A stretch of DNA of 64,000 nt from Oligoflexia bacterium (lineage in GTDB: Bacteria; Bdellovibrionota; UBA1018): positions 1,485,440-1,549,439 of the forward strand of contig CAVWVI010000003.1 in the NCBI GenBank assembly GCA_963758495.1, given 5' to 3'. The notes under the pieces were generated by a model. It did no database searches, was not told the origin of the DNA, and saw only the letters and a program-made list of their open reading frames with translations. This document shows positions 1 through 64,000 of the stretch, one piece after another. The position numbers and the translations under genes are program-made. Every line of letters starts with the position of its first letter. The first letter of the stretch is position 1.

Positions 1-1
1 T

Positions 2-1553
2 GAGGTTGTTTACAATCTCTTTTCTCATCTTCATCGAGCTAGAATTCGGATAAAAGTGCGAGTACCCGAAGGTGAAGAAGTTCCTACCGTTACTCCTGTT
101 TGGAAAGGTGCGGACTGGGCAGAGCGAGAAGTTTACGACATGTTTGGTGTTAAGTTTACTGGTCACCCCGATCTTCGCAGAATCCTCATGGATTCTCGTT
201 GGGTAGGACATCCGTTGCGTAAGGATTACCCTTTAAGAGGATACCAAATCTTTACAGATGCAGAACCCATTGATCCAACCTTTTGGAGTGAGAAGGAATC
301 CATGATTGAAAGAATTGAAGCTCAGCCAAAGAAATTTGATTTGCCCGATAGCTATCAGGTCGAGCATGATCCAGACGATCTATGGGGCGATTCACGTTTT
401 ATAGTGAATATTGGCCCGACTCACCCTGCGATGCACGGCGCATTAAGAATGGTAGCGAAGCTCAATGGAGAAACTATCGAAAAATCTTACTGTGAATTTG
501 GTTTTACCCATCGGGCTAAAGAGAAGTTGGGTGAAAATCGAACTTTTCACAATTTCATCGTTTATACTGATCGACTTAATTATTGCTCAGCTCTTCTGAA
601 TAATGTGGTTTACGCCATGTCAGTTGAGCGATTGATGGGCGTAGAAGTTCCTGATCGTTGTATTTGGATTCGGATGATTTGTTGTGAGCTAGCACGAGTC
701 ATTGATCATCTGATCTGTATTGGAATTAATGCAGTTGACCTAGGGGCTTTTTCCTTCTTTCTTTATGGATTTCATCAAAGAGAAGAAGCGTATACTTTGA
801 TTGAAAAGCTGTGCGGAGCTCGTCTGACAACCTCTTATACTCGTATTGGGGGGTTGATGGCGGATGCTCCTGAGGGCTTTGAAAAAGAGCTGAAAGTCTG
901 GATTACCAAAACCAGAAAAGTAATCGATGAGATGGATGAGCTTCTGACCAATAATAAGATTTGGCGTAAGCGAACGGTAGGTGTGTCGGTATTTAATAAG
1001 GAAAATTGTCTTCAGTTATAGCTATTCAGGTCCGAATGCGCGGGCAGCGGGGATTGATTTGGATCTTCGCAGGGACCAACCTTGCATGTTCTATAAGGAT
1101 GTCGAGTTTGATGTTCCTGTGACTCAAAATGGGGATGTTTATGATCGATATATGATTCGGTTGGCAGAGATTAGACAATCCTTAAATATTTTAAGTCAAT
1201 GCGCTGATCGCATTAAAAAGGGCCCTATTTGGTCAGAAGATAAAAGAGTTCGAATTCCAGATAAAGACGTTGTTCATAATACAATGGAAGGAATGATTCA
1301 TCATTTTAAATTCTTTATGACTGGTTTTGAAGTTCCTGAAGGTGAAGCCTATACTCAGTTTGAAGCTGCTAATGGGGAGTTGGGATTTTACATTGTGAGT
1401 AAAGGTTCGCCTCGTGCCCATCGGATGAGGATTCGGGGACCGTCGGTTTGGCATTATCAAGGTCTTTCGACGATGGTTCAAGGAGAGAAGATCGCAGATA
1501 TGGTTGCCGGGCTTGGAAGTATCAATGTAATTGCCGGTGAGCTCGATCGCTAA
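2..1553 (+). CDS. nuoCD: NADH-quinone oxidoreductase subunit C/D fusion. It is 5' partial and has one internal frame break.
   Basis: The frame is open from the window edge ([19 protein letters not shown]). NuoC motifs ([23 protein letters not shown]) run without a stop into NuoD motifs ([21 protein letters not shown]). The frame switches +1 near the A-run at 1002-1005 and continues [11 protein letters not shown]...GELDR. The ORF-track pieces are 56-1021 and 981-1553. Confidence 0.9.
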
Positions 1554-1562
1554 AAAGAGGCT

Positions 1563-2048
1563 ATGTTAAAGATGGAAACCAAAATTCTTTCGAAAAAATT
1601 CTATGACCAGATGGCAAAATTGGAGCCACGCTATCCAACAAAAGTAGCGCTTCTTTTGCCCGCTCTCCATGCGGCTCAAGATGAATTCGGCTGGCTTCCG
1701 CCAGAGGTGATGGATGAAGTCGCTCGTTATATTGGAATTCACCCGGCGCAAGTTCGAGAAGTCGCTAGTTTTTATACAATGTATAATTTAAAAAGTGTGG
1801 GTAAATATCACTTAAAATTTTGTACAAATGTTGCCTGCTGCCTCAGAGGTTCTGATGAACTTTTGGAGCATTGCGAGAAAAAATTCGGAATTAAATGTGG
1901 TGAAACTACCAAAGATAAGAAATTCACACTGATGGAAGAAGAATGTTTGGGCGCTTGTGGTACGGCGCCTGCGATGATGCTCAATAATGACTATCATGAA
2001 AAACTAAACATTCAGACCCTTGATCAGCTGCTAAATAGCTTGGAGTAA
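1563..2048 (+). CDS. nuoE: NADH-quinone oxidoreductase subunit E
   Basis: It has the PALHAAQDEFGWLP motif and a thioredoxin-like 2Fe-2S cysteine pattern (CTNVACC...EEECLGACGTAP). Its position in the nuo operon fits. Confidence 0.93.
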   Translation: MLKMETKILSKKFYDQMAKLEPRYPTKVALLLPALHAAQDEFGWLPPEVMDEVARYIGIHPAQVREVASFYTMYNLKSVGKYHLKFCTNVACCLRGSDELLEHCEKKFGIKCGETTKDKKFTLMEEECLGACGTAPAMMLNNDYHEKLNIQTLDQLLNSLE

Positions 2049-2051
2049 TTT

Positions 2052-3330
2052 ATGGTGGATGATTTTGATACTCTTTATATCCAGCATTTCAATGAGGAAG
2101 CACGCCCTCTTAATTATTATTTGAAGAGCATGGCGGGTTATACGGCCTCTAAAAAAGCTCTGGGTATGCCTCAAGACGAAATCATTGCAGAAGTGAAGAA
2201 ATCCAATTTGCGAGGCCGAGGAGGCGCTGGGTTTCCAACGGGGATGAAGTGGGGATTCATTCCAAAGCAATCGAGTAAGCCAAAGTATTTGGTTTGCAAT
2301 GCAGATGAATCGGAACCGGGTACTTTTAAAGATCGTGATATTATGAGGTACACCCCTCACCTTTTAATTGAGGGGATGATTATTGGTGCCCATGCTATTG
2401 GCGCAAATGTGGGCTATATTTATATTCGTGGTGAATATACTCGCGAAGCAAAACTTTTAGATCAAGCTATTGATGAAGCCTATCTGAATGGGTATTTAGG
2501 TAAGAATATTCAAGGCTCAGGGTTTCACTTTGATCTCACCGTGCATCGTGGGGCGGGTGCTTATATTTGTGGTGAAGAAACTGGCATTATTGAACTCACT
2601 CGAAGGAAAGCGAGGAGAGCCTCGCGTGAAGCCACCTTTTCCTGCGCAGGCAGGAGCATTTGGTGGACCCACGATCGTGAATAATGTGGAAACTTTAGCA
2701 GCAATCCCATTTATTATGAATCGCGGAGGCGAGTGGTTTTCAAAATTAGGTAAGCTCGAAAAATCAGGTGGAACTCGCCTTTTTTGTGTCTCTGGACATG
2801 TGAAAAAGCCGGGCGTTTATGAATTGCCTGCAGGAAGTGTCACTCTGAGGCAACTGATTTATGATTACTGTCATGGAATCTTAGATGATAAAAAACTTAA
2901 AGCGGTGATTCCTGGAGGATCTTCGGCTCCTGTCCTGACAGCGGATGAGATTGACGTCATAGTAGACATTGAACCGCTGATGAAGATCGGAACCATGTTG
3001 GGTTCAGCCGGAATTATGGTTGTAAGTGAAGACTATTGTGTCGTTAAACTCATTAAAAGAATCACCAAGTTTTATGCTCATGAGTCCTGTGGGCAATGCA
3101 CGCCCTGTCGAGAAGGCTGTAGATGGATGGAAGATATATTAGAGAGAATTGAACACGGCAAAGGGCGCGAGCAAGATTTGGCTCTGCTTTTGGAGATTGC
3201 AGATAATATTAATGGCAAAACTCTTTGTGCATTGGGAGATGCGGCAGCAGGTCCAGTAACAAGCTTTGTTAAGAAATTTCGAGCAGATTTTGAAGCTCAT
3301 ATTCGAGGTGGAAAATGCCCAAATGCGTGA
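2052..3330 (+). CDS. nuoF: NADH-quinone oxidoreductase subunit F, with one internal frame break
   Basis: Motifs [10 protein letters not shown] and [11 protein letters not shown] are followed, after a +1 shift near 2583-2584, by [19 protein letters not shown] and the 4Fe-4S motif [12 protein letters not shown]. The ORF-track pieces are 2052-2684 and 2530-3330. Confidence 0.9.
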
Positions 3331-4736
3331 TTGATGGACGTGAAGTAGAGTTTACGCCAGGACAAAATATCATTGAGGTCGCAAAGAAGGCTGGAGTATC
3401 CATTCCTTACTTTTGTTATCACCCAGGGCTTTCTGTAGTTGCTCAGTGTCGGATGTGCGCGGTTGAAGTGGAGAAAATGCCTAAGCTTCAGACAGCATGT
3501 TCCACTGTAGCCACCGAAGGAATGGTGATTAAAACGACCTCTCCTCGGTCTCTCCAAAATCAAAAATCAACCATGGAATTCTTACTCATTAATCATCCCT
3601 TGGATTGTCCTATCTGCGATAAGTCCGGGGAATGTGATCTCCAAGATTTCTCATTTCAGTATGGTGATTCTTATTCCCGTTATACTGAAGAGCGACGCAC
3701 TTACATGGACTTAGATATGGGTCCGGTAATTAAAAAGAATATGAATCGCTGTATTCATTGTACACGATGTATTCGGTTTGGTGAAGAAGTTGCTGGTATT
3801 CATGAAATGGTGGCTGTGAAGCGAGGTAACAATACTGAGATTACCACCATAGATGGTAGGGCATTGGAAACAGATTACGCAGGTAATTATGCAGATATTT
3901 GTCCAACCGGTTCTTTAACTTTAAATGATTTCAGATTTAAAAAGCGAGTTTGGTATCTTAAAAAGACGCCCACAGTGTGTGAGGGCTGCTCCAAGGGCTG
4001 TAATATGGATATTCATCAGGATGCCGACCTGATTCACCGCTGTACTCCACGTGAAAATATGGAGATTAATAAATATTGGATGTGTGATGAAGGACGGATG
4101 AACTTTCATTACGTGAATAATAAAGAGCGCGTGATCGAACCTTCTGTTGGAAAAGAGTTAAATTTAAGTGCTTCAGATTGGGGAGCTTCAATTGACTTTG
4201 TGAAGCATGCCGTTGCAGGAAAAAAAGTCACCGTATTAGTGGGATCCGATCTGACTCAAGAAGAGGGAGCTCTTTTGCTTCAGTTCCTGCCAAAGCATCT
4301 GCCTCATTCTTCAATGTATCATTTTGGAACTCCGGGGGTTGTTTTCGCTGAGGATGATGCTGCAGCAGATAAGATATTAAAAAGAAAAAGCAAGACCTCC
4401 AATCTTCATGGTTTTGAAAAACTAGGCATTAAAGGTTTTGAAAAAATGCCAACAGATACAGATGTCGTCTTGGTGATTCGGGGCGGGCGTGCTGTAGTCC
4501 CTGATCTCAATGGTCTTAAAGCAATTGGATTAGGTGTATTTATGAGGTCAGATGTGGAGCGCTTTTTAGCGATTTTACCTGGAACCTCATTTGCTGAAAA
4601 AGACGGAACGGTTTTGAATTACGAAGGACGCGAGCAGAAAATCCGACGGGCTATTCTCCCACCTGGAGCGTGTAAACCGCTATCCGAAATTTTAATGATG
4701 TGGGCAAATCGCAAGACTTCGTCTGGAGCAGCTTAA
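3315..4736 (+). CDS. nuoG: NADH-quinone oxidoreductase subunit G (short form, 473 aa)
   Basis: It carries the 2Fe-2S motif CYHPGLSVVAQCRMC, then HPLDCPICDKSGECDLQ, CIHCTRCIRF, CPTGSL and CEGCSKGC. It overlaps the nuoF stop. Confidence 0.85.
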   Translation: MPKCVIDGREVEFTPGQNIIEVAKKAGVSIPYFCYHPGLSVVAQCRMCAVEVEKMPKLQTACSTVATEGMVIKTTSPRSLQNQKSTMEFLLINHPLDCPICDKSGECDLQDFSFQYGDSYSRYTEERRTYMDLDMGPVIKKNMNRCIHCTRCIRFGEEVAGIHEMVAVKRGNNTEITTIDGRALETDYAGNYADICPTGSLTLNDFRFKKRVWYLKKTPTVCEGCSKGCNMDIHQDADLIHRCTPRENMEINKYWMCDEGRMNFHYVNNKERVIEPSVGKELNLSASDWGASIDFVKHAVAGKKVTVLVGSDLTQEEGALLLQFLPKHLPHSSMYHFGTPGVVFAEDDAAADKILKRKSKTSNLHGFEKLGIKGFEKMPTDTDVVLVIRGGRAVVPDLNGLKAIGLGVFMRSDVERFLAILPGTSFAEKDGTVLNYEGREQKIRRAILPPGACKPLSEILMMWANRKTSSGAA

Positions 4737-4739
4737 CCT

Positions 4740-5855
4740 ATGGATACTTTTAGCTGGATTGCATTAGGAGCGAAAGCTGGGTTTTTGGTATTAGTTCTTC
4801 TTCAAGTTGTGCCGATTATGGCTTGGGTAGAGCGTCGAGGTTCTGCGCTTTTGCAAAACCGTCTAGGTCCCAACCGGGTAGGGCCGTTAGGAATCATTCA
4901 ATCTCTTGCAGATGCAATTAAATTTATTTGGAAGGAAGATCCAGTCCCCGGTCATGTTACGCCCTTTTATTATATTATTGCGCCGCTGGTTTCTCTCATC
5001 CCCGCTTTTATGACCTTTGCGGTGATCCCATTCGCAAGTTCTATTACGATAGAGGGTCGTGTTGTAAATTTTCAAGTGGCGGAACTGAATGTTGGATTAT
5101 TATACGTATTTTCGATCGCCTCCCTGGGTGTTTACGGAATTATCATGGCGGGTTGGGCATCCAATAGTAAGTACACGATGTTGGGAAGTCTTCGCAGTGC
5201 CTCGCAAATGATTAGTTATGAATTATCAATGGGACTCTCTGTAGTGGGTCTTATCATGGCGTTCTCGAGTATCAAATTGGGAGATATCGTTCGACAGCAA
5301 GGTGAACTTCTGACTTCCTTAGGGCCCATTCCGATTTCATCTGCATTGCAAATTCCTAAATGGGGAATTTTTATTCAGCCGCTTGGGTTTTTAATTTTTC
5401 TGGTTTCTGTATTTGCTGAAACCAACCGATTGCCCTTTGACTTGCCTGAAGGTGAATCGGAAATTGTGGCAGGATATCATCTTGAGTACGGCTCAATGAA
5501 ATTCGCCATGTTCATGATGGCGGAATACATCAATATGATGACCGCTTCAGGTCTTCTCGCTACCTTGTTTTTTGGGGGTTGGCAGCTGCTTCCTGGAATG
5601 GGCTTGATGCTTCATGGGGTTCAGGGGTTTTTTCAACAAACAGAGATGGCAGCAGAGTGGACCCGAGTTATTTTTGAAATGATTTCATTCTGGCTTAAAG
5701 TCGGCTTTTTCATGTGGTTCTTTGTTTGGGTACGTTGGACCTTGCCTCGCTTCAGGTATGATCAGCTGATGGATTTGGGATGGAAAGTGATGCTTCCACT
5801 TGCTTTGGCTAATGTGGTGGGCACAGGTATTTTTGTTTATTATGGGTGGATTTAA
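4740..5855 (+). CDS. nuoH: NADH-quinone oxidoreductase subunit H
   Basis: Motifs ERRGSALLQNRLGPNRVGPLG, LADAIKF and AETNRLPFDLPEGESEIVAGYHLEY are present. The protein is polytopic. Confidence 0.95.
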   Translation: MDTFSWIALGAKAGFLVLVLLQVVPIMAWVERRGSALLQNRLGPNRVGPLGIIQSLADAIKFIWKEDPVPGHVTPFYYIIAPLVSLIPAFMTFAVIPFASSITIEGRVVNFQVAELNVGLLYVFSIASLGVYGIIMAGWASNSKYTMLGSLRSASQMISYELSMGLSVVGLIMAFSSIKLGDIVRQQGELLTSLGPIPISSALQIPKWGIFIQPLGFLIFLVSVFAETNRLPFDLPEGESEIVAGYHLEYGSMKFAMFMMAEYINMMTASGLLATLFFGGWQLLPGMGLMLHGVQGFFQQTEMAAEWTRVIFEMISFWLKVGFFMWFFVWVRWTLPRFRYDQLMDLGWKVMLPLALANVVGTGIFVYYGWI

Positions 5856-5858
5856 TTT

Positions 5859-6302
5859 ATGCTATTGAAAAAGAAAAAAGGGGTTTTGCAGGAGCTTTAC
5901 CTTTTAGAGATTATAAAAGGGCTCTGGATTACAATTAAAAACTTTTTCTTTGCGCCTAAGGTAACGATTCAATTCCCAGAAGAGCGTAGAGTTTATTCGG
6001 AGCGGTTTCGGGGTGCTCATTATATCAAAGCGACCAATGGCGTAGAGAATTGTACCGCTTGTATGCTTTGTCCTACGGTTTGCCCTGCCGAATGTATTCA
6101 TATTGAAGCTGGGGAGCGACCTGATAAGGAAAAATACCCTGTGAAATTTGAAATAGATTTACTCCGGTGTTGCTTTTGCGGGATGTGCGAAGAGGCTTGT
6201 CCAAAGGATGCAATTAAATTGAGTACCATTTATGAAATGAGCACCACTACTCGTGAAGTTTATGACAAAGAATTTTTACTCGAACAAAGGGGTGGTAAAT
6301 AA
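5859..6302 (+). CDS. nuoI: NADH-quinone oxidoreductase subunit I
   Basis: It has two 4Fe-4S ferredoxin motifs, CTACMLCPTVCP and CCFCGMCEEACP. Confidence 0.95.
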   Translation: MLLKKKKGVLQELYLLEIIKGLWITIKNFFFAPKVTIQFPEERRVYSERFRGAHYIKATNGVENCTACMLCPTVCPAECIHIEAGERPDKEKYPVKFEIDLLRCCFCGMCEEACPKDAIKLSTIYEMSTTTREVYDKEFLLEQRGGK

Positions 6303-6838
6303 TGGATATATCCCCGGTCTTTTTTTATGGGTTTGCTGGACTTGCTCTAGCTTGTTCTATGCTTGTGATCTTGAAAAAGAATCCTGTTTCGAGTGCATTT
6401 AGTTTAGTGATGGTATTCTTCGCATTTGCGGGAATTTATGCAATGCTGGACGCCCATTTGATTGCTGCATTACAGATCTTTGTTTATGCAGGTGCGATCA
6501 TGGTTCTTTTTATTTTCGTGATTATGTTGCTCAATGCTGATGTTCCTTCTTTCGACCTTGGCAGGTCACATATTTTAGTTCGCCTCTTATCCGGATTCCT
6601 GTGTGCGGCATTATTGGGAGTCTTTATTTGGGCTTTTAAAGAGAGTCATATGGGTGCTCCTATCGGAGAGTTCACTCCAGAAAATATTGAAGCGGCAGGT
6701 GGCAATTCGCAAGTGATCTCCGAGCTGATGTTCTCCGAATATATCTTGCCGTTTGAGCTGACGTCGGTACTTTTGTTGGCGGCAATAGTTGGGGCAGTTG
6801 CTATTGCCAAGAGAAAACTCTCCAGTGTGAGGTCTTAG
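6302..6838 (+). CDS. nuoJ: NADH-quinone oxidoreductase subunit J
   Basis: It is a hydrophobic protein of about 5 TM segments. It sits between nuoI and nuoK, and its start overlaps the nuoI stop (TAATG). Confidence 0.85.
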   Translation: MDISPVFFYGFAGLALACSMLVILKKNPVSSAFSLVMVFFAFAGIYAMLDAHLIAALQIFVYAGAIMVLFIFVIMLLNADVPSFDLGRSHILVRLLSGFLCAALLGVFIWAFKESHMGAPIGEFTPENIEAAGGNSQVISELMFSEYILPFELTSVLLLAAIVGAVAIAKRKLSSVRS

Positions 6839-7147
6839 ATGATGCAAGTTGAACCGTGGGTTGTTTTATCCTTTTGTGCTGCTATCTTTTTTATCGGATT
6901 TACGGGTGTGCTCATTCGTAGAAATATTCTGGTAATTTTGATGAGTATCGAATTGATGCTGAACGCAGTGAATCTTACCTTTGTTACTTTTTCTAAGCAA
7001 TTGCACCACATGGGTGGGCAAATGTCAGTTTTTTTCATTATCACTGTAGCTGCTGCTGAGTCAGCTGTGGGTCTGGGGTTGGTCATCGCGATGTTTCGAA
7101 CATTGCGAAGTGTAGACACGGACGAAATTCAGTTATTAAGGGAGTAA
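6839..7147 (+). CDS. nuoK: NADH-quinone oxidoreductase subunit K
   Basis: It is a 3-TM protein of about 100 aa containing MSIELMLNAVNL and AAAESAVGLGLVIA. Confidence 0.9.
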   Translation: MMQVEPWVVLSFCAAIFFIGFTGVLIRRNILVILMSIELMLNAVNLTFVTFSKQLHHMGGQMSVFFIITVAAAESAVGLGLVIAMFRTLRSVDTDEIQLLRE

Positions 7148-7150
7148 CTT

Positions 7151-9157
7151 ATGTTGGCCCTGATCCCCGTATTTCCGCTTTTGGGTTTTTTGGTGAATGG
7201 TCTTTGGTATGCATTTGGGCAAGCCCCTGCTGGCAAGAAAAAGGCAAGCGCCCAGGTGACTGGATGGATAGCGACAGTATTTATCTTTCTGTCGTTTATT
7301 GTATCTTTGATGTTCTTTCTGAAGCTCTTTGGCTTGGAAGGCGAACATCGAGTTTTTGAAGAAGTGATCTACCCATGGATGACAGTGGGTCCGCTTCATC
7401 TGGATATGGCGTTTCGAGTCGATTCTCTTTCAACGCTTTTCACCTTGGTCATTACGGGTGTCGGGACTTTGATTCATATTTATTCTATCGGATATATGTC
7501 TCATGATGAGTCACCTGGAAAATTTTTCGCATATTTAAATCTATTTTGTTTTGCAATGCTGATGCTTGTTTTAGGTGCATCCTTGCCTATTTTATTTTTA
7601 GGTTGGGAAGGCGTAGGGCTTTGCAGTTACTTGCTGATTGGCTTTTGGTATGCCGATGAAGAGAAGGCTAAAGCAGGAAAGAAAGCATTCATTGTAAATC
7701 GTATTGGAGATTTTGGTTTTTTATTAGGAATGTTCATTATCTTTTCCGTATTTGGGACTCTAGATTTTGAGGCACTGCGTATCGCGGTGACGCATTTAGG
7801 GGAAAATTCTGCTTTAGTGAGTAATGGAGTGATCACCACTATTTGTCTTATGCTCTTTGTTGGATGTATGGGGAAGTCTGCCCAAATTCCACTCTATGTC
7901 TGGTTGCCCGATGCAATGGCGGGGCCCACTCCTGTTTCAGCATTGATCCATGCGGCGACTATGGTGACATCTGGAATTTACATGGTTTCAAGACTGAACT
8001 TTCTCTACAGTCTTTCACCTACTGCGCTGAGCGTTGTAGCGAGTGTGGGAGCTTTTACCGCTTTTTTTGCGGCGACAATCGCGTTGGTACAAAAAGATAT
8101 TAAAAAGGTTTTAGCTTATTCCACAGTTTCGCAACTCGGTTACATGTTTTTGGGATGTGGTGTAGGTGCCTATTCAGCAGGAGTATTCCACGTGATTACC
8201 CATGCCTTCTTCAAAGCACTTCTGTTTTTAGGTGCGGGCAGTGTGATTCATGGAATGAGTGGAGAACAAGACATTTGGAAAATGGGCGGGTTGAAATCAA
8301 AAATGCCGAAGACCTTTCTAACCTTTGCATTAGGATGGTTGGCTATTTGTGGAATTCCTCCCTTCTCCGGATTTTTTTCCAAAGATGAAATTTTATGGCA
8401 AGCCTTTAGTTCACCGCAGGGTTCTACCTTCTTGTGGATTATGGGTATGCTCACGGCTGTTATGACAGCATTTTACATGACTCGATTATTTTATCTGACG
8501 TTTTTAGGTGCTCCTCGGTTTAAATCCGAAGAAAGCCATGACTCTCATCACAGTCATCAAAATCATCACCAGGGTACTGCGAGTGATCATACTAAAGAAC
8601 ACGCCATACATGTGCACGAGTCTCCTTCAGTGATTACCATACCTCTCCAGATTTTAGCTGTTTGCAGCGCGATTGCTGGTTTTATAGGTATGCCTCATTT
8701 GAATTGGCTTGAACATTGGCTAGAGCCGGTAATTCCAGTTCATGAAGGGATGGGCTCTGTGGTGCCTCCCCATATGGAGTGGGCACTCATGGCCCTGAGT
8801 GTGGTGGGTGCGGCTTTTGGTATTGGCGTGGCATTTTTCAGTTATGGTAATTTGAAACAAATTCAGGCCAATGCAAAACGGTTTAGTTTATTACATCGGT
8901 TATTAGAAAATAAATGGTATGTCGATGAGATTTACGAAGCTCTCCTAGTTCGTCCGATTCACAGACTCTCACAGGCACTCTGGAAAGGGTTTGATGTCGC
9001 CTTTATTGATCGAATAGTCTTAGGAGTCGGTATGATTTCTGAGCGGACTGGACGAACAGTACGCCTCATTCAAACGGGTTCGATTCAAATTTATGCAGTG
9101 ATGCTTCTTATTGGGCTTGTTGCGACAGCGGGGTATTTAGTTTATGGCTGGACTTGA
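7151..9157 (+). CDS. nuoL: NADH-quinone oxidoreductase subunit L
   Basis: Motifs WEGVGLCSYLLIGFW and GKSAQIPLYVWLPDAMAGPTPVSALIHAATMV are present. It also carries a His-rich insert, SHDSHHSHQNHHQGTASDHTKEH. Confidence 0.93.
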   Translation: MLALIPVFPLLGFLVNGLWYAFGQAPAGKKKASAQVTGWIATVFIFLSFIVSLMFFLKLFGLEGEHRVFEEVIYPWMTVGPLHLDMAFRVDSLSTLFTLVITGVGTLIHIYSIGYMSHDESPGKFFAYLNLFCFAMLMLVLGASLPILFLGWEGVGLCSYLLIGFWYADEEKAKAGKKAFIVNRIGDFGFLLGMFIIFSVFGTLDFEALRIAVTHLGENSALVSNGVITTICLMLFVGCMGKSAQIPLYVWLPDAMAGPTPVSALIHAATMVTSGIYMVSRLNFLYSLSPTALSVVASVGAFTAFFAATIALVQKDIKKVLAYSTVSQLGYMFLGCGVGAYSAGVFHVITHAFFKALLFLGAGSVIHGMSGEQDIWKMGGLKSKMPKTFLTFALGWLAICGIPPFSGFFSKDEILWQAFSSPQGSTFLWIMGMLTAVMTAFYMTRLFYLTFLGAPRFKSEESHDSHHSHQNHHQGTASDHTKEHAIHVHESPSVITIPLQILAVCSAIAGFIGMPHLNWLEHWLEPVIPVHEGMGSVVPPHMEWALMALSVVGAAFGIGVAFFSYGNLKQIQANAKRFSLLHRLLENKWYVDEIYEALLVRPIHRLSQALWKGFDVAFIDRIVLGVGMISERTGRTVRLIQTGSIQIYAVMLLIGLVATAGYLVYGWT

Positions 9158-10721
9158 AAAATATTTGCTCACTTTTACAGTTTTTTTACCTCTTCTATGG
9201 GCATTTGTAGGCTTTCTTATTTTTCCGAATGAGAAGAAGGGTAAAGCCGCACTCCCCATTTGGAGTTTATTAGGATCATTGGCTACATTTGTTTTGTCTT
9301 TGATGCTTTATTTACAATTTAATTCGGCAGGTCCAGATTTTCAGTTTCTCGAAAAAGTAGATTGGCTGCCGGTGCTCGGAATTAGCTACTCGGTAGGGAT
9401 TGATGGCATTAGTCTTTGGCTAATCCTCTTAACAACCTTTTTGATGCCAGTTGCGATTCTTTGCTCCTTTCGTGCTGTTGAAAATAGAGTCAAAGAATAC
9501 TATTTTCTTCTCCTTGCCCTTGAGACCGCAATGTTAGGTGCATTTGTCGCAATTGATATGTTTCTATTTTATGTTTTTTGGGAAGCAATGCTCATCCCTA
9601 TGTATTTCCTCATCGGAATTTGGGGTGGAAAAGAACGCATTTATGCTGCAACGAAGTTTTTTCTTTATACTTTGGTAGGCTCCCTCTTGATGTTAGTGGC
9701 GATTTTCTTTCTTGCTTACCAGCATAAAGTGCAAATGGGGACTTATTCCACGGCTCTCTTAGATCTTTATCAGGTCAAAATAGCAAGCGGTGGATTATGG
9801 AGTCCTCAAAATCTCCTGTTTCTCGCATTTGCGTTAGCATTTGCAATCAAAGTCCCTCTCTTTCCATTGCACACTTGGCTACCTGACGCACACGTGCAAG
9901 CTCCTACAGCCGGCAGTGTAATATTAGCAGCTGTATTATTGAAAATGGGTGGATACGGATTCATGCGTTTTAGCTTCCCTCTTTTTCCCCAAGCAGTAGC
10001 GTACTTTCAATATCCATTTATGATTTTAGGCGCGATTGCTATTATTTATGGCGCATGGGTCGCGATGGTACAGCCGGATATTAAGAAACTCGTGGCCTAC
10101 TCGTCAGTGAGTCATATGGGGTATGTCATTCTTGGATTATTTTCACTCAATGAAGTCGCTGTTACGGGATCTGTTTACCAAATGCTCAATCATGGGATCT
10201 CTACCGGGGCTCTCTTTCTTTTAGTCGGAATGATTTACGAGAGGCGGCACACAAGAGATATCGCTGCGTTTGGGGGTATAACAAAAGTTATGCCTTTGTT
10301 TGCTGTGGCGTTTATGATTGTGACCCTTTCCTCTGTGGGACTTCCTGGCACAAATGGATTTGTGGGAGAATTTTTGATTCTTCTAGGTACATGGAAAGTA
10401 AATCCGGCTCTGACCGCTCTTGGTGCTTTGGGTGTCATCTTTGGTGCCGTTTATATGTTGTGGATGTATCAGCGAGTGATGTTTGGGCCAATTAAGCATT
10501 CGGAAAATGAAAAATTAACGGATCTTTCTTTGAGAGAAATGATTGTACTAGCCCCTCTTTTGTTGGCGATTTTTGTAATGGGGATTTTTCCAAATTTCTT
10601 TTTTGAAAAAATGGAACCCTCCATTCAGAGATTTTTGACTCGGAGTTCAATTGGCTTAGTGACGCAATCAGAAAAAAGTGTGATTCCAACTGCGGAGATC
10701 GCTCTTATTAGAGGAAATTAA
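9144..10721 (+). CDS. nuoM: NADH-quinone oxidoreductase subunit M
   Basis: Motifs FWEAMLIPMYFLIGIWGG and HTWLPDAHVQAPTAGSVILA are present. It overlaps the nuoL end. Confidence 0.93.
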   Translation: MAGLEKYLLTFTVFLPLLWAFVGFLIFPNEKKGKAALPIWSLLGSLATFVLSLMLYLQFNSAGPDFQFLEKVDWLPVLGISYSVGIDGISLWLILLTTFLMPVAILCSFRAVENRVKEYYFLLLALETAMLGAFVAIDMFLFYVFWEAMLIPMYFLIGIWGGKERIYAATKFFLYTLVGSLLMLVAIFFLAYQHKVQMGTYSTALLDLYQVKIASGGLWSPQNLLFLAFALAFAIKVPLFPLHTWLPDAHVQAPTAGSVILAAVLLKMGGYGFMRFSFPLFPQAVAYFQYPFMILGAIAIIYGAWVAMVQPDIKKLVAYSSVSHMGYVILGLFSLNEVAVTGSVYQMLNHGISTGALFLLVGMIYERRHTRDIAAFGGITKVMPLFAVAFMIVTLSSVGLPGTNGFVGEFLILLGTWKVNPALTALGALGVIFGAVYMLWMYQRVMFGPIKHSENEKLTDLSLREMIVLAPLLLAIFVMGIFPNFFFEKMEPSIQRFLTRSSIGLVTQSEKSVIPTAEIALIRGN

Positions 10722-10723
10722 AA

Positions 10724-12230
10724 ATGGAATCTTTAAAAATAATTCGCCCTGAATTACTGAGTTTGAGTCAAAGCCAAATTCATGCTTTAATGCCTTATTT
10801 TTGGACTTTTGGCGGTACTTTGGTGGCGGTTTTAGCAAGTGTGTCTCGATTGCTAAAACCAAAGTGGCCTGTATTTATTATTACAGTTTTAACCTGTATT
10901 GCAGGCATTTTCTTCTCGTTGGATCTGGTACCTCAAAGCCCTGTTTCACTGTTTAATGGGATGATGATTTCTGATCCTTACTCAAATATCTTCAATATCG
11001 TTTTCTTATCCTCGGTTTGTCTCACTTCTTTTTCTTCGTTACGCTATCTCGATAAGGAGAAGTTACAACATCCAGAATATTATATTTTGATGCTGTTTTC
11101 TGCATTGGGTATGATGTTGATGGTTTCCTCACTGGATCTCATTGTGATCTTTATTGCGTTAGAGCTCATGTCTCTCGCTGTTTATGTATTAGTAGGATTT
11201 CGAAGGGCCGACCGGAAATCTAATGAAGCCTCAATGAAGTACTTTATTTTAGGATCGGCAGCTTCTGCGGTCCTTCTCTATGGGGCAGCCCTTCTTTATG
11301 GGTGCAGTGGCTCTACGGGCATCAAGTCTATTTTTTCTGTAATTCAGTCTCATCCTGAAAATGTGAGCCCTGTTTTTATTTTAGGAGCAGCGTTAGTGCT
11401 TTTTGGATTTTTATTTAAGATTGCAGCGGTGCCTTTTCACATGTGGATGCCTGATGTTTATGAGGGTGCTCCTACCCCGATTACAGGATTTATGACGACT
11501 GGCTCTCAAAGCCGCTGCGATTGCTACGTTAGTTCGAGTCTTTATCGCTTTAGGGTATGGAGCGGGTCTTTCGGAGTCGTTCCAGAGTCATATTCATGAC
11601 GTATTATGGGTATGCGCTATTGCCACACTTGTAGTAGGCAATTTTGTCGCACTGACTCAAACCAATTTGAAGAGAATGTTGGCTTTTTCATCCATTGCTC
11701 ATACAGGGTATCTCTTAATCGGAATTATTTCCGGCTCAAAGAGTGAACTTGGATTTGCGCCTGTTGTTTTTTATATTATCGTTTATGCCATAATGAATTT
11801 AGGTGCTTTCGTCGTGCTCACTCTTTTGGCAGGGCGAGAAGATACTGGACTCAATCTTCATGATTTTTCAGGAATTTCACGGAGGCATCCTTGGTTAGCA
11901 TTTGCGATGGCGGTCCTTTTGCTGTCTATGGCGGGAATTCCACCGACTGCTGGGTTTACCGCTAAATATATCCTTTTTTACTCAGCTATTCAGGCAAATG
12001 AAATTATACTGGTAGTGATTGGCGTGCTTTGTAGTGCTGTTTCAGTATATTATTATCTCAGGGTCTTGGTTTACATGTACATGCGTGATCCGATTGGTAG
12101 TCCAGCAACTCTACGTGTGTCAGTTTGGTCCGGTTTCGCTTTAGCTGCAATGGTTCTATTAACTTTCCAGTTCGGTATTTTGCCAGCTTGGATAGTTGAC
12201 ATAGCAAAAAAAGCTGTGACCAGCTTGTAA
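10724..12230 (+). CDS. nuoN: NADH-quinone oxidoreductase subunit N, with one internal frame break
   Basis: MWMPDVYEGAPTPITGFMTTGS is followed, after a +1 shift near 11503-11507, by KAAAIATLVRV...KRMLAFSSIAHTGY. The ORF-track pieces are 10724-11599 and 11667-12230. Confidence 0.88.
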
Positions 12231-12265
12231 AAACAGGGATCCTGCCTCCAGGGAGGGCGGCCAGG

Positions 12266-15200
12266 ATGGAGCTGAACAAAAAGCAGACCTATAAAATTAA
12301 GTTATCATCGGGTCGAATATTAGGTCCTTTGGATCTCGAACGGATTCAGCTTCTTATTTTAAAGAATCAAATCGTAGGTACAGAGGTTGCCCGAGAATAT
12401 CCTCAAGGCGATTGGCAAAATATTAATCAAATACCCAAAATCGCTGAATTATTGATTAGCAAAATTGAAAAAGATTTAGGGCAAAGCATTCTTGATAAGC
12501 CAATCGATGCCACTCAAGGATTAAGTTTCCAAACAAAAACTGCAGTGCTACCTGGAGCAACCCAAGTCCTTACTACAAATTCATGGGGTTCTTTACCTTC
12601 CCTCGAGACGAATAGTCAATTAGATGAGCAAAAAGTCGAAGGTATTGGACCCAATTCAGAAGAAGATCAGGACAGGACACTCGTGGGGAGTTTAGAGCCT
12701 CTGTTGGAAATCATAGCTCAGCCCGAAGATCAGGAGCAAAAAACCCGTATTTCGAGTGAGAGTGCTGAAGTAGTTTTAGATCATGTAGTTTTGGAAAATA
12801 ATAGTGACAGGGATGTCTTTAAACAGGCTTTGGGGGGGGCTAATCGTCAAATCTCTCAAGAAAAGACCATTGTTTTTCAAGGGAAGCCTCGGGGTGTTGA
12901 CGGTACTGGGGCTAAGAAATCAAAAGTGAGAGAAATGGTGGTGGGGCTGATTCTCGCTCTTGTTTTAGGTACCTTGGGTTACGATCTTTTATTGCCTGAG
13001 CCGGAGAGTTCGCAAATAGTACGGATGGCTCCCATAAGACCCCAGCTTCCTGGTTATATCCAGGGGCGATCTGATCCGGCCAAAAGTGTTCAAATCTACA
13101 ATGAGGCAATGAAATTTTATGTGGCAGATACTGTGCAAGGATACAAAATCGCGGCCGATAAGCTCAGGTTATCAGCATCCTATGATATTAATAATGTGAA
13201 GTCGCTTGCCATGCTCGCATCAAGCTATTTGAATCTAATTGATTCTTCCAATAAGGATGAAAATTATTTCTCAGTTATTTCAAAATTAATTGAAATGTCC
13301 AGGGCTAAGGCTATTGATTTGGCGGAAGCTGTAGTTGCAGATGTAGAGTTTTATATCGTTGTAAACAAACCAGAAGCTGCACAAAATCGACTTGTAGAAT
13401 ACACGAAGTCTCACCAAAATTATGGACCAGAGATGTTCTATTATCTTGCGCTCACATTTTTTTCCAGGGGTGATGCAGGAAATGGAGCGAAGTATTTAGC
13501 GGATATTCCCGATAATAAAGTATATAGCTCAAAAATATTTTATTTGAGAGGAATGATAGCAGAAAATTTGAATGATTTTGATTCAGCGATGAGAGAATAT
13601 CAAAAAGCAATTAAGTTCAATCCGAGTCATGTAAAATCTCGGCTTAAATTAGCTAGTTTGATGAGTAAAAATGGCAAATTGAGTGATGCCGCTAGCCATC
13701 TTGAATTTATTCTCGGGCATCAAAATTTGATCTCTTCAAAGGAGTTGGGATTGGCTTATTATCTCTATGCTCAATTTGAAGAGATCGGTAAAAAATGGAA
13801 TTTAGCATTAGGCGATGTAGAACGCGCAGTTAAACTGGATCCTGATAACCATAATTATCTTTTGGAATTGTATACCTTGAGAGCAAAAGCGGGAGAATCC
13901 ATTCAGGCTGCTCAGAAACAGGCACGAATGTATTACTATTTAGGCGAGGGTGAGAAGCTGATTCAGCTGGGAAAATTCCAAGATGCGCTTGTCCCTCTTC
14001 TTCAAGCACGAGAGTCAAATACTGAATCCCCACTTCCTTTAGTGAAGATAGGGGATATGTTTAATTATTTGCACAATATAGAAAATGCGAGAGTGAATTA
14101 TAAACTTGCCGCAGAGCGCGCTCCGAAGGATATTCAGGTTTGGTCTAAATATATAGAAAGTCTAATTGATACTTTTGAATGGGAAGAAGCCAGTCAGGCA
14201 ATGGATAAATTTCGAAAACTTCCTGTAAGTCAAAGTTCAATTGATAAGGCAGCCGCCGATATGTATCAAAAGCAGGGTTATTTTATCGAAGCCCAGACTT
14301 TTTACAAAAAAGCTATGGCTCGTGATTCCATTGATCCAGACGTTTATATTGCCTATGCCAAGAGTCTCATGTCGATAAAAAACTTTAAAGATGCCCCCTT
14401 CTTTTTTGCGCTGGCACTTCGATTCGATCCACTCAATATAGATGCTATCATTAATACAAGCAAATGTGTCGCAGAGACTGAATCCATTGATAAAGCGATC
14501 AGTATGTTGCAAGAGGAGCTTCAGAAAGGGGCGGGCGCTCGCGCAGAGTATTTAGCGGCAATTGCGGAATTTCAGATTCAAAGGGGGGATTGGCAACAAG
14601 CCCAGCAAAACATAGATCAAGCTATGCAGGTCAATCCTGATTATGCATATACATGGAAACTCCAAGCTCAGATTTTTATGAATCAGGAACAGACTGACAA
14701 AGGGGCTTTGGATAAAGCGCAATTAGCATTCAAGTCCTATTCAGATAGAAATCCATCAGATCCGTCGGGCTATTTAGAGCGGTATAAAATTTTTATAAAA
14801 AAAGCAGATTTCGAAAAAGCGAAAGAAGAGTTAAATCGAATTTTTGCAATTTATCCAAAATATCCAAATTTGCATTTTTATTTAGGAACCTTATATTCAG
14901 TCCAAGGAAATCATAATATTGCAGCGGAAGAGTTTAAAAAAGAATTACAAAATAATTCAAATAACTTACAAACGGTTCTCTCTTATGGCAAAGAGCTTTT
15001 AGAAATGAATCATCCACAGGATGCGCTGACGCAATTCAGCAAAGCAATGCAGATTCTTCCGACTTCATCCGATGCGAAACAAAACGCGGCTTGGGCAAAT
15101 TATCGGTTAAAAAACTATCAGGCTGCAGTCATGCTTATGAAGACGGCGATTACTCTCGATGTAGCCAATCCGACGCTTTATAAACGGTTAGGTATTATCT

Positions 15201-15304
15201 ATCGGGATACGGCTGACCTTGGAAACGCTTGCGGAGCGTTTAAAAAATATCTCGAGATGGAACCTGATGCGCCGGATAAGAATGAATATCAATCTTGTTT
15301 TTGA
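12266..15304 (+). CDS. Large TPR-repeat membrane protein with an N-terminal GYF_2-like domain
   Basis: The 1012-aa ORF has three parts. The N-terminus (GRILGPLDLERIQLLILKNQIVGTEVAREYPQGDWQNI) resembles GYF_2. One TM segment follows (VVGLILALVLGTLGY). The rest is many 34-residue TPR-like repeats (AxxxYxKAxxxxP patterns). Confidence 0.75.
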   Translation: MELNKKQTYKIKLSSGRILGPLDLERIQLLILKNQIVGTEVAREYPQGDWQNINQIPKIAELLISKIEKDLGQSILDKPIDATQGLSFQTKTAVLPGATQVLTTNSWGSLPSLETNSQLDEQKVEGIGPNSEEDQDRTLVGSLEPLLEIIAQPEDQEQKTRISSESAEVVLDHVVLENNSDRDVFKQALGGANRQISQEKTIVFQGKPRGVDGTGAKKSKVREMVVGLILALVLGTLGYDLLLPEPESSQIVRMAPIRPQLPGYIQGRSDPAKSVQIYNEAMKFYVADTVQGYKIAADKLRLSASYDINNVKSLAMLASSYLNLIDSSNKDENYFSVISKLIEMSRAKAIDLAEAVVADVEFYIVVNKPEAAQNRLVEYTKSHQNYGPEMFYYLALTFFSRGDAGNGAKYLADIPDNKVYSSKIFYLRGMIAENLNDFDSAMREYQKAIKFNPSHVKSRLKLASLMSKNGKLSDAASHLEFILGHQNLISSKELGLAYYLYAQFEEIGKKWNLALGDVERAVKLDPDNHNYLLELYTLRAKAGESIQAAQKQARMYYYLGEGEKLIQLGKFQDALVPLLQARESNTESPLPLVKIGDMFNYLHNIENARVNYKLAAERAPKDIQVWSKYIESLIDTFEWEEASQAMDKFRKLPVSQSSIDKAAADMYQKQGYFIEAQTFYKKAMARDSIDPDVYIAYAKSLMSIKNFKDAPFFFALALRFDPLNIDAIINTSKCVAETESIDKAISMLQEELQKGAGARAEYLAAIAEFQIQRGDWQQAQQNIDQAMQVNPDYAYTWKLQAQIFMNQEQTDKGALDKAQLAFKSYSDRNPSDPSGYLERYKIFIKKADFEKAKEELNRIFAIYPKYPNLHFYLGTLYSVQGNHNIAAEEFKKELQNNSNNLQTVLSYGKELLEMNHPQDALTQFSKAMQILPTSSDAKQNAAWANYRLKNYQAAVMLMKTAITLDVANPTLYKRLGIIYRDTADLGNACGAFKKYLEMEPDAPDKNEYQSCF

Positions 15305-15323
15305 TAGTTTTCAGCAGACCCAA

Positions 15324-16223
15324 TTATTTAGGGAGAATGTGTTTTAGAACTTCACATTCTTCAGCAGTTTCATCTGGCGTGTTCACTTTAAGAACAAAAA
15401 GATGCACTCCTTTAGACTTTTTGAAAGTTTGAATCATATTTTTAATATTTATGGCAGAATCATCAGCAAAAAAGATACAGTCGTAGTCGAGTAATTCATG
15501 AGGATTTGATTTTTTAAGATAGTCTAAAAAAGCTTGGAATACTCTGCCTTTATTCTGTCCTGAAACTGATAATACCCCATTTGAAAAACTGAGCATTCCC
15601 TTCATATCCTCACAAGATTTTATTCTTAAAAACGTATCATCTTGGTCTGCAAGCTCAAGTTTGGGAGGGTGACTGGAGTAAAAAAAATATGGATTTTTGT
15701 GCGTCAGATTAAAGGTAAATGCCTCGGAAGCTTTAGCGGATTTTAAAGCTGAATTGAGAGCTTTATAAGTTTCTAATTGATCTTTTTTTAGAATAAAATC
15801 CTTGGCCCTATGATTTTTCTTATAATTTTCACATATTTTATAATATTTGTTCATGATTGTAGGTTGAGGCCATATAGATTCATCAAAAAGGAGAGCAGCC
15901 CTGGCGGTTAAACCTAAGGTGGTAAACCTGTGCTTTTCTAATTTTTCCCAGTAAGTGGGGCTATTTCTTATAGGTATTACGCTTCCCGGTAAAAGAGTAG
16001 TGAGGATGGTGTCATCAATATCAAAAATGGCCAGCTTATTTTTACAACTCACTTGATCTATCATTTTGATGACGTCGTCTATTTCAATATGAGGTGAATT
16101 GACACCGCATTTCAAATTGGTCGCCTTAGATCCAGAACTCCCGGATAGTGCACTTTGGGAAGTAAATAAAATAAAAATATAAAATAGGATCAAAGAAGAT
16201 TGAAATAGGCAGTTTCTAGTCAT
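15324..16223 (-). CDS. Secreted HAD-superfamily-like hydrolase
   Basis: It has an N-terminal signal-like segment (LILFYIFILFTSQSALS), the DxDxT motif FDIDDTILT, and a late acidic motif FFADDSAINI. Confidence 0.6.
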   Translation of the reverse strand: MTRNCLFQSSLILFYIFILFTSQSALSGSSGSKATNLKCGVNSPHIEIDDVIKMIDQVSCKNKLAIFDIDDTILTTLLPGSVIPIRNSPTYWEKLEKHRFTTLGLTARAALLFDESIWPQPTIMNKYYKICENYKKNHRAKDFILKKDQLETYKALNSALKSAKASEAFTFNLTHKNPYFFYSSHPPKLELADQDDTFLRIKSCEDMKGMLSFSNGVLSVSGQNKGRVFQAFLDYLKKSNPHELLDYDCIFFADDSAINIKNMIQTFKKSKGVHLFVLKVNTPDETAEECEVLKHILPK

Positions 16224-16335
16224 AGTTTATATGATAATGTATAATTTATAAAATCTATATAAATTCAAATGCTAGAATGAATTTTGCTTGCGGTTGTGCC
16301 TGGCGTTAAAAGAGAAAAAGGATTTATTTTTTTTC

Positions 16336-16827
16336 TCAAGGGGTTAGGATTGTACCAATGGGGTTTTCTAGATCCTTGGGTTCAGTCTGGGGGCTAAATC
16401 GCTCTACTACATTTCCATGGCGGTCAATTAGGAACTTAGTAAAGTTCCACTTGATTGCTTGGGTACCCAGGATTCCCTTTTTCTCATTTTTTAAATACTC
16501 GTAAAGAGGATGGGCATCAGCCCCATTTACTTCAATTTTAGAAAACATTGGAAAAGTCACGTTGTAATTCAGGCTGCAGAAATTTTTAATCTCTTCTTCA
16601 TTGCCGGGCTCTTGATTTCCGAATTGATCACAAGGGAATCCGAGGACGACTAATCCTTTGTCTTTGTTTTTTTGGTAAAGCGCTTCAAGTCCTGCATATT
16701 GATTTGTAAATCCGCATTTACTGGCCACATTTACAATCAATAAAGCCTTATTTTTATATTCAGCAAGAGTGGTTGTTTTTCCCTCAATTGTTTTTACTTG
16801 GAATGAATATAGTTTTGAGTCGTTCAT
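16336..16827 (-). CDS. gpx: Glutathione peroxidase (Cys type)
   Basis: Motifs VASKCGFT, LGFPCDQFGNQEPG and WNFTKFLI are present. Confidence 0.92.
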   Translation of the reverse strand: MNDSKLYSFQVKTIEGKTTTLAEYKNKALLIVNVASKCGFTNQYAGLEALYQKNKDKGLVVLGFPCDQFGNQEPGNEEEIKNFCSLNYNVTFPMFSKIEVNGADAHPLYEYLKNEKKGILGTQAIKWNFTKFLIDRHGNVVERFSPQTEPKDLENPIGTILTP

Positions 16828-18332
16828 TGAGTTCTTCTTTCATTTTTATATACGTCATTTTTTGGTGATGCGAGTACTACAAGCCATTTTGCAAAGGAGG
16901 TTCTAATGGACCTAATTTCAAGCGTTCTACCTTCGCAAAAGGTTGCTGGCAATGGTTTATTTTCAGAAACAATCGCCAGAGGCAGTTGACTATAATTTGG
17001 ATGGTCACAGATTGCCCAAGGATGATCCCGGCCGATCGTGCCACTTCTTCCAATAAAAAGCATCCTTTGGGGATAAGGGCCGTCGTCACTGACCAGGTGA
17101 TAGGAGTGGGGGATCAGTGCGTTAGCCTTTTCGCCCATTTTCCAAAAGTCTACGTGCCAATAATGAGAATCACGAGCCCAAGTCCATACGTTAAGTCGGA
17201 TATTATAAATGACTCCCCAAATTAAAAGGATGAATAGAAAGCGATGAAGGGCAAGATGTTTTTGGGTCCTTGCCAATACGCGGGTCATAAGTAAAAGTGA
17301 AAATAAGCAAGTGCCTATAAAATAGTAACTGTGAACCGCTATATGTGTTCCATCTAGGCAAATTGCCGCAATCAAAGCCAATAGATAAAGTAGGAGTGGA
17401 ATCCATTCTCGACTTAAGAGTGCAACTACCACCCAAATCCATCCTACAAACATAGGAAGTCCGCCTTGATTCAGTTGATCTTTCATTAAGCCGAGGACTC
17501 CAGTAAGTCCGACCTCTTTCAGTTGAGTCAGGGGGTCAAAATGAGCGAGTGCAAAAATTTGCGGACCTTGAGCAAAGCTTAAAATATTTTTTGCATGAAC
17601 GGTGTACCAGTAAGCAGGTAGTACAATGCTCATGAGCGTAGCCATTACATACCGAAGAGAATATTTACGGTTTTCTTTAATAATTAAGAGAGCAATGACA
17701 CCTGCGAGCGTAATAATCAGGGTAGGTTTTACAGCGACCCCTAGATTACAAAAGAGAATCCCTAAAAGGGATTGATTCCACTTTTGAGGAGCGCGTAGAA
17801 TAAGACAAATTCCAATGATCATTAAAGGAAAAGCCAGGCCTTCAGGCATAATAGTGTTGGTTTGCTGAGCGAGTGTGGGTGCTGCAAACCAAAGCAACAT
17901 TCCCATTTTTCCATCGATTTCCACTTTCCAAAACCGGAGCAGGCGAGGTAAATAATGGTAAGATGTATATAGATTAAGTAAGAGTATAAAAAGCGAGGAA
18001 AGAAACACACCCATCCACGGGGAGCCAAAGAGATAGAAAGGCCCCGTTATTACATTGAGGAGTGGAAATTCAGATGCATTGATTCCATCAGATAGACCTT
18101 TTTGAAGAACCTGAGGGTAGATGATAAAATCTAGTGCAGCAATACCACGTGTTTGAAGTTCTTGCGCAAACATCATCGACATTCCAATGGTGTCAGATTG
18201 TCTATAGGTGTGAGCGCCACTCGGATGAATTGAAAATCTTTGCAATGATGTTGCAACAAAAATACTGATGAGGATAATAATGATTTGTGCAAGACGCTTT
18301 GGAGAAGTCATAATATAAAAATTTTTTATCAT
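16824..18332 (-). CDS. Polytopic integral membrane protein, possibly a GT-C-type glycosyltransferase
   Basis: The 502-aa ORF has more than 10 hydrophobic segments, and its end overlaps the gpx start by 4 nt. The functional assignment is weak. Confidence 0.55.
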   Translation of the reverse strand: MIKNFYIMTSPKRLAQIIIILISIFVATSLQRFSIHPSGAHTYRQSDTIGMSMMFAQELQTRGIAALDFIIYPQVLQKGLSDGINASEFPLLNVITGPFYLFGSPWMGVFLSSLFILLLNLYTSYHYLPRLLRFWKVEIDGKMGMLLWFAAPTLAQQTNTIMPEGLAFPLMIIGICLILRAPQKWNQSLLGILFCNLGVAVKPTLIITLAGVIALLIIKENRKYSLRYVMATLMSIVLPAYWYTVHAKNILSFAQGPQIFALAHFDPLTQLKEVGLTGVLGLMKDQLNQGGLPMFVGWIWVVVALLSREWIPLLLYLLALIAAICLDGTHIAVHSYYFIGTCLFSLLLMTRVLARTQKHLALHRFLFILLIWGVIYNIRLNVWTWARDSHYWHVDFWKMGEKANALIPHSYHLVSDDGPYPQRMLFIGRSGTIGRDHPWAICDHPNYSQLPLAIVSENKPLPATFCEGRTLEIRSIRTSFAKWLVVLASPKNDVYKNERRTQ

Positions 18333-18410
18333 TTCTCAGCAGAGTAGCGGATTAATTTTAGTGAGTAAATAGTCCAACTTTGACCTATCATTGAGTCTTC
18401 AATTTAATAT

Positions 18411-18869
18411 TTGGGAGGTTTAGATTCAATGCATACACCCAGTTCTTCTGCTCCATCTGTGTCCAATCGAGTTGACAACGAAACCATACTTCTCGTTGAA
18501 GATGAAACCCAGCTTCGCGTGCTTGTCGCAAGTGGTTTGCGTCGGCATGGTTATCAGGTGCTCGAGGCCAGTCGTCCATCTGAAGCTATTTTTTTGGCTG
18601 AAACGCACCCTCTTCCCATTCATCTTCTCCTGACAGATGTGATGATGCCGGAAATGGGGGGAGCGATATTAGCTGAAAAGCTGATTACACTCCACCCCCA
18701 GATTCATGTACTCTTTATGTCGGGATATACGAACGATGCGATCCTTCAGGATGGAGTTCAGAATGCGAGTATTCCATTCATTCAAAAACCTTTTAAAATG
18801 GATAAGCTGACTCATGTCGTTCGTGAGGTCATGAACTCACCCTTACCTCATCTGCATCAGCATCTCTAG
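18411..18869 (+). CDS. Stand-alone response regulator receiver protein
   Basis: REC motifs are ILLVEDE, LLLTDVMMPEMGG, FMSGYT and IQKPF. There is no output domain. The start may be the ATG at 18429. Confidence 0.85.
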   Translation: MGGLDSMHTPSSSAPSVSNRVDNETILLVEDETQLRVLVASGLRRHGYQVLEASRPSEAIFLAETHPLPIHLLLTDVMMPEMGGAILAEKLITLHPQIHVLFMSGYTNDAILQDGVQNASIPFIQKPFKMDKLTHVVREVMNSPLPHLHQHL

Positions 18870-18882
18870 ATAGCCGCCTCGT

Positions 18883-19653
18883 TTAGTAGTCATTATACCA
18901 TTTTCGATTATACACCTGATACAAGACCATCCTCGAATCATTTGTTTGGTTTGCGCGACCTCGATGAAAAACCCGCCCATCAAAGAGCAGTACTGATCCC
19001 ACTTCTATATCGGATTGAAATCGAGGAATGTCTTTAGCTTCTTCATAGGTCAATCGATGAGAACCGGGAATAAATTCGGTAGCGCCATTATTTGCAGTCA
19101 TTTTTCCCAGAGGAATGAGTAGCGTATAGTAGAAGGGCGGCATGATTTTTACTTCGATTGAGTCATCATAACTACCAGTCAATTCTTCGCCGTTGTCAAA
19201 AAGTGGATAAATATCCCGATGCCAGAGGCCATCGTCAGACTGAGGTACTGCAGGTACGGCACCTGCGAAGGTTGTATATTGAGTTCCCAGCTTCGTTTTC
19301 ATAAGCTTCTTGATGGGTTCTGGATTTAGGAATGAGTCAGAAGCGAAAATTCCATGATTTCCATTCAGTCCAAAATCATAACGTCCTTTTGCTAACTCAA
19401 TGATGCTAGGATTTCCTTCGTGGTCATCATAATAGTATTTTCTATTATGATACACCTTATCAAAGGCAGTGATGTAGTCTCTTTGTTTTCCGGTGGAATT
19501 TTCTACCGTCACTTTCACTTTTTCAAAAGCTTTTTGGCTTTCAGCAATAAATGTTTCAATTTGTTCAGGACTAAATACATTTGGAATGACAACGACGCCT
19601 GTCTCATCTAGTGTGTTGGAATATTCGTCAATAACTTCTTCATGGAAGATCAT
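18883..19653 (-). CDS. Phytanoyl-CoA dioxygenase (PhyH) family Fe(II)/2-oxoglutarate oxygenase
   Basis: Motifs WHRD, IPGSHR and FHRGRANQT are arranged as in PhyH-like proteins. Confidence 0.7.
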   Translation of the reverse strand: MIFHEEVIDEYSNTLDETGVVVIPNVFSPEQIETFIAESQKAFEKVKVTVENSTGKQRDYITAFDKVYHNRKYYYDDHEGNPSIIELAKGRYDFGLNGNHGIFASDSFLNPEPIKKLMKTKLGTQYTTFAGAVPAVPQSDDGLWHRDIYPLFDNGEELTGSYDDSIEVKIMPPFYYTLLIPLGKMTANNGATEFIPGSHRLTYEEAKDIPRFQSDIEVGSVLLFDGRVFHRGRANQTNDSRMVLYQVYNRKWYNDY

Positions 19654-19682
19654 AATTTTTTCTCCTGGGAAATTCCCTTGTG

Positions 19683-20867
19683 TTATGAATAAGACGAGGC
19701 ACGAGTAAAGTCGGGTTGCCCTCCTGTTTTAATATATAAAAAATAGGCAAGAGGGAGGAAGAGAAGCATCATAAATCCTATGAGGAAGAGTGCTGTTTGT
19801 AAGGAAAAAAAACTTGCGAGTACACCTGCCGTAGTGTCGCTTCCCATCATGCCAATCGAGTAAGCCATATTATATATAGAATACACAGAAGCATAGGCGC
19901 TACTTCCTCGGCGATCGACTGCCGCTGCTAACTGAGTGAGCGTGGGATTCATGGCAAATCCGTAAGCCACATTGATGAGAGCAAGGAGTATTCCTGCTCC
20001 TACAATGCTCTTGGGCACTGCCAGCAGGGGTAGAATCAACGACATCAGGACAAGCCCCACAATCATGGTACGCCAAGTGCCATAACGATCGGTTACGGCC
20101 CCTGCCACAGGGCAACTGATGCCATAAATAATTGTGCCTAGTGTAAAAATGATTCCCACAGAAGTGGGGGATTCGTCAGCCGAATATTTAAGATGATGAG
20201 GAAGAAGTGCTTCAAGAACACTCCAGCACCACGCACCGAGAACAACGACGGCACTGGCTGCTAGAACTGTGCGATCACGTAACAGAAGGCCGAGTTCAGA
20301 TGGGTTTGTATGGTTTTTCGGGAGATCGACTATGAGTCCCCAACGTAATATTCCATCAAATATTAAAAGCAGACCTGCTATCCAAAAAGGAAATCTGTAA
20401 CCATACCAATCGAAAAGAAACCCACCCATGAGGGGGCCAAGTACCAAACCACAAGTATTTCCCAGCATCACTATGCCCATCATCCGGGCACGATTTTTGT
20501 GAAACCTCTCAGCCACCAAGGCTAATCCCGTTGTCCATGTAGCAGCAGCAGCAGCTCCTTGTGCCATTCGAGCCAAAAGGATCTCAGGAAAGTAGGTCGC
20601 GGTAGCAAAAGTAAAAACAGCTAAAATTTGAACCCCTACTCCAACAAGCATAGGTTTGCGGCGTCCAATGCGGTCAGAAAGAATCCCAAAAAGGGGTGTC
20701 GCAATCATCACGCCAAGCGCATAGCCCCCATACATCATTCCTAGCATCCAGGGTTCATTGATTTTGGCTGGTGAATTGGGCGTCAGAGGGATAACCAGGC
20801 CATAAAGAAGCCCATCCGTGAAGAGCGCCATTGTGACCATAATCATGGTCATTTGAGAAAATTGCAC
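19683..20867 (-). CDS. MFS transporter
   Basis: There are about 12 TM segments. The MFS motif A is GILSDRIGRRKPML. Confidence 0.88.
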   Translation of the reverse strand: MQFSQMTMIMVTMALFTDGLLYGLVIPLTPNSPAKINEPWMLGMMYGGYALGVMIATPLFGILSDRIGRRKPMLVGVGVQILAVFTFATATYFPEILLARMAQGAAAAATWTTGLALVAERFHKNRARMMGIVMLGNTCGLVLGPLMGGFLFDWYGYRFPFWIAGLLLIFDGILRWGLIVDLPKNHTNPSELGLLLRDRTVLAASAVVVLGAWCWSVLEALLPHHLKYSADESPTSVGIIFTLGTIIYGISCPVAGAVTDRYGTWRTMIVGLVLMSLILPLLAVPKSIVGAGILLALINVAYGFAMNPTLTQLAAAVDRRGSSAYASVYSIYNMAYSIGMMGSDTTAGVLASFFSLQTALFLIGFMMLLFLPLAYFLYIKTGGQPDFTRASSYS

Positions 20868-20954
20868 TATCCCACACCCCCAAGTCCCCGAGGTGGATCT
20901 AGTTCATTTTTTGTTATTCTGTCAATGAGTAATTGGGTCTTTGATGGATTTGTA

Positions 20955-21044
20955 TGGCGGAGAGAGAGGGGTTCGAACCCCCGGTGGGGTTGCCCCCACA
21001 TCGGTTTTCAAAACCGACGCTTTCGACCACTCAGCCATCTCTCC
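20955..21044 (-). tRNA. tRNA-Ser (anticodon UGA)
   Basis: The reverse complement folds as a cloverleaf. The acceptor is GGAGAGA/TCTCTCC followed by G and CCA. The anticodon loop is TTTGAAA, and there is a long variable arm. The T-arm is GGGGGTTCGAACCCC. Confidence 0.93.
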
Positions 21045-21106
21045 GTAGTAGTCGGACTTAGATGTTATCTTTACACGGGAAAAGAAGAGTTTGCAGCAGA
21101 GAAATC

Positions 21107-22447
21107 CTAGTTCCCGCTAAATTTTATCCAAAGCTGGTCCCCTTCACGAGTAAAGCCAGGAGCACCTTCTAGATATCTATGGAGGGCTGGAGGTATGAGG
21201 ACATTTCCTTCGGAATCCTGATAGTTTTCCAAAAGAGCGATCCAGGTTCTACCTACGGCTAATCCGGAGCCATTTAAAGTATGAGCAAAAAGAGGTTTGG
21301 CCTGGGGTTCCGGGCGGAAGCGAATTTGAGCACGGCGGGCTTGAAAATCCTCACAATTTGAACAGGATGAGATTTCTCGGTAGGCATTTTGCCCCGGAAG
21401 CCAAACCTCGATATCGTAAGTTTTTGAAGCTCCAAAGCCCATATCTCCGGCACAAAGAGCCATGACTCGATAAGGAAGGCCGAGAAGTTGGAGAACTTTT
21501 TCAGCATTGTGAGTCATCTTTTCCAGTTCTTCGTAGGATTGATCAGGTTTAACTATTTTAACCATTTCGACTTTTTGGAACTGATGCTGGCGGATCAGGC
21601 CTCGAGTATCCTTTCCATAAGATCCCGCTTCACTTCTAAAGCAAGGAGAATAAGCAGTAAAATAGCGGGGTAATATCCCTGGATCTAAAATTTCATCCCG
21701 ATAGATATTCGTCAAAGGGACTTCAGACGTAGGAATCAGGAAAAGTTCTTTATCTGCTAGATGAGTTTTAAATAAATCCTCTTCAAACTTAGGAAGCTGC
21801 CCAGTTCCAGTCATGCTCGCACGATTGACCATAAAAGGAGGGATCACTTCTTGATAGCCATGTTGACGTGTATGTAAATCCAGCATGAACTGAATCAAGG
21901 CGCGCTCTAGAGCAGCCCCTGCGCCAAAATAGAGCGCAAAACGAGCGCCCGCTATTTTGCTTGCCCGTTCAAAATCCAAAATGCGCAACTTTTCGCCGAT
22001 TTCTATATGCTCTTTGGGTTGAAAGCTAAAATGAGGGAGGGTGCCCCATTTTCGAATTTCTACATTTCCACTGCTGTCCGACCCTTCAGGGACACTTGCA
22101 TGAGGGATATTGGGAACGCGAAGAGCAAAGTCTTGAAATTCTTCTTCGGTTTTTCGCAAATCCTCATCTAATCCTTTAATTTGATCGCCAACGGCACGCA
22201 TGGCGCTGACTTTCTGATCGGCTTCTGTGGCGGCGGCGGGATCTGATTTGGCCTTTGATTTAAGCTGCGCGATTTCCTGAGATGCGGAGTTTCTCTGAGC
22301 TTTTAAGGATTCTACTCCTTGAATCAGTTCTTTCCGGCGCCGAGAGAGTTCTGCGAGGCGGGAAATCAGCTCCGGCCCAACATTGCGTCGTTTCAGAGCC
22401 TTTTCTAAGTCAGTCACATTTTCCTGAAAATATCGCGAATCAAGCAT
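21107..22447 (-). CDS. serS: Serine--tRNA ligase
   Basis: It has an N-terminal coiled coil. Class II motifs are [25 protein letters not shown] and [12 protein letters not shown]. Confidence 0.96.
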
Positions 22448-22529
22448 AGTGACAGCCTACCACACGATGAGATAGGCGAAAAGTCATCAGGCGAAGCTAT
22501 TGAAATTAAAGCCCTCCTTTTAGGGGGGC

Positions 22530-22601
22530 AAGCACTGTCTGGAGCCCTATAGCGCCGTAAAGATTTGGATCTCCGGCGCTATAGGGCTCCAGACAGTGCT
22601 T
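22530..22601. repeat. 28-bp perfect inverted repeat with a 16-nt spacer, in the serS/leuS divergent intergenic region
   Basis: AAGCACTGTCTGGAGCCCTATAGCGCCG (22530-22557) is the exact reverse complement of 22574-22601. Confidence 0.9.
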
Positions 22602-22641
22602 ACAGTTGATAGCAGTTGGAGTTCCAGGTATATAAGGTTCC

Positions 22642-25080
22642 ATGGCCTATCATCCGAGCGCAATTGAACCGAAGTGGCAGAAGTTTTGGGACGATCATTC
22701 TATTTTCCGAGCTGAAACGAAAAGTAGCAAACCCAAGTATTACATTCTCGACATGTTTCCCTATCCTAGTAGCTCAGGGCTTCATGTGGGACATCCTGAA
22801 GGCTATACAGCGACGGATATTTTAGCTCGATATAAACGGGCTAAGGGTTTTAATGTTCTGCATCCGATGGGTTGGGATGCTTTTGGATTACCTGCCGAGC
22901 AATATGCACTTCAAACAGGGGTTCATCCCGCGATCACGACTCAAAGTGCCATTGAAAACTTTCGAAGACAGTTGAAGCTTCTCGGGTTTAGTTACGATTG
23001 GTCACGCGAATTTGCGACTTGTAATGCCACTTATTATAAGTGGACGCAGTTCATTTTTCTTAAGCTATTTGAAAGAGGATTAGCCTATCAAAAGGAAGTC
23101 CCTGTCAATTGGTGCCCCGCGCTGAAAACAGTATTAGCAAATGAAGAAGTGGTGGACGGAGTCTCTGAACGAGGGGGGCATCCTGTTTTTCGCGTACCTA
23201 TGAAGCAATGGATGTTGAAAATCACTGCCTATGCTGAAAAGCTTTTAAAAGGCTTGGACGATTTAGATTGGCCTGAAGGGACTAAAGAGCTCCAACGGAA
23301 CTGGATCGGACGGAGCGAAGGTCTTCAGATGAAGTTTCCAGTTTCTGAATCTGACGATCAAATTGAAATTTTTACAACACGAGCAGATACCATTTTTGGA
23401 GTGACTTATATGGTATTGGCCCCAGAGCACCCCTTAGTGGAAAGGCTCACCACGGCTGATCGCAAAACAGCAGTGACCACCTATCAGGCGAAAGCAGCTC
23501 AAAAATCAGACATGTCCCGTCAAGAGGCGAGTCAAGAAAAGACAGGCGCTTTTACGGGAAGCTACGCGATCAATCCGTTGTCTGGAGAGAAAATTCCAGT
23601 TTGGATATCTGATTATGTTTTAATGAGTTATGGCACAGGTGCAGTCATGGCGGTTCCGGCACATGACGAAAGAGATTTAGAATTTGCTAAGACGTTTCAT
23701 CTCCCGATTAAGAAAGTAATAGAAGGAGGCTCTTCAGAGTTAGAGTGCTTCAGTGGAGAAGGGATTGCGATTCACTCTGATTTTATTACAGGGATGACGA
23801 GTCAAAAAGGAAAGATGGCCGTAACTGAATGGGCCGAAAAAAAGGGATTCGGGCAGAGAACGGTGCAGTATAAGCTACGAGATTGGCTTTTCTCTCGGCA
23901 AAGATATTGGGGCGAACCCTTCCCTATTCTTCATCTGGATACGGGAGAGAAGACCCCAGTTCCTTTGAATGAGCTCCCCGTATTGTTGCCGGATGTGAAA
24001 AGTTATGAACCCTCAGGGACAGGTGAAAGTCCACTTTCAGCGATTCGAGAATGGGTAGATACTCGCGACCCTCGAACAGGAAAACCTGCGCGCCGTGAAA
24101 CCGATACAATGCCGGGTAGCGCGGGATCCTCTTGGTATTTTTTACGTTATTGTGATCCGAATAATGATGAAGCCCCTTTTAGTTCTGAAGCAGAAAAATA
24201 TTGGATGCCAGTTGATCTCTACCTAGGAGGGCCTGAGCATGCTGTAGGCCATCTTCTCTATGCACGGTTTTGGACCAAGGTGCTTTACGATGCGGGTTTG
24301 GTGTCCCATGATGAGCCTTTTAAGAAGCTGGTCCATCAAGGCATGATTTTAGGCGAAGATGGCGAAAAGATGTCCAAATCTCGGGGCAATGTGATTAATC
24401 CAGATTCTGTCGTGGATAAATATGGAGCGGATACACTTCGTATTTATGAAATGTTCATGGGGCCTTTGGAGAGAGATAAGCCTTGGTCTACGACTGCGAT
24501 TGAAGGAGTGTATCGGTTTCTTCAGCGGACTTGGCGTCTCTTTGTCGAAGATGAAGAAAGTACTTCAGGGACAGTAAAAGAATCTAAGCTCTTAGTGGGG
24601 GATATTGAGCCCACCGAAGATGATCTCAAAGTCACGCACAAGATGATTAAAATCGTTACCGAACATATTGAAGGGATGCGATTTAATACGGCCATTAGTC
24701 AGATGATGATTTTTGTAAATCATATGACAAAACTTCCGGTGAAACCGAGAGCTTGTTTAAAGCCTTTTATTCAGCTCCTCAATCCTTTTGCCCCTCACTT
24801 GGCGGAAGAACTTTGGGAAAAAATAGGTGAGAAATCTGTTCTTACGTTTGAGCCATGGCCTCTCTATCAAGCTGATTTGGCGAGAGATCAGTTCCTCACT
24901 GTTGCGGTGCAAGTGATGGGCAAGACTCGGGGCACACTTGAAGTGGAGCCTGGAACAGACCAAGCTATTTTAGAGAAGTTGGCTAAAGAAATCACCTCAG
25001 TCTCTAATCAACTTCAAGGGAAGCAGATTCGGAAAGTGATTTTTGTAAAAGATAAAATTTTAAACTTCGTAGTCAGTTAG
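22642..25080 (+). CDS. leuS: Leucine--tRNA ligase
   Basis: It has the HIGH motif (HVGHPEGY), the KMSKS motif (EKMSKSRGN) and an editing-domain insert. Length is 812 aa. Confidence 0.97.
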   Translation: MAYHPSAIEPKWQKFWDDHSIFRAETKSSKPKYYILDMFPYPSSSGLHVGHPEGYTATDILARYKRAKGFNVLHPMGWDAFGLPAEQYALQTGVHPAITTQSAIENFRRQLKLLGFSYDWSREFATCNATYYKWTQFIFLKLFERGLAYQKEVPVNWCPALKTVLANEEVVDGVSERGGHPVFRVPMKQWMLKITAYAEKLLKGLDDLDWPEGTKELQRNWIGRSEGLQMKFPVSESDDQIEIFTTRADTIFGVTYMVLAPEHPLVERLTTADRKTAVTTYQAKAAQKSDMSRQEASQEKTGAFTGSYAINPLSGEKIPVWISDYVLMSYGTGAVMAVPAHDERDLEFAKTFHLPIKKVIEGGSSELECFSGEGIAIHSDFITGMTSQKGKMAVTEWAEKKGFGQRTVQYKLRDWLFSRQRYWGEPFPILHLDTGEKTPVPLNELPVLLPDVKSYEPSGTGESPLSAIREWVDTRDPRTGKPARRETDTMPGSAGSSWYFLRYCDPNNDEAPFSSEAEKYWMPVDLYLGGPEHAVGHLLYARFWTKVLYDAGLVSHDEPFKKLVHQGMILGEDGEKMSKSRGNVINPDSVVDKYGADTLRIYEMFMGPLERDKPWSTTAIEGVYRFLQRTWRLFVEDEESTSGTVKESKLLVGDIEPTEDDLKVTHKMIKIVTEHIEGMRFNTAISQMMIFVNHMTKLPVKPRACLKPFIQLLNPFAPHLAEELWEKIGEKSVLTFEPWPLYQADLARDQFLTVAVQVMGKTRGTLEVEPGTDQAILEKLAKEITSVSNQLQGKQIRKVIFVKDKILNFVVS

Positions 25081-25116
25081 CGTAAGCTGTCCTGTGTGAC
25101 GCATTGGATGAAAGCG

Positions 25117-26487
25117 TTAGGTTGAAATTGCGGGCCTTCTCCTTCGTGGCGCGCGTCCGTCCAGTGCTGAGGTAGCTTGTGCTTTTAATTTAGGAACGAT
25201 CCATTTTACATAAATGGCAACGAGGACTGCTCCCACTGACATGGAAATGGCTGCGGGTGTGTTGTCTAAGAGAAGTCCAATTCCTAAAGCTGTGAAGAAA
25301 ATCGCAACGAATACGGGAATGGCGAGTGTTTTGACTCGAAATGGTCGCTCTTGATGGGGATGAGTTTTTCGAAGTCGAATCAAAGAGATCGCCATGGTGA
25401 CATAAATCAGACATTCGGCAAATGCCCCCATATAGATAAAGGGTTTGACGATTCCAGTATAAGCTACAAAGAGAGAGAGAAGCGTGCAGACCGTAAATAA
25501 CATCCATATAGCAATATGAGGGGTGAGGTATTTTTCATGAATTTGGGCCAGTGCTTTGGGTGCTGCATGATCTCGAGCCAAGGCATAAAGAAACCGCGAT
25601 GCGGTGAGTAATCCAGCATTAAAACAGGTGATACTCGCCACCAGACTCATAAGCATCATGATCATCACTCCCGGAGCCCCAAAAGCTTTTACGGCGAAGA
25701 GAATATGGGGAATAGGATGTCCCGATGCTACCGCTTGACTCAAAGTTTCCTTACCTCCGATACTGGTCATGGCGGTGACGAGTGAGCCGTAAGCCACGAA
25801 GAGAAGAAGAATAGAAATCGCCATTCCTTTCGGAATGGAGCGATATTCTTGGACTTCTTCGGCAAGAGGGGTAACCCACTCAAAACCAAGATAGAGAAAA
25901 ACCCCTACCCCCACCGCCTGAAAAAAATCAAAAGGGGACTTGTCTAGCATGGGGTGCAAAGTGTGCTCTAATGGGAAATGAAATTGGGTGAGGGCAATCC
26001 AGGAGATACTGATGAGGGCAAAAAATTTAAAATAGGCCACAACATCTTGAAATGCACCGGTTAATTTAACACCTCGAATATTGATCAAGCAGATCGATAG
26101 CAAAAATACAAAGATCCAAGCGAGGACTGGGATTCCAGGGAATCCATAAGAAAGGACATTTCCCAGGATGTAAGTCTCGGCGCCTACAATGGAAAGAGTG
26201 GTCATAATGTAAAGACTTGCGAGAATGAGAGCGGTGGTTTCGCCAAAGGCTTTTTCAATAAAAAGCTTGATTCCAGCAGCAGAGGGAAACATTCCGCCGA
26301 GCTCCGCAAAGCAAAGAGAGGAAAGATAACAAATGATTCCGGCCACTAAAAGAGCCAACCAGCCCGAGTGACCTGAAACGTGATCAGACATTTCAATGAG
26401 CGATACATAAGAGATGGAAGCAAGTGCCAATCCTGCTCCGGTAGAAATGACTGTTCTGAGGCCAACTTGTCTTTTAAGTGTCTGCAT
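25117..26487 (-). CDS. APC-family amino acid permease
   Basis: The 456-aa ORF has about 12 TM segments and an N-terminal GAGLALA-type segment typical of APC transporters. Confidence 0.8.
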   Translation of the reverse strand: MQTLKRQVGLRTVISTGAGLALASISYVSLIEMSDHVSGHSGWLALLVAGIICYLSSLCFAELGGMFPSAAGIKLFIEKAFGETTALILASLYIMTTLSIVGAETYILGNVLSYGFPGIPVLAWIFVFLLSICLINIRGVKLTGAFQDVVAYFKFFALISISWIALTQFHFPLEHTLHPMLDKSPFDFFQAVGVGVFLYLGFEWVTPLAEEVQEYRSIPKGMAISILLLFVAYGSLVTAMTSIGGKETLSQAVASGHPIPHILFAVKAFGAPGVMIMMLMSLVASITCFNAGLLTASRFLYALARDHAAPKALAQIHEKYLTPHIAIWMLFTVCTLLSLFVAYTGIVKPFIYMGAFAECLIYVTMAISLIRLRKTHPHQERPFRVKTLAIPVFVAIFFTALGIGLLLDNTPAAISMSVGAVLVAIYVKWIVPKLKAQATSALDGRAPRRRRPAIST

Positions 26488-26643
26488 GTGTCCTCTTCCT
26501 TTCTTGTAAGCGGTTCTTTGCCGTGCTTACCTTTTTATTGTATCGGAAATCCAGATCGCCGCTAGAAACTCTGTAAATCAGGTGATTGGGAGGCTCCTTG
26601 GGCGTTCAAAGTTTGACATATATTCTCAAGATCTCTTGAGAGT

Positions 26644-27621
26644 TTGATCGGGTTAAGGTATCCCATATTCATGCGAATGAGAGACTGGGTCATCTTATCA
26701 GGAAGCGCAAATCGGCCGCTAGCCGAAAAGATTTGTGAAAAGCTAGGCAAACCATTGAGTCATGCTGATGTCCGTCGGTTTAGTGACGGTGAGGTCTTTG
26801 TTGAAATTGGAGAAAATGTTCGCGGACGTGATGCCTATATTATTCAAAGTACTTGCCGGCCTGTGAACGACACTTTGATGGAGCTTCTGATTATGATTGA
26901 CGCGCTTAAGCGCGCGAGTGCAAAGGAGATTACAGCGATAGTCCCCTACTTCGGTTATGCAAGACAAGACCGAAAAGTCGCTCCTCGTACTCCTATTAGC
27001 GCAAAATTAGTGGCAGATCTATTTACTGCGGCAGGTGCCACTCGCATCGTTGCAATGGATCTTCATGCTGGACAGATTCAGGGATTTTTTAATATCCCAT
27101 TTGATAATCTTTTCGCTTCACCGGTGATCTTAGATTACGTTAAGAATCAAAAACTCAGTAGTGATAACTTGGTCATTGTGAGTCCCGATACGGGGGGCGT
27201 TGAGCGTGCTCGTGCCTTTGCAAAACGTTTAAATGCAAGTGTCGCGATGATTGATAAAAGGCGCACGGGCCCTAACGTAGCTAAAGCAATGAATGTGATT
27301 GGAGAAGTTGAGGGCAAGGTTGCTATGATTTTAGATGACATGATTGACACTGCAGGAACCTTGACCGAAGCAGCTCATGCCGTTTTACAACATGGCGCCA
27401 AAACAGTCTATGCGGCTGCAACTCATGGAGTCTTGTCCGGTCCTGCTATCGAGCGAATTAAGAAGTCACAGATTGAGCGCGTCATTGTAACGGATACGAT
27501 TCCATTATCACCTGAAGCGGCGACGCATCCTAAATTTGTGCAGTTGTCTGTGGCCAATCTATTAGCGGAAGCCATACATCGAATTCACAATTATGATAGC
27601 GTCAGTAGCCTTTTTATTTAA
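26644..27621 (+). CDS. prs: Ribose-phosphate pyrophosphokinase
   Basis: Motifs [30 protein letters not shown] and DDMIDTAGT are present. The true start is probably the ATG at 26671 or 26677. Confidence 0.95.
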
Positions 27622-28209
27622 ATGAAAATTATCGCCGGCCTGGGGAATCCAGGACCTCAGTATGAGACTACCCGACATAATGTGGGGTTTTTAGCGATAG
27701 ATCGCTTGGTCGATCGATGGCGCGCTACACGTGCAGGGTCAAAGTACCAGGGAGAAATTTATCAGACCTTTTTTGGTGGAGAAAGTATTGCCTTAGTCAA
27801 ACCCCAGACTTTTATGAATCTTTCTGGTAAGAGTATTGGTTCTCTCTTTAATTTTTACCGGTGCTTGCCAGAAGATCTGATCGTGATTCATGACGACCTT
27901 GACTTACCGCCGATGACTTTGAAGCTTAAAACCGGGGGGGGCACCGGAGGACATAATGGACTCAAGTCGATTGATGAGGTTTTAGGAAAAGAGAAGAATC
28001 AGTACCATCGAGTGCGAATTGGAATAGGGCATCCCTCTCAGTCTGAGACGAACTCTAGAATGTCTCCAGCCAATTATGTGCTTCAAGCCATGGAGCAGGA
28101 TGAACTCAATGCGCTCGATCCTTTGTTAGATGGGGTAGCGGCAGCTATTGAAGAAATTTTAAAGAGCGGGATCCAAACTGCGATGAATCGGTTTCATCGT
28201 TCAAAATAG
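27622..28209 (+). CDS. pth: Peptidyl-tRNA hydrolase
   Basis: Motifs GLGNPGPQYETTRHNVGF and GGHNGLKS are present. Confidence 0.95.
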   Translation: MKIIAGLGNPGPQYETTRHNVGFLAIDRLVDRWRATRAGSKYQGEIYQTFFGGESIALVKPQTFMNLSGKSIGSLFNFYRCLPEDLIVIHDDLDLPPMTLKLKTGGGTGGHNGLKSIDEVLGKEKNQYHRVRIGIGHPSQSETNSRMSPANYVLQAMEQDELNALDPLLDGVAAAIEEILKSGIQTAMNRFHRSK

Positions 28210-28220
28210 GAGTTAGATTT

Positions 28221-29324
28221 ATGGGCTTTCAATGTGGCATCGTGGGACTACCCAATGTTGGAAAATCGACGATTTTTAATGCATTGACATCAGCTAAAGC
28301 TGAGGCAGCTAACTATCCTTTTTGTACCATTGATCCCAATACTGGGATTGTGAAAGTTCCCGATCCTCGATTAGCGGAAATTGCTAAATATATTCCTCCA
28401 CAGAAGCTTGTGCCTGCCAGTATGGTGTTTGTGGACATTGCTGGATTAGTGAAAGGCGCCTCCAAGGGCGAAGGATTAGGTAATCAATTCTTAGGTCACA
28501 TTCGTGAAACCAATGCGATTGCTCATGTGGTTCGTTGTTTTTCAGATCCTAATGTAATCCATGTTGATGGCTCAGTTGATCCTGTTCGTGATATTTCTGT
28601 GATCGATACGGAGCTCATTTTGGCTGATTTAGATACGATTAGTAAGCGGTTTTCATCCATGCAAAAAGCAGCTAAATCCGGCACTGATAAGAAAGCAGCG
28701 GCAATCATATCCGTATTGGAGCCCGTGAAAGCCGCACTGGAGTCAGGAAAACCAGTGCGCTCTTTGGAGCTGAGTGAAGACCAGTTGGCATTAATTCATG
28801 ACTTTCATCTGATTACCGCTAAAAAGGTGATGTATGTCGCAAATGTGGATGACAATGATATTGGGAAGTCTGAGCCCAATGAGCATGTAAAAAAACTTTT
28901 GGAATATGCCAAAATCGAGGGTAGTCCTGTGGTGCAAATCTGCGGTAAAATCGAATCAGAAATCGCAGAGCTTTCAGAAGATGAAAAAATTTCATTTTTA
29001 AAAGAAATGGGAATGGAAGAGCCAGGACTGAATCGTGTGATTCGTGCAGGATATGAGTTATTAGGGCTGCAAACTTATTTCACCGCTGGAGAAACTGAAG
29101 TTCGTGCTTGGACGATTCAGAAGGGGGCAAAAGCTCCTCAGGCCGCGGGTGTGATTCACACCGATTTTGAAAAAGGATTTATTAAAGCAGAAGTTTATCA
29201 CTTCAATGATTTAATGAAATATAAGACCGAACAAGCGATCCGAGATGCGGGCGCCTTAAAGCTTGAAGGCAAAGAGTACGTGGTTCGCGATGGCGATATC
29301 ATGCATTTCCGTTTTGCCGTTTGA
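28221..29324 (+). CDS. ychF: Ribosome-binding ATPase YchF
   Basis: It has the P-loop [17 protein letters not shown] and a C-terminal TGS-like segment with [28 protein letters not shown]. Confidence 0.96.
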
Positions 29325-31281
29325 GATGCTGACTGGTAGGGAGTTTTGCAGACGCTTTTGGTGAGATATGGGTAGTCCAAAAGTAATTAAAATCTTTGTG
29401 TAAGGAACCCTTGAGTTGTCGGGAATACCAGATGTAATTTCTGACAATGCCGGCGACATATTCGCGTGTTTCACGATAAGGTATGGTTTCGATAAATTCC
29501 TGCATACTGACCTGGGCAGGGGCGCATTTAATCCATCGATCCACGGCTTTGGGACCCGCATTATAACCGGCTAATGCCAAAGAGATATTGCCGTTAAAAT
29601 ATTTTAATAATTTTTTGAGATAAAGAATCCCTACTTTAATATTTCCGTCGGCCTCCAAAAGTCTTACAGAACTGACCGTGGAATCAGTATCGCTGGCTGT
29701 TCCTGGCATGAGCTGCATCAATCCGAGCGCGCCTACAGGTGATTTTACTTTTTCGTCAAATCCTGATTCCTGCTTGATTAGACTTAAAACAAGAATGGGA
29801 TCTAAGTCGTTTTGAACAGCATATTTTTTTATTAAATCTAAAAAATCGACAGGAAAAATAATTTGCAACCCGTAAGAAGAAAGAACTCCGTCGTACCCGC
29901 GTTGAATGAGTTCAGTGATGACTTGAAAATTCGAATTATAATTTTTTGCTTTAGAATTTAACATGGCTAGATAAACAAGAAACGGGCTGGAGAGTCCTTC
30001 GCGAGGTTTGAGAGCTTTGAGTTCATAAGTGGCGAGCTCATAAGCGCCTTCCGCTACTAAGTGTTGCGCTCTATTGAGATGAAACTGTTCGGGAGGTTGA
30101 AGAGCTGAATCATTTTCTGTCGCCATTGGAATGGTCATGCTGATAACTGAGTCAATAGGTTTTCCGCTGAGTTGGGACGCAAGAAGTCCATAGTAGCTCA
30201 GGGGAGAATCGTTTTGAAGTTCCGTAAGTACCGTTATCGCTTCAGCGTGCACTCCATCGTGCTCAAGAGATTGAGCTAACCAATATCGAGCTCTCAGGCG
30301 ATGAGTGGAGCGAGGATAGTCATCTAGGAATTGTCTGAAGTTTTTAATGGCTACACTATATTTCCTATCGAGATAGGATTTCATAGCAGCATCAAATGCC
30401 AATTGATCTAAGTCGGGAGCTTTATAGGGAATAGTCAGTTTATTCGCTATTCGATAGGTTTTCGTCTTTTCGGGAGTGAGTGAGGTAAATGCTGAAATCG
30501 CTTTAAATTCATTTGATTTTTTAAGGTACACACCGAGGAGTGTTCGAAGCCAACTTGTACAGAGCGGACCTGATTTCTTTTGGCAGCTCTCCGCGTATTT
30601 TCCTAAATGATAAGAATCAATTAAAGAAAGTTGATTTTGGGATTGGAGCCGATGAAAGGCATGTTCAAAGCTGTTTTGCGCGAGCAGCCATTTGCGACTT
30701 CCCCAATAAGAATCTCCGATCAAGAGTTCTCCTTGGGCAAGGGAACTAGGCACAGTTCGGATAAAAGGAGACTCAGGATTTTCTTTTATAATCTGTAAAT
30801 TGAGAGCAATGGATTTTTTGGCTGCACCGAATACTTTAGTGTAGCTTTTCTTACTCATGAGTTTCTCTGCCTCTGAGAGATAAGCGGAGGCAGAAATCCA
30901 ATAACCATAATCTGAATAAGTAGGATCTGTTTGAATTTTTGTGGCAAGCTTAATGGCTTGGGTAAACTGTTCTTTTTTAAATGCTTCAAAAGCCTGTTTT
31001 AATATCCGTACTTTTTTAGAAGAATAATTTTTTATTAGAGTTTGTTGAAGACGATCCACCGGTGATAATGCCTCGACACAAGATGGTGACGGAAGTAACG
31101 ATGGATGTGGAGACGGGTTTGACGGAGACGGATTTAATGGAGAGGGATTTAATAATGGACGAGGTGCTTGAATCGTAGGACCAGCGTAAAGAGAAGCTGG
31201 AAAGAACGGTAACGTTAATGTTACCGTTAAGGATAATAAAACTGAGACTAGTATTGGAATAAATTGGTAAGTTCGAGCCAT
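29299..31281 (-). CDS. slt: Soluble lytic murein transglycosylase (Slt-like)
   Basis: It has a signal peptide, a Pro/Ser-rich NPSP repeat, a superhelical region and the SLT catalytic motif LIKQESGFD...GALGLMQLMPGTA...AGYNAGP. Confidence 0.88.
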   Translation of the reverse strand: MARTYQFIPILVSVLLSLTVTLTLPFFPASLYAGPTIQAPRPLLNPSPLNPSPSNPSPHPSLLPSPSCVEALSPVDRLQQTLIKNYSSKKVRILKQAFEAFKKEQFTQAIKLATKIQTDPTYSDYGYWISASAYLSEAEKLMSKKSYTKVFGAAKKSIALNLQIIKENPESPFIRTVPSSLAQGELLIGDSYWGSRKWLLAQNSFEHAFHRLQSQNQLSLIDSYHLGKYAESCQKKSGPLCTSWLRTLLGVYLKKSNEFKAISAFTSLTPEKTKTYRIANKLTIPYKAPDLDQLAFDAAMKSYLDRKYSVAIKNFRQFLDDYPRSTHRLRARYWLAQSLEHDGVHAEAITVLTELQNDSPLSYYGLLASQLSGKPIDSVISMTIPMATENDSALQPPEQFHLNRAQHLVAEGAYELATYELKALKPREGLSSPFLVYLAMLNSKAKNYNSNFQVITELIQRGYDGVLSSYGLQIIFPVDFLDLIKKYAVQNDLDPILVLSLIKQESGFDEKVKSPVGALGLMQLMPGTASDTDSTVSSVRLLEADGNIKVGILYLKKLLKYFNGNISLALAGYNAGPKAVDRWIKCAPAQVSMQEFIETIPYRETREYVAGIVRNYIWYSRQLKGSLHKDFNYFWTTHISPKASAKLPTSQHLKRQNGNA

Positions 31282-31318
31282 TTGATTGCTAATCTAACAG
31301 CTTAATTCATTTGATGTT

Positions 31319-31984
31319 CTAGTTTTTTTCAATTTCTTGCAAAGCGGCTAATGCTGCGTCGAGTTCATTCTTGGCTTCTTGCAAGCTCTTGGCTTCTGGC
31401 AAAGAAGATAAGATTATTGCTTTTTCAATTCTTGGAATAGCCGCCTGAGCCAATTCGCGAGTTTTTAAAACTCTCGTCATTACGCCCTCCATCATGCCGT
31501 TGTAGTCTTCGGCCAGCTCTGGGAAATAATCCCCTTTTCGGAACCTGAGTCTTTGCTCAATATTTCCTGTTCGAGCCTCTTGAAAGAACTTTCTCAGTCG
31601 ATACAGAGGACCTGCGATTTTATGAGACATGAAAATGCTGACTAAAAAAGTCAGAATAATCAAAATCCCTTGCATCAATACGAGCAGCCAAAGGAGATCA
31701 GACCTAGTTTTTTCCAGACCCGCTATGGCAGGGCCCATTGGATCCGCCGCTACATATCGAATAAAATAATCAAAAAGAGTCGAAATCACCATGACGTAGG
31801 CAAAGCTGAGTGCGATGAGCCATGAGCAGACATAGAATGCGAAACGAAACTGAAATCTCTTATTAATTAAGAAGATTCTTCTTTTGAAGCCGCTCATATC
31901 CTGAAGTCGCTCATATTCTAAAATCTTAACGCTTCTTATGACCCTGTGCCAAGATTTCTTCCAAAAAGGGTATTTTCCAAGCAA
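31319..31984 (-). CDS. Membrane protein with a HAMP-like linker
   Basis: Two TM segments are followed by a HAMP-like segment, IAGPLYRLRKFFQEARTGNIEQRLRFRKGDYFPELAEDYNGMMEGV. The start may be the internal MSGFKRR. Confidence 0.6.
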   Translation of the reverse strand: MLGKYPFWKKSWHRVIRSVKILEYERLQDMSGFKRRIFLINKRFQFRFAFYVCSWLIALSFAYVMVISTLFDYFIRYVAADPMGPAIAGLEKTRSDLLWLLVLMQGILIILTFLVSIFMSHKIAGPLYRLRKFFQEARTGNIEQRLRFRKGDYFPELAEDYNGMMEGVMTRVLKTRELAQAAIPRIEKAIILSSLPEAKSLQEAKNELDAALAALQEIEKN

Positions 31985-32088
31985 AGGATGGATGTCCTCT
32001 TTGCAGGCGATGGCTATTTTCCAGATGCGATGGATGCTTTGCAGAGGCTTTAGTTACTTTGCATGTAGTGCAGGGAGTGTGGCGGTTA

Positions 32089-32406
32089 CTACTTTCCTGG
32101 CATCTTCAGTCTCTCCACGGGATGACCCCCCACAATGTGGGATTGAACGATTTCAGCTACGTCAGATGGAGTTACATTCCCGTACCAGACATTATCTGGG
32201 TAGACGACGATAGCAGGGCCAAATTCGCACGCATCCAGGCACCCTGCTTTTTGGGCCCTTACCTCTTTGGCAAGCCCTGCTTTAGCTAGTTCTTGCTTGA
32301 ATAGTGGAATCAACTGCTCAGAATTTTTGGCTTTACAGCATCCCCTGGGGTGGCCAGGAGGTCTTTCGTTAGTGCAAATAAAAATGTGTGCTTTAAGTTT
32401 TGTCAT
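32089..32406 (-). CDS. Thioredoxin-like (2Fe-2S) ferredoxin
   Basis: The cysteine pattern is C(11)...C(23,24)...CLDACEFGP. It is followed by VVYPDNVWYGNVTPSDV, which is typical of this family. Confidence 0.8.
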   Translation of the reverse strand: MTKLKAHIFICTNERPPGHPRGCCKAKNSEQLIPLFKQELAKAGLAKEVRAQKAGCLDACEFGPAIVVYPDNVWYGNVTPSDVAEIVQSHIVGGHPVERLKMPGK

Positions 32407-32551
32407 ATAATGATAATAATCAAGTATAGTTTTAGAAACATTTTATTAATCAGTCACTTTCTAATTGACGACACTAGACAAAGCAACGAGTTTAGATTAA
32501 TGAAAGATGCTAAGTTTTATATGTTTGTCTGCTGAGCTCAGTTTTTAATAT

Positions 32552-32626
32552 TCAGGAGTAGCTCAGTGGTAGAGCAGCCGGCTGTTAACCGGCTGGTCGG
32601 GGGTTCGAATCCCTCCTCCTGAGCCA
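32552..32626 (+). tRNA. tRNA-Asn (anticodon GUU)
   Basis: The acceptor is TCAGGAG/CTCCTGA followed by G and CCA. The D-arm is GCTC-AGTGGTA-GAGC. The anticodon stem GCCGG/CCGGC carries the loop CTGTTAA. The T-arm is GGGGG-TTCGAAT-CCCTC. Confidence 0.95.
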
Positions 32627-32638
32627 TTATTCAGCACC

Positions 32639-32681
32639 AAATCCCTCGTAGATCATTGAATCTACGGGGGATTTTTATTTT
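32639..32681 (+). terminator. Hairpin plus T-tract immediately after tRNA-Asn
   Basis: AAATCCCTCGTAGAT (32639-32653) pairs with ATCTACGGGGGATTT (32660-32674) with one G-T pair. TTATTTT follows. Confidence 0.6.
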
Positions 32682-32713
32682 GTGGGTGTGGACGTGGTGC
32701 AGAATGTTCGGTC

Positions 32714-33079
32714 GTGATTTCAGGTACCTATACGATTTGGTGCAGAGGCTCGTTTTTTATGAAATGGAATGAATTGGATCTGAAAATCTCGTTGTCTCCA
32801 TCGCAGGCTGTAGCCATGCAGGCGATGATTGAGAAGTTTCTCGCGAGAAAACAGCACTTTTTTTGTGAGCCGGTCCTTGAGAGCAATACGTTAAAAATAA
32901 ATTCTAGCGACTTCATCAACTTCTTGGATCAGGCGGAATTTGGGAATGAGTTTGATCAGTTCAGATTAAAAGCGGCGGCAGTAAAGGCGATCTGCGCAGC
33001 GAAGGTCCGAAAACGGGACCCTCTTGTAGTCCAACATTATCGACGTTGCGAAGAAATCGTGCGTGAATTAAATCGCTGA
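32714..33079 (+). CDS. Hypothetical protein, the first ORF of island A
   Basis: The ORF opens with GTG at 32714, and a more plausible ATG lies at 32759 (MKWNELD). I recognise no motif. Confidence 0.45.
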   Translation: MISGTYTIWCRGSFFMKWNELDLKISLSPSQAVAMQAMIEKFLARKQHFFCEPVLESNTLKINSSDFINFLDQAEFGNEFDQFRLKAAAVKAICAAKVRKRDPLVVQHYRRCEEIVRELNR

Positions 33080-33101
33080 ACAATATAAGGTTTCAACCAA
33101 T

Positions 33102-34048
33102 ATGATTAGCGAACAGAGGTACATTGCTCGGCTACTTTTCAAGAATAAAGTTCTGAAGAGTGATGGCCAGGCTTTCGAGGACCTTTTCACTGCTATCATG
33201 ACCAAGGCCAATCCCAACTTTACTCCGGTGAAACCTCAGGGGTCAATTGGCGATCGAAAAAATGACGGCTGGGATAGAACAAAGGGGATTTATTACCAAG
33301 TTTATGCGCCGGAAAACCTAACTGCAAAACAATCTGATGCGATCAATAAACTTGAAGAAGATTTTAAAGGCCTCAAGGCTGCGTGGAACGATATTGTTCC
33401 GATTCGAGAATTTCATTACGTTTTGAATGACAAGGGCAAGGGTTCCTATCCGACGCTTGAAGTGGCTTTAGCCAACATTAAGCGTGACCATTCATTGGAC
33501 GAAGCACTGCCATTCCTCATCAAGGACCTCGAGGAGGCGGTTTTCTCTCTTAGTGACGACGTAATTTTTGAAATTATTGGTCACGTTCCGTCGCCAACTT
33601 TAATAGAGAACATCCAATTCTCCGCCTTGAACGAGGTTGTTGATCATCTACATAAGCATGGAAAAGGCCTAACCCGAGACGACGTATTAAATGCTCCTGA
33701 TTTTGAAGATAAAATCAGGATAACGGCTTAACTCAGCCCATCGCGGCTATGTTGCAAACAGCAAGTTATCAGGTCGGGGAAATAGAGCGATATTTCGGGA
33801 TGAACAGCCAATACGCAAAGGATGATTTGAAAGCATACTTTGTGGCGTGCTATCTAGCCGCGAAAAATCAATGGAAGGACGAAGGCGAGTCTACAAGAGC
33901 TGATCAGGTATTCTTTTCTGTTCTCGATCAAGCGGTTCCGAAAAACTCTCGTCCTTATCAGGATGCGGCTCTTGTTGTGATGGCCTACTTTTTTGAGGCT
34001 TGCGATATTTTCGAAGCACCTGGGGGCGGCCATGTTGCTACCCACTAA
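33102..34048 (+). CDS. ABC-3C-like effector component: nuclease-like N-domain plus helical C-terminal domain. It has one frame break.
   Basis: The N-terminal GDRKNDGWD...YYQVYAP resembles a PD-(D/E)xK core. The C-terminal piece ends ...AALVVMAYFFEACDIFEAP. The two ORF-track pieces (33102-33731 and 33749-34048) join if the A4 run at 33711-33714 is read as A5, giving FEDKNQDNGLTQPIAAMLQTASYQ. Confidence 0.6.
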
Positions 34049-34280
34049 ACACACAAAACTGGGAGAGTCGATTTTGGGTTTGGGTTCTTTCGTTCTTGGA
34101 GCGCTGACGAAACCAAAAACAATCGATGAGCTATGGGCCGAGTTTCAAGCTGTGAATAACACCGATGCGTTTCCGGCCCATCATTCATTCGACAATTTAG
34201 TTTTAGCCCTAGATTTTTTGTTCATGACAGGTGTGGTCGCTCAAGAGGAGCGAGGAAAGTTCAGACGTGAAGCTCGTTAG
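34032..34280 (+). CDS. ABC-3C-like small middle component (about 83 aa)
   Basis: The ATG at 34032 overlaps the effector stop (34046-34048). It is a small helical protein (MLLPTKHTKLGESILGLGSFVLGALTKPKTIDELW...FDNLVLALDFLFMTGVV) placed between the effector and the ATPase. Confidence 0.55.
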   Translation: MLLPTKHTKLGESILGLGSFVLGALTKPKTIDELWAEFQAVNNTDAFPAHHSFDNLVLALDFLFMTGVVAQEERGKFRREAR

Positions 34281-35988
34281 GCTTTTTGCAAACAAGCCGA
34301 GTTTTCACCCTGTGAAATTCAACCCCACAGGACTGACGCTCATTCTTGGCAAAGAGGCTGGGTCTGGTGAAAAGAAGAAGACCTATAATGGCGTTGGAAA
34401 ATCGTTAATCATACGGCTGGTTGATTTCTGTTTGGGCTGTAAAGCCATAGAGTCCTTTGAAAAGAATCTGCCTGGCTGGGAATTTTCACTGACCTTCGAG
34501 ATAAATGGAACCGAGCATACTGCCTCCCGGGCTACACTTGCTCAGTCGGCAATAGTCCTTGATGACAAAGAAATAAAACTTGATGAATATAAGAAGTTCC
34601 TCGAAGAAAATGTTTTCGATTTAGAGTCCGACTTATCTCTCTCATTTCGTTCTCTTATTTCGCGATTCCTTCGCCCGAGTAAAGCAGCATATACCAAGCC
34701 CGAGATATTTGGTGCTAAGGAACAGCCATATAACTGTCTTCTGAATAACGGATTTTTACTTGGTCTTGACCCGCATCTAATTAAGGCTAAGCGTGACAAA
34801 AAGAAAGAATTGGATGACACGTTTACCAAAAAGCAAAACTTCGATAAGGACCCAATTCTTCGAGAATTCTATTCTGGCACAAAAGATGCCGATTTAGAGC
34901 TTCAGGCATTGGACGAAAAAATTGCCGCATTAGATCGCAACCTCGCAGTTTTTGATGTAGCTGAAGACTACCATCAAATTCGAGCCGAAGCTGATTTGTG
35001 TTCTAAGAAGACTCGCGACCTCGAAAACACAGCGGTCGTTTATCAAAATTCCATTTCTAACATTGAGCAATCACTTAAGACTCGCGCAGATATCCCAAAA
35101 GAACGAGTTATTCGGCTTTACGAGGAAGCGCAATTTCATTTTTCTGATAAAAATCTTCGCTCCCTAGACGAAGTTCTCGAATTCCAAGCCACCCTTCTTG
35201 CTAATCGCAAGAAAAGACTGCTCGAGCAGAAAAAAGCGCTCTCGGAACGTCTATCTAAGGCCGAGCAAGAGAGAAAGGAATTGGGAAAGAAGCTCGATGA
35301 GGCTCTAAAATACCTAAATTCACACAGGGCGCTTGATGATTTTGTAGCAGTGTCGAATCATCGAAACGATTTAAATGCACGAGTAGGAAAAATAAGGGAT
35401 TACCAACAACTCATCAAACAATATGAATTGAGATTAGAAGAAATCAAGATCGACTTAAAGCGCCAAAACATCAAAGCCCAGAGATATCTTGACGAACACC
35501 AAGCGGCAATAGATCAGAACACCAGTCTTTTTCGAGTTCTCGCGAAGCGTTTCTATCAAGAAAAACAAGGTAGAATTTCGATTTCAAACAACGACGGTGA
35601 AAATCAGCAACGCTTTAACATTGAAGCCAAGATCCAAGACGACGCTTCTGATGGAATCAACGAAGTAAAAATTTTCTGTTTTGACCTCACCATCCTCCTT
35701 GCTCGACAGGGACATAAGGTTGACTTTCTATTTCATGACAGCCGACTTTTTGCCGACATTGATTACCGTCAGCGCGAAACCCTTTTTAGGGTGGTACATG
35801 AATATAGCAATGCTAAGGGATTTCAATACATTGCCTCCGTAAATGAAGATCAGATAAATTCCTTCAAACAGAATCTGACCGAGCAGGAATACAAGGAGAT
35901 CATCACCGACAGCGTGACATTGGAACTTACCGATGAATCTCCAAAGAATAAGCTGCTAGGCATCGAGATTGATATGGATTACGAATAA
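34267..35988 (+). CDS. Coiled-coil ABC ATPase (DUF2326-like) of an ABC-3C-like system
   Basis: The N-terminal half-site is LTLILGKEAGSGEKKKTYNGVGKSLIIRLVDFCLG, with the Walker A lysine in GVGKS. About 350 aa of K/E/L/Q-rich predicted coiled coil follow. The C-terminal half-site is ASDGINEVKIFCFDLTILLA...VDFLFHDSRLFADID (signature-like motif plus Walker B and D-loop). A GTG at 34267 overlaps the middle-component stop. The ORF track opens at 34231. Confidence 0.7.
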   Translation: MKLVRLFANKPSFHPVKFNPTGLTLILGKEAGSGEKKKTYNGVGKSLIIRLVDFCLGCKAIESFEKNLPGWEFSLTFEINGTEHTASRATLAQSAIVLDDKEIKLDEYKKFLEENVFDLESDLSLSFRSLISRFLRPSKAAYTKPEIFGAKEQPYNCLLNNGFLLGLDPHLIKAKRDKKKELDDTFTKKQNFDKDPILREFYSGTKDADLELQALDEKIAALDRNLAVFDVAEDYHQIRAEADLCSKKTRDLENTAVVYQNSISNIEQSLKTRADIPKERVIRLYEEAQFHFSDKNLRSLDEVLEFQATLLANRKKRLLEQKKALSERLSKAEQERKELGKKLDEALKYLNSHRALDDFVAVSNHRNDLNARVGKIRDYQQLIKQYELRLEEIKIDLKRQNIKAQRYLDEHQAAIDQNTSLFRVLAKRFYQEKQGRISISNNDGENQQRFNIEAKIQDDASDGINEVKIFCFDLTILLARQGHKVDFLFHDSRLFADIDYRQRETLFRVVHEYSNAKGFQYIASVNEDQINSFKQNLTEQEYKEIITDSVTLELTDESPKNKLLGIEIDMDYE

Positions 35989-35995
35989 GCGTCGA

Positions 35996-36776
35996 TTACT
36001 CAATCAACGAAATCCCCTCCCGCAACTGTTCTTCACTCTTCAAGTCCTTCTGAATTTGCTCCCATAGGTGGATGTACCTTTTAGTGGTGCTGATATCCGC
36101 ATGACCGAGCACAAGTGAGCACAGAAAAATATTTCCCATGACCATTCCCGTAAATTCTGTGGCAAACGTATGTCGGCAACAGTGTGGCGTATAAGGCCCG
36201 ATCTTATGACGACTACAGATCGACCTGAGATAATTACCAAAGACGTTTTTGTTCAAACCGTCAAAGAGCAGGTAGTTCTTTGGATCAGCTCCGTAAGGTT
36301 GTTTCTTGAAAAGCTCCTTCTGCTGAAGCCAGAGCTCGGCCAGAATGTTGAACGTTTCTTTATTGAGAATTGGGATCGTCCGTCCATGCTGGGACGAGAT
36401 AACCCTTTTTCCTTTGAGCGGTTTCCGAGCGACGATTCCATCGGCGCTTCTGAGCGCAAACCTGCATCCGGGTTGGCTTTCCAAAACAAGATAGCCAAAA
36501 TACTGGATCCCCTCTTTCTTGAGTTGGGCAGCCAGGCTTTTATTGGAGATCTCACCCTTGAACAGGTCATCCAATGAAAGACCAAGCCCTTCATTGATCC
36601 TCAGACCGGTATCAACCAGAACTTTGAAGAAGTAGGCCGCTAACTTGGATTGCTCATGTAGGGCGGGATAGATGATTTCCTTCTCCGATGGTGAAATCAC
36701 GGACTCCGCGTCTTTCTGGTTTTCAAGGTGTCTTGCGAATTGTGGGCATTGATCGAGTCGCTCGATCTTGTTCTTA
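35996..36776 (-). CDS. Tyrosine recombinase (short or N-terminally truncated), abutting the IS21 end
   Basis: Catalytic residues are R in VDTGLRINEGLGL, HxxR in HCCRHTFAT, and H/Y in LGHADISTTKRYIH. The apparent TTG start codon of the ORF-track model (36779-36781) lies inside the IS terminal repeat. Confidence 0.75.
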
Positions 36777-36930
36777 TGCAAAATTTCATTATAGGGATCA
36801 CCCCGATTTCAAGTTAGGGATCACCTCAATTTCATCGTAGGGATCACCCTGATTTCACTATTGGGATCACCCCTCGGAGCGCCAAAACAGGCGGGTGTAT
36901 AGTCCTCTTCAATTAAAAAGGAGAGAACTG

Positions 36931-38442
36931 ATGGCCCGGAAAGGATTAACTGTGGCGCGTGTAGAGGATATTAAAAGACTCATTAGAGAGGGACAATCAA
37001 ACAAGTTTATAGCGCGAGCTCTGAAGTGTCGGAGGACACTAGTTGCAGATCTTAGAACCCAAATGGATCAACCTAATGAAGAATTAGCGAGTCCAGCTAA
37101 AAGCCCACTTTGGATTGAACTTGTAGACTGGATAGAGATAGCTAAAGAAATTTCCCTAGGATTTGAACTCCTAAGAATATGGGAGGAGAAGGCAAGCCCA
37201 GTCACGAGTTATTCGAATTTCTGGAAGACTCTGCAGCGTAAGTTTCCCCACCTACTCAAAGCAACAGTGACCTTAAGAGACTTCGCTCCCGGAAGTCAAT
37301 GTGAGGTGGACTATGCCGGAGATAAGATTGAATGGATCAATTCTCAAGGTGAGATTCATTATGCGCATATTTTTATCGGGGCACTGGCTTTCAGTCAGTA
37401 TTTGTTTGCCTGGGCCTCTGAAGATGAAAAGAGTCGAAACTGGCTATTGGCCCATCAAAAAATGTACACTCACTTCCAGGGTGTCCCAGCCGTTACAGTC
37501 TGTGATTGCCTTAAGAACGGTGTAATTAAAGCCCACCGATATGATCCAGATCTGAATCCAGCTTATACTGAATTGGCAACTCATTACGGAACAGCAATTG
37601 TTCCAGCAAGGCCCCGACGCCCAAAGGACAAGCCTATCGTCGAAGGAGCTGTGAAATTGATCATGAGACTATTCAGGTGGAACTATAGACGACACACGTT
37701 CTTCTCTCTTGATGAAATTAACAGAGCACTTTCTGAAGTGGTGAAGCAGATCAATGAAAGAAGTCATACACGATTTAAAACTTCTCGATTGGAGCGCTGG
37801 CAGCTTCTTGAAAAGAAGGCTCTGAAGGCTCTCCCTGATTCTCCATTTGAATCCATTGAATGGACAAAAGCAAGAGTCCACCCTGATTCCACCATTTCTG
37901 TGGATCAAGTATTTTACTCAGTGCCATACCTTTATCGGGGAAAAGAGGTACGAGTTAAGTTAACTCAGAATCAGGTTGAGATTTTTTATGAAAATCAAAG
38001 ACTAGCCATCCACGCCAGACACCGAAGACATGCCTCAAGAGTGATTCAAAATGATCATTTACCTCCTAATTCACAAGCATATCGTGAAGCTACGCCACAG
38101 AATCTATTATCACAAGCAAGATTTATTCACTCAGATCTAAGGTCTTTAGTGGATGACTTATTTAATGAAAATGCACTTGGGAATATTAGAAGAGTGCAGG
38201 GACTTCTGAGGGTTGCTCAGGAGGAGATCAAAAGCTCCGGAAGGGCATTGGCAGAACCTCGAATTATAAATGCCATTCAGCAGATGAGACGCTTTGAAAA
38301 AATCCGAGTGACCTACTTCCGAGAATGTCTCAATGGTCTTAAGAAACACCAATTTTCTCAGGCTCAGGATTTTAATATCCAGAGAATGCCTGGAAACCCC
38401 ATGCTTCGCCAGGCAAATGCGAAGTCTGAGGTAGCAACCTAA
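36931..38442 (+). CDS. istA: IS21-family transposase IstA
   Basis: It has an N-terminal HTH (VEDIKRLIREGQSNKFIARAL) and a DDE region (CEVDYAGDKI, VTVCDCLKNGV, DKPIVEGAVK). The ORF track opens at GTG 36895. Confidence 0.9.
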   Translation: MARKGLTVARVEDIKRLIREGQSNKFIARALKCRRTLVADLRTQMDQPNEELASPAKSPLWIELVDWIEIAKEISLGFELLRIWEEKASPVTSYSNFWKTLQRKFPHLLKATVTLRDFAPGSQCEVDYAGDKIEWINSQGEIHYAHIFIGALAFSQYLFAWASEDEKSRNWLLAHQKMYTHFQGVPAVTVCDCLKNGVIKAHRYDPDLNPAYTELATHYGTAIVPARPRRPKDKPIVEGAVKLIMRLFRWNYRRHTFFSLDEINRALSEVVKQINERSHTRFKTSRLERWQLLEKKALKALPDSPFESIEWTKARVHPDSTISVDQVFYSVPYLYRGKEVRVKLTQNQVEIFYENQRLAIHARHRRHASRVIQNDHLPPNSQAYREATPQNLLSQARFIHSDLRSLVDDLFNENALGNIRRVQGLLRVAQEEIKSSGRALAEPRIINAIQQMRRFEKIRVTYFRECLNGLKKHQFSQAQDFNIQRMPGNPMLRQANAKSEVAT

Positions 38443-38473
38443 TATTGCCGCAATCAATAAAATAAGGAGAATA

Positions 38474-39238
38474 ATGATTATGAGTCCAACTCAAATCAGA
38501 CAACTATTGTCTGAGCTCAGGTTAAATGGAATTGCAGACACACTCGAGAAAACCCTAACAGATGGCACTCAGGCTGGGTGGAGTTACTTAGAGTTTTTAA
38601 ATGTCTTACTTCAAGCAGAGTCAGACCATCGGAACAAAAAGAAAATAGAGAGCCGAATCAAGAATTCCAAGTTGAAGCGATCCGCATCCTTCGAAGACTT
38701 TGACTTCACAGCCAAAAGAAGTATTACGAAAACGCAGGTAAAAGAACTACATTCTATGAAATGGCTCGAAGATGGCCGACCACTGCTCCTCATCGGGCAA
38801 ACTGGCGTGGGTAAAACATATCTATCCCAAGCGATTGGACTCAGAGCATGTCAGTTGGGAAAAACGGTGATCTTCCTGTCGGCAAGCACATTCCTAGAGC
38901 AACAAATCCTTGCGAGAAGTACCCATAGCTATCTCAAATTCAAAGAAAAGCTCACAAAGCCCGACTTGCTCATTATTGACGATTTTGGACTTAGAAAATT
39001 TAATCCATTGGAGGCTGAAGACTTGAGAGAGATCTTAGAAGAGAGATCCTATGGGAAATCCACTCTTGTCACTACTCAGTTACCCCTGGAACACTGGGCT
39101 GAGGTTCTTCCAGATCCAGTTCTCTCAGAAGCAATCATTGACCGAATTGAGGGGATGGCTGTTCAGATAAAAATTACTGGCGAGAGTTATAGACGAATAA
39201 AAGCAAAAAAACTTGATCAACTTAAAGAGACGCAGTAA
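38474..39238 (+). CDS. istB: IS21-family helper ATPase IstB
   Basis: Walker A is LLIGQTGVGKTYL and Walker B is LLIIDDFG. Confidence 0.92.
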   Translation: MIMSPTQIRQLLSELRLNGIADTLEKTLTDGTQAGWSYLEFLNVLLQAESDHRNKKKIESRIKNSKLKRSASFEDFDFTAKRSITKTQVKELHSMKWLEDGRPLLLIGQTGVGKTYLSQAIGLRACQLGKTVIFLSASTFLEQQILARSTHSYLKFKEKLTKPDLLIIDDFGLRKFNPLEAEDLREILEERSYGKSTLVTTQLPLEHWAEVLPDPVLSEAIIDRIEGMAVQIKITGESYRRIKAKKLDQLKETQ

Positions 39239-39332
39239 CAATCGTCGCTTCGCTCCGAGGGGTGATCCCTACGATGAAATTGAGGTGATCCCTAACTTGA
39301 AATCGGGGTGCTCCCATCTCTGAAATTGCGCA

Positions 39333-41956
39333 CTTTTCAGTAAGGTAAGTAGAAAGGTCAGCTATAATCTCCTGCTTGTGCCCTGCAAAGATTCCGAGAA
39401 AGTAAGTCAGAGTTCTCATGCCCAATGAAGTGCATCGTTTCGTTAGTTCTAGCTTTCCTTCTCTATTTAATGATCCTTGGTATGTGCGCAGAATCTGGCC
39501 TGCAACCTGAATTGTTTTAAGCGCCTTGTTTACTTCACTCAGTGTATCGACCTTGGATTGCTGATCTGAACTAAAGATTTCGTCGATCCGATCAGAGCTC
39601 TCTGCCACGGTAGCGCGGTTTTCTTTTGGGCTCTCAATTCCTAATTGTAGTTTTGGACCTTTACCTCCTGCCAGATCATTGGCGAACTGAGTATCCTTGT
39701 CGAGATCGCAGGGATTTAAGTTTGAAAAAAGACCGTCACAAGTTTTCTTTATTTCGGATATCAGGAAATCGCTTTGGGAAAAGTAGCTCACAAAAATAAT
39801 AGTATTGGCATAGTCCTCTCTGTAAAGGTTTTCACACATTCCACTTATAGTTACTTTAGTTTCTTCTTTCTCAATGTGGTCTGCGAGATATCTGCCCAAA
39901 AAGTATGTATAATAGTATCTGTATTTAAATTTATAGTTGCCGTGCACGCTTTCCAATATGAAACAATTTAATAGATAACCTTTAAGCTCACTGTATGGAA
40001 CTGAAAGAGCATATATTCGACAATGATTGTTATGAAACTGTTCAAGGTCGTCATCGGACAGTGAAATTACGTTACTATTATGTAAATTAAATGCTAAATT
40101 ACAAAGAAATCCTCTCAGAATCCCAAGATCTATAGACGTTGTGTTCCCCTTAACTAATGACTCTGTCACCAAGAAGTCAAAAAGGTGACCATAAGAACCT
40201 GATGCGGTTGTATGCTGCTTGCTAGTCTCTACCTGTTGAAGAAGAGCCAAGATGTAAATCGGATAAGATGGCACCAAGTCTTTTCCAATTATCATAGTAA
40301 TTATTCGATTAATTTGATCTGAGTGGCTTGCAAACTCGCTTGGAGCATATGTGTCCTCTCTGCCCAAAAGTAACCATCGTTCAATCAGCTCTAGCCGCTG
40401 TTTGTGTCCGAATGGAAGAATTTCAAGTTGGCTAAAGTCCGCAAGGAAGGTTTTTGTTCTTCCTAAGGCAGCCAATTCCTGAATCTTTAGAGAGGTGTCT
40501 CCAAGAAGAATAACTTTTCCAAACAGTCCAGAAAGAACCGTTAGTAATTTTTCTATCCCATCCGGATTTAGGAACAACTTATCAAAGTTATCGACAATTA
40601 TAACTTTATTACTCTGATTGAGTTGAACGTAGGTGTTCCATTCAGTATCGAGATAGAAGTTAGAGAAAGTTTGCTCTGAAAGTCTCAAGAAGGAATCTCT
40701 GGTTAGATGAGAATTGGTGAGTTTTTGACCATCTACTATGAGAGGAACAAATTCCTTTTCACGCAGGACAGAAAAGCTTCGTTTGCCAAGACAAGTCTTG
40801 CCGGAGTCAAGATCTCCAAAAATAATTATTTTTTCGTGCTCGATTAGGAATTTATGGAAATTTTCAGGACGAAGGCGTTCTTCTTCGGTATTTTTTGATA
40901 GATGTTGAGTTAGGATCTTCAGTGTTGGAAGGATGAAAATATCATTTAGATAAATCGTACTTTTTGCGGGGTGACTGAAATTCGCTCCGAGGTCATTGAT
41001 ATAGCGGATAGAGGCGTCAGTTAATTGGAAGGTGTTCTTTAGTAGATGTGAGTTTCGATTGAATGGAAGTTCCGTGGGAGTGTACCCCTCGATGGGAACA
41101 TATTCAGTTTTTTTCCATTTAAAACGGAATCTCTTCTGCGTTTTATTGCTGAGATCAACGAGAATAGCGGCGAATTCACTGCTATTTGGATTAGAGGTTT
41201 CATTGAGAACGCCCCCTTCAAAATAATGGTTTTCAATATCTTCACTTTTTTTGAGATAGATTGAGGGATTGTGTTCGTGGCCTGTCACTATAACGTCTGA
41301 GGTTTGTTCCACTATCTGTTTAAAGTGGGGCATAGTTTCCGGACTAAACCATGGATAAGGATGGTGGAAAGCGGTAATCACCAATCGGAAGAGATCGATT
41401 TTAGTTCATTTGTCGGAAATGCAAGGGTACCTGGCGATTCGTCTAATTGAGACATCCAGGCCGAATTAATGCAGCGAATCGCTACCTTTTTCTCTTCAAA
41501 TATTTGTTCTTCAATCCAATGCAATCTATTTTGAAACACATGGCCATTCATTTCTTCGTAAAATGAGAAAAAGTTAGTCTGTGGTTCTAAGCATGAACCA
41601 AGGTATTGAGGCTTGATTGAGCTTGGTGACTTGAGGTGGCCTAAGATCAGATCTCTAACGTCATCTTGCTGAAAGTGACAATCATGATTTCCCGGAACAA
41701 CAAAAAAAGAAATGGATTTTTTTGTGGCTTCTTGGAGTGCATCACGAATCCGAGATAATAAGTCAGCACAGACCTTATACTCTTCAGCTTTTCCAGAAAA
41801 AGCTAGAACGCCGCTTACAATTAGAAGAATTCCTGAAATACTTGTGTCGGAGCAAATCGGCAGGATCGCTGAAATGAGTTTATCTACTTTTTGGAAAATC
41901 GGTTCACGTTCGTTTTTTATATGAATGTCACTGAGATGTAATATCAATAGTTGCAT
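39333..41956 (-). pseudogene. Metallophosphoesterase-P-loop NTPase fusion protein. It has one frame break, and its 3' end is interrupted by IS21 copy 1.
   Basis: Calcineurin-like motifs are HLSDIH, GNHD, AFHHP and GHEH, split over the two ORF-track pieces 41378-41956 and 39222-41384. The pieces join if the T4 run at 41399-41402 is read as T5. Walker A is IIIFGDLDSGKTCLGK and a Walker B-like motif is KVIIVDNFD. A long helical C-region follows. The last 36 codons of the ORF-track model are IS-derived. Confidence 0.7.
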
Positions 41957-42036
41957 GAGTGTCCTCTAGATGTCGTCCCCAAGTAGGGCAGAGCCATGCT
42001 ACCTCGTTTTGGAGAACGTCCAATAGGCCTATAGGC

Positions 42037-42056
42037 TATAGGTTGATATAGGTTGA
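42037..42056. promoter_or_regulatory. Tandem 10-bp direct repeat TATAGGTTGA x2, within four ATAGG copies (42023-42052), in a divergent promoter region
   Basis: The repeat was read directly. It lies about 100 bp upstream of abiEi, between that gene and the oppositely oriented NTPase gene. Confidence 0.4.
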
Positions 42057-42159
42057 GGGTTTTGGCAATCCAGTTCAATTCCCGAAAGTGCTTACATTTC
42101 ATAGATCTAAATATAAACCCCATATATACTAAGGGGTTTATTGACGTGCTGCAAAGACT

Positions 42160-42813
42160 ATGAGATTATATCCCTTAATGAGTAAGGGCTATAAAGAACA
42201 AAAACATCAAAATCCGCGGGATAACGAGCGACGTCTTTTTGAGATTGCTGATTCTCTACAAGGTTTTTTTACCGCCAAACAGGCGGTAGCTGCTGGTTAT
42301 AGCGAAAAGAATCACGCATTCCACGTTCACGCCGGAAATTGGGTTCGGGAACTCCACGGAGTCTATCGTCTTCGAAGTTATCCACAGAGCACTGAGTCGG
42401 ATCTAGTGCTTTGGTCCCTTTGGTCAAGAGGTAAGGATGGTATTCCCCATGGGATTTATTCCCATGAAACGGTGCTCAGTCACTACGATCTTTCCGATAT
42501 CAATCCTGCCCGTTTGCATATGACAGTACCTACTCGTTTTAAAAGAATGGTAAAACCTCCTGAAAATCTCGTTCTTTATAAGAGTGACCTTCCAAAGGAA
42601 GACATCCGCCAAATGCATGGCTATCAAATGACTACAGTGAAGCGAGCTCTCGAAGATATGTTTCAAGCAGGAACTTATCCAAAAGATCTCATTGAAAGTG
42701 CAGTCGCAGAAGCTCTAAAGTCAGGACACCTTACAGTTTCCGAACTTGAAAACTCTCAAGTTCTAAAGCCCTTTCAAAAATTTCTTCAAACAAGAAAGCA
42801 ACTGGCATCATGA
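42160..42813 (+). CDS. abiEi: AbiEi-family type IV antitoxin / transcriptional regulator
   Basis: FFTAKQAVAAGYSEKNHAFHVHAGNWVRELHGVYRL and SHETVLSHYDLSDINPARLHMTVP match the AbiEi N-terminal pattern. It overlaps the downstream gene by 4 nt. Confidence 0.8.
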   Translation: MRLYPLMSKGYKEQKHQNPRDNERRLFEIADSLQGFFTAKQAVAAGYSEKNHAFHVHAGNWVRELHGVYRLRSYPQSTESDLVLWSLWSRGKDGIPHGIYSHETVLSHYDLSDINPARLHMTVPTRFKRMVKPPENLVLYKSDLPKEDIRQMHGYQMTTVKRALEDMFQAGTYPKDLIESAVAEALKSGHLTVSELENSQVLKPFQKFLQTRKQLAS

Positions 42814-43703
42814 ATTCTGAGGAAAAGAGCTATATGTCGGCACGATCCTTTTCGCAGGCCTTAGCTGAAAAGCTGCGTGCCCAAGTGAAAAATCAACCTG
42901 GTTATGACATTGTACGGATTCGTCGCCAAGTAGCATTCGATCGGCTTTTAGCTAGACTCTTTGTTGAAGAGCCCTCTCCCTGGATTCTCAAAGGCGGATA
43001 TGCGATGGAACTTAGATCTAATCGAGCGAGAGCTACTCGTGATATCGATTTATCGCTCCCCGATGGAAAATTCTTAGGTTTAAAGGACGAAGAGGTTTTA
43101 GGAATCGCACTTCAGCGAGAGATACAGAATCAAGCCTCAAAGGAACTTGGGGATTTTTTCCATTTCATTATCAGTGAGCCTATTTTGGATTTAGAAGCAG
43201 CTCCTTATGGTGGTGCTCGTTTCCATATTGAAGCACGTCTTGACGAAAGAACATTTGCGAAGTTTCATCTGGATGTCGGAGTCGGCGATGCTATTTTAAA
43301 GCCTCTTGATGTATTACAAAGTCATGATTGGCTAGCTTTTGCGGGTATCCCCGCCAGTTCCTATCCAACTCTATCGAAAGAACAGCAATTTGCAGAGAAG
43401 GTACATGCTTATACCCTTCCAAGGGATGAGAATCGAAGTAACTCAAGGGTAAAAGATCTGATTGATCTATTGCTTTTAATTCAGAGCAATGAACTTGATC
43501 GATCACGTCTTAGAGCTGCGCTTGAGGCAACTTTTATGAGGCGGGAGACTCACTCTCTTCCAGCGGAATTTCCCGATCCCCCTTTACACTGGGAAAAGCC
43601 ATTTCAACATCTCGCTAAGGAAGTTGGGTTAGATGAGAATTTGGCTGCAGGTGTTAACATTGTAAGACGCTTTTTTCATGAGACGACTTATGAATCAAAA
43701 TGA
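42810..43703 (+). CDS. abiEii: AbiEii/AbiGii-family nucleotidyltransferase toxin (DUF1814)
   Basis: Motifs WILKGGYAMELRSNRARATRDIDLSL and FHLDVGVGDA are present. Confidence 0.82.
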   Translation: MNSEEKSYMSARSFSQALAEKLRAQVKNQPGYDIVRIRRQVAFDRLLARLFVEEPSPWILKGGYAMELRSNRARATRDIDLSLPDGKFLGLKDEEVLGIALQREIQNQASKELGDFFHFIISEPILDLEAAPYGGARFHIEARLDERTFAKFHLDVGVGDAILKPLDVLQSHDWLAFAGIPASSYPTLSKEQQFAEKVHAYTLPRDENRSNSRVKDLIDLLLLIQSNELDRSRLRAALEATFMRRETHSLPAEFPDPPLHWEKPFQHLAKEVGLDENLAAGVNIVRRFFHETTYESK

Positions 43704-43809
43704 GCTTTGGAAATACGATTTTTCACGGAAACTTCAAGTAGGCGGTCGGCCCGGCTGGTTGCATCATTCTGCTCGGGTCAGTCATATTATCTGGCCTAGG
43801 GAAGTTTAA

Positions 43810-43959
43810 TTGAGGTCAAGAATGACAGATTTTTTTCGCTATTTAGCGGTGAATCCAGGACAAACATTTGTTTTTCTCGGCACTATGTTAACTGTCTTTG
43901 CTGGATTTTATGTGACCTATTCTCAAAATAGAGAACAAATCAAGCAGAAAAATGAGATC
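43810..43959 (+). pseudogene. Small membrane-protein ORF truncated by IS21 copy 2
   Basis: The ORF-track model 43810-44013 runs into the IS terminal repeat at 43960. It has one hydrophobic segment (FVFLGTMLTVFAGFYV). Confidence 0.3.
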
Positions 43960-44094
43960 TGGCTAGTGCCAATGAATCTTGCCGGTCCAGTGCCAATTAA
44001 ATTTGCCGGTTAACTGAAATAGTTAACAGTACCTGGAGGTTTTGCCTCCAGTCGTCTCTCGGGTAGAACTCGCTCTATTGGAGTTAACCGGAGT

Positions 44095-45604
44095 ATGATT
44101 TTAATGACTGAGTTCAAAAGGATTATTCAGCTAAGGAATGATGGCAAAACCCAAAAAGAAATTGGAATTGAACTAGGGTTGTCCGAAAGGACTGTGAGAA
44201 ATTATCTTAAAAGTGGGTCAGTTCCGTCTTATACACGGACTGTATCTACCCGCCCTGATCCCCTGTCTGAAGCTCATCTCCAAATTGCACATGAGATGCT
44301 TCGCCAATACCCAAAAACCCAAGTAAAGAGCATTTTGTCACGACTGAGAAGGGAAGGTTACAAGGGGAGTTATCGGACCCTTCTGAGACGGTTGGAGAGT
44401 ATAACCAGGGTATCGGATCCGGCGCCAGTATTCTTTCAACGCGAACATTTCCCAGGTGATGTTATGGAGGGAGACTTTACCGAGCTTTCTGGGATTTCAA
44501 TCGGTGGCGAAATTTTGAAGATCCAACTCTGGGTAGTTCGGCTTATTTTCAGTGGCAGAATTTCAGCTACGGCATTTTTTAATACTACTTGGGAGTGCTT
44601 TCTAGAAGGCAGTGTGCAGGCTTTTAATTCTTTTGGTGGCATAGCCCAGCGCTATCGCCTCGATAATTTATTATGTGGAGCTCCACATAATTAAGGACTC
44701 AACATAAAATTTAAGTCCTGTGGTAAAACTCTTGGGTCGTGGGGAGCGAAAAATTACGGCCCGCTTTGCTCAATTTCAAAATCATTATGGGTTTAAAGCC
44801 GATTTCTGCAACCCAGCGTCAGGATGGGAGAAGGGATCGATTGAAAGTACAGTTGGGCATCTTAAAATACGAATCCGTGAAGTCATTGGCCTCGGGAATC
44901 TTCACTTCCGAGACCTAGCGTCATTCCAGCAATTGGTGAACAAAGTTGTAAATGAACAGAATGCGGAAGCTGCAGTGGAAGAGAAGTTTAACCAGGAACC
45001 CTTGATACTCCTTCCTCGAGAGCCATTCCCTGCCTTTGAAGAAGTCGTAGTAAATATTGATAAGTATTCGACTTTCAGTCCTCTGAAGAATGGCCATCGG
45101 TATTCTGCTCCTAGCCATTTAAGTGGTCTTTCCCTCGAAGCCCGGATCTATGCTTCGAGGATTGATCTCATTTATGAATCGAAAGTAGTTGCCACCCATT
45201 GCAGGCTATGGGGTAAATCTAACCAGACTAAGATCGAAGTTGTCCATATTATCCGCGAACTCTGTAAGAAACCTGGAGTCGTCCTGGAGTGGAAACACCG
45301 CCATGTTCTCTTCTCTCATCCCATTTGGAATCGCTTTTACGAAAGATTGAAAGTCCAGCCTGCCAACGGTCCGACAGCCTTAAAGGAATACTTAAACTGT
45401 TTAAAATATATGGCTGAATATGGCCGTGAAAACGTCACTGCGGCTATGGAGCTCTGCCTCGAGGGCAGCAACGAATTATCATTACTAAAACTAAAGGAGG
45501 TCCTTACCAATGAACCTGTAGCTGACATTCTCAACATAAAACCAGCTCGTAGAGATCTTAATCAATACGACGAATTATTTAGCCTCCAAAGAAAGGAAAA
45601 TTAA
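44095..45604 (+). pseudogene. istA: IS21-family transposase IstA, disrupted by a 43-bp insertion
   Basis: Pieces 44095-44694 and 44720-45604 are out of frame. Removing 44671-44713 gives ...RYRLDNL-SPVVKLLGRGERK..., which matches the IstA DNLxxAV region. EKGSIESTVG supplies the DDE glutamate. Confidence 0.8.
44671..44690. repeat. 20-bp perfect palindrome TTATGTGGAGCTCCACATAA inside the 43-bp insert
   Basis: Read directly. The insert is bounded by AATTTA copies at 44665-44670 and 44708-44713. Confidence 0.9.
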
Positions 45605-45606
45605 TA

Positions 45607-46386
45607 ATGGCCACCAGCCAAAATATGCAAATACACCTTGAGTTGAATTTAAAAACACTAAAACTTCCCAGTATCCTCAGATCCTATCAAAAGGTGAGCG
45701 AAGCCGCCGCTGAAGAGGGTCTCACGTGTGAGCAATACCTGTATCGCCTAACCGGCATCGAAGTTGAGAAGCGAAAGGAGAAAAAAATCAATGCACTCAT
45801 ACAACATGCAAAATTCCCCCTTAAGAAGCTACTGAGTGATTTTAAGTTTGAAGAAACACCCACTATCAGCAGGCAAACCTTTATTGAATTGGCTGAAGGG
45901 CATTTCTTAGCTGACGCCAAAAATGTCCTACTTTATGGAGCACCAGGAGCAGGCAAAAGCCATTTGGCCATGGGGTTGGCCAGGGAGCTGTGTCTCAGAG
46001 AAAAAAAAGTTGTCTTTTTTACTGCCTGCGATCTTACTCAACGGCTAATTAAAGAAAAAAACAATCTAAGACTCTCTGAGTTTTTGAAAAAGCTGAACCG
46101 ATATGACTTGATCTGCATTGATGAACTTGGCTTTATCCCATTTGAAAGAACAGAAGCTGATCTCCTCTTCCAGTGCTTCAGTGCCTGCTACGAAAGGACT
46201 TCAATTCTTATTACGACAAATTTGGTTTTTAGTGAATGGGACCAAATATTCAAAGATACAAAAACCACTACTGCAGCAATTGATCGCCTGATTCATCACG
46301 CTTATTTATTTGATATCAGTAGCGAGGAAAGCTTCAGGAAGAAAGAAGCCAGAAAAAACATGGACCAAAAACAACAAAAATGTTAG
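45607..46386 (+). CDS. istB: IS21-family helper ATPase IstB
   Basis: Walker A is LLYGAPGAGKSHLA and Walker B is LICIDELGF. Confidence 0.9.
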   Translation: MATSQNMQIHLELNLKTLKLPSILRSYQKVSEAAAEEGLTCEQYLYRLTGIEVEKRKEKKINALIQHAKFPLKKLLSDFKFEETPTISRQTFIELAEGHFLADAKNVLLYGAPGAGKSHLAMGLARELCLREKKVVFFTACDLTQRLIKEKNNLRLSEFLKKLNRYDLICIDELGFIPFERTEADLLFQCFSACYERTSILITTNLVFSEWDQIFKDTKTTTAAIDRLIHHAYLFDISSEESFRKKEARKNMDQKQQKC

Positions 46387-46465
46387 CCGGAAACCGGCAA
46401 ATTTAGTTGTCACTCACCGGCAATTTTTATTGGCACTCTCCAATAAATAATAAGTAGAGTTCGTC

Positions 46466-46879
46466 CTACGCAACTTCACCGAGTTCATGTGAGTAAGTCA
46501 GCTTTGGCATCTCAATAACAATCCGACGATAATTAAAAGCAAGCTTCGGCGCTTTAGAACCCTTGGCATCACCGCTCTCCTCCAATGTAATAAATCCCAT
46601 AGCTTCCAGTGCAGTGCAGTCTCGCTGCACATTACCGAAGTCACGATCTAAGAGTTGAGCAAGCTGATAAATAGAAGTAGGCTTCTGGCTAATGATCGCT
46701 GCGAGAATGACTATCTTCTGTTCAGTCATGAATTTTTGATAATCCACCACTGAGTTGAACAAGATCGTATCCTTTTTCCCAATGCTAGGTTTTTGAGCTT
46801 TCAATGCAGCTTGTGTCCGAGCTTTGAAATCATCCCATTTCTCAAAACGAATATAGAGTGATTTATCTTTATTTAGCAT
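46466..46879 (-). CDS. HTH DNA-binding protein (HVO_A0114-like), a putative antitoxin/regulator
   Basis: The winged-helix region is KIVILAAIISQKPTSIYQLAQLLDRDFGNVQRDCTALEAMGFITLEE. The tail is KAPKLAFNYRRIVIEMP. It overlaps the upstream gene by 11 nt. Confidence 0.65.
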   Translation of the reverse strand: MLNKDKSLYIRFEKWDDFKARTQAALKAQKPSIGKKDTILFNSVVDYQKFMTEQKIVILAAIISQKPTSIYQLAQLLDRDFGNVQRDCTALEAMGFITLEESGDAKGSKAPKLAFNYRRIVIEMPKLTYSHELGEVA

Positions 46880-47180
46880 CTTTCAAAATCCTTTCTACTT
46901 CCTGGTAGAATAGAGCCAGTGCCGCATTGTGGTCAGTTACTGGAAGCTCTACACGAACTTCTTTGTCTTCCGGTAACTCAGTGTGCATATGGAAACCAAA
47001 AGGTTCATGATTATCCACTAGTAGCCTCGGAAAGTTACCTTCCACGTCTATCAAGACAAACTTAGCTTTAATTCCGTGAGGGAACTTCTCGCTTACCGGA
47101 ACTTCGAGTGCATACAGGACAACCCTGTAACGGTTGTTGATGGCAAATTTCTCGTCGAGGATAATCCGCGTTGCACTCAC
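46869..47180 (-). CDS. DUF6516/TumE-like putative toxin
   Basis: The 103-aa ORF contains YRVVLYALEVPVSEKFPHGIKAKFVL and LLVDNHEPFGFHMHTE. This resembles the xDNxH...HxH core of that family as I remember it. Confidence 0.55.
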   Translation of the reverse strand: MSATRIILDEKFAINNRYRVVLYALEVPVSEKFPHGIKAKFVLIDVEGNFPRLLVDNHEPFGFHMHTELPEDKEVRVELPVTDHNAALALFYQEVERILKDAK

Positions 47181-47394
47181 CTCTAAATCATAGCTTAAAA
47201 CATATGTTCAGTCACCATATATCTAACAAGGATCATTTGTCCGCTATATCGGTCGAGATGGGGCGCATTTGGGGCGTGTAACTGTGTACATGTGTAGCGC
47301 ATCGTATCGGAGTGTATCGTTCGAGCGGTTTCTAAGTATCTAATATTTAAAAATATTCCAAATCTATCAAGAAGTTAGAAACTGGATCAAAATC

Positions 47395-47411
47395 TCCCTC
47401 CTCCTGAGCCA
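47395..47411 (+). repeat. Direct repeat of the tRNA-Asn 3' end, the att-like junction between islands A and B
   Basis: TCCCTCCTCCTGAGCCA is identical to 32610-32626 and 50010-50026. Including the following AATTA, it is identical over 22 nt to 50010-50031. Confidence 0.9.
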
Positions 47412-47584
47412 ATTAAATCGAAACCCTCGGAAAACTTGAATGTTTTCCGGGGGTTTCGTGTTCTAGGCTTCTCGAAATTTCATTTTTGCGGGCCTTTGCG
47501 GGCCATGATCGGGTCGATCATTTGCCTCGAAAAATTTACTGCTTCAAAATGGACGACAACTTCTCGTCCATTTTTTTTTGGGTT

Positions 47585-48556
47585 TCAGCAATCTGCTGAT
47601 CCCGGTTGTACATTATCAACATTACCGTCAGCAAAAACCGGCTGCCCCCCAACATCTTTAGCTACATCTCTAGTTAATTTGGTTAATCTAGGTTGAGTAA
47701 CTTTAGCTTGCTCATACACATGGTTCAATAACTCCTTCCTTAGCTCTCCCCCATGCTCTTTGTCTTGAGATTTTGCTATAATTTCCGGCGAGATTACCTT
47801 CCCTTGTGAATCACGAACCTCTTGATTTACAGTTTTTTTATCTACTTGAAATGGGTTTTTATGATTTACACCACCTGTTGTTGCACTGGAATTTAATCCG
47901 TCTTTTACTGATTTGCCAGTGGTGTGAAATTCTTGCATTCTTTGAAGATTTCTTTGGGCTTTGCCTGGATCATTGAAGGTTCCATAAATGGGATTGGAAT
48001 TAATTTCACCATTTGATTTTGTTCTATTATGTATATTTTGAAATTTACTATCATTCCGAAGTTCGCGAACCTCGCTTATAGTGCCATTTGGACTTTTTAA
48101 TTGAGCAGAGACTGTCGAATTCTCATTTAGGCCCGTTTCAGTGTGGCGATATGAATGCTTATTGTCGATCGAGTTGTTCATCTCATTTTGAAAAAAGTGG
48201 AGTTCCTTTTCAGATCCAAACTTATGAGTCACTGACACAGAATTACCATTATGAAGCTGCATATCAATTTTAGTGGAAACACTTCCTGTCGGAGTCGCAG
48301 GATCAGGATGTACGATCATTTTTTTTATAGGTTGTTTTTCTAAACTTTCTTTTCTTTTAATGGAGGAAGTCGTTTTCAATAGGGGTAATCTTTTTCTTGT
48401 TTCGTTAACCCTTGAAGACCTTGGGCCGGTTTTAGGTTGTCCAGGCTGGTCAGATGAATTTGTTGCAAACACCTGTTTAATTACCAGGTCATTACGAGAA
48501 ACATAGACAGCGACGAAAAGTAAAAAAAAGCGAATTAATTTTTTGCAGAGTAACAT
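47585..48556 (-). CDS. Secreted low-complexity protein (N/S/K/T-rich), function unknown
   Basis: It has a signal-like N-terminus (LIRFFLLFVAVYVS). I recognise no domain motif. Confidence 0.55.
   Translation of the reverse strand: MLLCKKLIRFFLLFVAVYVSRNDLVIKQVFATNSSDQPGQPKTGPRSSRVNETRKRLPLLKTTSSIKRKESLEKQPIKKMIVHPDPATPTGSVSTKIDMQLHNGNSVSVTHKFGSEKELHFFQNEMNNSIDNKHSYRHTETGLNENSTVSAQLKSPNGTISEVRELRNDSKFQNIHNRTKSNGEINSNPIYGTFNDPGKAQRNLQRMQEFHTTGKSVKDGLNSSATTGGVNHKNPFQVDKKTVNQEVRDSQGKVISPEIIAKSQDKEHGGELRKELLNHVYEQAKVTQPRLTKLTRDVAKDVGGQPVFADGNVDNVQPGSADC

Positions 48557-64000: not shown

Follow-up and report, generated by a model that had tools for sequence, protein, structure and literature searches.

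[quoted passage not shown] Current classifications place them inside the Lamassu superfamily (PMC10586767; bioRxiv 2025.06.23.660979), for which structures, a DNA-end or palindrome trigger and effector tetramerisation were published in 2024-2025 (PMC11707656; bioRxiv 2025.03.14.643221; PMC12663957). These relatives keep their effector sequestered in monomeric form; DNA ends are sensed, and the released effector assembles into a tetramer (bioRxiv 2025.03.14.643221; bioRxiv 2025.06.23.660979; PMC12663957). [quoted passage not shown] The original prediction for the locus described here, made from the sequence alone, held that no mechanism or trigger had been published for the class, a statement that is now outdated.

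In the literature searched, we found no experimentally tested member of the CTD10/MC6/DUF2326 subtype of ABC-3C, which PADLOC carries as one of 145 untested candidates (PDC-M68) and derived from genes lying inside BREX, DISARM or type I restriction-modification (RM) systems. We consider it likely that the locus analysed here, which belongs to this subtype, is an ABC-3C/Lamassu-superfamily trio that would be Lamassu-like when intact, that was recently inactivated, and that lies in a decaying tRNA-Asn island inherited vertically.

Operon layout and family assignment

ORF analysis of the 64-kb window (the whole stretch of DNA that was analysed) identified three co-directional genes between positions 33102 and 35988 on the plus strand, overlapping in series. 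The features of the operon are as follows.

33102-33731, plus strand: gene 1, 5' fragment (209-aa ORF), with a restriction endonuclease (REase)-fold N-domain (approximately aa 1-165) and the first part of CTD10
33749-34048, plus strand: gene 1, 3' fragment (99-aa ORF in the -1 frame), with the rest of CTD10, ending in YFFEACDIFEAP
34032-34280, plus strand: gene 2, ABC-3C middle component MC6 (82 aa; Pfam PF20293)
34267-35988, plus strand: gene 3, DUF2326/YydD-type SMC/Rad50-like ABC ATPase (573 aa; Pfam PF10088)
34387-34404, plus strand: Walker A motif NGVGKS of the ATPase (aa 41-46)
35647-35664, plus strand: signature-like motif SDGINE of the ATPase (aa 461)
35725-35742, plus strand: Walker B motif FLFHDS of the ATPase (aa 487-492)

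The ATG of gene 2 (34032) lies upstream of the gene 1 stop (TAA, 34046-34048), giving an overlap of 17 nt, and the GTG of gene 3 (34267) lies upstream of the gene 2 stop (TAG, 34278-34280), giving an overlap of 14 nt; the same-strand trio linked by start/stop overlaps is thus as originally claimed. The starts of genes 2 and 3 agree with the N-termini of their homologues and with the gene calls of a syntenic locus (L009), in which the 14-nt overlap is identical. A scan for promoters and terminators was uninformative (3 promoter-like sites against 5.7 expected); one promoter-like site (33077-33106) overlaps the start codon of gene 1.

All three products scored above Pfam gathering thresholds, indicating that their assignment is not due to chance. 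Gene 3 matched DUF2326 (PF10088; E = 5.3e-37, 127 bits against a cutoff of 28.7), gene 2 matched MC6 (PF20293; E = 2.7e-18, 66.1 bits against a cutoff of 27.2), and gene 1, once its reading frame was repaired, matched CTD10 over the complete profile (PF20275; E = 4.5e-13, 50.3 bits against a cutoff of 28.1, profile positions 1-134 of 134). These matches identify the locus as a three-gene ABC-3C system, subtype CTD10/MC6/DUF2326 (YydD-type), and so place it among the SMC/Rad50-like abortive-infection defence systems that form the broad Lamassu superfamily. The class had been called correctly in the original prediction, with profile searches against these families proposed as its check, and ABC-3C can therefore be recognised by reading raw sequence. 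A search of NCBIfam with the module returned nothing meaningful. What was computed directly here comprises the domain identities, the conservation of the operon, the relationships between folds, the island boundaries and the frameshift described below.

The three ATPase motifs that had been read as two half-sites (NGVGKS, then SDG and FLFHDS) are all present in gene 3, and PADLOC PDC-M68B matched the protein over its full length (E = 7.5e-99). The distance between the half-sites had been put at about 350 aa; we found a helical coiled-coil insert of approximately 275 aa (aa 154-429, 36% charged) and a span of approximately 415 aa from Walker A to the signature. Examination of cysteine positions revealed no zinc hook in the insert.

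The order effector-MC6-ATPase, with genes overlapping or abutting, was found in all ten related loci, which come from Sulfurimonas, Bacillota, Clostridia and other taxa, and MC6 lies between the other two genes in each of them; a single-sequence scan of the genome collection returned eight loci. The trio thus stays together among homologues, as it should if the original reading of the three genes as one module was right. On a Vibrio plasmid in RefSeq the same trio is annotated, with its genes named by ABC-3C components, and adjoins an AAA-ATPase and UvrD-helicase pair that we take as Gabija-like.

The effector gene and its frameshift

A functional ABC-3C system requires three intact reading frames, and gene 1 of this locus is split at 33722-33723. 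It had been treated as one gene, with a frame break only alluded to; that allusion was borne out, and the gene consists of two ORFs (33102-33731 and 33749-34048) in different frames.

33718-33727, plus strand: frameshift site GGATAACGGC, a 1-nt deletion reducing AAA to AA at 33722-33723

Alignment of the L009 gene 1 (ATAAACGGC) with that of the window (ATAACGGC) showed that the AA at 33722-33723 is AAA in the orthologue, and intact homologues read DFxEKIxFNGLS across the site. With one A inserted, the frame again encodes a 315-aa protein whose CTD10 match is complete. As the gene stands, a premature TAA ends the 5' fragment, so that approximately 207 native residues of the effector remain and the break falls where CTD10 begins. 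The 3' fragment on its own still matched CTD10 (E = 2.9e-8, 34.8 bits against a cutoff of 28.1, profile positions 45-134 of 134) and PADLOC PDC-M68A (E = 1.4e-8). We rejected a programmed frameshift or a split effector, since there is no slippery heptamer at GGATAACGG and no Shine-Dalgarno sequence or other ribosome-binding site (RBS) before the ATG at 33749. Read-through at an earlier run of four A was rejected as well; it would yield KNQDNG, which fits the conserved KIxFNG less well than the KIRING produced by repair of the indel. With CTD10 lost at its start, the effector could neither dock nor oligomerise, and the module in this genome is therefore most likely a recently inactivated remnant in which MC6 and the ATPase are intact. 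Because the effector gene is broken, the original prediction rated the locus too highly.

The gene 1 motifs GDRKNDG (aa 50), YYQVYAPE (aa 64) and C-terminal YFFEACDIFEAP (aa 296) are all present, and all invariant residues of the family are present (G50, D51, N54, D55, G56, Q66, P70, K83, N109 and D110). The further description of the N-domain as a PD-(D/E)xK-like core held for the fold but not for the canonical lysine. An AF2 model of a 78%-identical orthologue (P0001; pLDDT 85.9) contains an alpha-beta-beta-beta-alpha-beta core that corresponds to the REase fold (H23-36, E56-58, E63-68, H74-95, E103-108, H117-129 and E134-138). Foldseek placed LmuA first for this model (9nxx_B; probability 0.98, E = 3.9e-3, TM 0.30), followed by EcoT38I and FokI, with TM-scores to nucleases that are low (0.26-0.30). 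PADLOC LmuA matched weakly (E = 1.7e-4) and within the N-domain only. The canonical D...(D/E/Q)xK motif is incomplete: D51, D55 and Q66 do not vary within the family, whereas the place of the lysine is taken by Y68 (Q66-x-Y68), the aligned homologues listed having Y or F there. It is well known that the catalytic lysine can be relocated in members of the PD-(D/E)xK superfamily and, judging from the alignment, K83, which is invariant, or K53, K44 or K111, which are nearly so, could serve as a substitute.

CTD10 was matched by all 115 effector homologues. The N-domain has no Pfam model, no Pfam nuclease model reached threshold on it, and Cap4_nuclease was touched by one of the 115 family members (E = 0.002). 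The domain (aa 1-165) was found in 1021 representative clusters, where it is also fused to nSTAND3, NACHT and NB-ARC+TPR proteins. Since it also heads Avs-like STAND NTPases, it is a portable effector module.

The tRNA-Asn island, module function and alternative readings

The module is located in a decaying island that is integrated at a tRNA-Asn gene and has been inherited vertically at this site.

32552-32626, plus strand: tRNA-Asn (GTT), detected by ARAGORN and Rfam
32610-32626, plus strand: 17-mer TCCCTCCTCCTGAGCCA at the 3' end of tRNA-Asn, acting as attL
32759-33079, plus strand: upstream small ORF (106 aa), the tRNA-proximal gene at the island end, with ATG 32759 as the most likely start
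47395-47411, plus strand: exact direct repeat of the 17-mer, found by repeat search and regex scan, marking the distal island boundary
50010-50026: third exact copy of the 17-mer

Each copy of the 17-mer is followed by a different hairpin, and an Rfam scan of the window returned two tRNAs only. The neighbours of the module within the island are AbiEi/AbiEii, an nSTAND NTPase and TA-like pairs; together with the repeats of the tRNA-Asn 3' end, they bear out the earlier placing of the module beside such genes in a tRNA-borne island.

The small ORF directly upstream had been proposed, as a 121-aa frame at 32714-33079, to be a possible fourth component. Apart from the shorter frame that follows from its most likely start, it is absent from nine of the ten trio loci and adjoins tRNA-Asn with other cargo elsewhere. 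Nine homologues (63-77% identity) were found and no family matches. One homologue (in L012) follows tRNA-Asn, and those in three further loci (L013-L015) follow a remnant of the tRNA-Asn 3' end, with HAD and DLH hydrolase genes coming next. Since its homologues follow tRNA-Asn or a remnant of it beside unrelated cargo, we rejected this ORF as a component of the module.

The way in which an intact module would work can be modelled on Lamassu, with complex formation, trigger, nuclease activity and defence phenotype all taken by analogy. Two copies of the coiled-coil ATPase, together with MC6, would hold the helical CTD10 of the effector and so keep the effector an inactive monomer. The ATPase heads would recognise structures in foreign DNA, for example free ends or hairpins arising from replicating phage or plasmid DNA, and an ATP-dependent change would release the effector, which would oligomerise via its C-terminal domain and cut DNA with its REase-fold N-domain. 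[quoted passage not shown]

The state of the module could be read differently, with the trio intact and active and the gap at 33722-33723 due to an error in the assembly or consensus, or else serving as a reversible on/off switch. Gene 1 retains every invariant family residue on either side of the break, the segment beyond the frameshift is 73% identical to the orthologue, with pN (0.16) well below pS (0.89) relative to L009, and MC6 and the ATPase are intact, all of which speak for this reading. However, the indel lies in a run of two to three A, a poor site for consensus error or phase variation, and the site has neither the slippery heptamer nor the RBS that would allow the break to be bypassed. 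In the core region (1-32500), moreover, all 27 ORFs of at least 150 aa are contiguous, the five comparable ones being near the lengths of their L009 counterparts, which argues that the general error rate is low, and damage is found elsewhere in the island too, where IS21 has truncated both an integrase and an NTPase and istA is split. We consider an intact and active module fairly unlikely, and the frameshift is probably real and, with pN still below pS in the part that follows it, recent.

The function of the trio is open to other readings as well. The N-domain might, in place of cutting DNA, cleave RNA, hydrolyse nucleotides or bind without catalysis; the conserved D51, N54, D55, Q66, E71, K83, N109, D110 and K111 would serve other chemistry, and the Y or F at the canonical lysine position, the lack of a Pfam nuclease model above threshold and the low TM-scores all agree with this. 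Yet the core is predicted to have REase-fold topology, the models nearest to it in structure are LmuA (a Cap4-type nuclease), then EcoT38I and FokI, the weak PADLOC LmuA and Pfam Cap4_nuclease matches favour a nuclease, and one of the other lysines could replace the missing one, making an activity other than DNA cleavage quite improbable. It is more doubtful still that the trio is not primarily anti-phage and serves instead in mobile-element competition, as an island addiction module, or as an effector-free ATPase/MC6 pair in DNA maintenance. Homologues occur on 48 plasmids and in no phage record (a search of the phage collection with the ATPase found no homologue), the related DdmABC also acts on plasmids (bioRxiv 2022.05.11.491447), the module has stayed at one tRNA-Asn site, subject to purifying selection, ever since the split from the L009 lineage, and the ATPase and MC6 are still intact after loss of the effector. 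Against this, the effector N-domain is common to Avs-like STAND NTPases, a typical immune architecture; PDC-M68 was derived from genes found within BREX, DISARM or type I RM systems; defence or TA genes are neighbours both here (AbiE, nSTAND NTPase) and on the Vibrio plasmid (the Gabija-like pair); and there is no sign of a TA-style short-lived component. We therefore favour a Lamassu-like defence module that has recently lost its effector.

Comparison with described systems

The class is already catalogued, and this example is ordinary and probably inactive, the gene for its killing enzyme having been broken by a one-base deletion; it is one more decayed member of a widespread group. The locus opens no long-standing question, and the copy in the window is probably dead. 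The break at the start of the effector CTD, together with the nonsense and frameshift suppressors in the DdmA CTD, fits the idea that suicide systems carry a cost. Modest biological points are that the module was kept at one tRNA-Asn site under purifying selection before its effector was lost by frameshift, and that the effector N-domain is a Pfam-less domain with a non-canonical active site that is common to Avs-like NLR proteins. The L009 orthologue provides an intact entry point for studying the CTD10/MC6/DUF2326 branch.

The locus matches this ABC-3C subtype (PDC-M68) in all three Pfam signatures, gene order, overlaps and protein sizes (approximately 310, 82 and 573 aa), and differs from it in that its effector gene is frameshifted. 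The two PADLOC models for PDC-M68A match the window effector at the CTD only, as the N-termini differ.

Type II "short" Lamassu, LmuA-LmuC-LmuB or DdmABC (V. cholerae, S. enterica; PDB 9hqx, 9uxh and 9nxx), has the same layout of an effector with a CTD, a small middle protein and an SMC/Rad50-like ATPase of approximately 600 aa, and its effector, like the one predicted here, combines a REase-fold N-domain with a helical-bundle CTD. Short Lamassu has a Walker B motif of the form hhhhD[Q/S/T/E] in a LmuB of approximately 600 aa (bioRxiv 2025.04.02.646746); the window ATPase has FLFHDS in 573 aa, and both lack a zinc hook. LmuB and LmuA are the nearest experimentally solved folds for the ATPase and the effector, respectively. 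With an AF2 model of the ATPase (pLDDT 88.6), Foldseek returned YydD (9a6c_A) first, LmuB next (9uxh_F, E = 1.4e-12; 9hqx_f, E = 2.3e-12), and SMC/Rad50 heads after these. The PADLOC LmuB profile matched marginally, over aa 41-114 only (E = 7.5e-4). Single-sequence and profile searches of PDB sequences found no Lamassu (LmuA, LmuB or LmuC), Rad50 or SMC chains with the ATPase, the effector or MC6. The MC6 profile had no PDB hit of any kind at E up to 10, and MC6 also had no PADLOC match at E up to 1. No sequence profile reached significance against the solved LmuA, LmuB or LmuC, and fold comparison is the sole link to the solved Lamassu proteins. The domain families differ as well, DdmA having CTD7 and DdmB having MC3 (PMC11707656), versus CTD10 and MC6 here, and the window nuclease motif is non-canonical (QxY).

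MC6 is equivalent to LmuC by position only. The V. cholerae LmuC exceeds 149 aa and binds DNA (bioRxiv 2025.04.02.646746), whereas MC6 has only 82 aa, suggesting that it may not do the job of LmuC. If MC6 is too small for LmuC-type DNA binding, and with an effector N-domain that lacks the canonical lysine and a Pfam model and is shared with Avs-like STAND NTPases, the CTD10/MC6/DUF2326 branch could have a different trigger or mode of effector activation, although we think it rather unlikely that its mechanism departs from that of the Lamassu systems with known structures.

Structurally, the window ATPase is closest to B. subtilis YydD, the namesake of DUF2326 (E = 2.4e-26, TM 0.63, with a sequence identity of only 18%). 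The YydB-YydD structure (PDB 9a6c) is an integrative model built from cross-linking MS and deep learning in which the product of the upstream gene contacts the ATPase; the window effector model aligns weakly with YydB (9a6c_B; Foldseek E = 1.7). The Avs-like antiviral STAND NTPases resemble the locus at the effector end, as the N-terminal domain (aa 1-165) is common to the window effector and to nSTAND3, NACHT and NB-ARC+TPR proteins, and sharing of effectors between Lamassu and the Avs family has been noted (bioRxiv 2025.04.02.646746). Sensor and scaffold differ, being a STAND NTPase in the Avs-like systems and an SMC-like ABC ATPase with MC6 in the system described here.

Family assignment of the three-gene module

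ORF analysis of the window placed three co-directional genes at 33102-35988, the first of which is present as two ORFs, not one:

33102-33731: gene 1 (effector), 5' ORF, 209 aa
33749-34048: gene 1, 3' ORF, 99 aa, in a different frame; stop codon at 34046-34048
34032-34280: gene 2, from ATG 34032 to TAG 34278-34280
34267-35988: gene 3 (ATPase), from GTG 34267

Genes 1 and 2 overlap by 17 nt and genes 2 and 3 by 14 nt, as originally described, and the starts of genes 2 and 3 agree with the N-termini of homologues and with independent gene calls in L009, a syntenic relative locus carrying an intact orthologous trio, where the 14-nt overlap is also found.

Pfam returned three matches above gathering thresholds, one per gene product: CTD10 (PF20275) on the 3' fragment of gene 1, covering the whole profile once the frame is repaired (1-134/134, E 4.5e-13); MC6 (PF20293) for gene 2 (E 2.7e-18); and DUF2326 (PF10088) for gene 3 (E 5.3e-37). 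PADLOC matched the ATPase over its full length to PDC-M68B (E 7.5e-99) and the effector CTD to PDC-M68A, the PDCs being a set of 145 untested candidates that came to light inside BREX, DISARM or type I RM systems. These assignments bear out the original prediction, which had expected DUF2326 together with ABC-3C CTD and MC families. The genes are also conserved together, since the order effector-MC6-ATPase, overlapping or abutting, recurs in all 10 related loci fetched (from Sulfurimonas, Bacillota, Clostridia and metagenomic lineages). A Vibrio alginolyticus plasmid carries the trio, annotated by RefSeq, beside an AAA-ATPase and UvrD-helicase pair that we take to be Gabija-like; a search of a phage collection found no homologue in phage records. 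We are therefore highly confident that the trio was correctly recognised as a member of the ABC-3C/Lamassu superfamily, and it is an ordinary and probably inactivated one. Reviews and structural papers now count ABC-3C within the Lamassu superfamily (PMC10586767; bioRxiv 2025.06.23.660979).

The frameshift in gene 1

Homologues with an intact effector are 305-315 aa long and read DFxEKIxFNGLS across the break site. There, the L009 orthologue (78% identical) has ATAAACGGC and the window has ATAACGGC, indicating that one A is missing at 33722-33723; restoring it yields a 315-aa effector in which every invariant residue is kept. We consider this lesion likely to be real, making gene 1 a genuine pseudogene and not the product of an assembly error, because the A run is merely 2-3 long, because the core region 1-32500 shows no broken frame among its 27 ORFs of 150 aa or more (five could be compared with L009 and are close to it in length), and because damage is concentrated in the island, where IS21 has truncated an integrase and an NTPase and the istA of a second IS21 is split. 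The lesion appears to be recent, since pN and pS relative to L009 in the post-frameshift segment (0.16 and 0.89) resemble those of the pre-frameshift part (0.11 and 0.80) and of the ATPase (0.12 and 0.86).

The tRNA-Asn island

The features that delimit and surround the module are as follows:

32610-32626, 47395-47411 and 50010-50026: the 3' 17-mer of tRNA-Asn in three identical copies, with a different terminator-like hairpin after each
32759-33079: upstream small ORF, 106 aa from ATG 32759
36777-39332: first IS21-family element, whose terminal inverted repeats are 73 nt long and consist of 23-bp sub-repeats; istA 36895-38442, istB 38474-39238
42160-43703: AbiEi (217 aa) and AbiEii (297 aa), an intact pair with a 4-nt overlap in the same island
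43989-46414: second IS21-family copy, with 23-nt inverted repeats at its bounds

The repeated 17-mers with differing hairpins are what successive integrations leave behind, and they point to two elements integrated in tandem, at 32627-47411 and at 47412-50026. The first carries, in order, the trio, an integrase fragment, IS21, an nSTAND4 NTPase, AbiEi/AbiEii, the second IS21 and an HVO_A0114 pair; the predicted setting thus holds, with AbiEi/AbiEii and the NTPase sharing the trio's element between tRNA-Asn repeats. L009 has the trio and integrase at the same site. The module has diverged from L009 as much as the flanking core genes have and does not differ from the core in GC content, and it is therefore an old resident.

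The integrase ORF (35996-36781, minus strand) starts within the left IS21 repeat, its homology to L009 ending at 36640, and the NTPase ORF (39222-41384, minus strand) ends within the right one; both are therefore truncated. In the second IS21 copy, istA is split into 199-aa (44095-44694) and 294-aa (44720-45604) ORFs and istB (45607-46386) is intact. At 39222-41956 (minus strand), the nSTAND_NTPase4 gene (720 aa) overlaps an upstream 192-aa Metallophos ORF by 7 nt; the Metallophos match is partial (profile 3-72/191), and the 720-aa ORF starts with a GHEH-containing stretch. The two look like a single gene broken by a frameshift, possibly an nSTAND4 NTPase with a metallophosphatase part. Just inside the distal att repeat (46466-47180, minus strand) lies an overlapping pair, a 137-aa HVO_A0114-family ORF and a 103-aa ORF without matches, which may be TA-like. 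The second element holds a 323-aa ORF without family matches and an FGE-sulfatase-domain gene. Outside the repeats, HipB/HipA (toxin-antitoxin; 55406-56985) is flanked by two giant paralogous fusion proteins of CheB-CheR-PAS-histidine kinase-receiver architecture (51159-54947, 1262 aa; 57262-61617, 1451 aa).

The small ORF upstream of the trio had been put forward, at 121 aa, as a fourth component. It is 106 aa long and has nine homologues (63-77% identity). One lies directly after tRNA-Asn (L012, 7001-7321); another, present on three contigs (L013-L015; 7001-7318 in L013), has a tRNA-Asn 3' remnant before it and HAD and DLH hydrolase genes after it. Only in L009 does a homologue stand upstream of the trio, and there a 110-nt deletion (window 32925-33034) cuts it to 65 aa. 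We therefore reject a role as module component and assign the ORF to the island's tRNA-proximal end. The family is narrow (104-116 aa, no known domain), follows tRNA-Asn or a remnant plus hairpin with varied cargo next, and may represent an island-end gene. L009 has an extra 143-aa ORF (7333-7764) between tRNA-Asn and the small ORF, and in L013 HipB/HipA also lies shortly downstream of the tRNA-Asn remnants.

Comparison with Lamassu and related systems

The effector was modelled from its 78%-identical orthologue P0001 (pLDDT 85.9); in the model the N-domain has alpha-beta-beta-beta-alpha-beta topology and the C-domain is entirely helical. The best PDB neighbours were LmuA chains (probability 0.98), followed by EcoT38I and FokI, with low TM-scores. 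The predicted fold and the EcoT38I and FokI neighbours agree with the PD-(D/E)xK-like core originally proposed, but the classical motif is absent, because Tyr or Phe occupies the canonical lysine position of (D/E/Q)xK. No Pfam model covers the N-domain. Its invariant polar residues (D51, N54, D55, Q66, K83, N109 and D110; K53, E71 and K111 are nearly so) argue for an enzyme. A search of 1.84 billion representatives gave 1021 relatives, most of which join the N-domain to CTD10; in some it heads nSTAND3, NACHT or NB-ARC+TPR proteins, an Avs-like layout. Occurring in both CTD10 and STAND-type architectures, the N-domain behaves as a portable immune effector.

The ATPase model (pLDDT 88.6) has two head halves linked by helices (aa 154-429), and no CxxC was found at the helical apex (~aa 272-293). 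Foldseek ranked B. subtilis YydD first (9a6c_A, E 2.4e-26), then Lamassu LmuB (9uxh_F, 9hqx, 9ux7; ~1e-12 to 1e-11), then SMC and Rad50 heads. Sequence profiles of the ATPase, effector and MC6 reach no solved Lamassu protein. The Walker B sequence FLFHDS fits the "short Lamassu" form hhhhD[Q/S/T/E] (bioRxiv 2025.04.02.646746).

The class had been described as lacking a known mechanism or trigger, a premise now out of date: in Lamassu, two LmuB and one LmuC sequester an LmuA monomer, the complex senses DNA ends, with palindromic viral DNA among the in vivo triggers, and LmuA, once released, forms a tetramer that is the active nuclease (bioRxiv 2025.03.14.643221; 2025.06.23.660979; PMC12663957; PMC11707656). 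Effectors of Mrr or PD-(D/E)xK type have been described in Lamassu-family systems, and for several such systems protection through abortive infection was shown (bioRxiv 2022.05.11.491447). In the literature searched there was no experimental test of the CTD10/MC6/DUF2326 subtype. By analogy, we somewhat favour a Lamassu-like mechanism for the intact form of the module. DdmABC is CTD7/MC3 (PMC11707656), whereas the module in the window is CTD10/MC6, a sibling subtype.

Follow-up and report, generated by a model that had tools for sequence, protein, structure and literature searches.

Two ORFs on the minus strand of a 64,000-nt stretch of an Oligoflexia bacterium contig (the window, by which we mean that whole stretch) abut an IS21-family element and raise the question of whether they once formed a single anti-phage gene, to which system that gene belonged, and whether its function survives. 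An initial annotation had read them as one gene of more than 870 codons encoding a phosphoesterase effector, a P-loop STAND-type NTPase, and a helical C-terminus, and had held this combination not to be assignable to any named system. We consider it highly probable that the gene belongs to the DS-8 family (PDC-S60) and has decayed, that its intact ancestor was a STAND immune protein with a phosphoesterase effector, and that the present copy is non-functional. The family is already known, and the window copy is a pseudogene in a tRNA-Asn island. Its importance beyond annotation is small; the locus illustrates the decay of defence genes in islands through active-site missense mutation, frameshift, and IS-mediated deletion.

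Materials and Methods

We used P0002 (1011 aa, metagenome-derived, 59% identity), the closest intact homologue, as the tblastn query, and the model of P0002, not of the window copy, as the Foldseek query. Models of defence systems were those of PADLOC-DB v2.0.0, with matches listed at E <= 1. The source of DS-8 is WP_032203427.1 (DeWeirdt, Mahoney & Laub, DefensePredictor, Science 2026 and bioRxiv 2025), with NF053861 as the NCBIfam model. The NCBI name for these proteins is already "STAND family AAA ATPase". In residue comparisons P0199 (E. coli, 1014 aa) stood in for DS-8, having the same length and the same D, N, and K residues, and is presumably DS-8 itself; WP_032203427.1 was not among the 15 members listed of the 231-member E. 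coli/Klebsiella cluster. Patterns for the genome scan were derived from a six-sequence alignment, and the resulting count leaves out the window genome, whose VPGNHDCH and TAFHHPYPW differ from these patterns.

Results

One gene with a frame break

The ORF list contains two minus-strand ORFs at the locus, 41378..41956 (192 aa) and 39222..41384 (720 aa), which share a 7-nt overlap with a TTG start at 41384. When P0002 was aligned with the window by tblastn, its residues 1-189 matched 41956..41384 and its residues 190-873 matched 41384..39333, in two frames; judged from this alignment, the break in frame is a true difference from the homologues. The initial annotation had proposed that the pieces join if the T4 run at 41399-41402 is read as T5, and this repair holds: one added base gives a continuous frame from 41956 to 39333, reading ...PTNELKIDLFRLVITAFHHPYPW..., and the P0002 alignment runs across both pieces. 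Minus strand 41956..39333 is then one ancestral gene of 875 codons, which takes in the metallophosphoesterase, the NTPase of NACHT-like STAND type, and the greater part of the helical C-terminal region (Table 1). The break, within about 41384-41402, is most simply explained by the loss of one base in the A4 run of the coding strand, and it falls inside the catalytic domain and does not mark a boundary between domains. In all full-length relatives one ORF of about 1000-1050 aa runs through this point, in agreement with the earlier claim of a single gene.

Table 1 Features of the locus in window coordinates
Feature	Position	Strand	Evidence
Tyrosine recombinase fragment at left IS end	35996..36776	-	Pfam Phage_integrase, profile positions 67-168 only
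IS21-family element, 2556 bp	36777..39332	+	Terminal inverted repeats, NF033546, IstB_IS21
istA, within IS21 element	36895-38442
istB, within IS21 element	38474-39238		IstB_IS21 match, 6e-58
Read-through of truncated frame into IS end, 36 IS-encoded codons and stop	39222..39332	-	ORF 39222..41384
DS-8-family gene remnant (pseudogene)	39333..41956	-	NF053861, PDC-S60, tblastn with P0002
Retained all-helical C-terminal (presumed sensor) region	39333..39896	-	Comparison with P0002
nSTAND_NTPase4 signature (PF24406), residues 632-687	39897..40064	-	Pfam 5.3e-13, 49.3 bits, cut-off 27
P-loop STAND (NACHT-like) NTPase core, residues ~340-530	40368..40940	-	Invariant residues, PDB profile search, Foldseek
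Calcineurin-like metallophosphoesterase (effector), residues ~1-300, frameshift within	41060..41956	-	Pfam, motifs, P0002 model, Foldseek
Frame-break homopolymer, A4 on coding strand	41399..41402	-	Two-frame tblastn alignments join at 41384
Codon 50, GTT = Val at family-invariant Asp (GD motif)	41807..41809	-	Homologue alignment

Assignment to the DS-8 family

The repaired protein scored 821.7 bits against the NCBIfam equivalog model NF053861, DS8_antiphage (cut-off 790, E = 7.6e-247), passing the cut-off even though it covers no more than profile positions 1-873 of 994. The PADLOC PDC-S60 models PDLC05050 (1.6e-76) and PDLC05051 (2.5e-30) gave matches over most of its length, and two Pfam models, Metallophos and nSTAND_NTPase4, exceeded their gathering scores. 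As sequence matches, those to the NCBIfam, PADLOC, and Pfam models are far beyond what chance would be expected to give. PDC-S60 is a computational candidate, and a literature search found no paper text mentioning the name.

DS-8 is a validated single-protein anti-phage system of E. coli, composed of a metallophosphatase and a NACHT (DeWeirdt et al., Science 2026; PMC13092281). Phage protection has been shown for this E. coli member only, and it requires D52 and N84 of the phosphatase and K375 of Walker A, the substitutions D52A, N84A, and K375A each abolishing defence alone (PMC13092281). Common to DS-8 and the window protein, as reconstructed, are a metallophosphatase, a NACHT-like NTPase, and a helical C-terminus on one polypeptide of about 1010 aa, and the equivalents of N84 and K375 are kept in the window copy as N90 and K387. 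The window copy differs in having only about 25% identity to E. coli DS-8, Val at the equivalent of D52, a frameshift, and a deletion of the last ~138 residues. Because identity to the validated protein is ~25%, trigger and substrate may differ in the window clade.

The gene belongs under the label DS-8-family (PDC-S60) anti-phage pseudogene and is not a new system; the combination that the initial annotation could not place is DS-8/PDC-S60. In other respects its reading was sound. The layout of effector, P-loop STAND NTPase, and helical C-terminus is borne out by NF053861, PDC-S60, the validated DS-8, and the fold matches, and the single-gene antiphage interpretation is supported by a score above the DS8_antiphage cut-off and with the protection against phage given by E. 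coli DS-8. The HMM and structure searches that it had suggested as checks returned DS8_antiphage and PDC-S60, together with NACHT and phosphodiesterase folds on the P0002 model.

Phosphoesterase domain and loss of a metal-ligand Asp

Pfam Metallophos (PF00149) matched residues 5-231 (32.7 bits, cut-off 21.5). All of the phosphoesterase and NTPase motifs quoted in the initial annotation were found, those of the phosphoesterase being divided by the break, with HLSDIH (residues 7-12, the DxH motif) and GNHD (89-92) in piece 1 and AFHHP (196-200, the HHP motif) and GHEH (226-229) in piece 2. The metal-binding motif set (DxH, GD, GNH[DE], H, GH, GHxH) is present except for GD, which reads GV, the surrounding stretch being SGVLAFSG in the window vs. 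SGD[IL]AFSG in the family. Asp occupies window position 50 in all full-length homologues (190/190), and the GTT at codon 50, one base away from GAT, is the sole deviation of the window among 34 columns with >=90% conservation. In P0199, D52, N84, and K375 fall exactly at GD, GNHD, and GK[ST], and the corresponding window columns are V50, N90, and K387; two of the three residues essential in DS-8 are present, and the D52 equivalent is V50. This active-site D-to-V lesion had been overlooked, and the earlier list of damage was incomplete. V50 bears on activity, not on ancestry.

The AlphaFold2 model of P0002 (mean pLDDT = 88.4) has a beta-sandwich over residues 2-286. Foldseek matches to the phosphoesterase were GpdQ (8e-8), SMPDL3B (8e-7), Rv0805 (9e-7), and Mre11 (2e-6), and the top PDB match of the whole model was the YydD-YydB integrative model (9a6c_B, E = 2.7e-14). 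A literature search on B. subtilis YydB/YydD gave nothing on defence.

NTPase and C-terminal region

Walker A, GDLDSGKT, occupies residues 381-388, with its lysine K387 encoded at 40797-40799 and aligned with DS-8 K375 through P0199, and the Walker B-like IIVDNFD surrounds D456; G381, G386, K387, and D456 are all invariant in the family alignment. The P-loop region has a NACHT-like fold, as expected if it is an NTPase: the NACHT modules of NLRC4, NOD2, and NLRP3 matched at ~1e-8 by Foldseek, Avs5 and Avs4 at ~3e-5, and the NLRP14 NACHT at 1e-4 in a PDB profile search. Pfam NACHT (PF05729) fell short of its gathering threshold (15.3 bits vs. 26.7, E = 0.018); it is the fold and the nSTAND4 signature, rather than this Pfam model, that mark the NTPase as NACHT-like.

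The initial annotation had stated that the native C-terminus is missing, and its absence extends to the whole window: P0002 residues 874-1011 (the last ~138) had no tblastn match anywhere in the 64,000 nt. In the AlphaFold2 model these missing residues form six confident helices.

IS21 element and the truncated 3' end

The transposase of the element matched NF033546 (transpos_IS21) at 185.6 bits vs. a cut-off of 160. Imperfect, multi-repeat terminal inverted repeats of 73 nt (89% matched) occupy 36777-36849 and 39260-39332, and the sequences at the ends of the element are TGCAAAATTTCA and TGCGCAATTTCA, with the pattern TGC...GCA. The homologue alignment ends exactly at 39333, the right end of the IS being 39332. 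No target-site duplication was found, the flanks GTTCTTA and CTTTTCAG being different, and the window holds a single IS21 copy, with no second copy by which an inversion might have arisen. At the left end, the frame of the tyrosine recombinase is open at the IS boundary and the only start codon of its ORF falls inside the IS; this fragment has probably lost its N-terminus. Because the flanks are two different truncated genes, DNA was deleted or rearranged along with the IS21 insertion or after it. The earlier account of IS21 damage was thus correct in that the gene stops at the terminal repeat at 39332, but a plain insertion does not fit the missing target-site duplication, and an IS-associated deletion takes its place.

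Taken together, the Val at the D52-equivalent metal ligand, the frameshift in the catalytic domain, and the loss of ~138 C-terminal codons mean that the window copy cannot work. It is located, with other defence genes, in an element of 14.8 kb that has integrated at tRNA-Asn, where its neighbours are AbiE and a DUF2326 module, in agreement with the earlier placement in a mobile island beside AbiE.

Distribution, neighbourhoods, and effector replacement

The homologue searches returned 80 and 116 proteins, nearly all of them single proteins of 1000-1050 aa, and relatives are encoded in 151 species genomes across many phyla, with a patchy distribution. A Nitrospinales homologue has 36% identity. 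No conserved partner gene was found among 150 immediate neighbours, of which the commonest families were integrase (7), HsdM (3), PIN (3), type I specificity subunit, transposases, and GIY-YIG. The initial annotation had noted that homologues with housekeeping roles and conserved contexts would weaken its idea; the neighbours vary instead, and include integrases, type I restriction-modification, PIN, and transposases. One relative, P0181 (874 aa), retains the chassis of NTPase and C-terminal region (24% identity over ~700 aa, E = 5e-60). In such TIR-nSTAND4 relatives the NTPase and C-terminus are homologous to those of the window protein, but a TIR effector stands where the window protein has its metallophosphoesterase. 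A TIR on a homologous chassis lends comparative support to the metallophosphoesterase being an exchangeable effector module.

Discussion

The intact ancestor, of ~1010 aa, would most likely have acted like other bacterial NLR/STAND immune proteins. Its all-helical C-terminal region would detect a phage-derived trigger, upon which the NACHT-like ATPase would take ATP and drive oligomerisation; oligomerisation would activate the N-terminal calcineurin-like metallophosphoesterase, which would hydrolyse phosphodiester or phosphoanhydride bonds of an essential nucleotide metabolite, and infection would be aborted. NAD+ or (d)NDP/(d)NTP pools would be the likeliest substrates, with a cyclic nucleotide or nucleic acid as alternatives.

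Several known systems bear on this proposal. The phosphoesterase domain of DS-9, presumably the same system as PUA-Calcineurin-CE-HAD, is homologous to that of the window protein and takes the effector position of an immune protein in both; the DS9_1 phosphoesterase model matched window residues 4-172 (6.8e-12). The Calcineurin-CE domain of PUA-Cal-HAD produces (d)NMP from (d)NDP and splits NAD+ into NMN and AMP (PMC12871103). We infer that PUA-Cal-HAD is DS-9 from the matching two-gene description (metallophosphatase and HAD phosphatase). PUA-Cal-HAD has a PUA-like sensor, filament assembly, and a HAD partner gene, whereas DS-8 has a STAND NTPase and no partner. The Calcineurin-CE effector family, to which the DS9_1 match gives the window domain no more than an indirect link, was reportedly defined by Burroughs and Aravind in NAR in 2023.

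The logic of effector, STAND NTPase, and C-terminal sensor is common to DS-8, bNACHT (Kibby et al.), and Avs1-5 (Gao et al.), and the bNACHT paper lists calcineurin-like phosphoesterases among the effector domains fused to NACHT. Among bacterial NLR-like proteins the fold matches are to Avs5 and Avs4, but the NTPase of the window protein has a separate nSTAND_NTPase4 signature. Membership in Avs (AVAST) 1-5 was rejected: the PADLOC scan (E <= 1) gave no hit to any Avs or bNACHT model, and the likeness to Avs4/Avs5 is one of remote fold (~3e-5). The best sequence and fold matches to the N-terminal domain, GpdQ, Rv0805/Icc, and SMPDL3A/B, share the dinuclear-metal motif set, but they are stand-alone enzymes without NTPase or sensor. 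Their identity to the domain is 12-14%, and the substrate specificity of these small-molecule phosphodiesterases is therefore not transferable to the DS-8 domain.

The frameshift might be a homopolymer sequencing or assembly error, in which case the gene in the organism would be one ORF, hurt solely by the IS-associated truncation and D50V. The break at or beside an A4 run and the match at all 33 other highly conserved columns would fit such an error, which we nevertheless regard as improbable, the public gene call P0001 (719 aa) on the same 1.68-Mb contig having the same break. Even if the error were real, the pseudogene verdict would hold, because the ~138 C-terminal residues and the essential Asp would still be missing. 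It is scarcely credible that the two ORFs together make a working two-gene system, one supplying a small phosphoesterase and the other the NTPase, in the manner of YydB-YydD. The 7-nt overlap with its TTG start and the YydD-YydB model as best PDB match of P0002 could be read in this way, but the break parts DxH, GD, and GNHD from HHP and GHEH within the catalytic domain, each full-length relative is one ORF with no split seen at that point, and both the metal-ligand Asp and the C-terminus are gone. A programmed frameshift was rejected on the same grounds of a break inside the catalytic domain and no relative split there.

Other alternatives concern what the effector did. An Mre11/SbcD-type nuclease that degrades DNA or RNA on activation seems unlikely, although SbcD and Mre11 appeared in sequence and fold searches alike, one source names one homologue "DNA repair exonuclease SbcCD nuclease subunit", and a PADLOC "Effector / Endonuclease" model matched residues 3-242 (5.8e-14). 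GpdQ, Lmo2642, Rv0805, and SMPDL3B outranked Mre11/SbcD in both kinds of search, no capping or DNA-binding domain of the Mre11 type was found, and the domain matched the DS-9A phosphoesterase model, the DS-9-like PUA-Cal-HAD acting on nucleotides and NAD+. The authors of DS-8 suggest cleavage of a cyclic nucleotide, and not depletion of nucleotide pools, from an AlphaFold3 comparison with SMPDL3A (PMC13092281). Degradation of a cyclic-nucleotide signal, as by SMPDL3A with cGAMP, would also accord with SMPDL3B and the cAMP phosphodiesterase Rv0805 being among the best fold matches, but these matches do not tell the candidate substrates apart, a stand-alone STAND protein without a neighbouring cyclase has no obvious source of signal, and the TIR swap in P0181 is more easily reconciled with a toxic or depleting effector than with signal quenching; we hold this reading to be rather doubtful. 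As for a housekeeping phosphoesterase-ATPase with no defence role, generic source names such as "metallophosphoesterase" and "CpdA" speak for it, and we give it practically no weight and reject it: the published phage-challenge data on E. coli DS-8 contradict it (PMC13092281), the family is patchy across phyla in variable neighbourhoods rich in mobile and defence genes, and the window copy lies in a tRNA-Asn island beside AbiE and the DUF2326 module and is tolerated as a pseudogene. The preferred reading remains a STAND immune protein whose phosphoesterase would deplete an essential nucleotide metabolite.

With codon 50 set aside, the match at 33/33 of the other highly conserved columns suggests that the decay is very recent. 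It is conceivable, if very unlikely, that the clade differs from DS-8 in trigger or substrate and that D50V records selection against a self-toxic effector before the other breakage; if true, the locus would be a natural record of the cost of autoimmunity in a Calcineurin-type STAND system.

Identity of the gene and repair of its frame

The minus-strand gene at 41956..39333 is, by ancestry, a member of the DS-8 family (PDC-S60), an NLR-like single-gene defence with a calcineurin-like effector. The repaired protein matched the NCBIfam equivalog NF053861 (DS8_antiphage) at 821.7 bits (E = 7.6e-247; curated cut-off 790), covering only profile positions 1-873 of 994, and the PADLOC phage-defence candidate PDC-S60 (1.6e-76). 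Pfam matches above threshold were Metallophos (residues 5-231) and nSTAND_NTPase4 (residues 632-687); the protein failed the strict Pfam NACHT threshold, and a PADLOC scan did not place it in the Avs family. DS-8 was published with DefensePredictor (DeWeirdt, Mahoney and Laub; PMC13092281) as a single E. coli protein (WP_032203427.1, 3045-nt gene; metallophosphatase and NACHT domain) that protects E. coli MG1655 against phage, each of the mutations D52A, N84A, and K375A abolishing protection (PMC13092281). In P0199, an E. coli protein of 1014 aa that belongs to the matching cluster and that we take to represent DS-8, these three residues lie within GD, GNHD, and GK[ST] motifs, and they align with V50, N90, and K387 of the window protein. 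The initial annotation, which saw an enzymatic effector, a STAND NTPase, and a defence protein, was thus sound in structure and function, as shown by the NF053861 and PDC-S60 matches. Its statement that the combination could not be assigned to any named system has to be given up: the phosphoesterase-NACHT combination is already known. PADLOC lists it, experiments in E. coli have validated it, and it has an equivalog whose cut-off the window protein exceeds. The effector-domain list of the bNACHT paper had anticipated the calcineurin-like plus NACHT combination.

The minus strand carries a 192-aa ORF (41378..41956) and a 720-aa ORF (39222..41384) with a 7-nt overlap. Reading five bases instead of four in the homopolymer at 41399-41402 (plus-strand T4, coding-strand A4) fuses them into one 875-codon frame from 41956 to 39333. 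A tblastn search with P0002, the closest intact homologue (1011 aa, 59% identity), placed residues 1-189 on 41956..41384 and residues 190-873 on 41384..39333 in two frames, and the alignment stopped precisely at 39333. Together with the single-protein form of nearly all relatives, this bears out the earlier proposal that the two pieces are one gene abutting the IS21 element at 39332. Every motif then quoted (HLSDIH, GNHD, AFHHP, GHEH, Walker A GDLDSGKT, and the Walker B-like IIVDNFD) is present in the window protein.

Lesions of the window copy

The window copy is dead, a pseudogene with three independent lesions. The frameshift interrupts the catalytic domain at a point between the GNHD and HHP motifs. 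The last ~138 family residues, which form six confident helices in the P0002 model, have no match anywhere in the window in the tblastn search with P0002, and the truncated frame reads 36 codons into the IS. Codon 50 (41809..41807), equivalent to DS-8 D52, is GTT (Val, in SGVLAFSG), a change that had gone unnoticed; the column holds Asp in 190/190 full-length homologues, and V50 is the only deviation of the window protein among 34 columns conserved at ≥90%. Because all other highly conserved columns are intact, the alignment indicates recent decay. An assembly error could account for the frameshift, which lies in a homopolymer, but the pseudogene call would stand even then, since V50 and the C-terminal loss suffice for it.

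The interrupting element is a bona fide IS21 member, with 73-nt multi-repeat terminal inverted repeats (ends TGC...GCA), an IstA matching NCBIfam transpos_IS21 (185.6 bits, cut-off 160), and a second gene matching IstB_IS21 (6e-58). Its flanks, GTTCTTA and CTTTTCAG, show no target-site duplication, and next to its other end lies a fragment of a tyrosine recombinase, with a frame still open at the junction and its sole start codon inside the IS. These two features and the missing C-terminus therefore identify an adjacent deletion or rearrangement that took the 3′ end of the DS-8 gene and probably also the 5′ end of the recombinase gene, the recombinase N-terminus probably being lost together with the DS-8 C-terminus in one event. 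The second IS21-family element, unrelated to the first (no DNA similarity by blastn), has probably decayed as well, its istA being split into a 199-aa half with HTH and a 294-aa half with the Mu-transposase C-terminal domain.

Relatives and neighbourhoods

One homology search gave 80 relatives and a second gave 116. Almost all are single proteins of 1000-1050 aa with Metallophos and nSTAND_NTPase4, and several bear the NCBI name "STAND family AAA ATPase". When one genome per species was scanned, 151 genomes encoded a relative, with Nitrospinota, Verrucomicrobiota, Acidobacteriota, Chloroflexota, Bacillota, Bacteroidota, Planctomycetota, Myxococcota, and Proteobacteria represented. Among 150 neighbour proteins (two nearest ORFs on each side, about 40 loci) there was no conserved partner; the commonest families were phage integrase (7), HsdM (3), and PIN (3), followed by N6_Mtase (2), type I specificity subunit (2), transposases, and GIY-YIG, and the remainder were unrelated genes occurring once each. 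Variable neighbours of this kind without a common partner fit a mobile stand-alone defence gene, as proposed from the sequence, and are at odds with a housekeeping operon.

P0181, an 874-aa relative from outside the window, shares the NTPase and C-terminal region (E = 5e-60, with 24% identity across some 700 aa) but bears a TIR domain in the phosphoesterase position. Because the chassis is shared, this direct comparative evidence marks the N-terminal domain as an exchangeable effector. In P0181 the effector has been swapped naturally on a common NTPase and helical chassis, within the nSTAND4/DS-8 lineage.

Predicted structure

With a 73-sequence alignment as input, AlphaFold2 gave a confident model of P0002 (mean pLDDT 88.4, pTM 0.70), comprising a beta-sandwich phosphoesterase to about residue 290, an alpha/beta P-loop domain at about 340-530, and an all-helical remainder to the C-terminus. 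Foldseek against PDB matched it to NLRC4, NOD2, NLRP3, and NLRP9 (~1e-8), GpdQ (8e-8), SMPDL3B (8e-7), Rv0805 (9e-7), Mre11-Rad50 (2e-6), and EfAvs5 and Avs4 (~3e-5); a PDB-sequence profile search was concordant (GpdQ 9e-8, Lmo2642 2e-7, NLRP14 NACHT 1e-4, SbcD 2e-4). The NLR NACHT matches in both searches show the P-loop region to be an NLR-like STAND module, in line with the NTPase assignment made initially. The best structural match was the B. subtilis YydD-YydB integrative model (9a6c_B, 2.7e-14), a hint that DS-8 may have a two-gene relative in yydB-yydD; we found no literature tying YydB/YydD to defence.

Proposed mechanism and substrate

The family shares its architecture with bNACHT and Avs proteins, and this, together with the TIR swap, suggests a mechanism in which the helical C-terminus would sense a phage cue, the STAND module would oligomerise in an ATP-dependent manner and switch on the N-terminal enzyme, and the activated enzyme would abort infection. 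The DS-8 authors suggested a cyclic nucleotide as substrate, by analogy with SMPDL3A (PMC13092281). We rank nucleotide-pool depletion somewhat higher, because the window phosphoesterase domain matches the DS-9A phosphoesterase model (6.8e-12), and PUA-Calcineurin-CE-HAD agrees with the published description of DS-9. In that system, Calcineurin-CE turns (d)NDP into (d)NMP and splits NAD+ into NMN and AMP, with dNTP collapse and abortive infection as the outcome (PMC12871103). A further reason is that NAD+-depleting immune effectors now include calcineurin-like phosphoesterases. A nuclease is a possible effector too, given a match to the PADLOC "Endonuclease" effector model (5.8e-14) and Mre11 and SbcD among the structure and profile matches.

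The island and the rest of the window

The 3′-terminal 17 nt of the tRNA-Asn gene, TCCCTCCTCCTGAGCCA, occur in three exact direct copies (32610-32626, 47395-47411, and 50010-50026) that resemble att sites at the borders of two tandem integrated elements. Within the first are the DUF2326 module, recombinase fragment, IS21, DS-8 pseudogene, AbiEi/AbiEii, and second IS21-family element, AbiEi/AbiEii lying directly upstream of the pseudogene and divergently transcribed. This confirms the placement in a mobile island, with an ABC-3C-like module on one side and AbiE on the other. The DUF2326 module appears intact; its terminal 585-aa protein matches PADLOC PDC-M68B (9.3e-99), and its layout is like that of DS-30, which the DefensePredictor tables give as hypothetical proteins together with a DUF2326 protein.

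Features of the integrated elements and their surroundings
Feature	Coordinates	Strand	Remarks
tRNA-Asn gene	32552-32626
First integrated element	32627..47411		14.8 kb, defence island
Co-directional module	32714-35988	+	four or five genes, DUF2326 protein last; ABC-3C type
Small ORFs of the module	32714-33079, 33102-33731, 33749-34048, 33993-34280	+
Tyrosine recombinase fragment	35996-36776	-	adjoins IS21 left end; Pfam match to C-terminal catalytic part only
IS21 element	36777..39332		left of DS-8 pseudogene
AbiEi/AbiEii pair	42160-43703	+	PADLOC 2.1e-63 and 2e-86; intact-looking
Second IS21-family element	44095-46386	+	istA in two ORFs, istB intact
Second integrated element	47412..50026		2.6 kb

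The host appears to belong to a lineage without close sequenced relatives, since its housekeeping proteins Pth and YchF (27622-29324, +), encoded on a 1.68-Mb contig, are singletons at 90% identity among 15 billion proteins. A pair of paralogous hybrid signalling proteins of very large size (51159-54947 and 57262-61617, +; 1262 and 1451 aa) each combine CheB methylesterase, CheR methyltransferase, PAS, HisKA, HATPase, and receiver domains, and a HipA-family kinase gene (55687-56985) sits between their genes.
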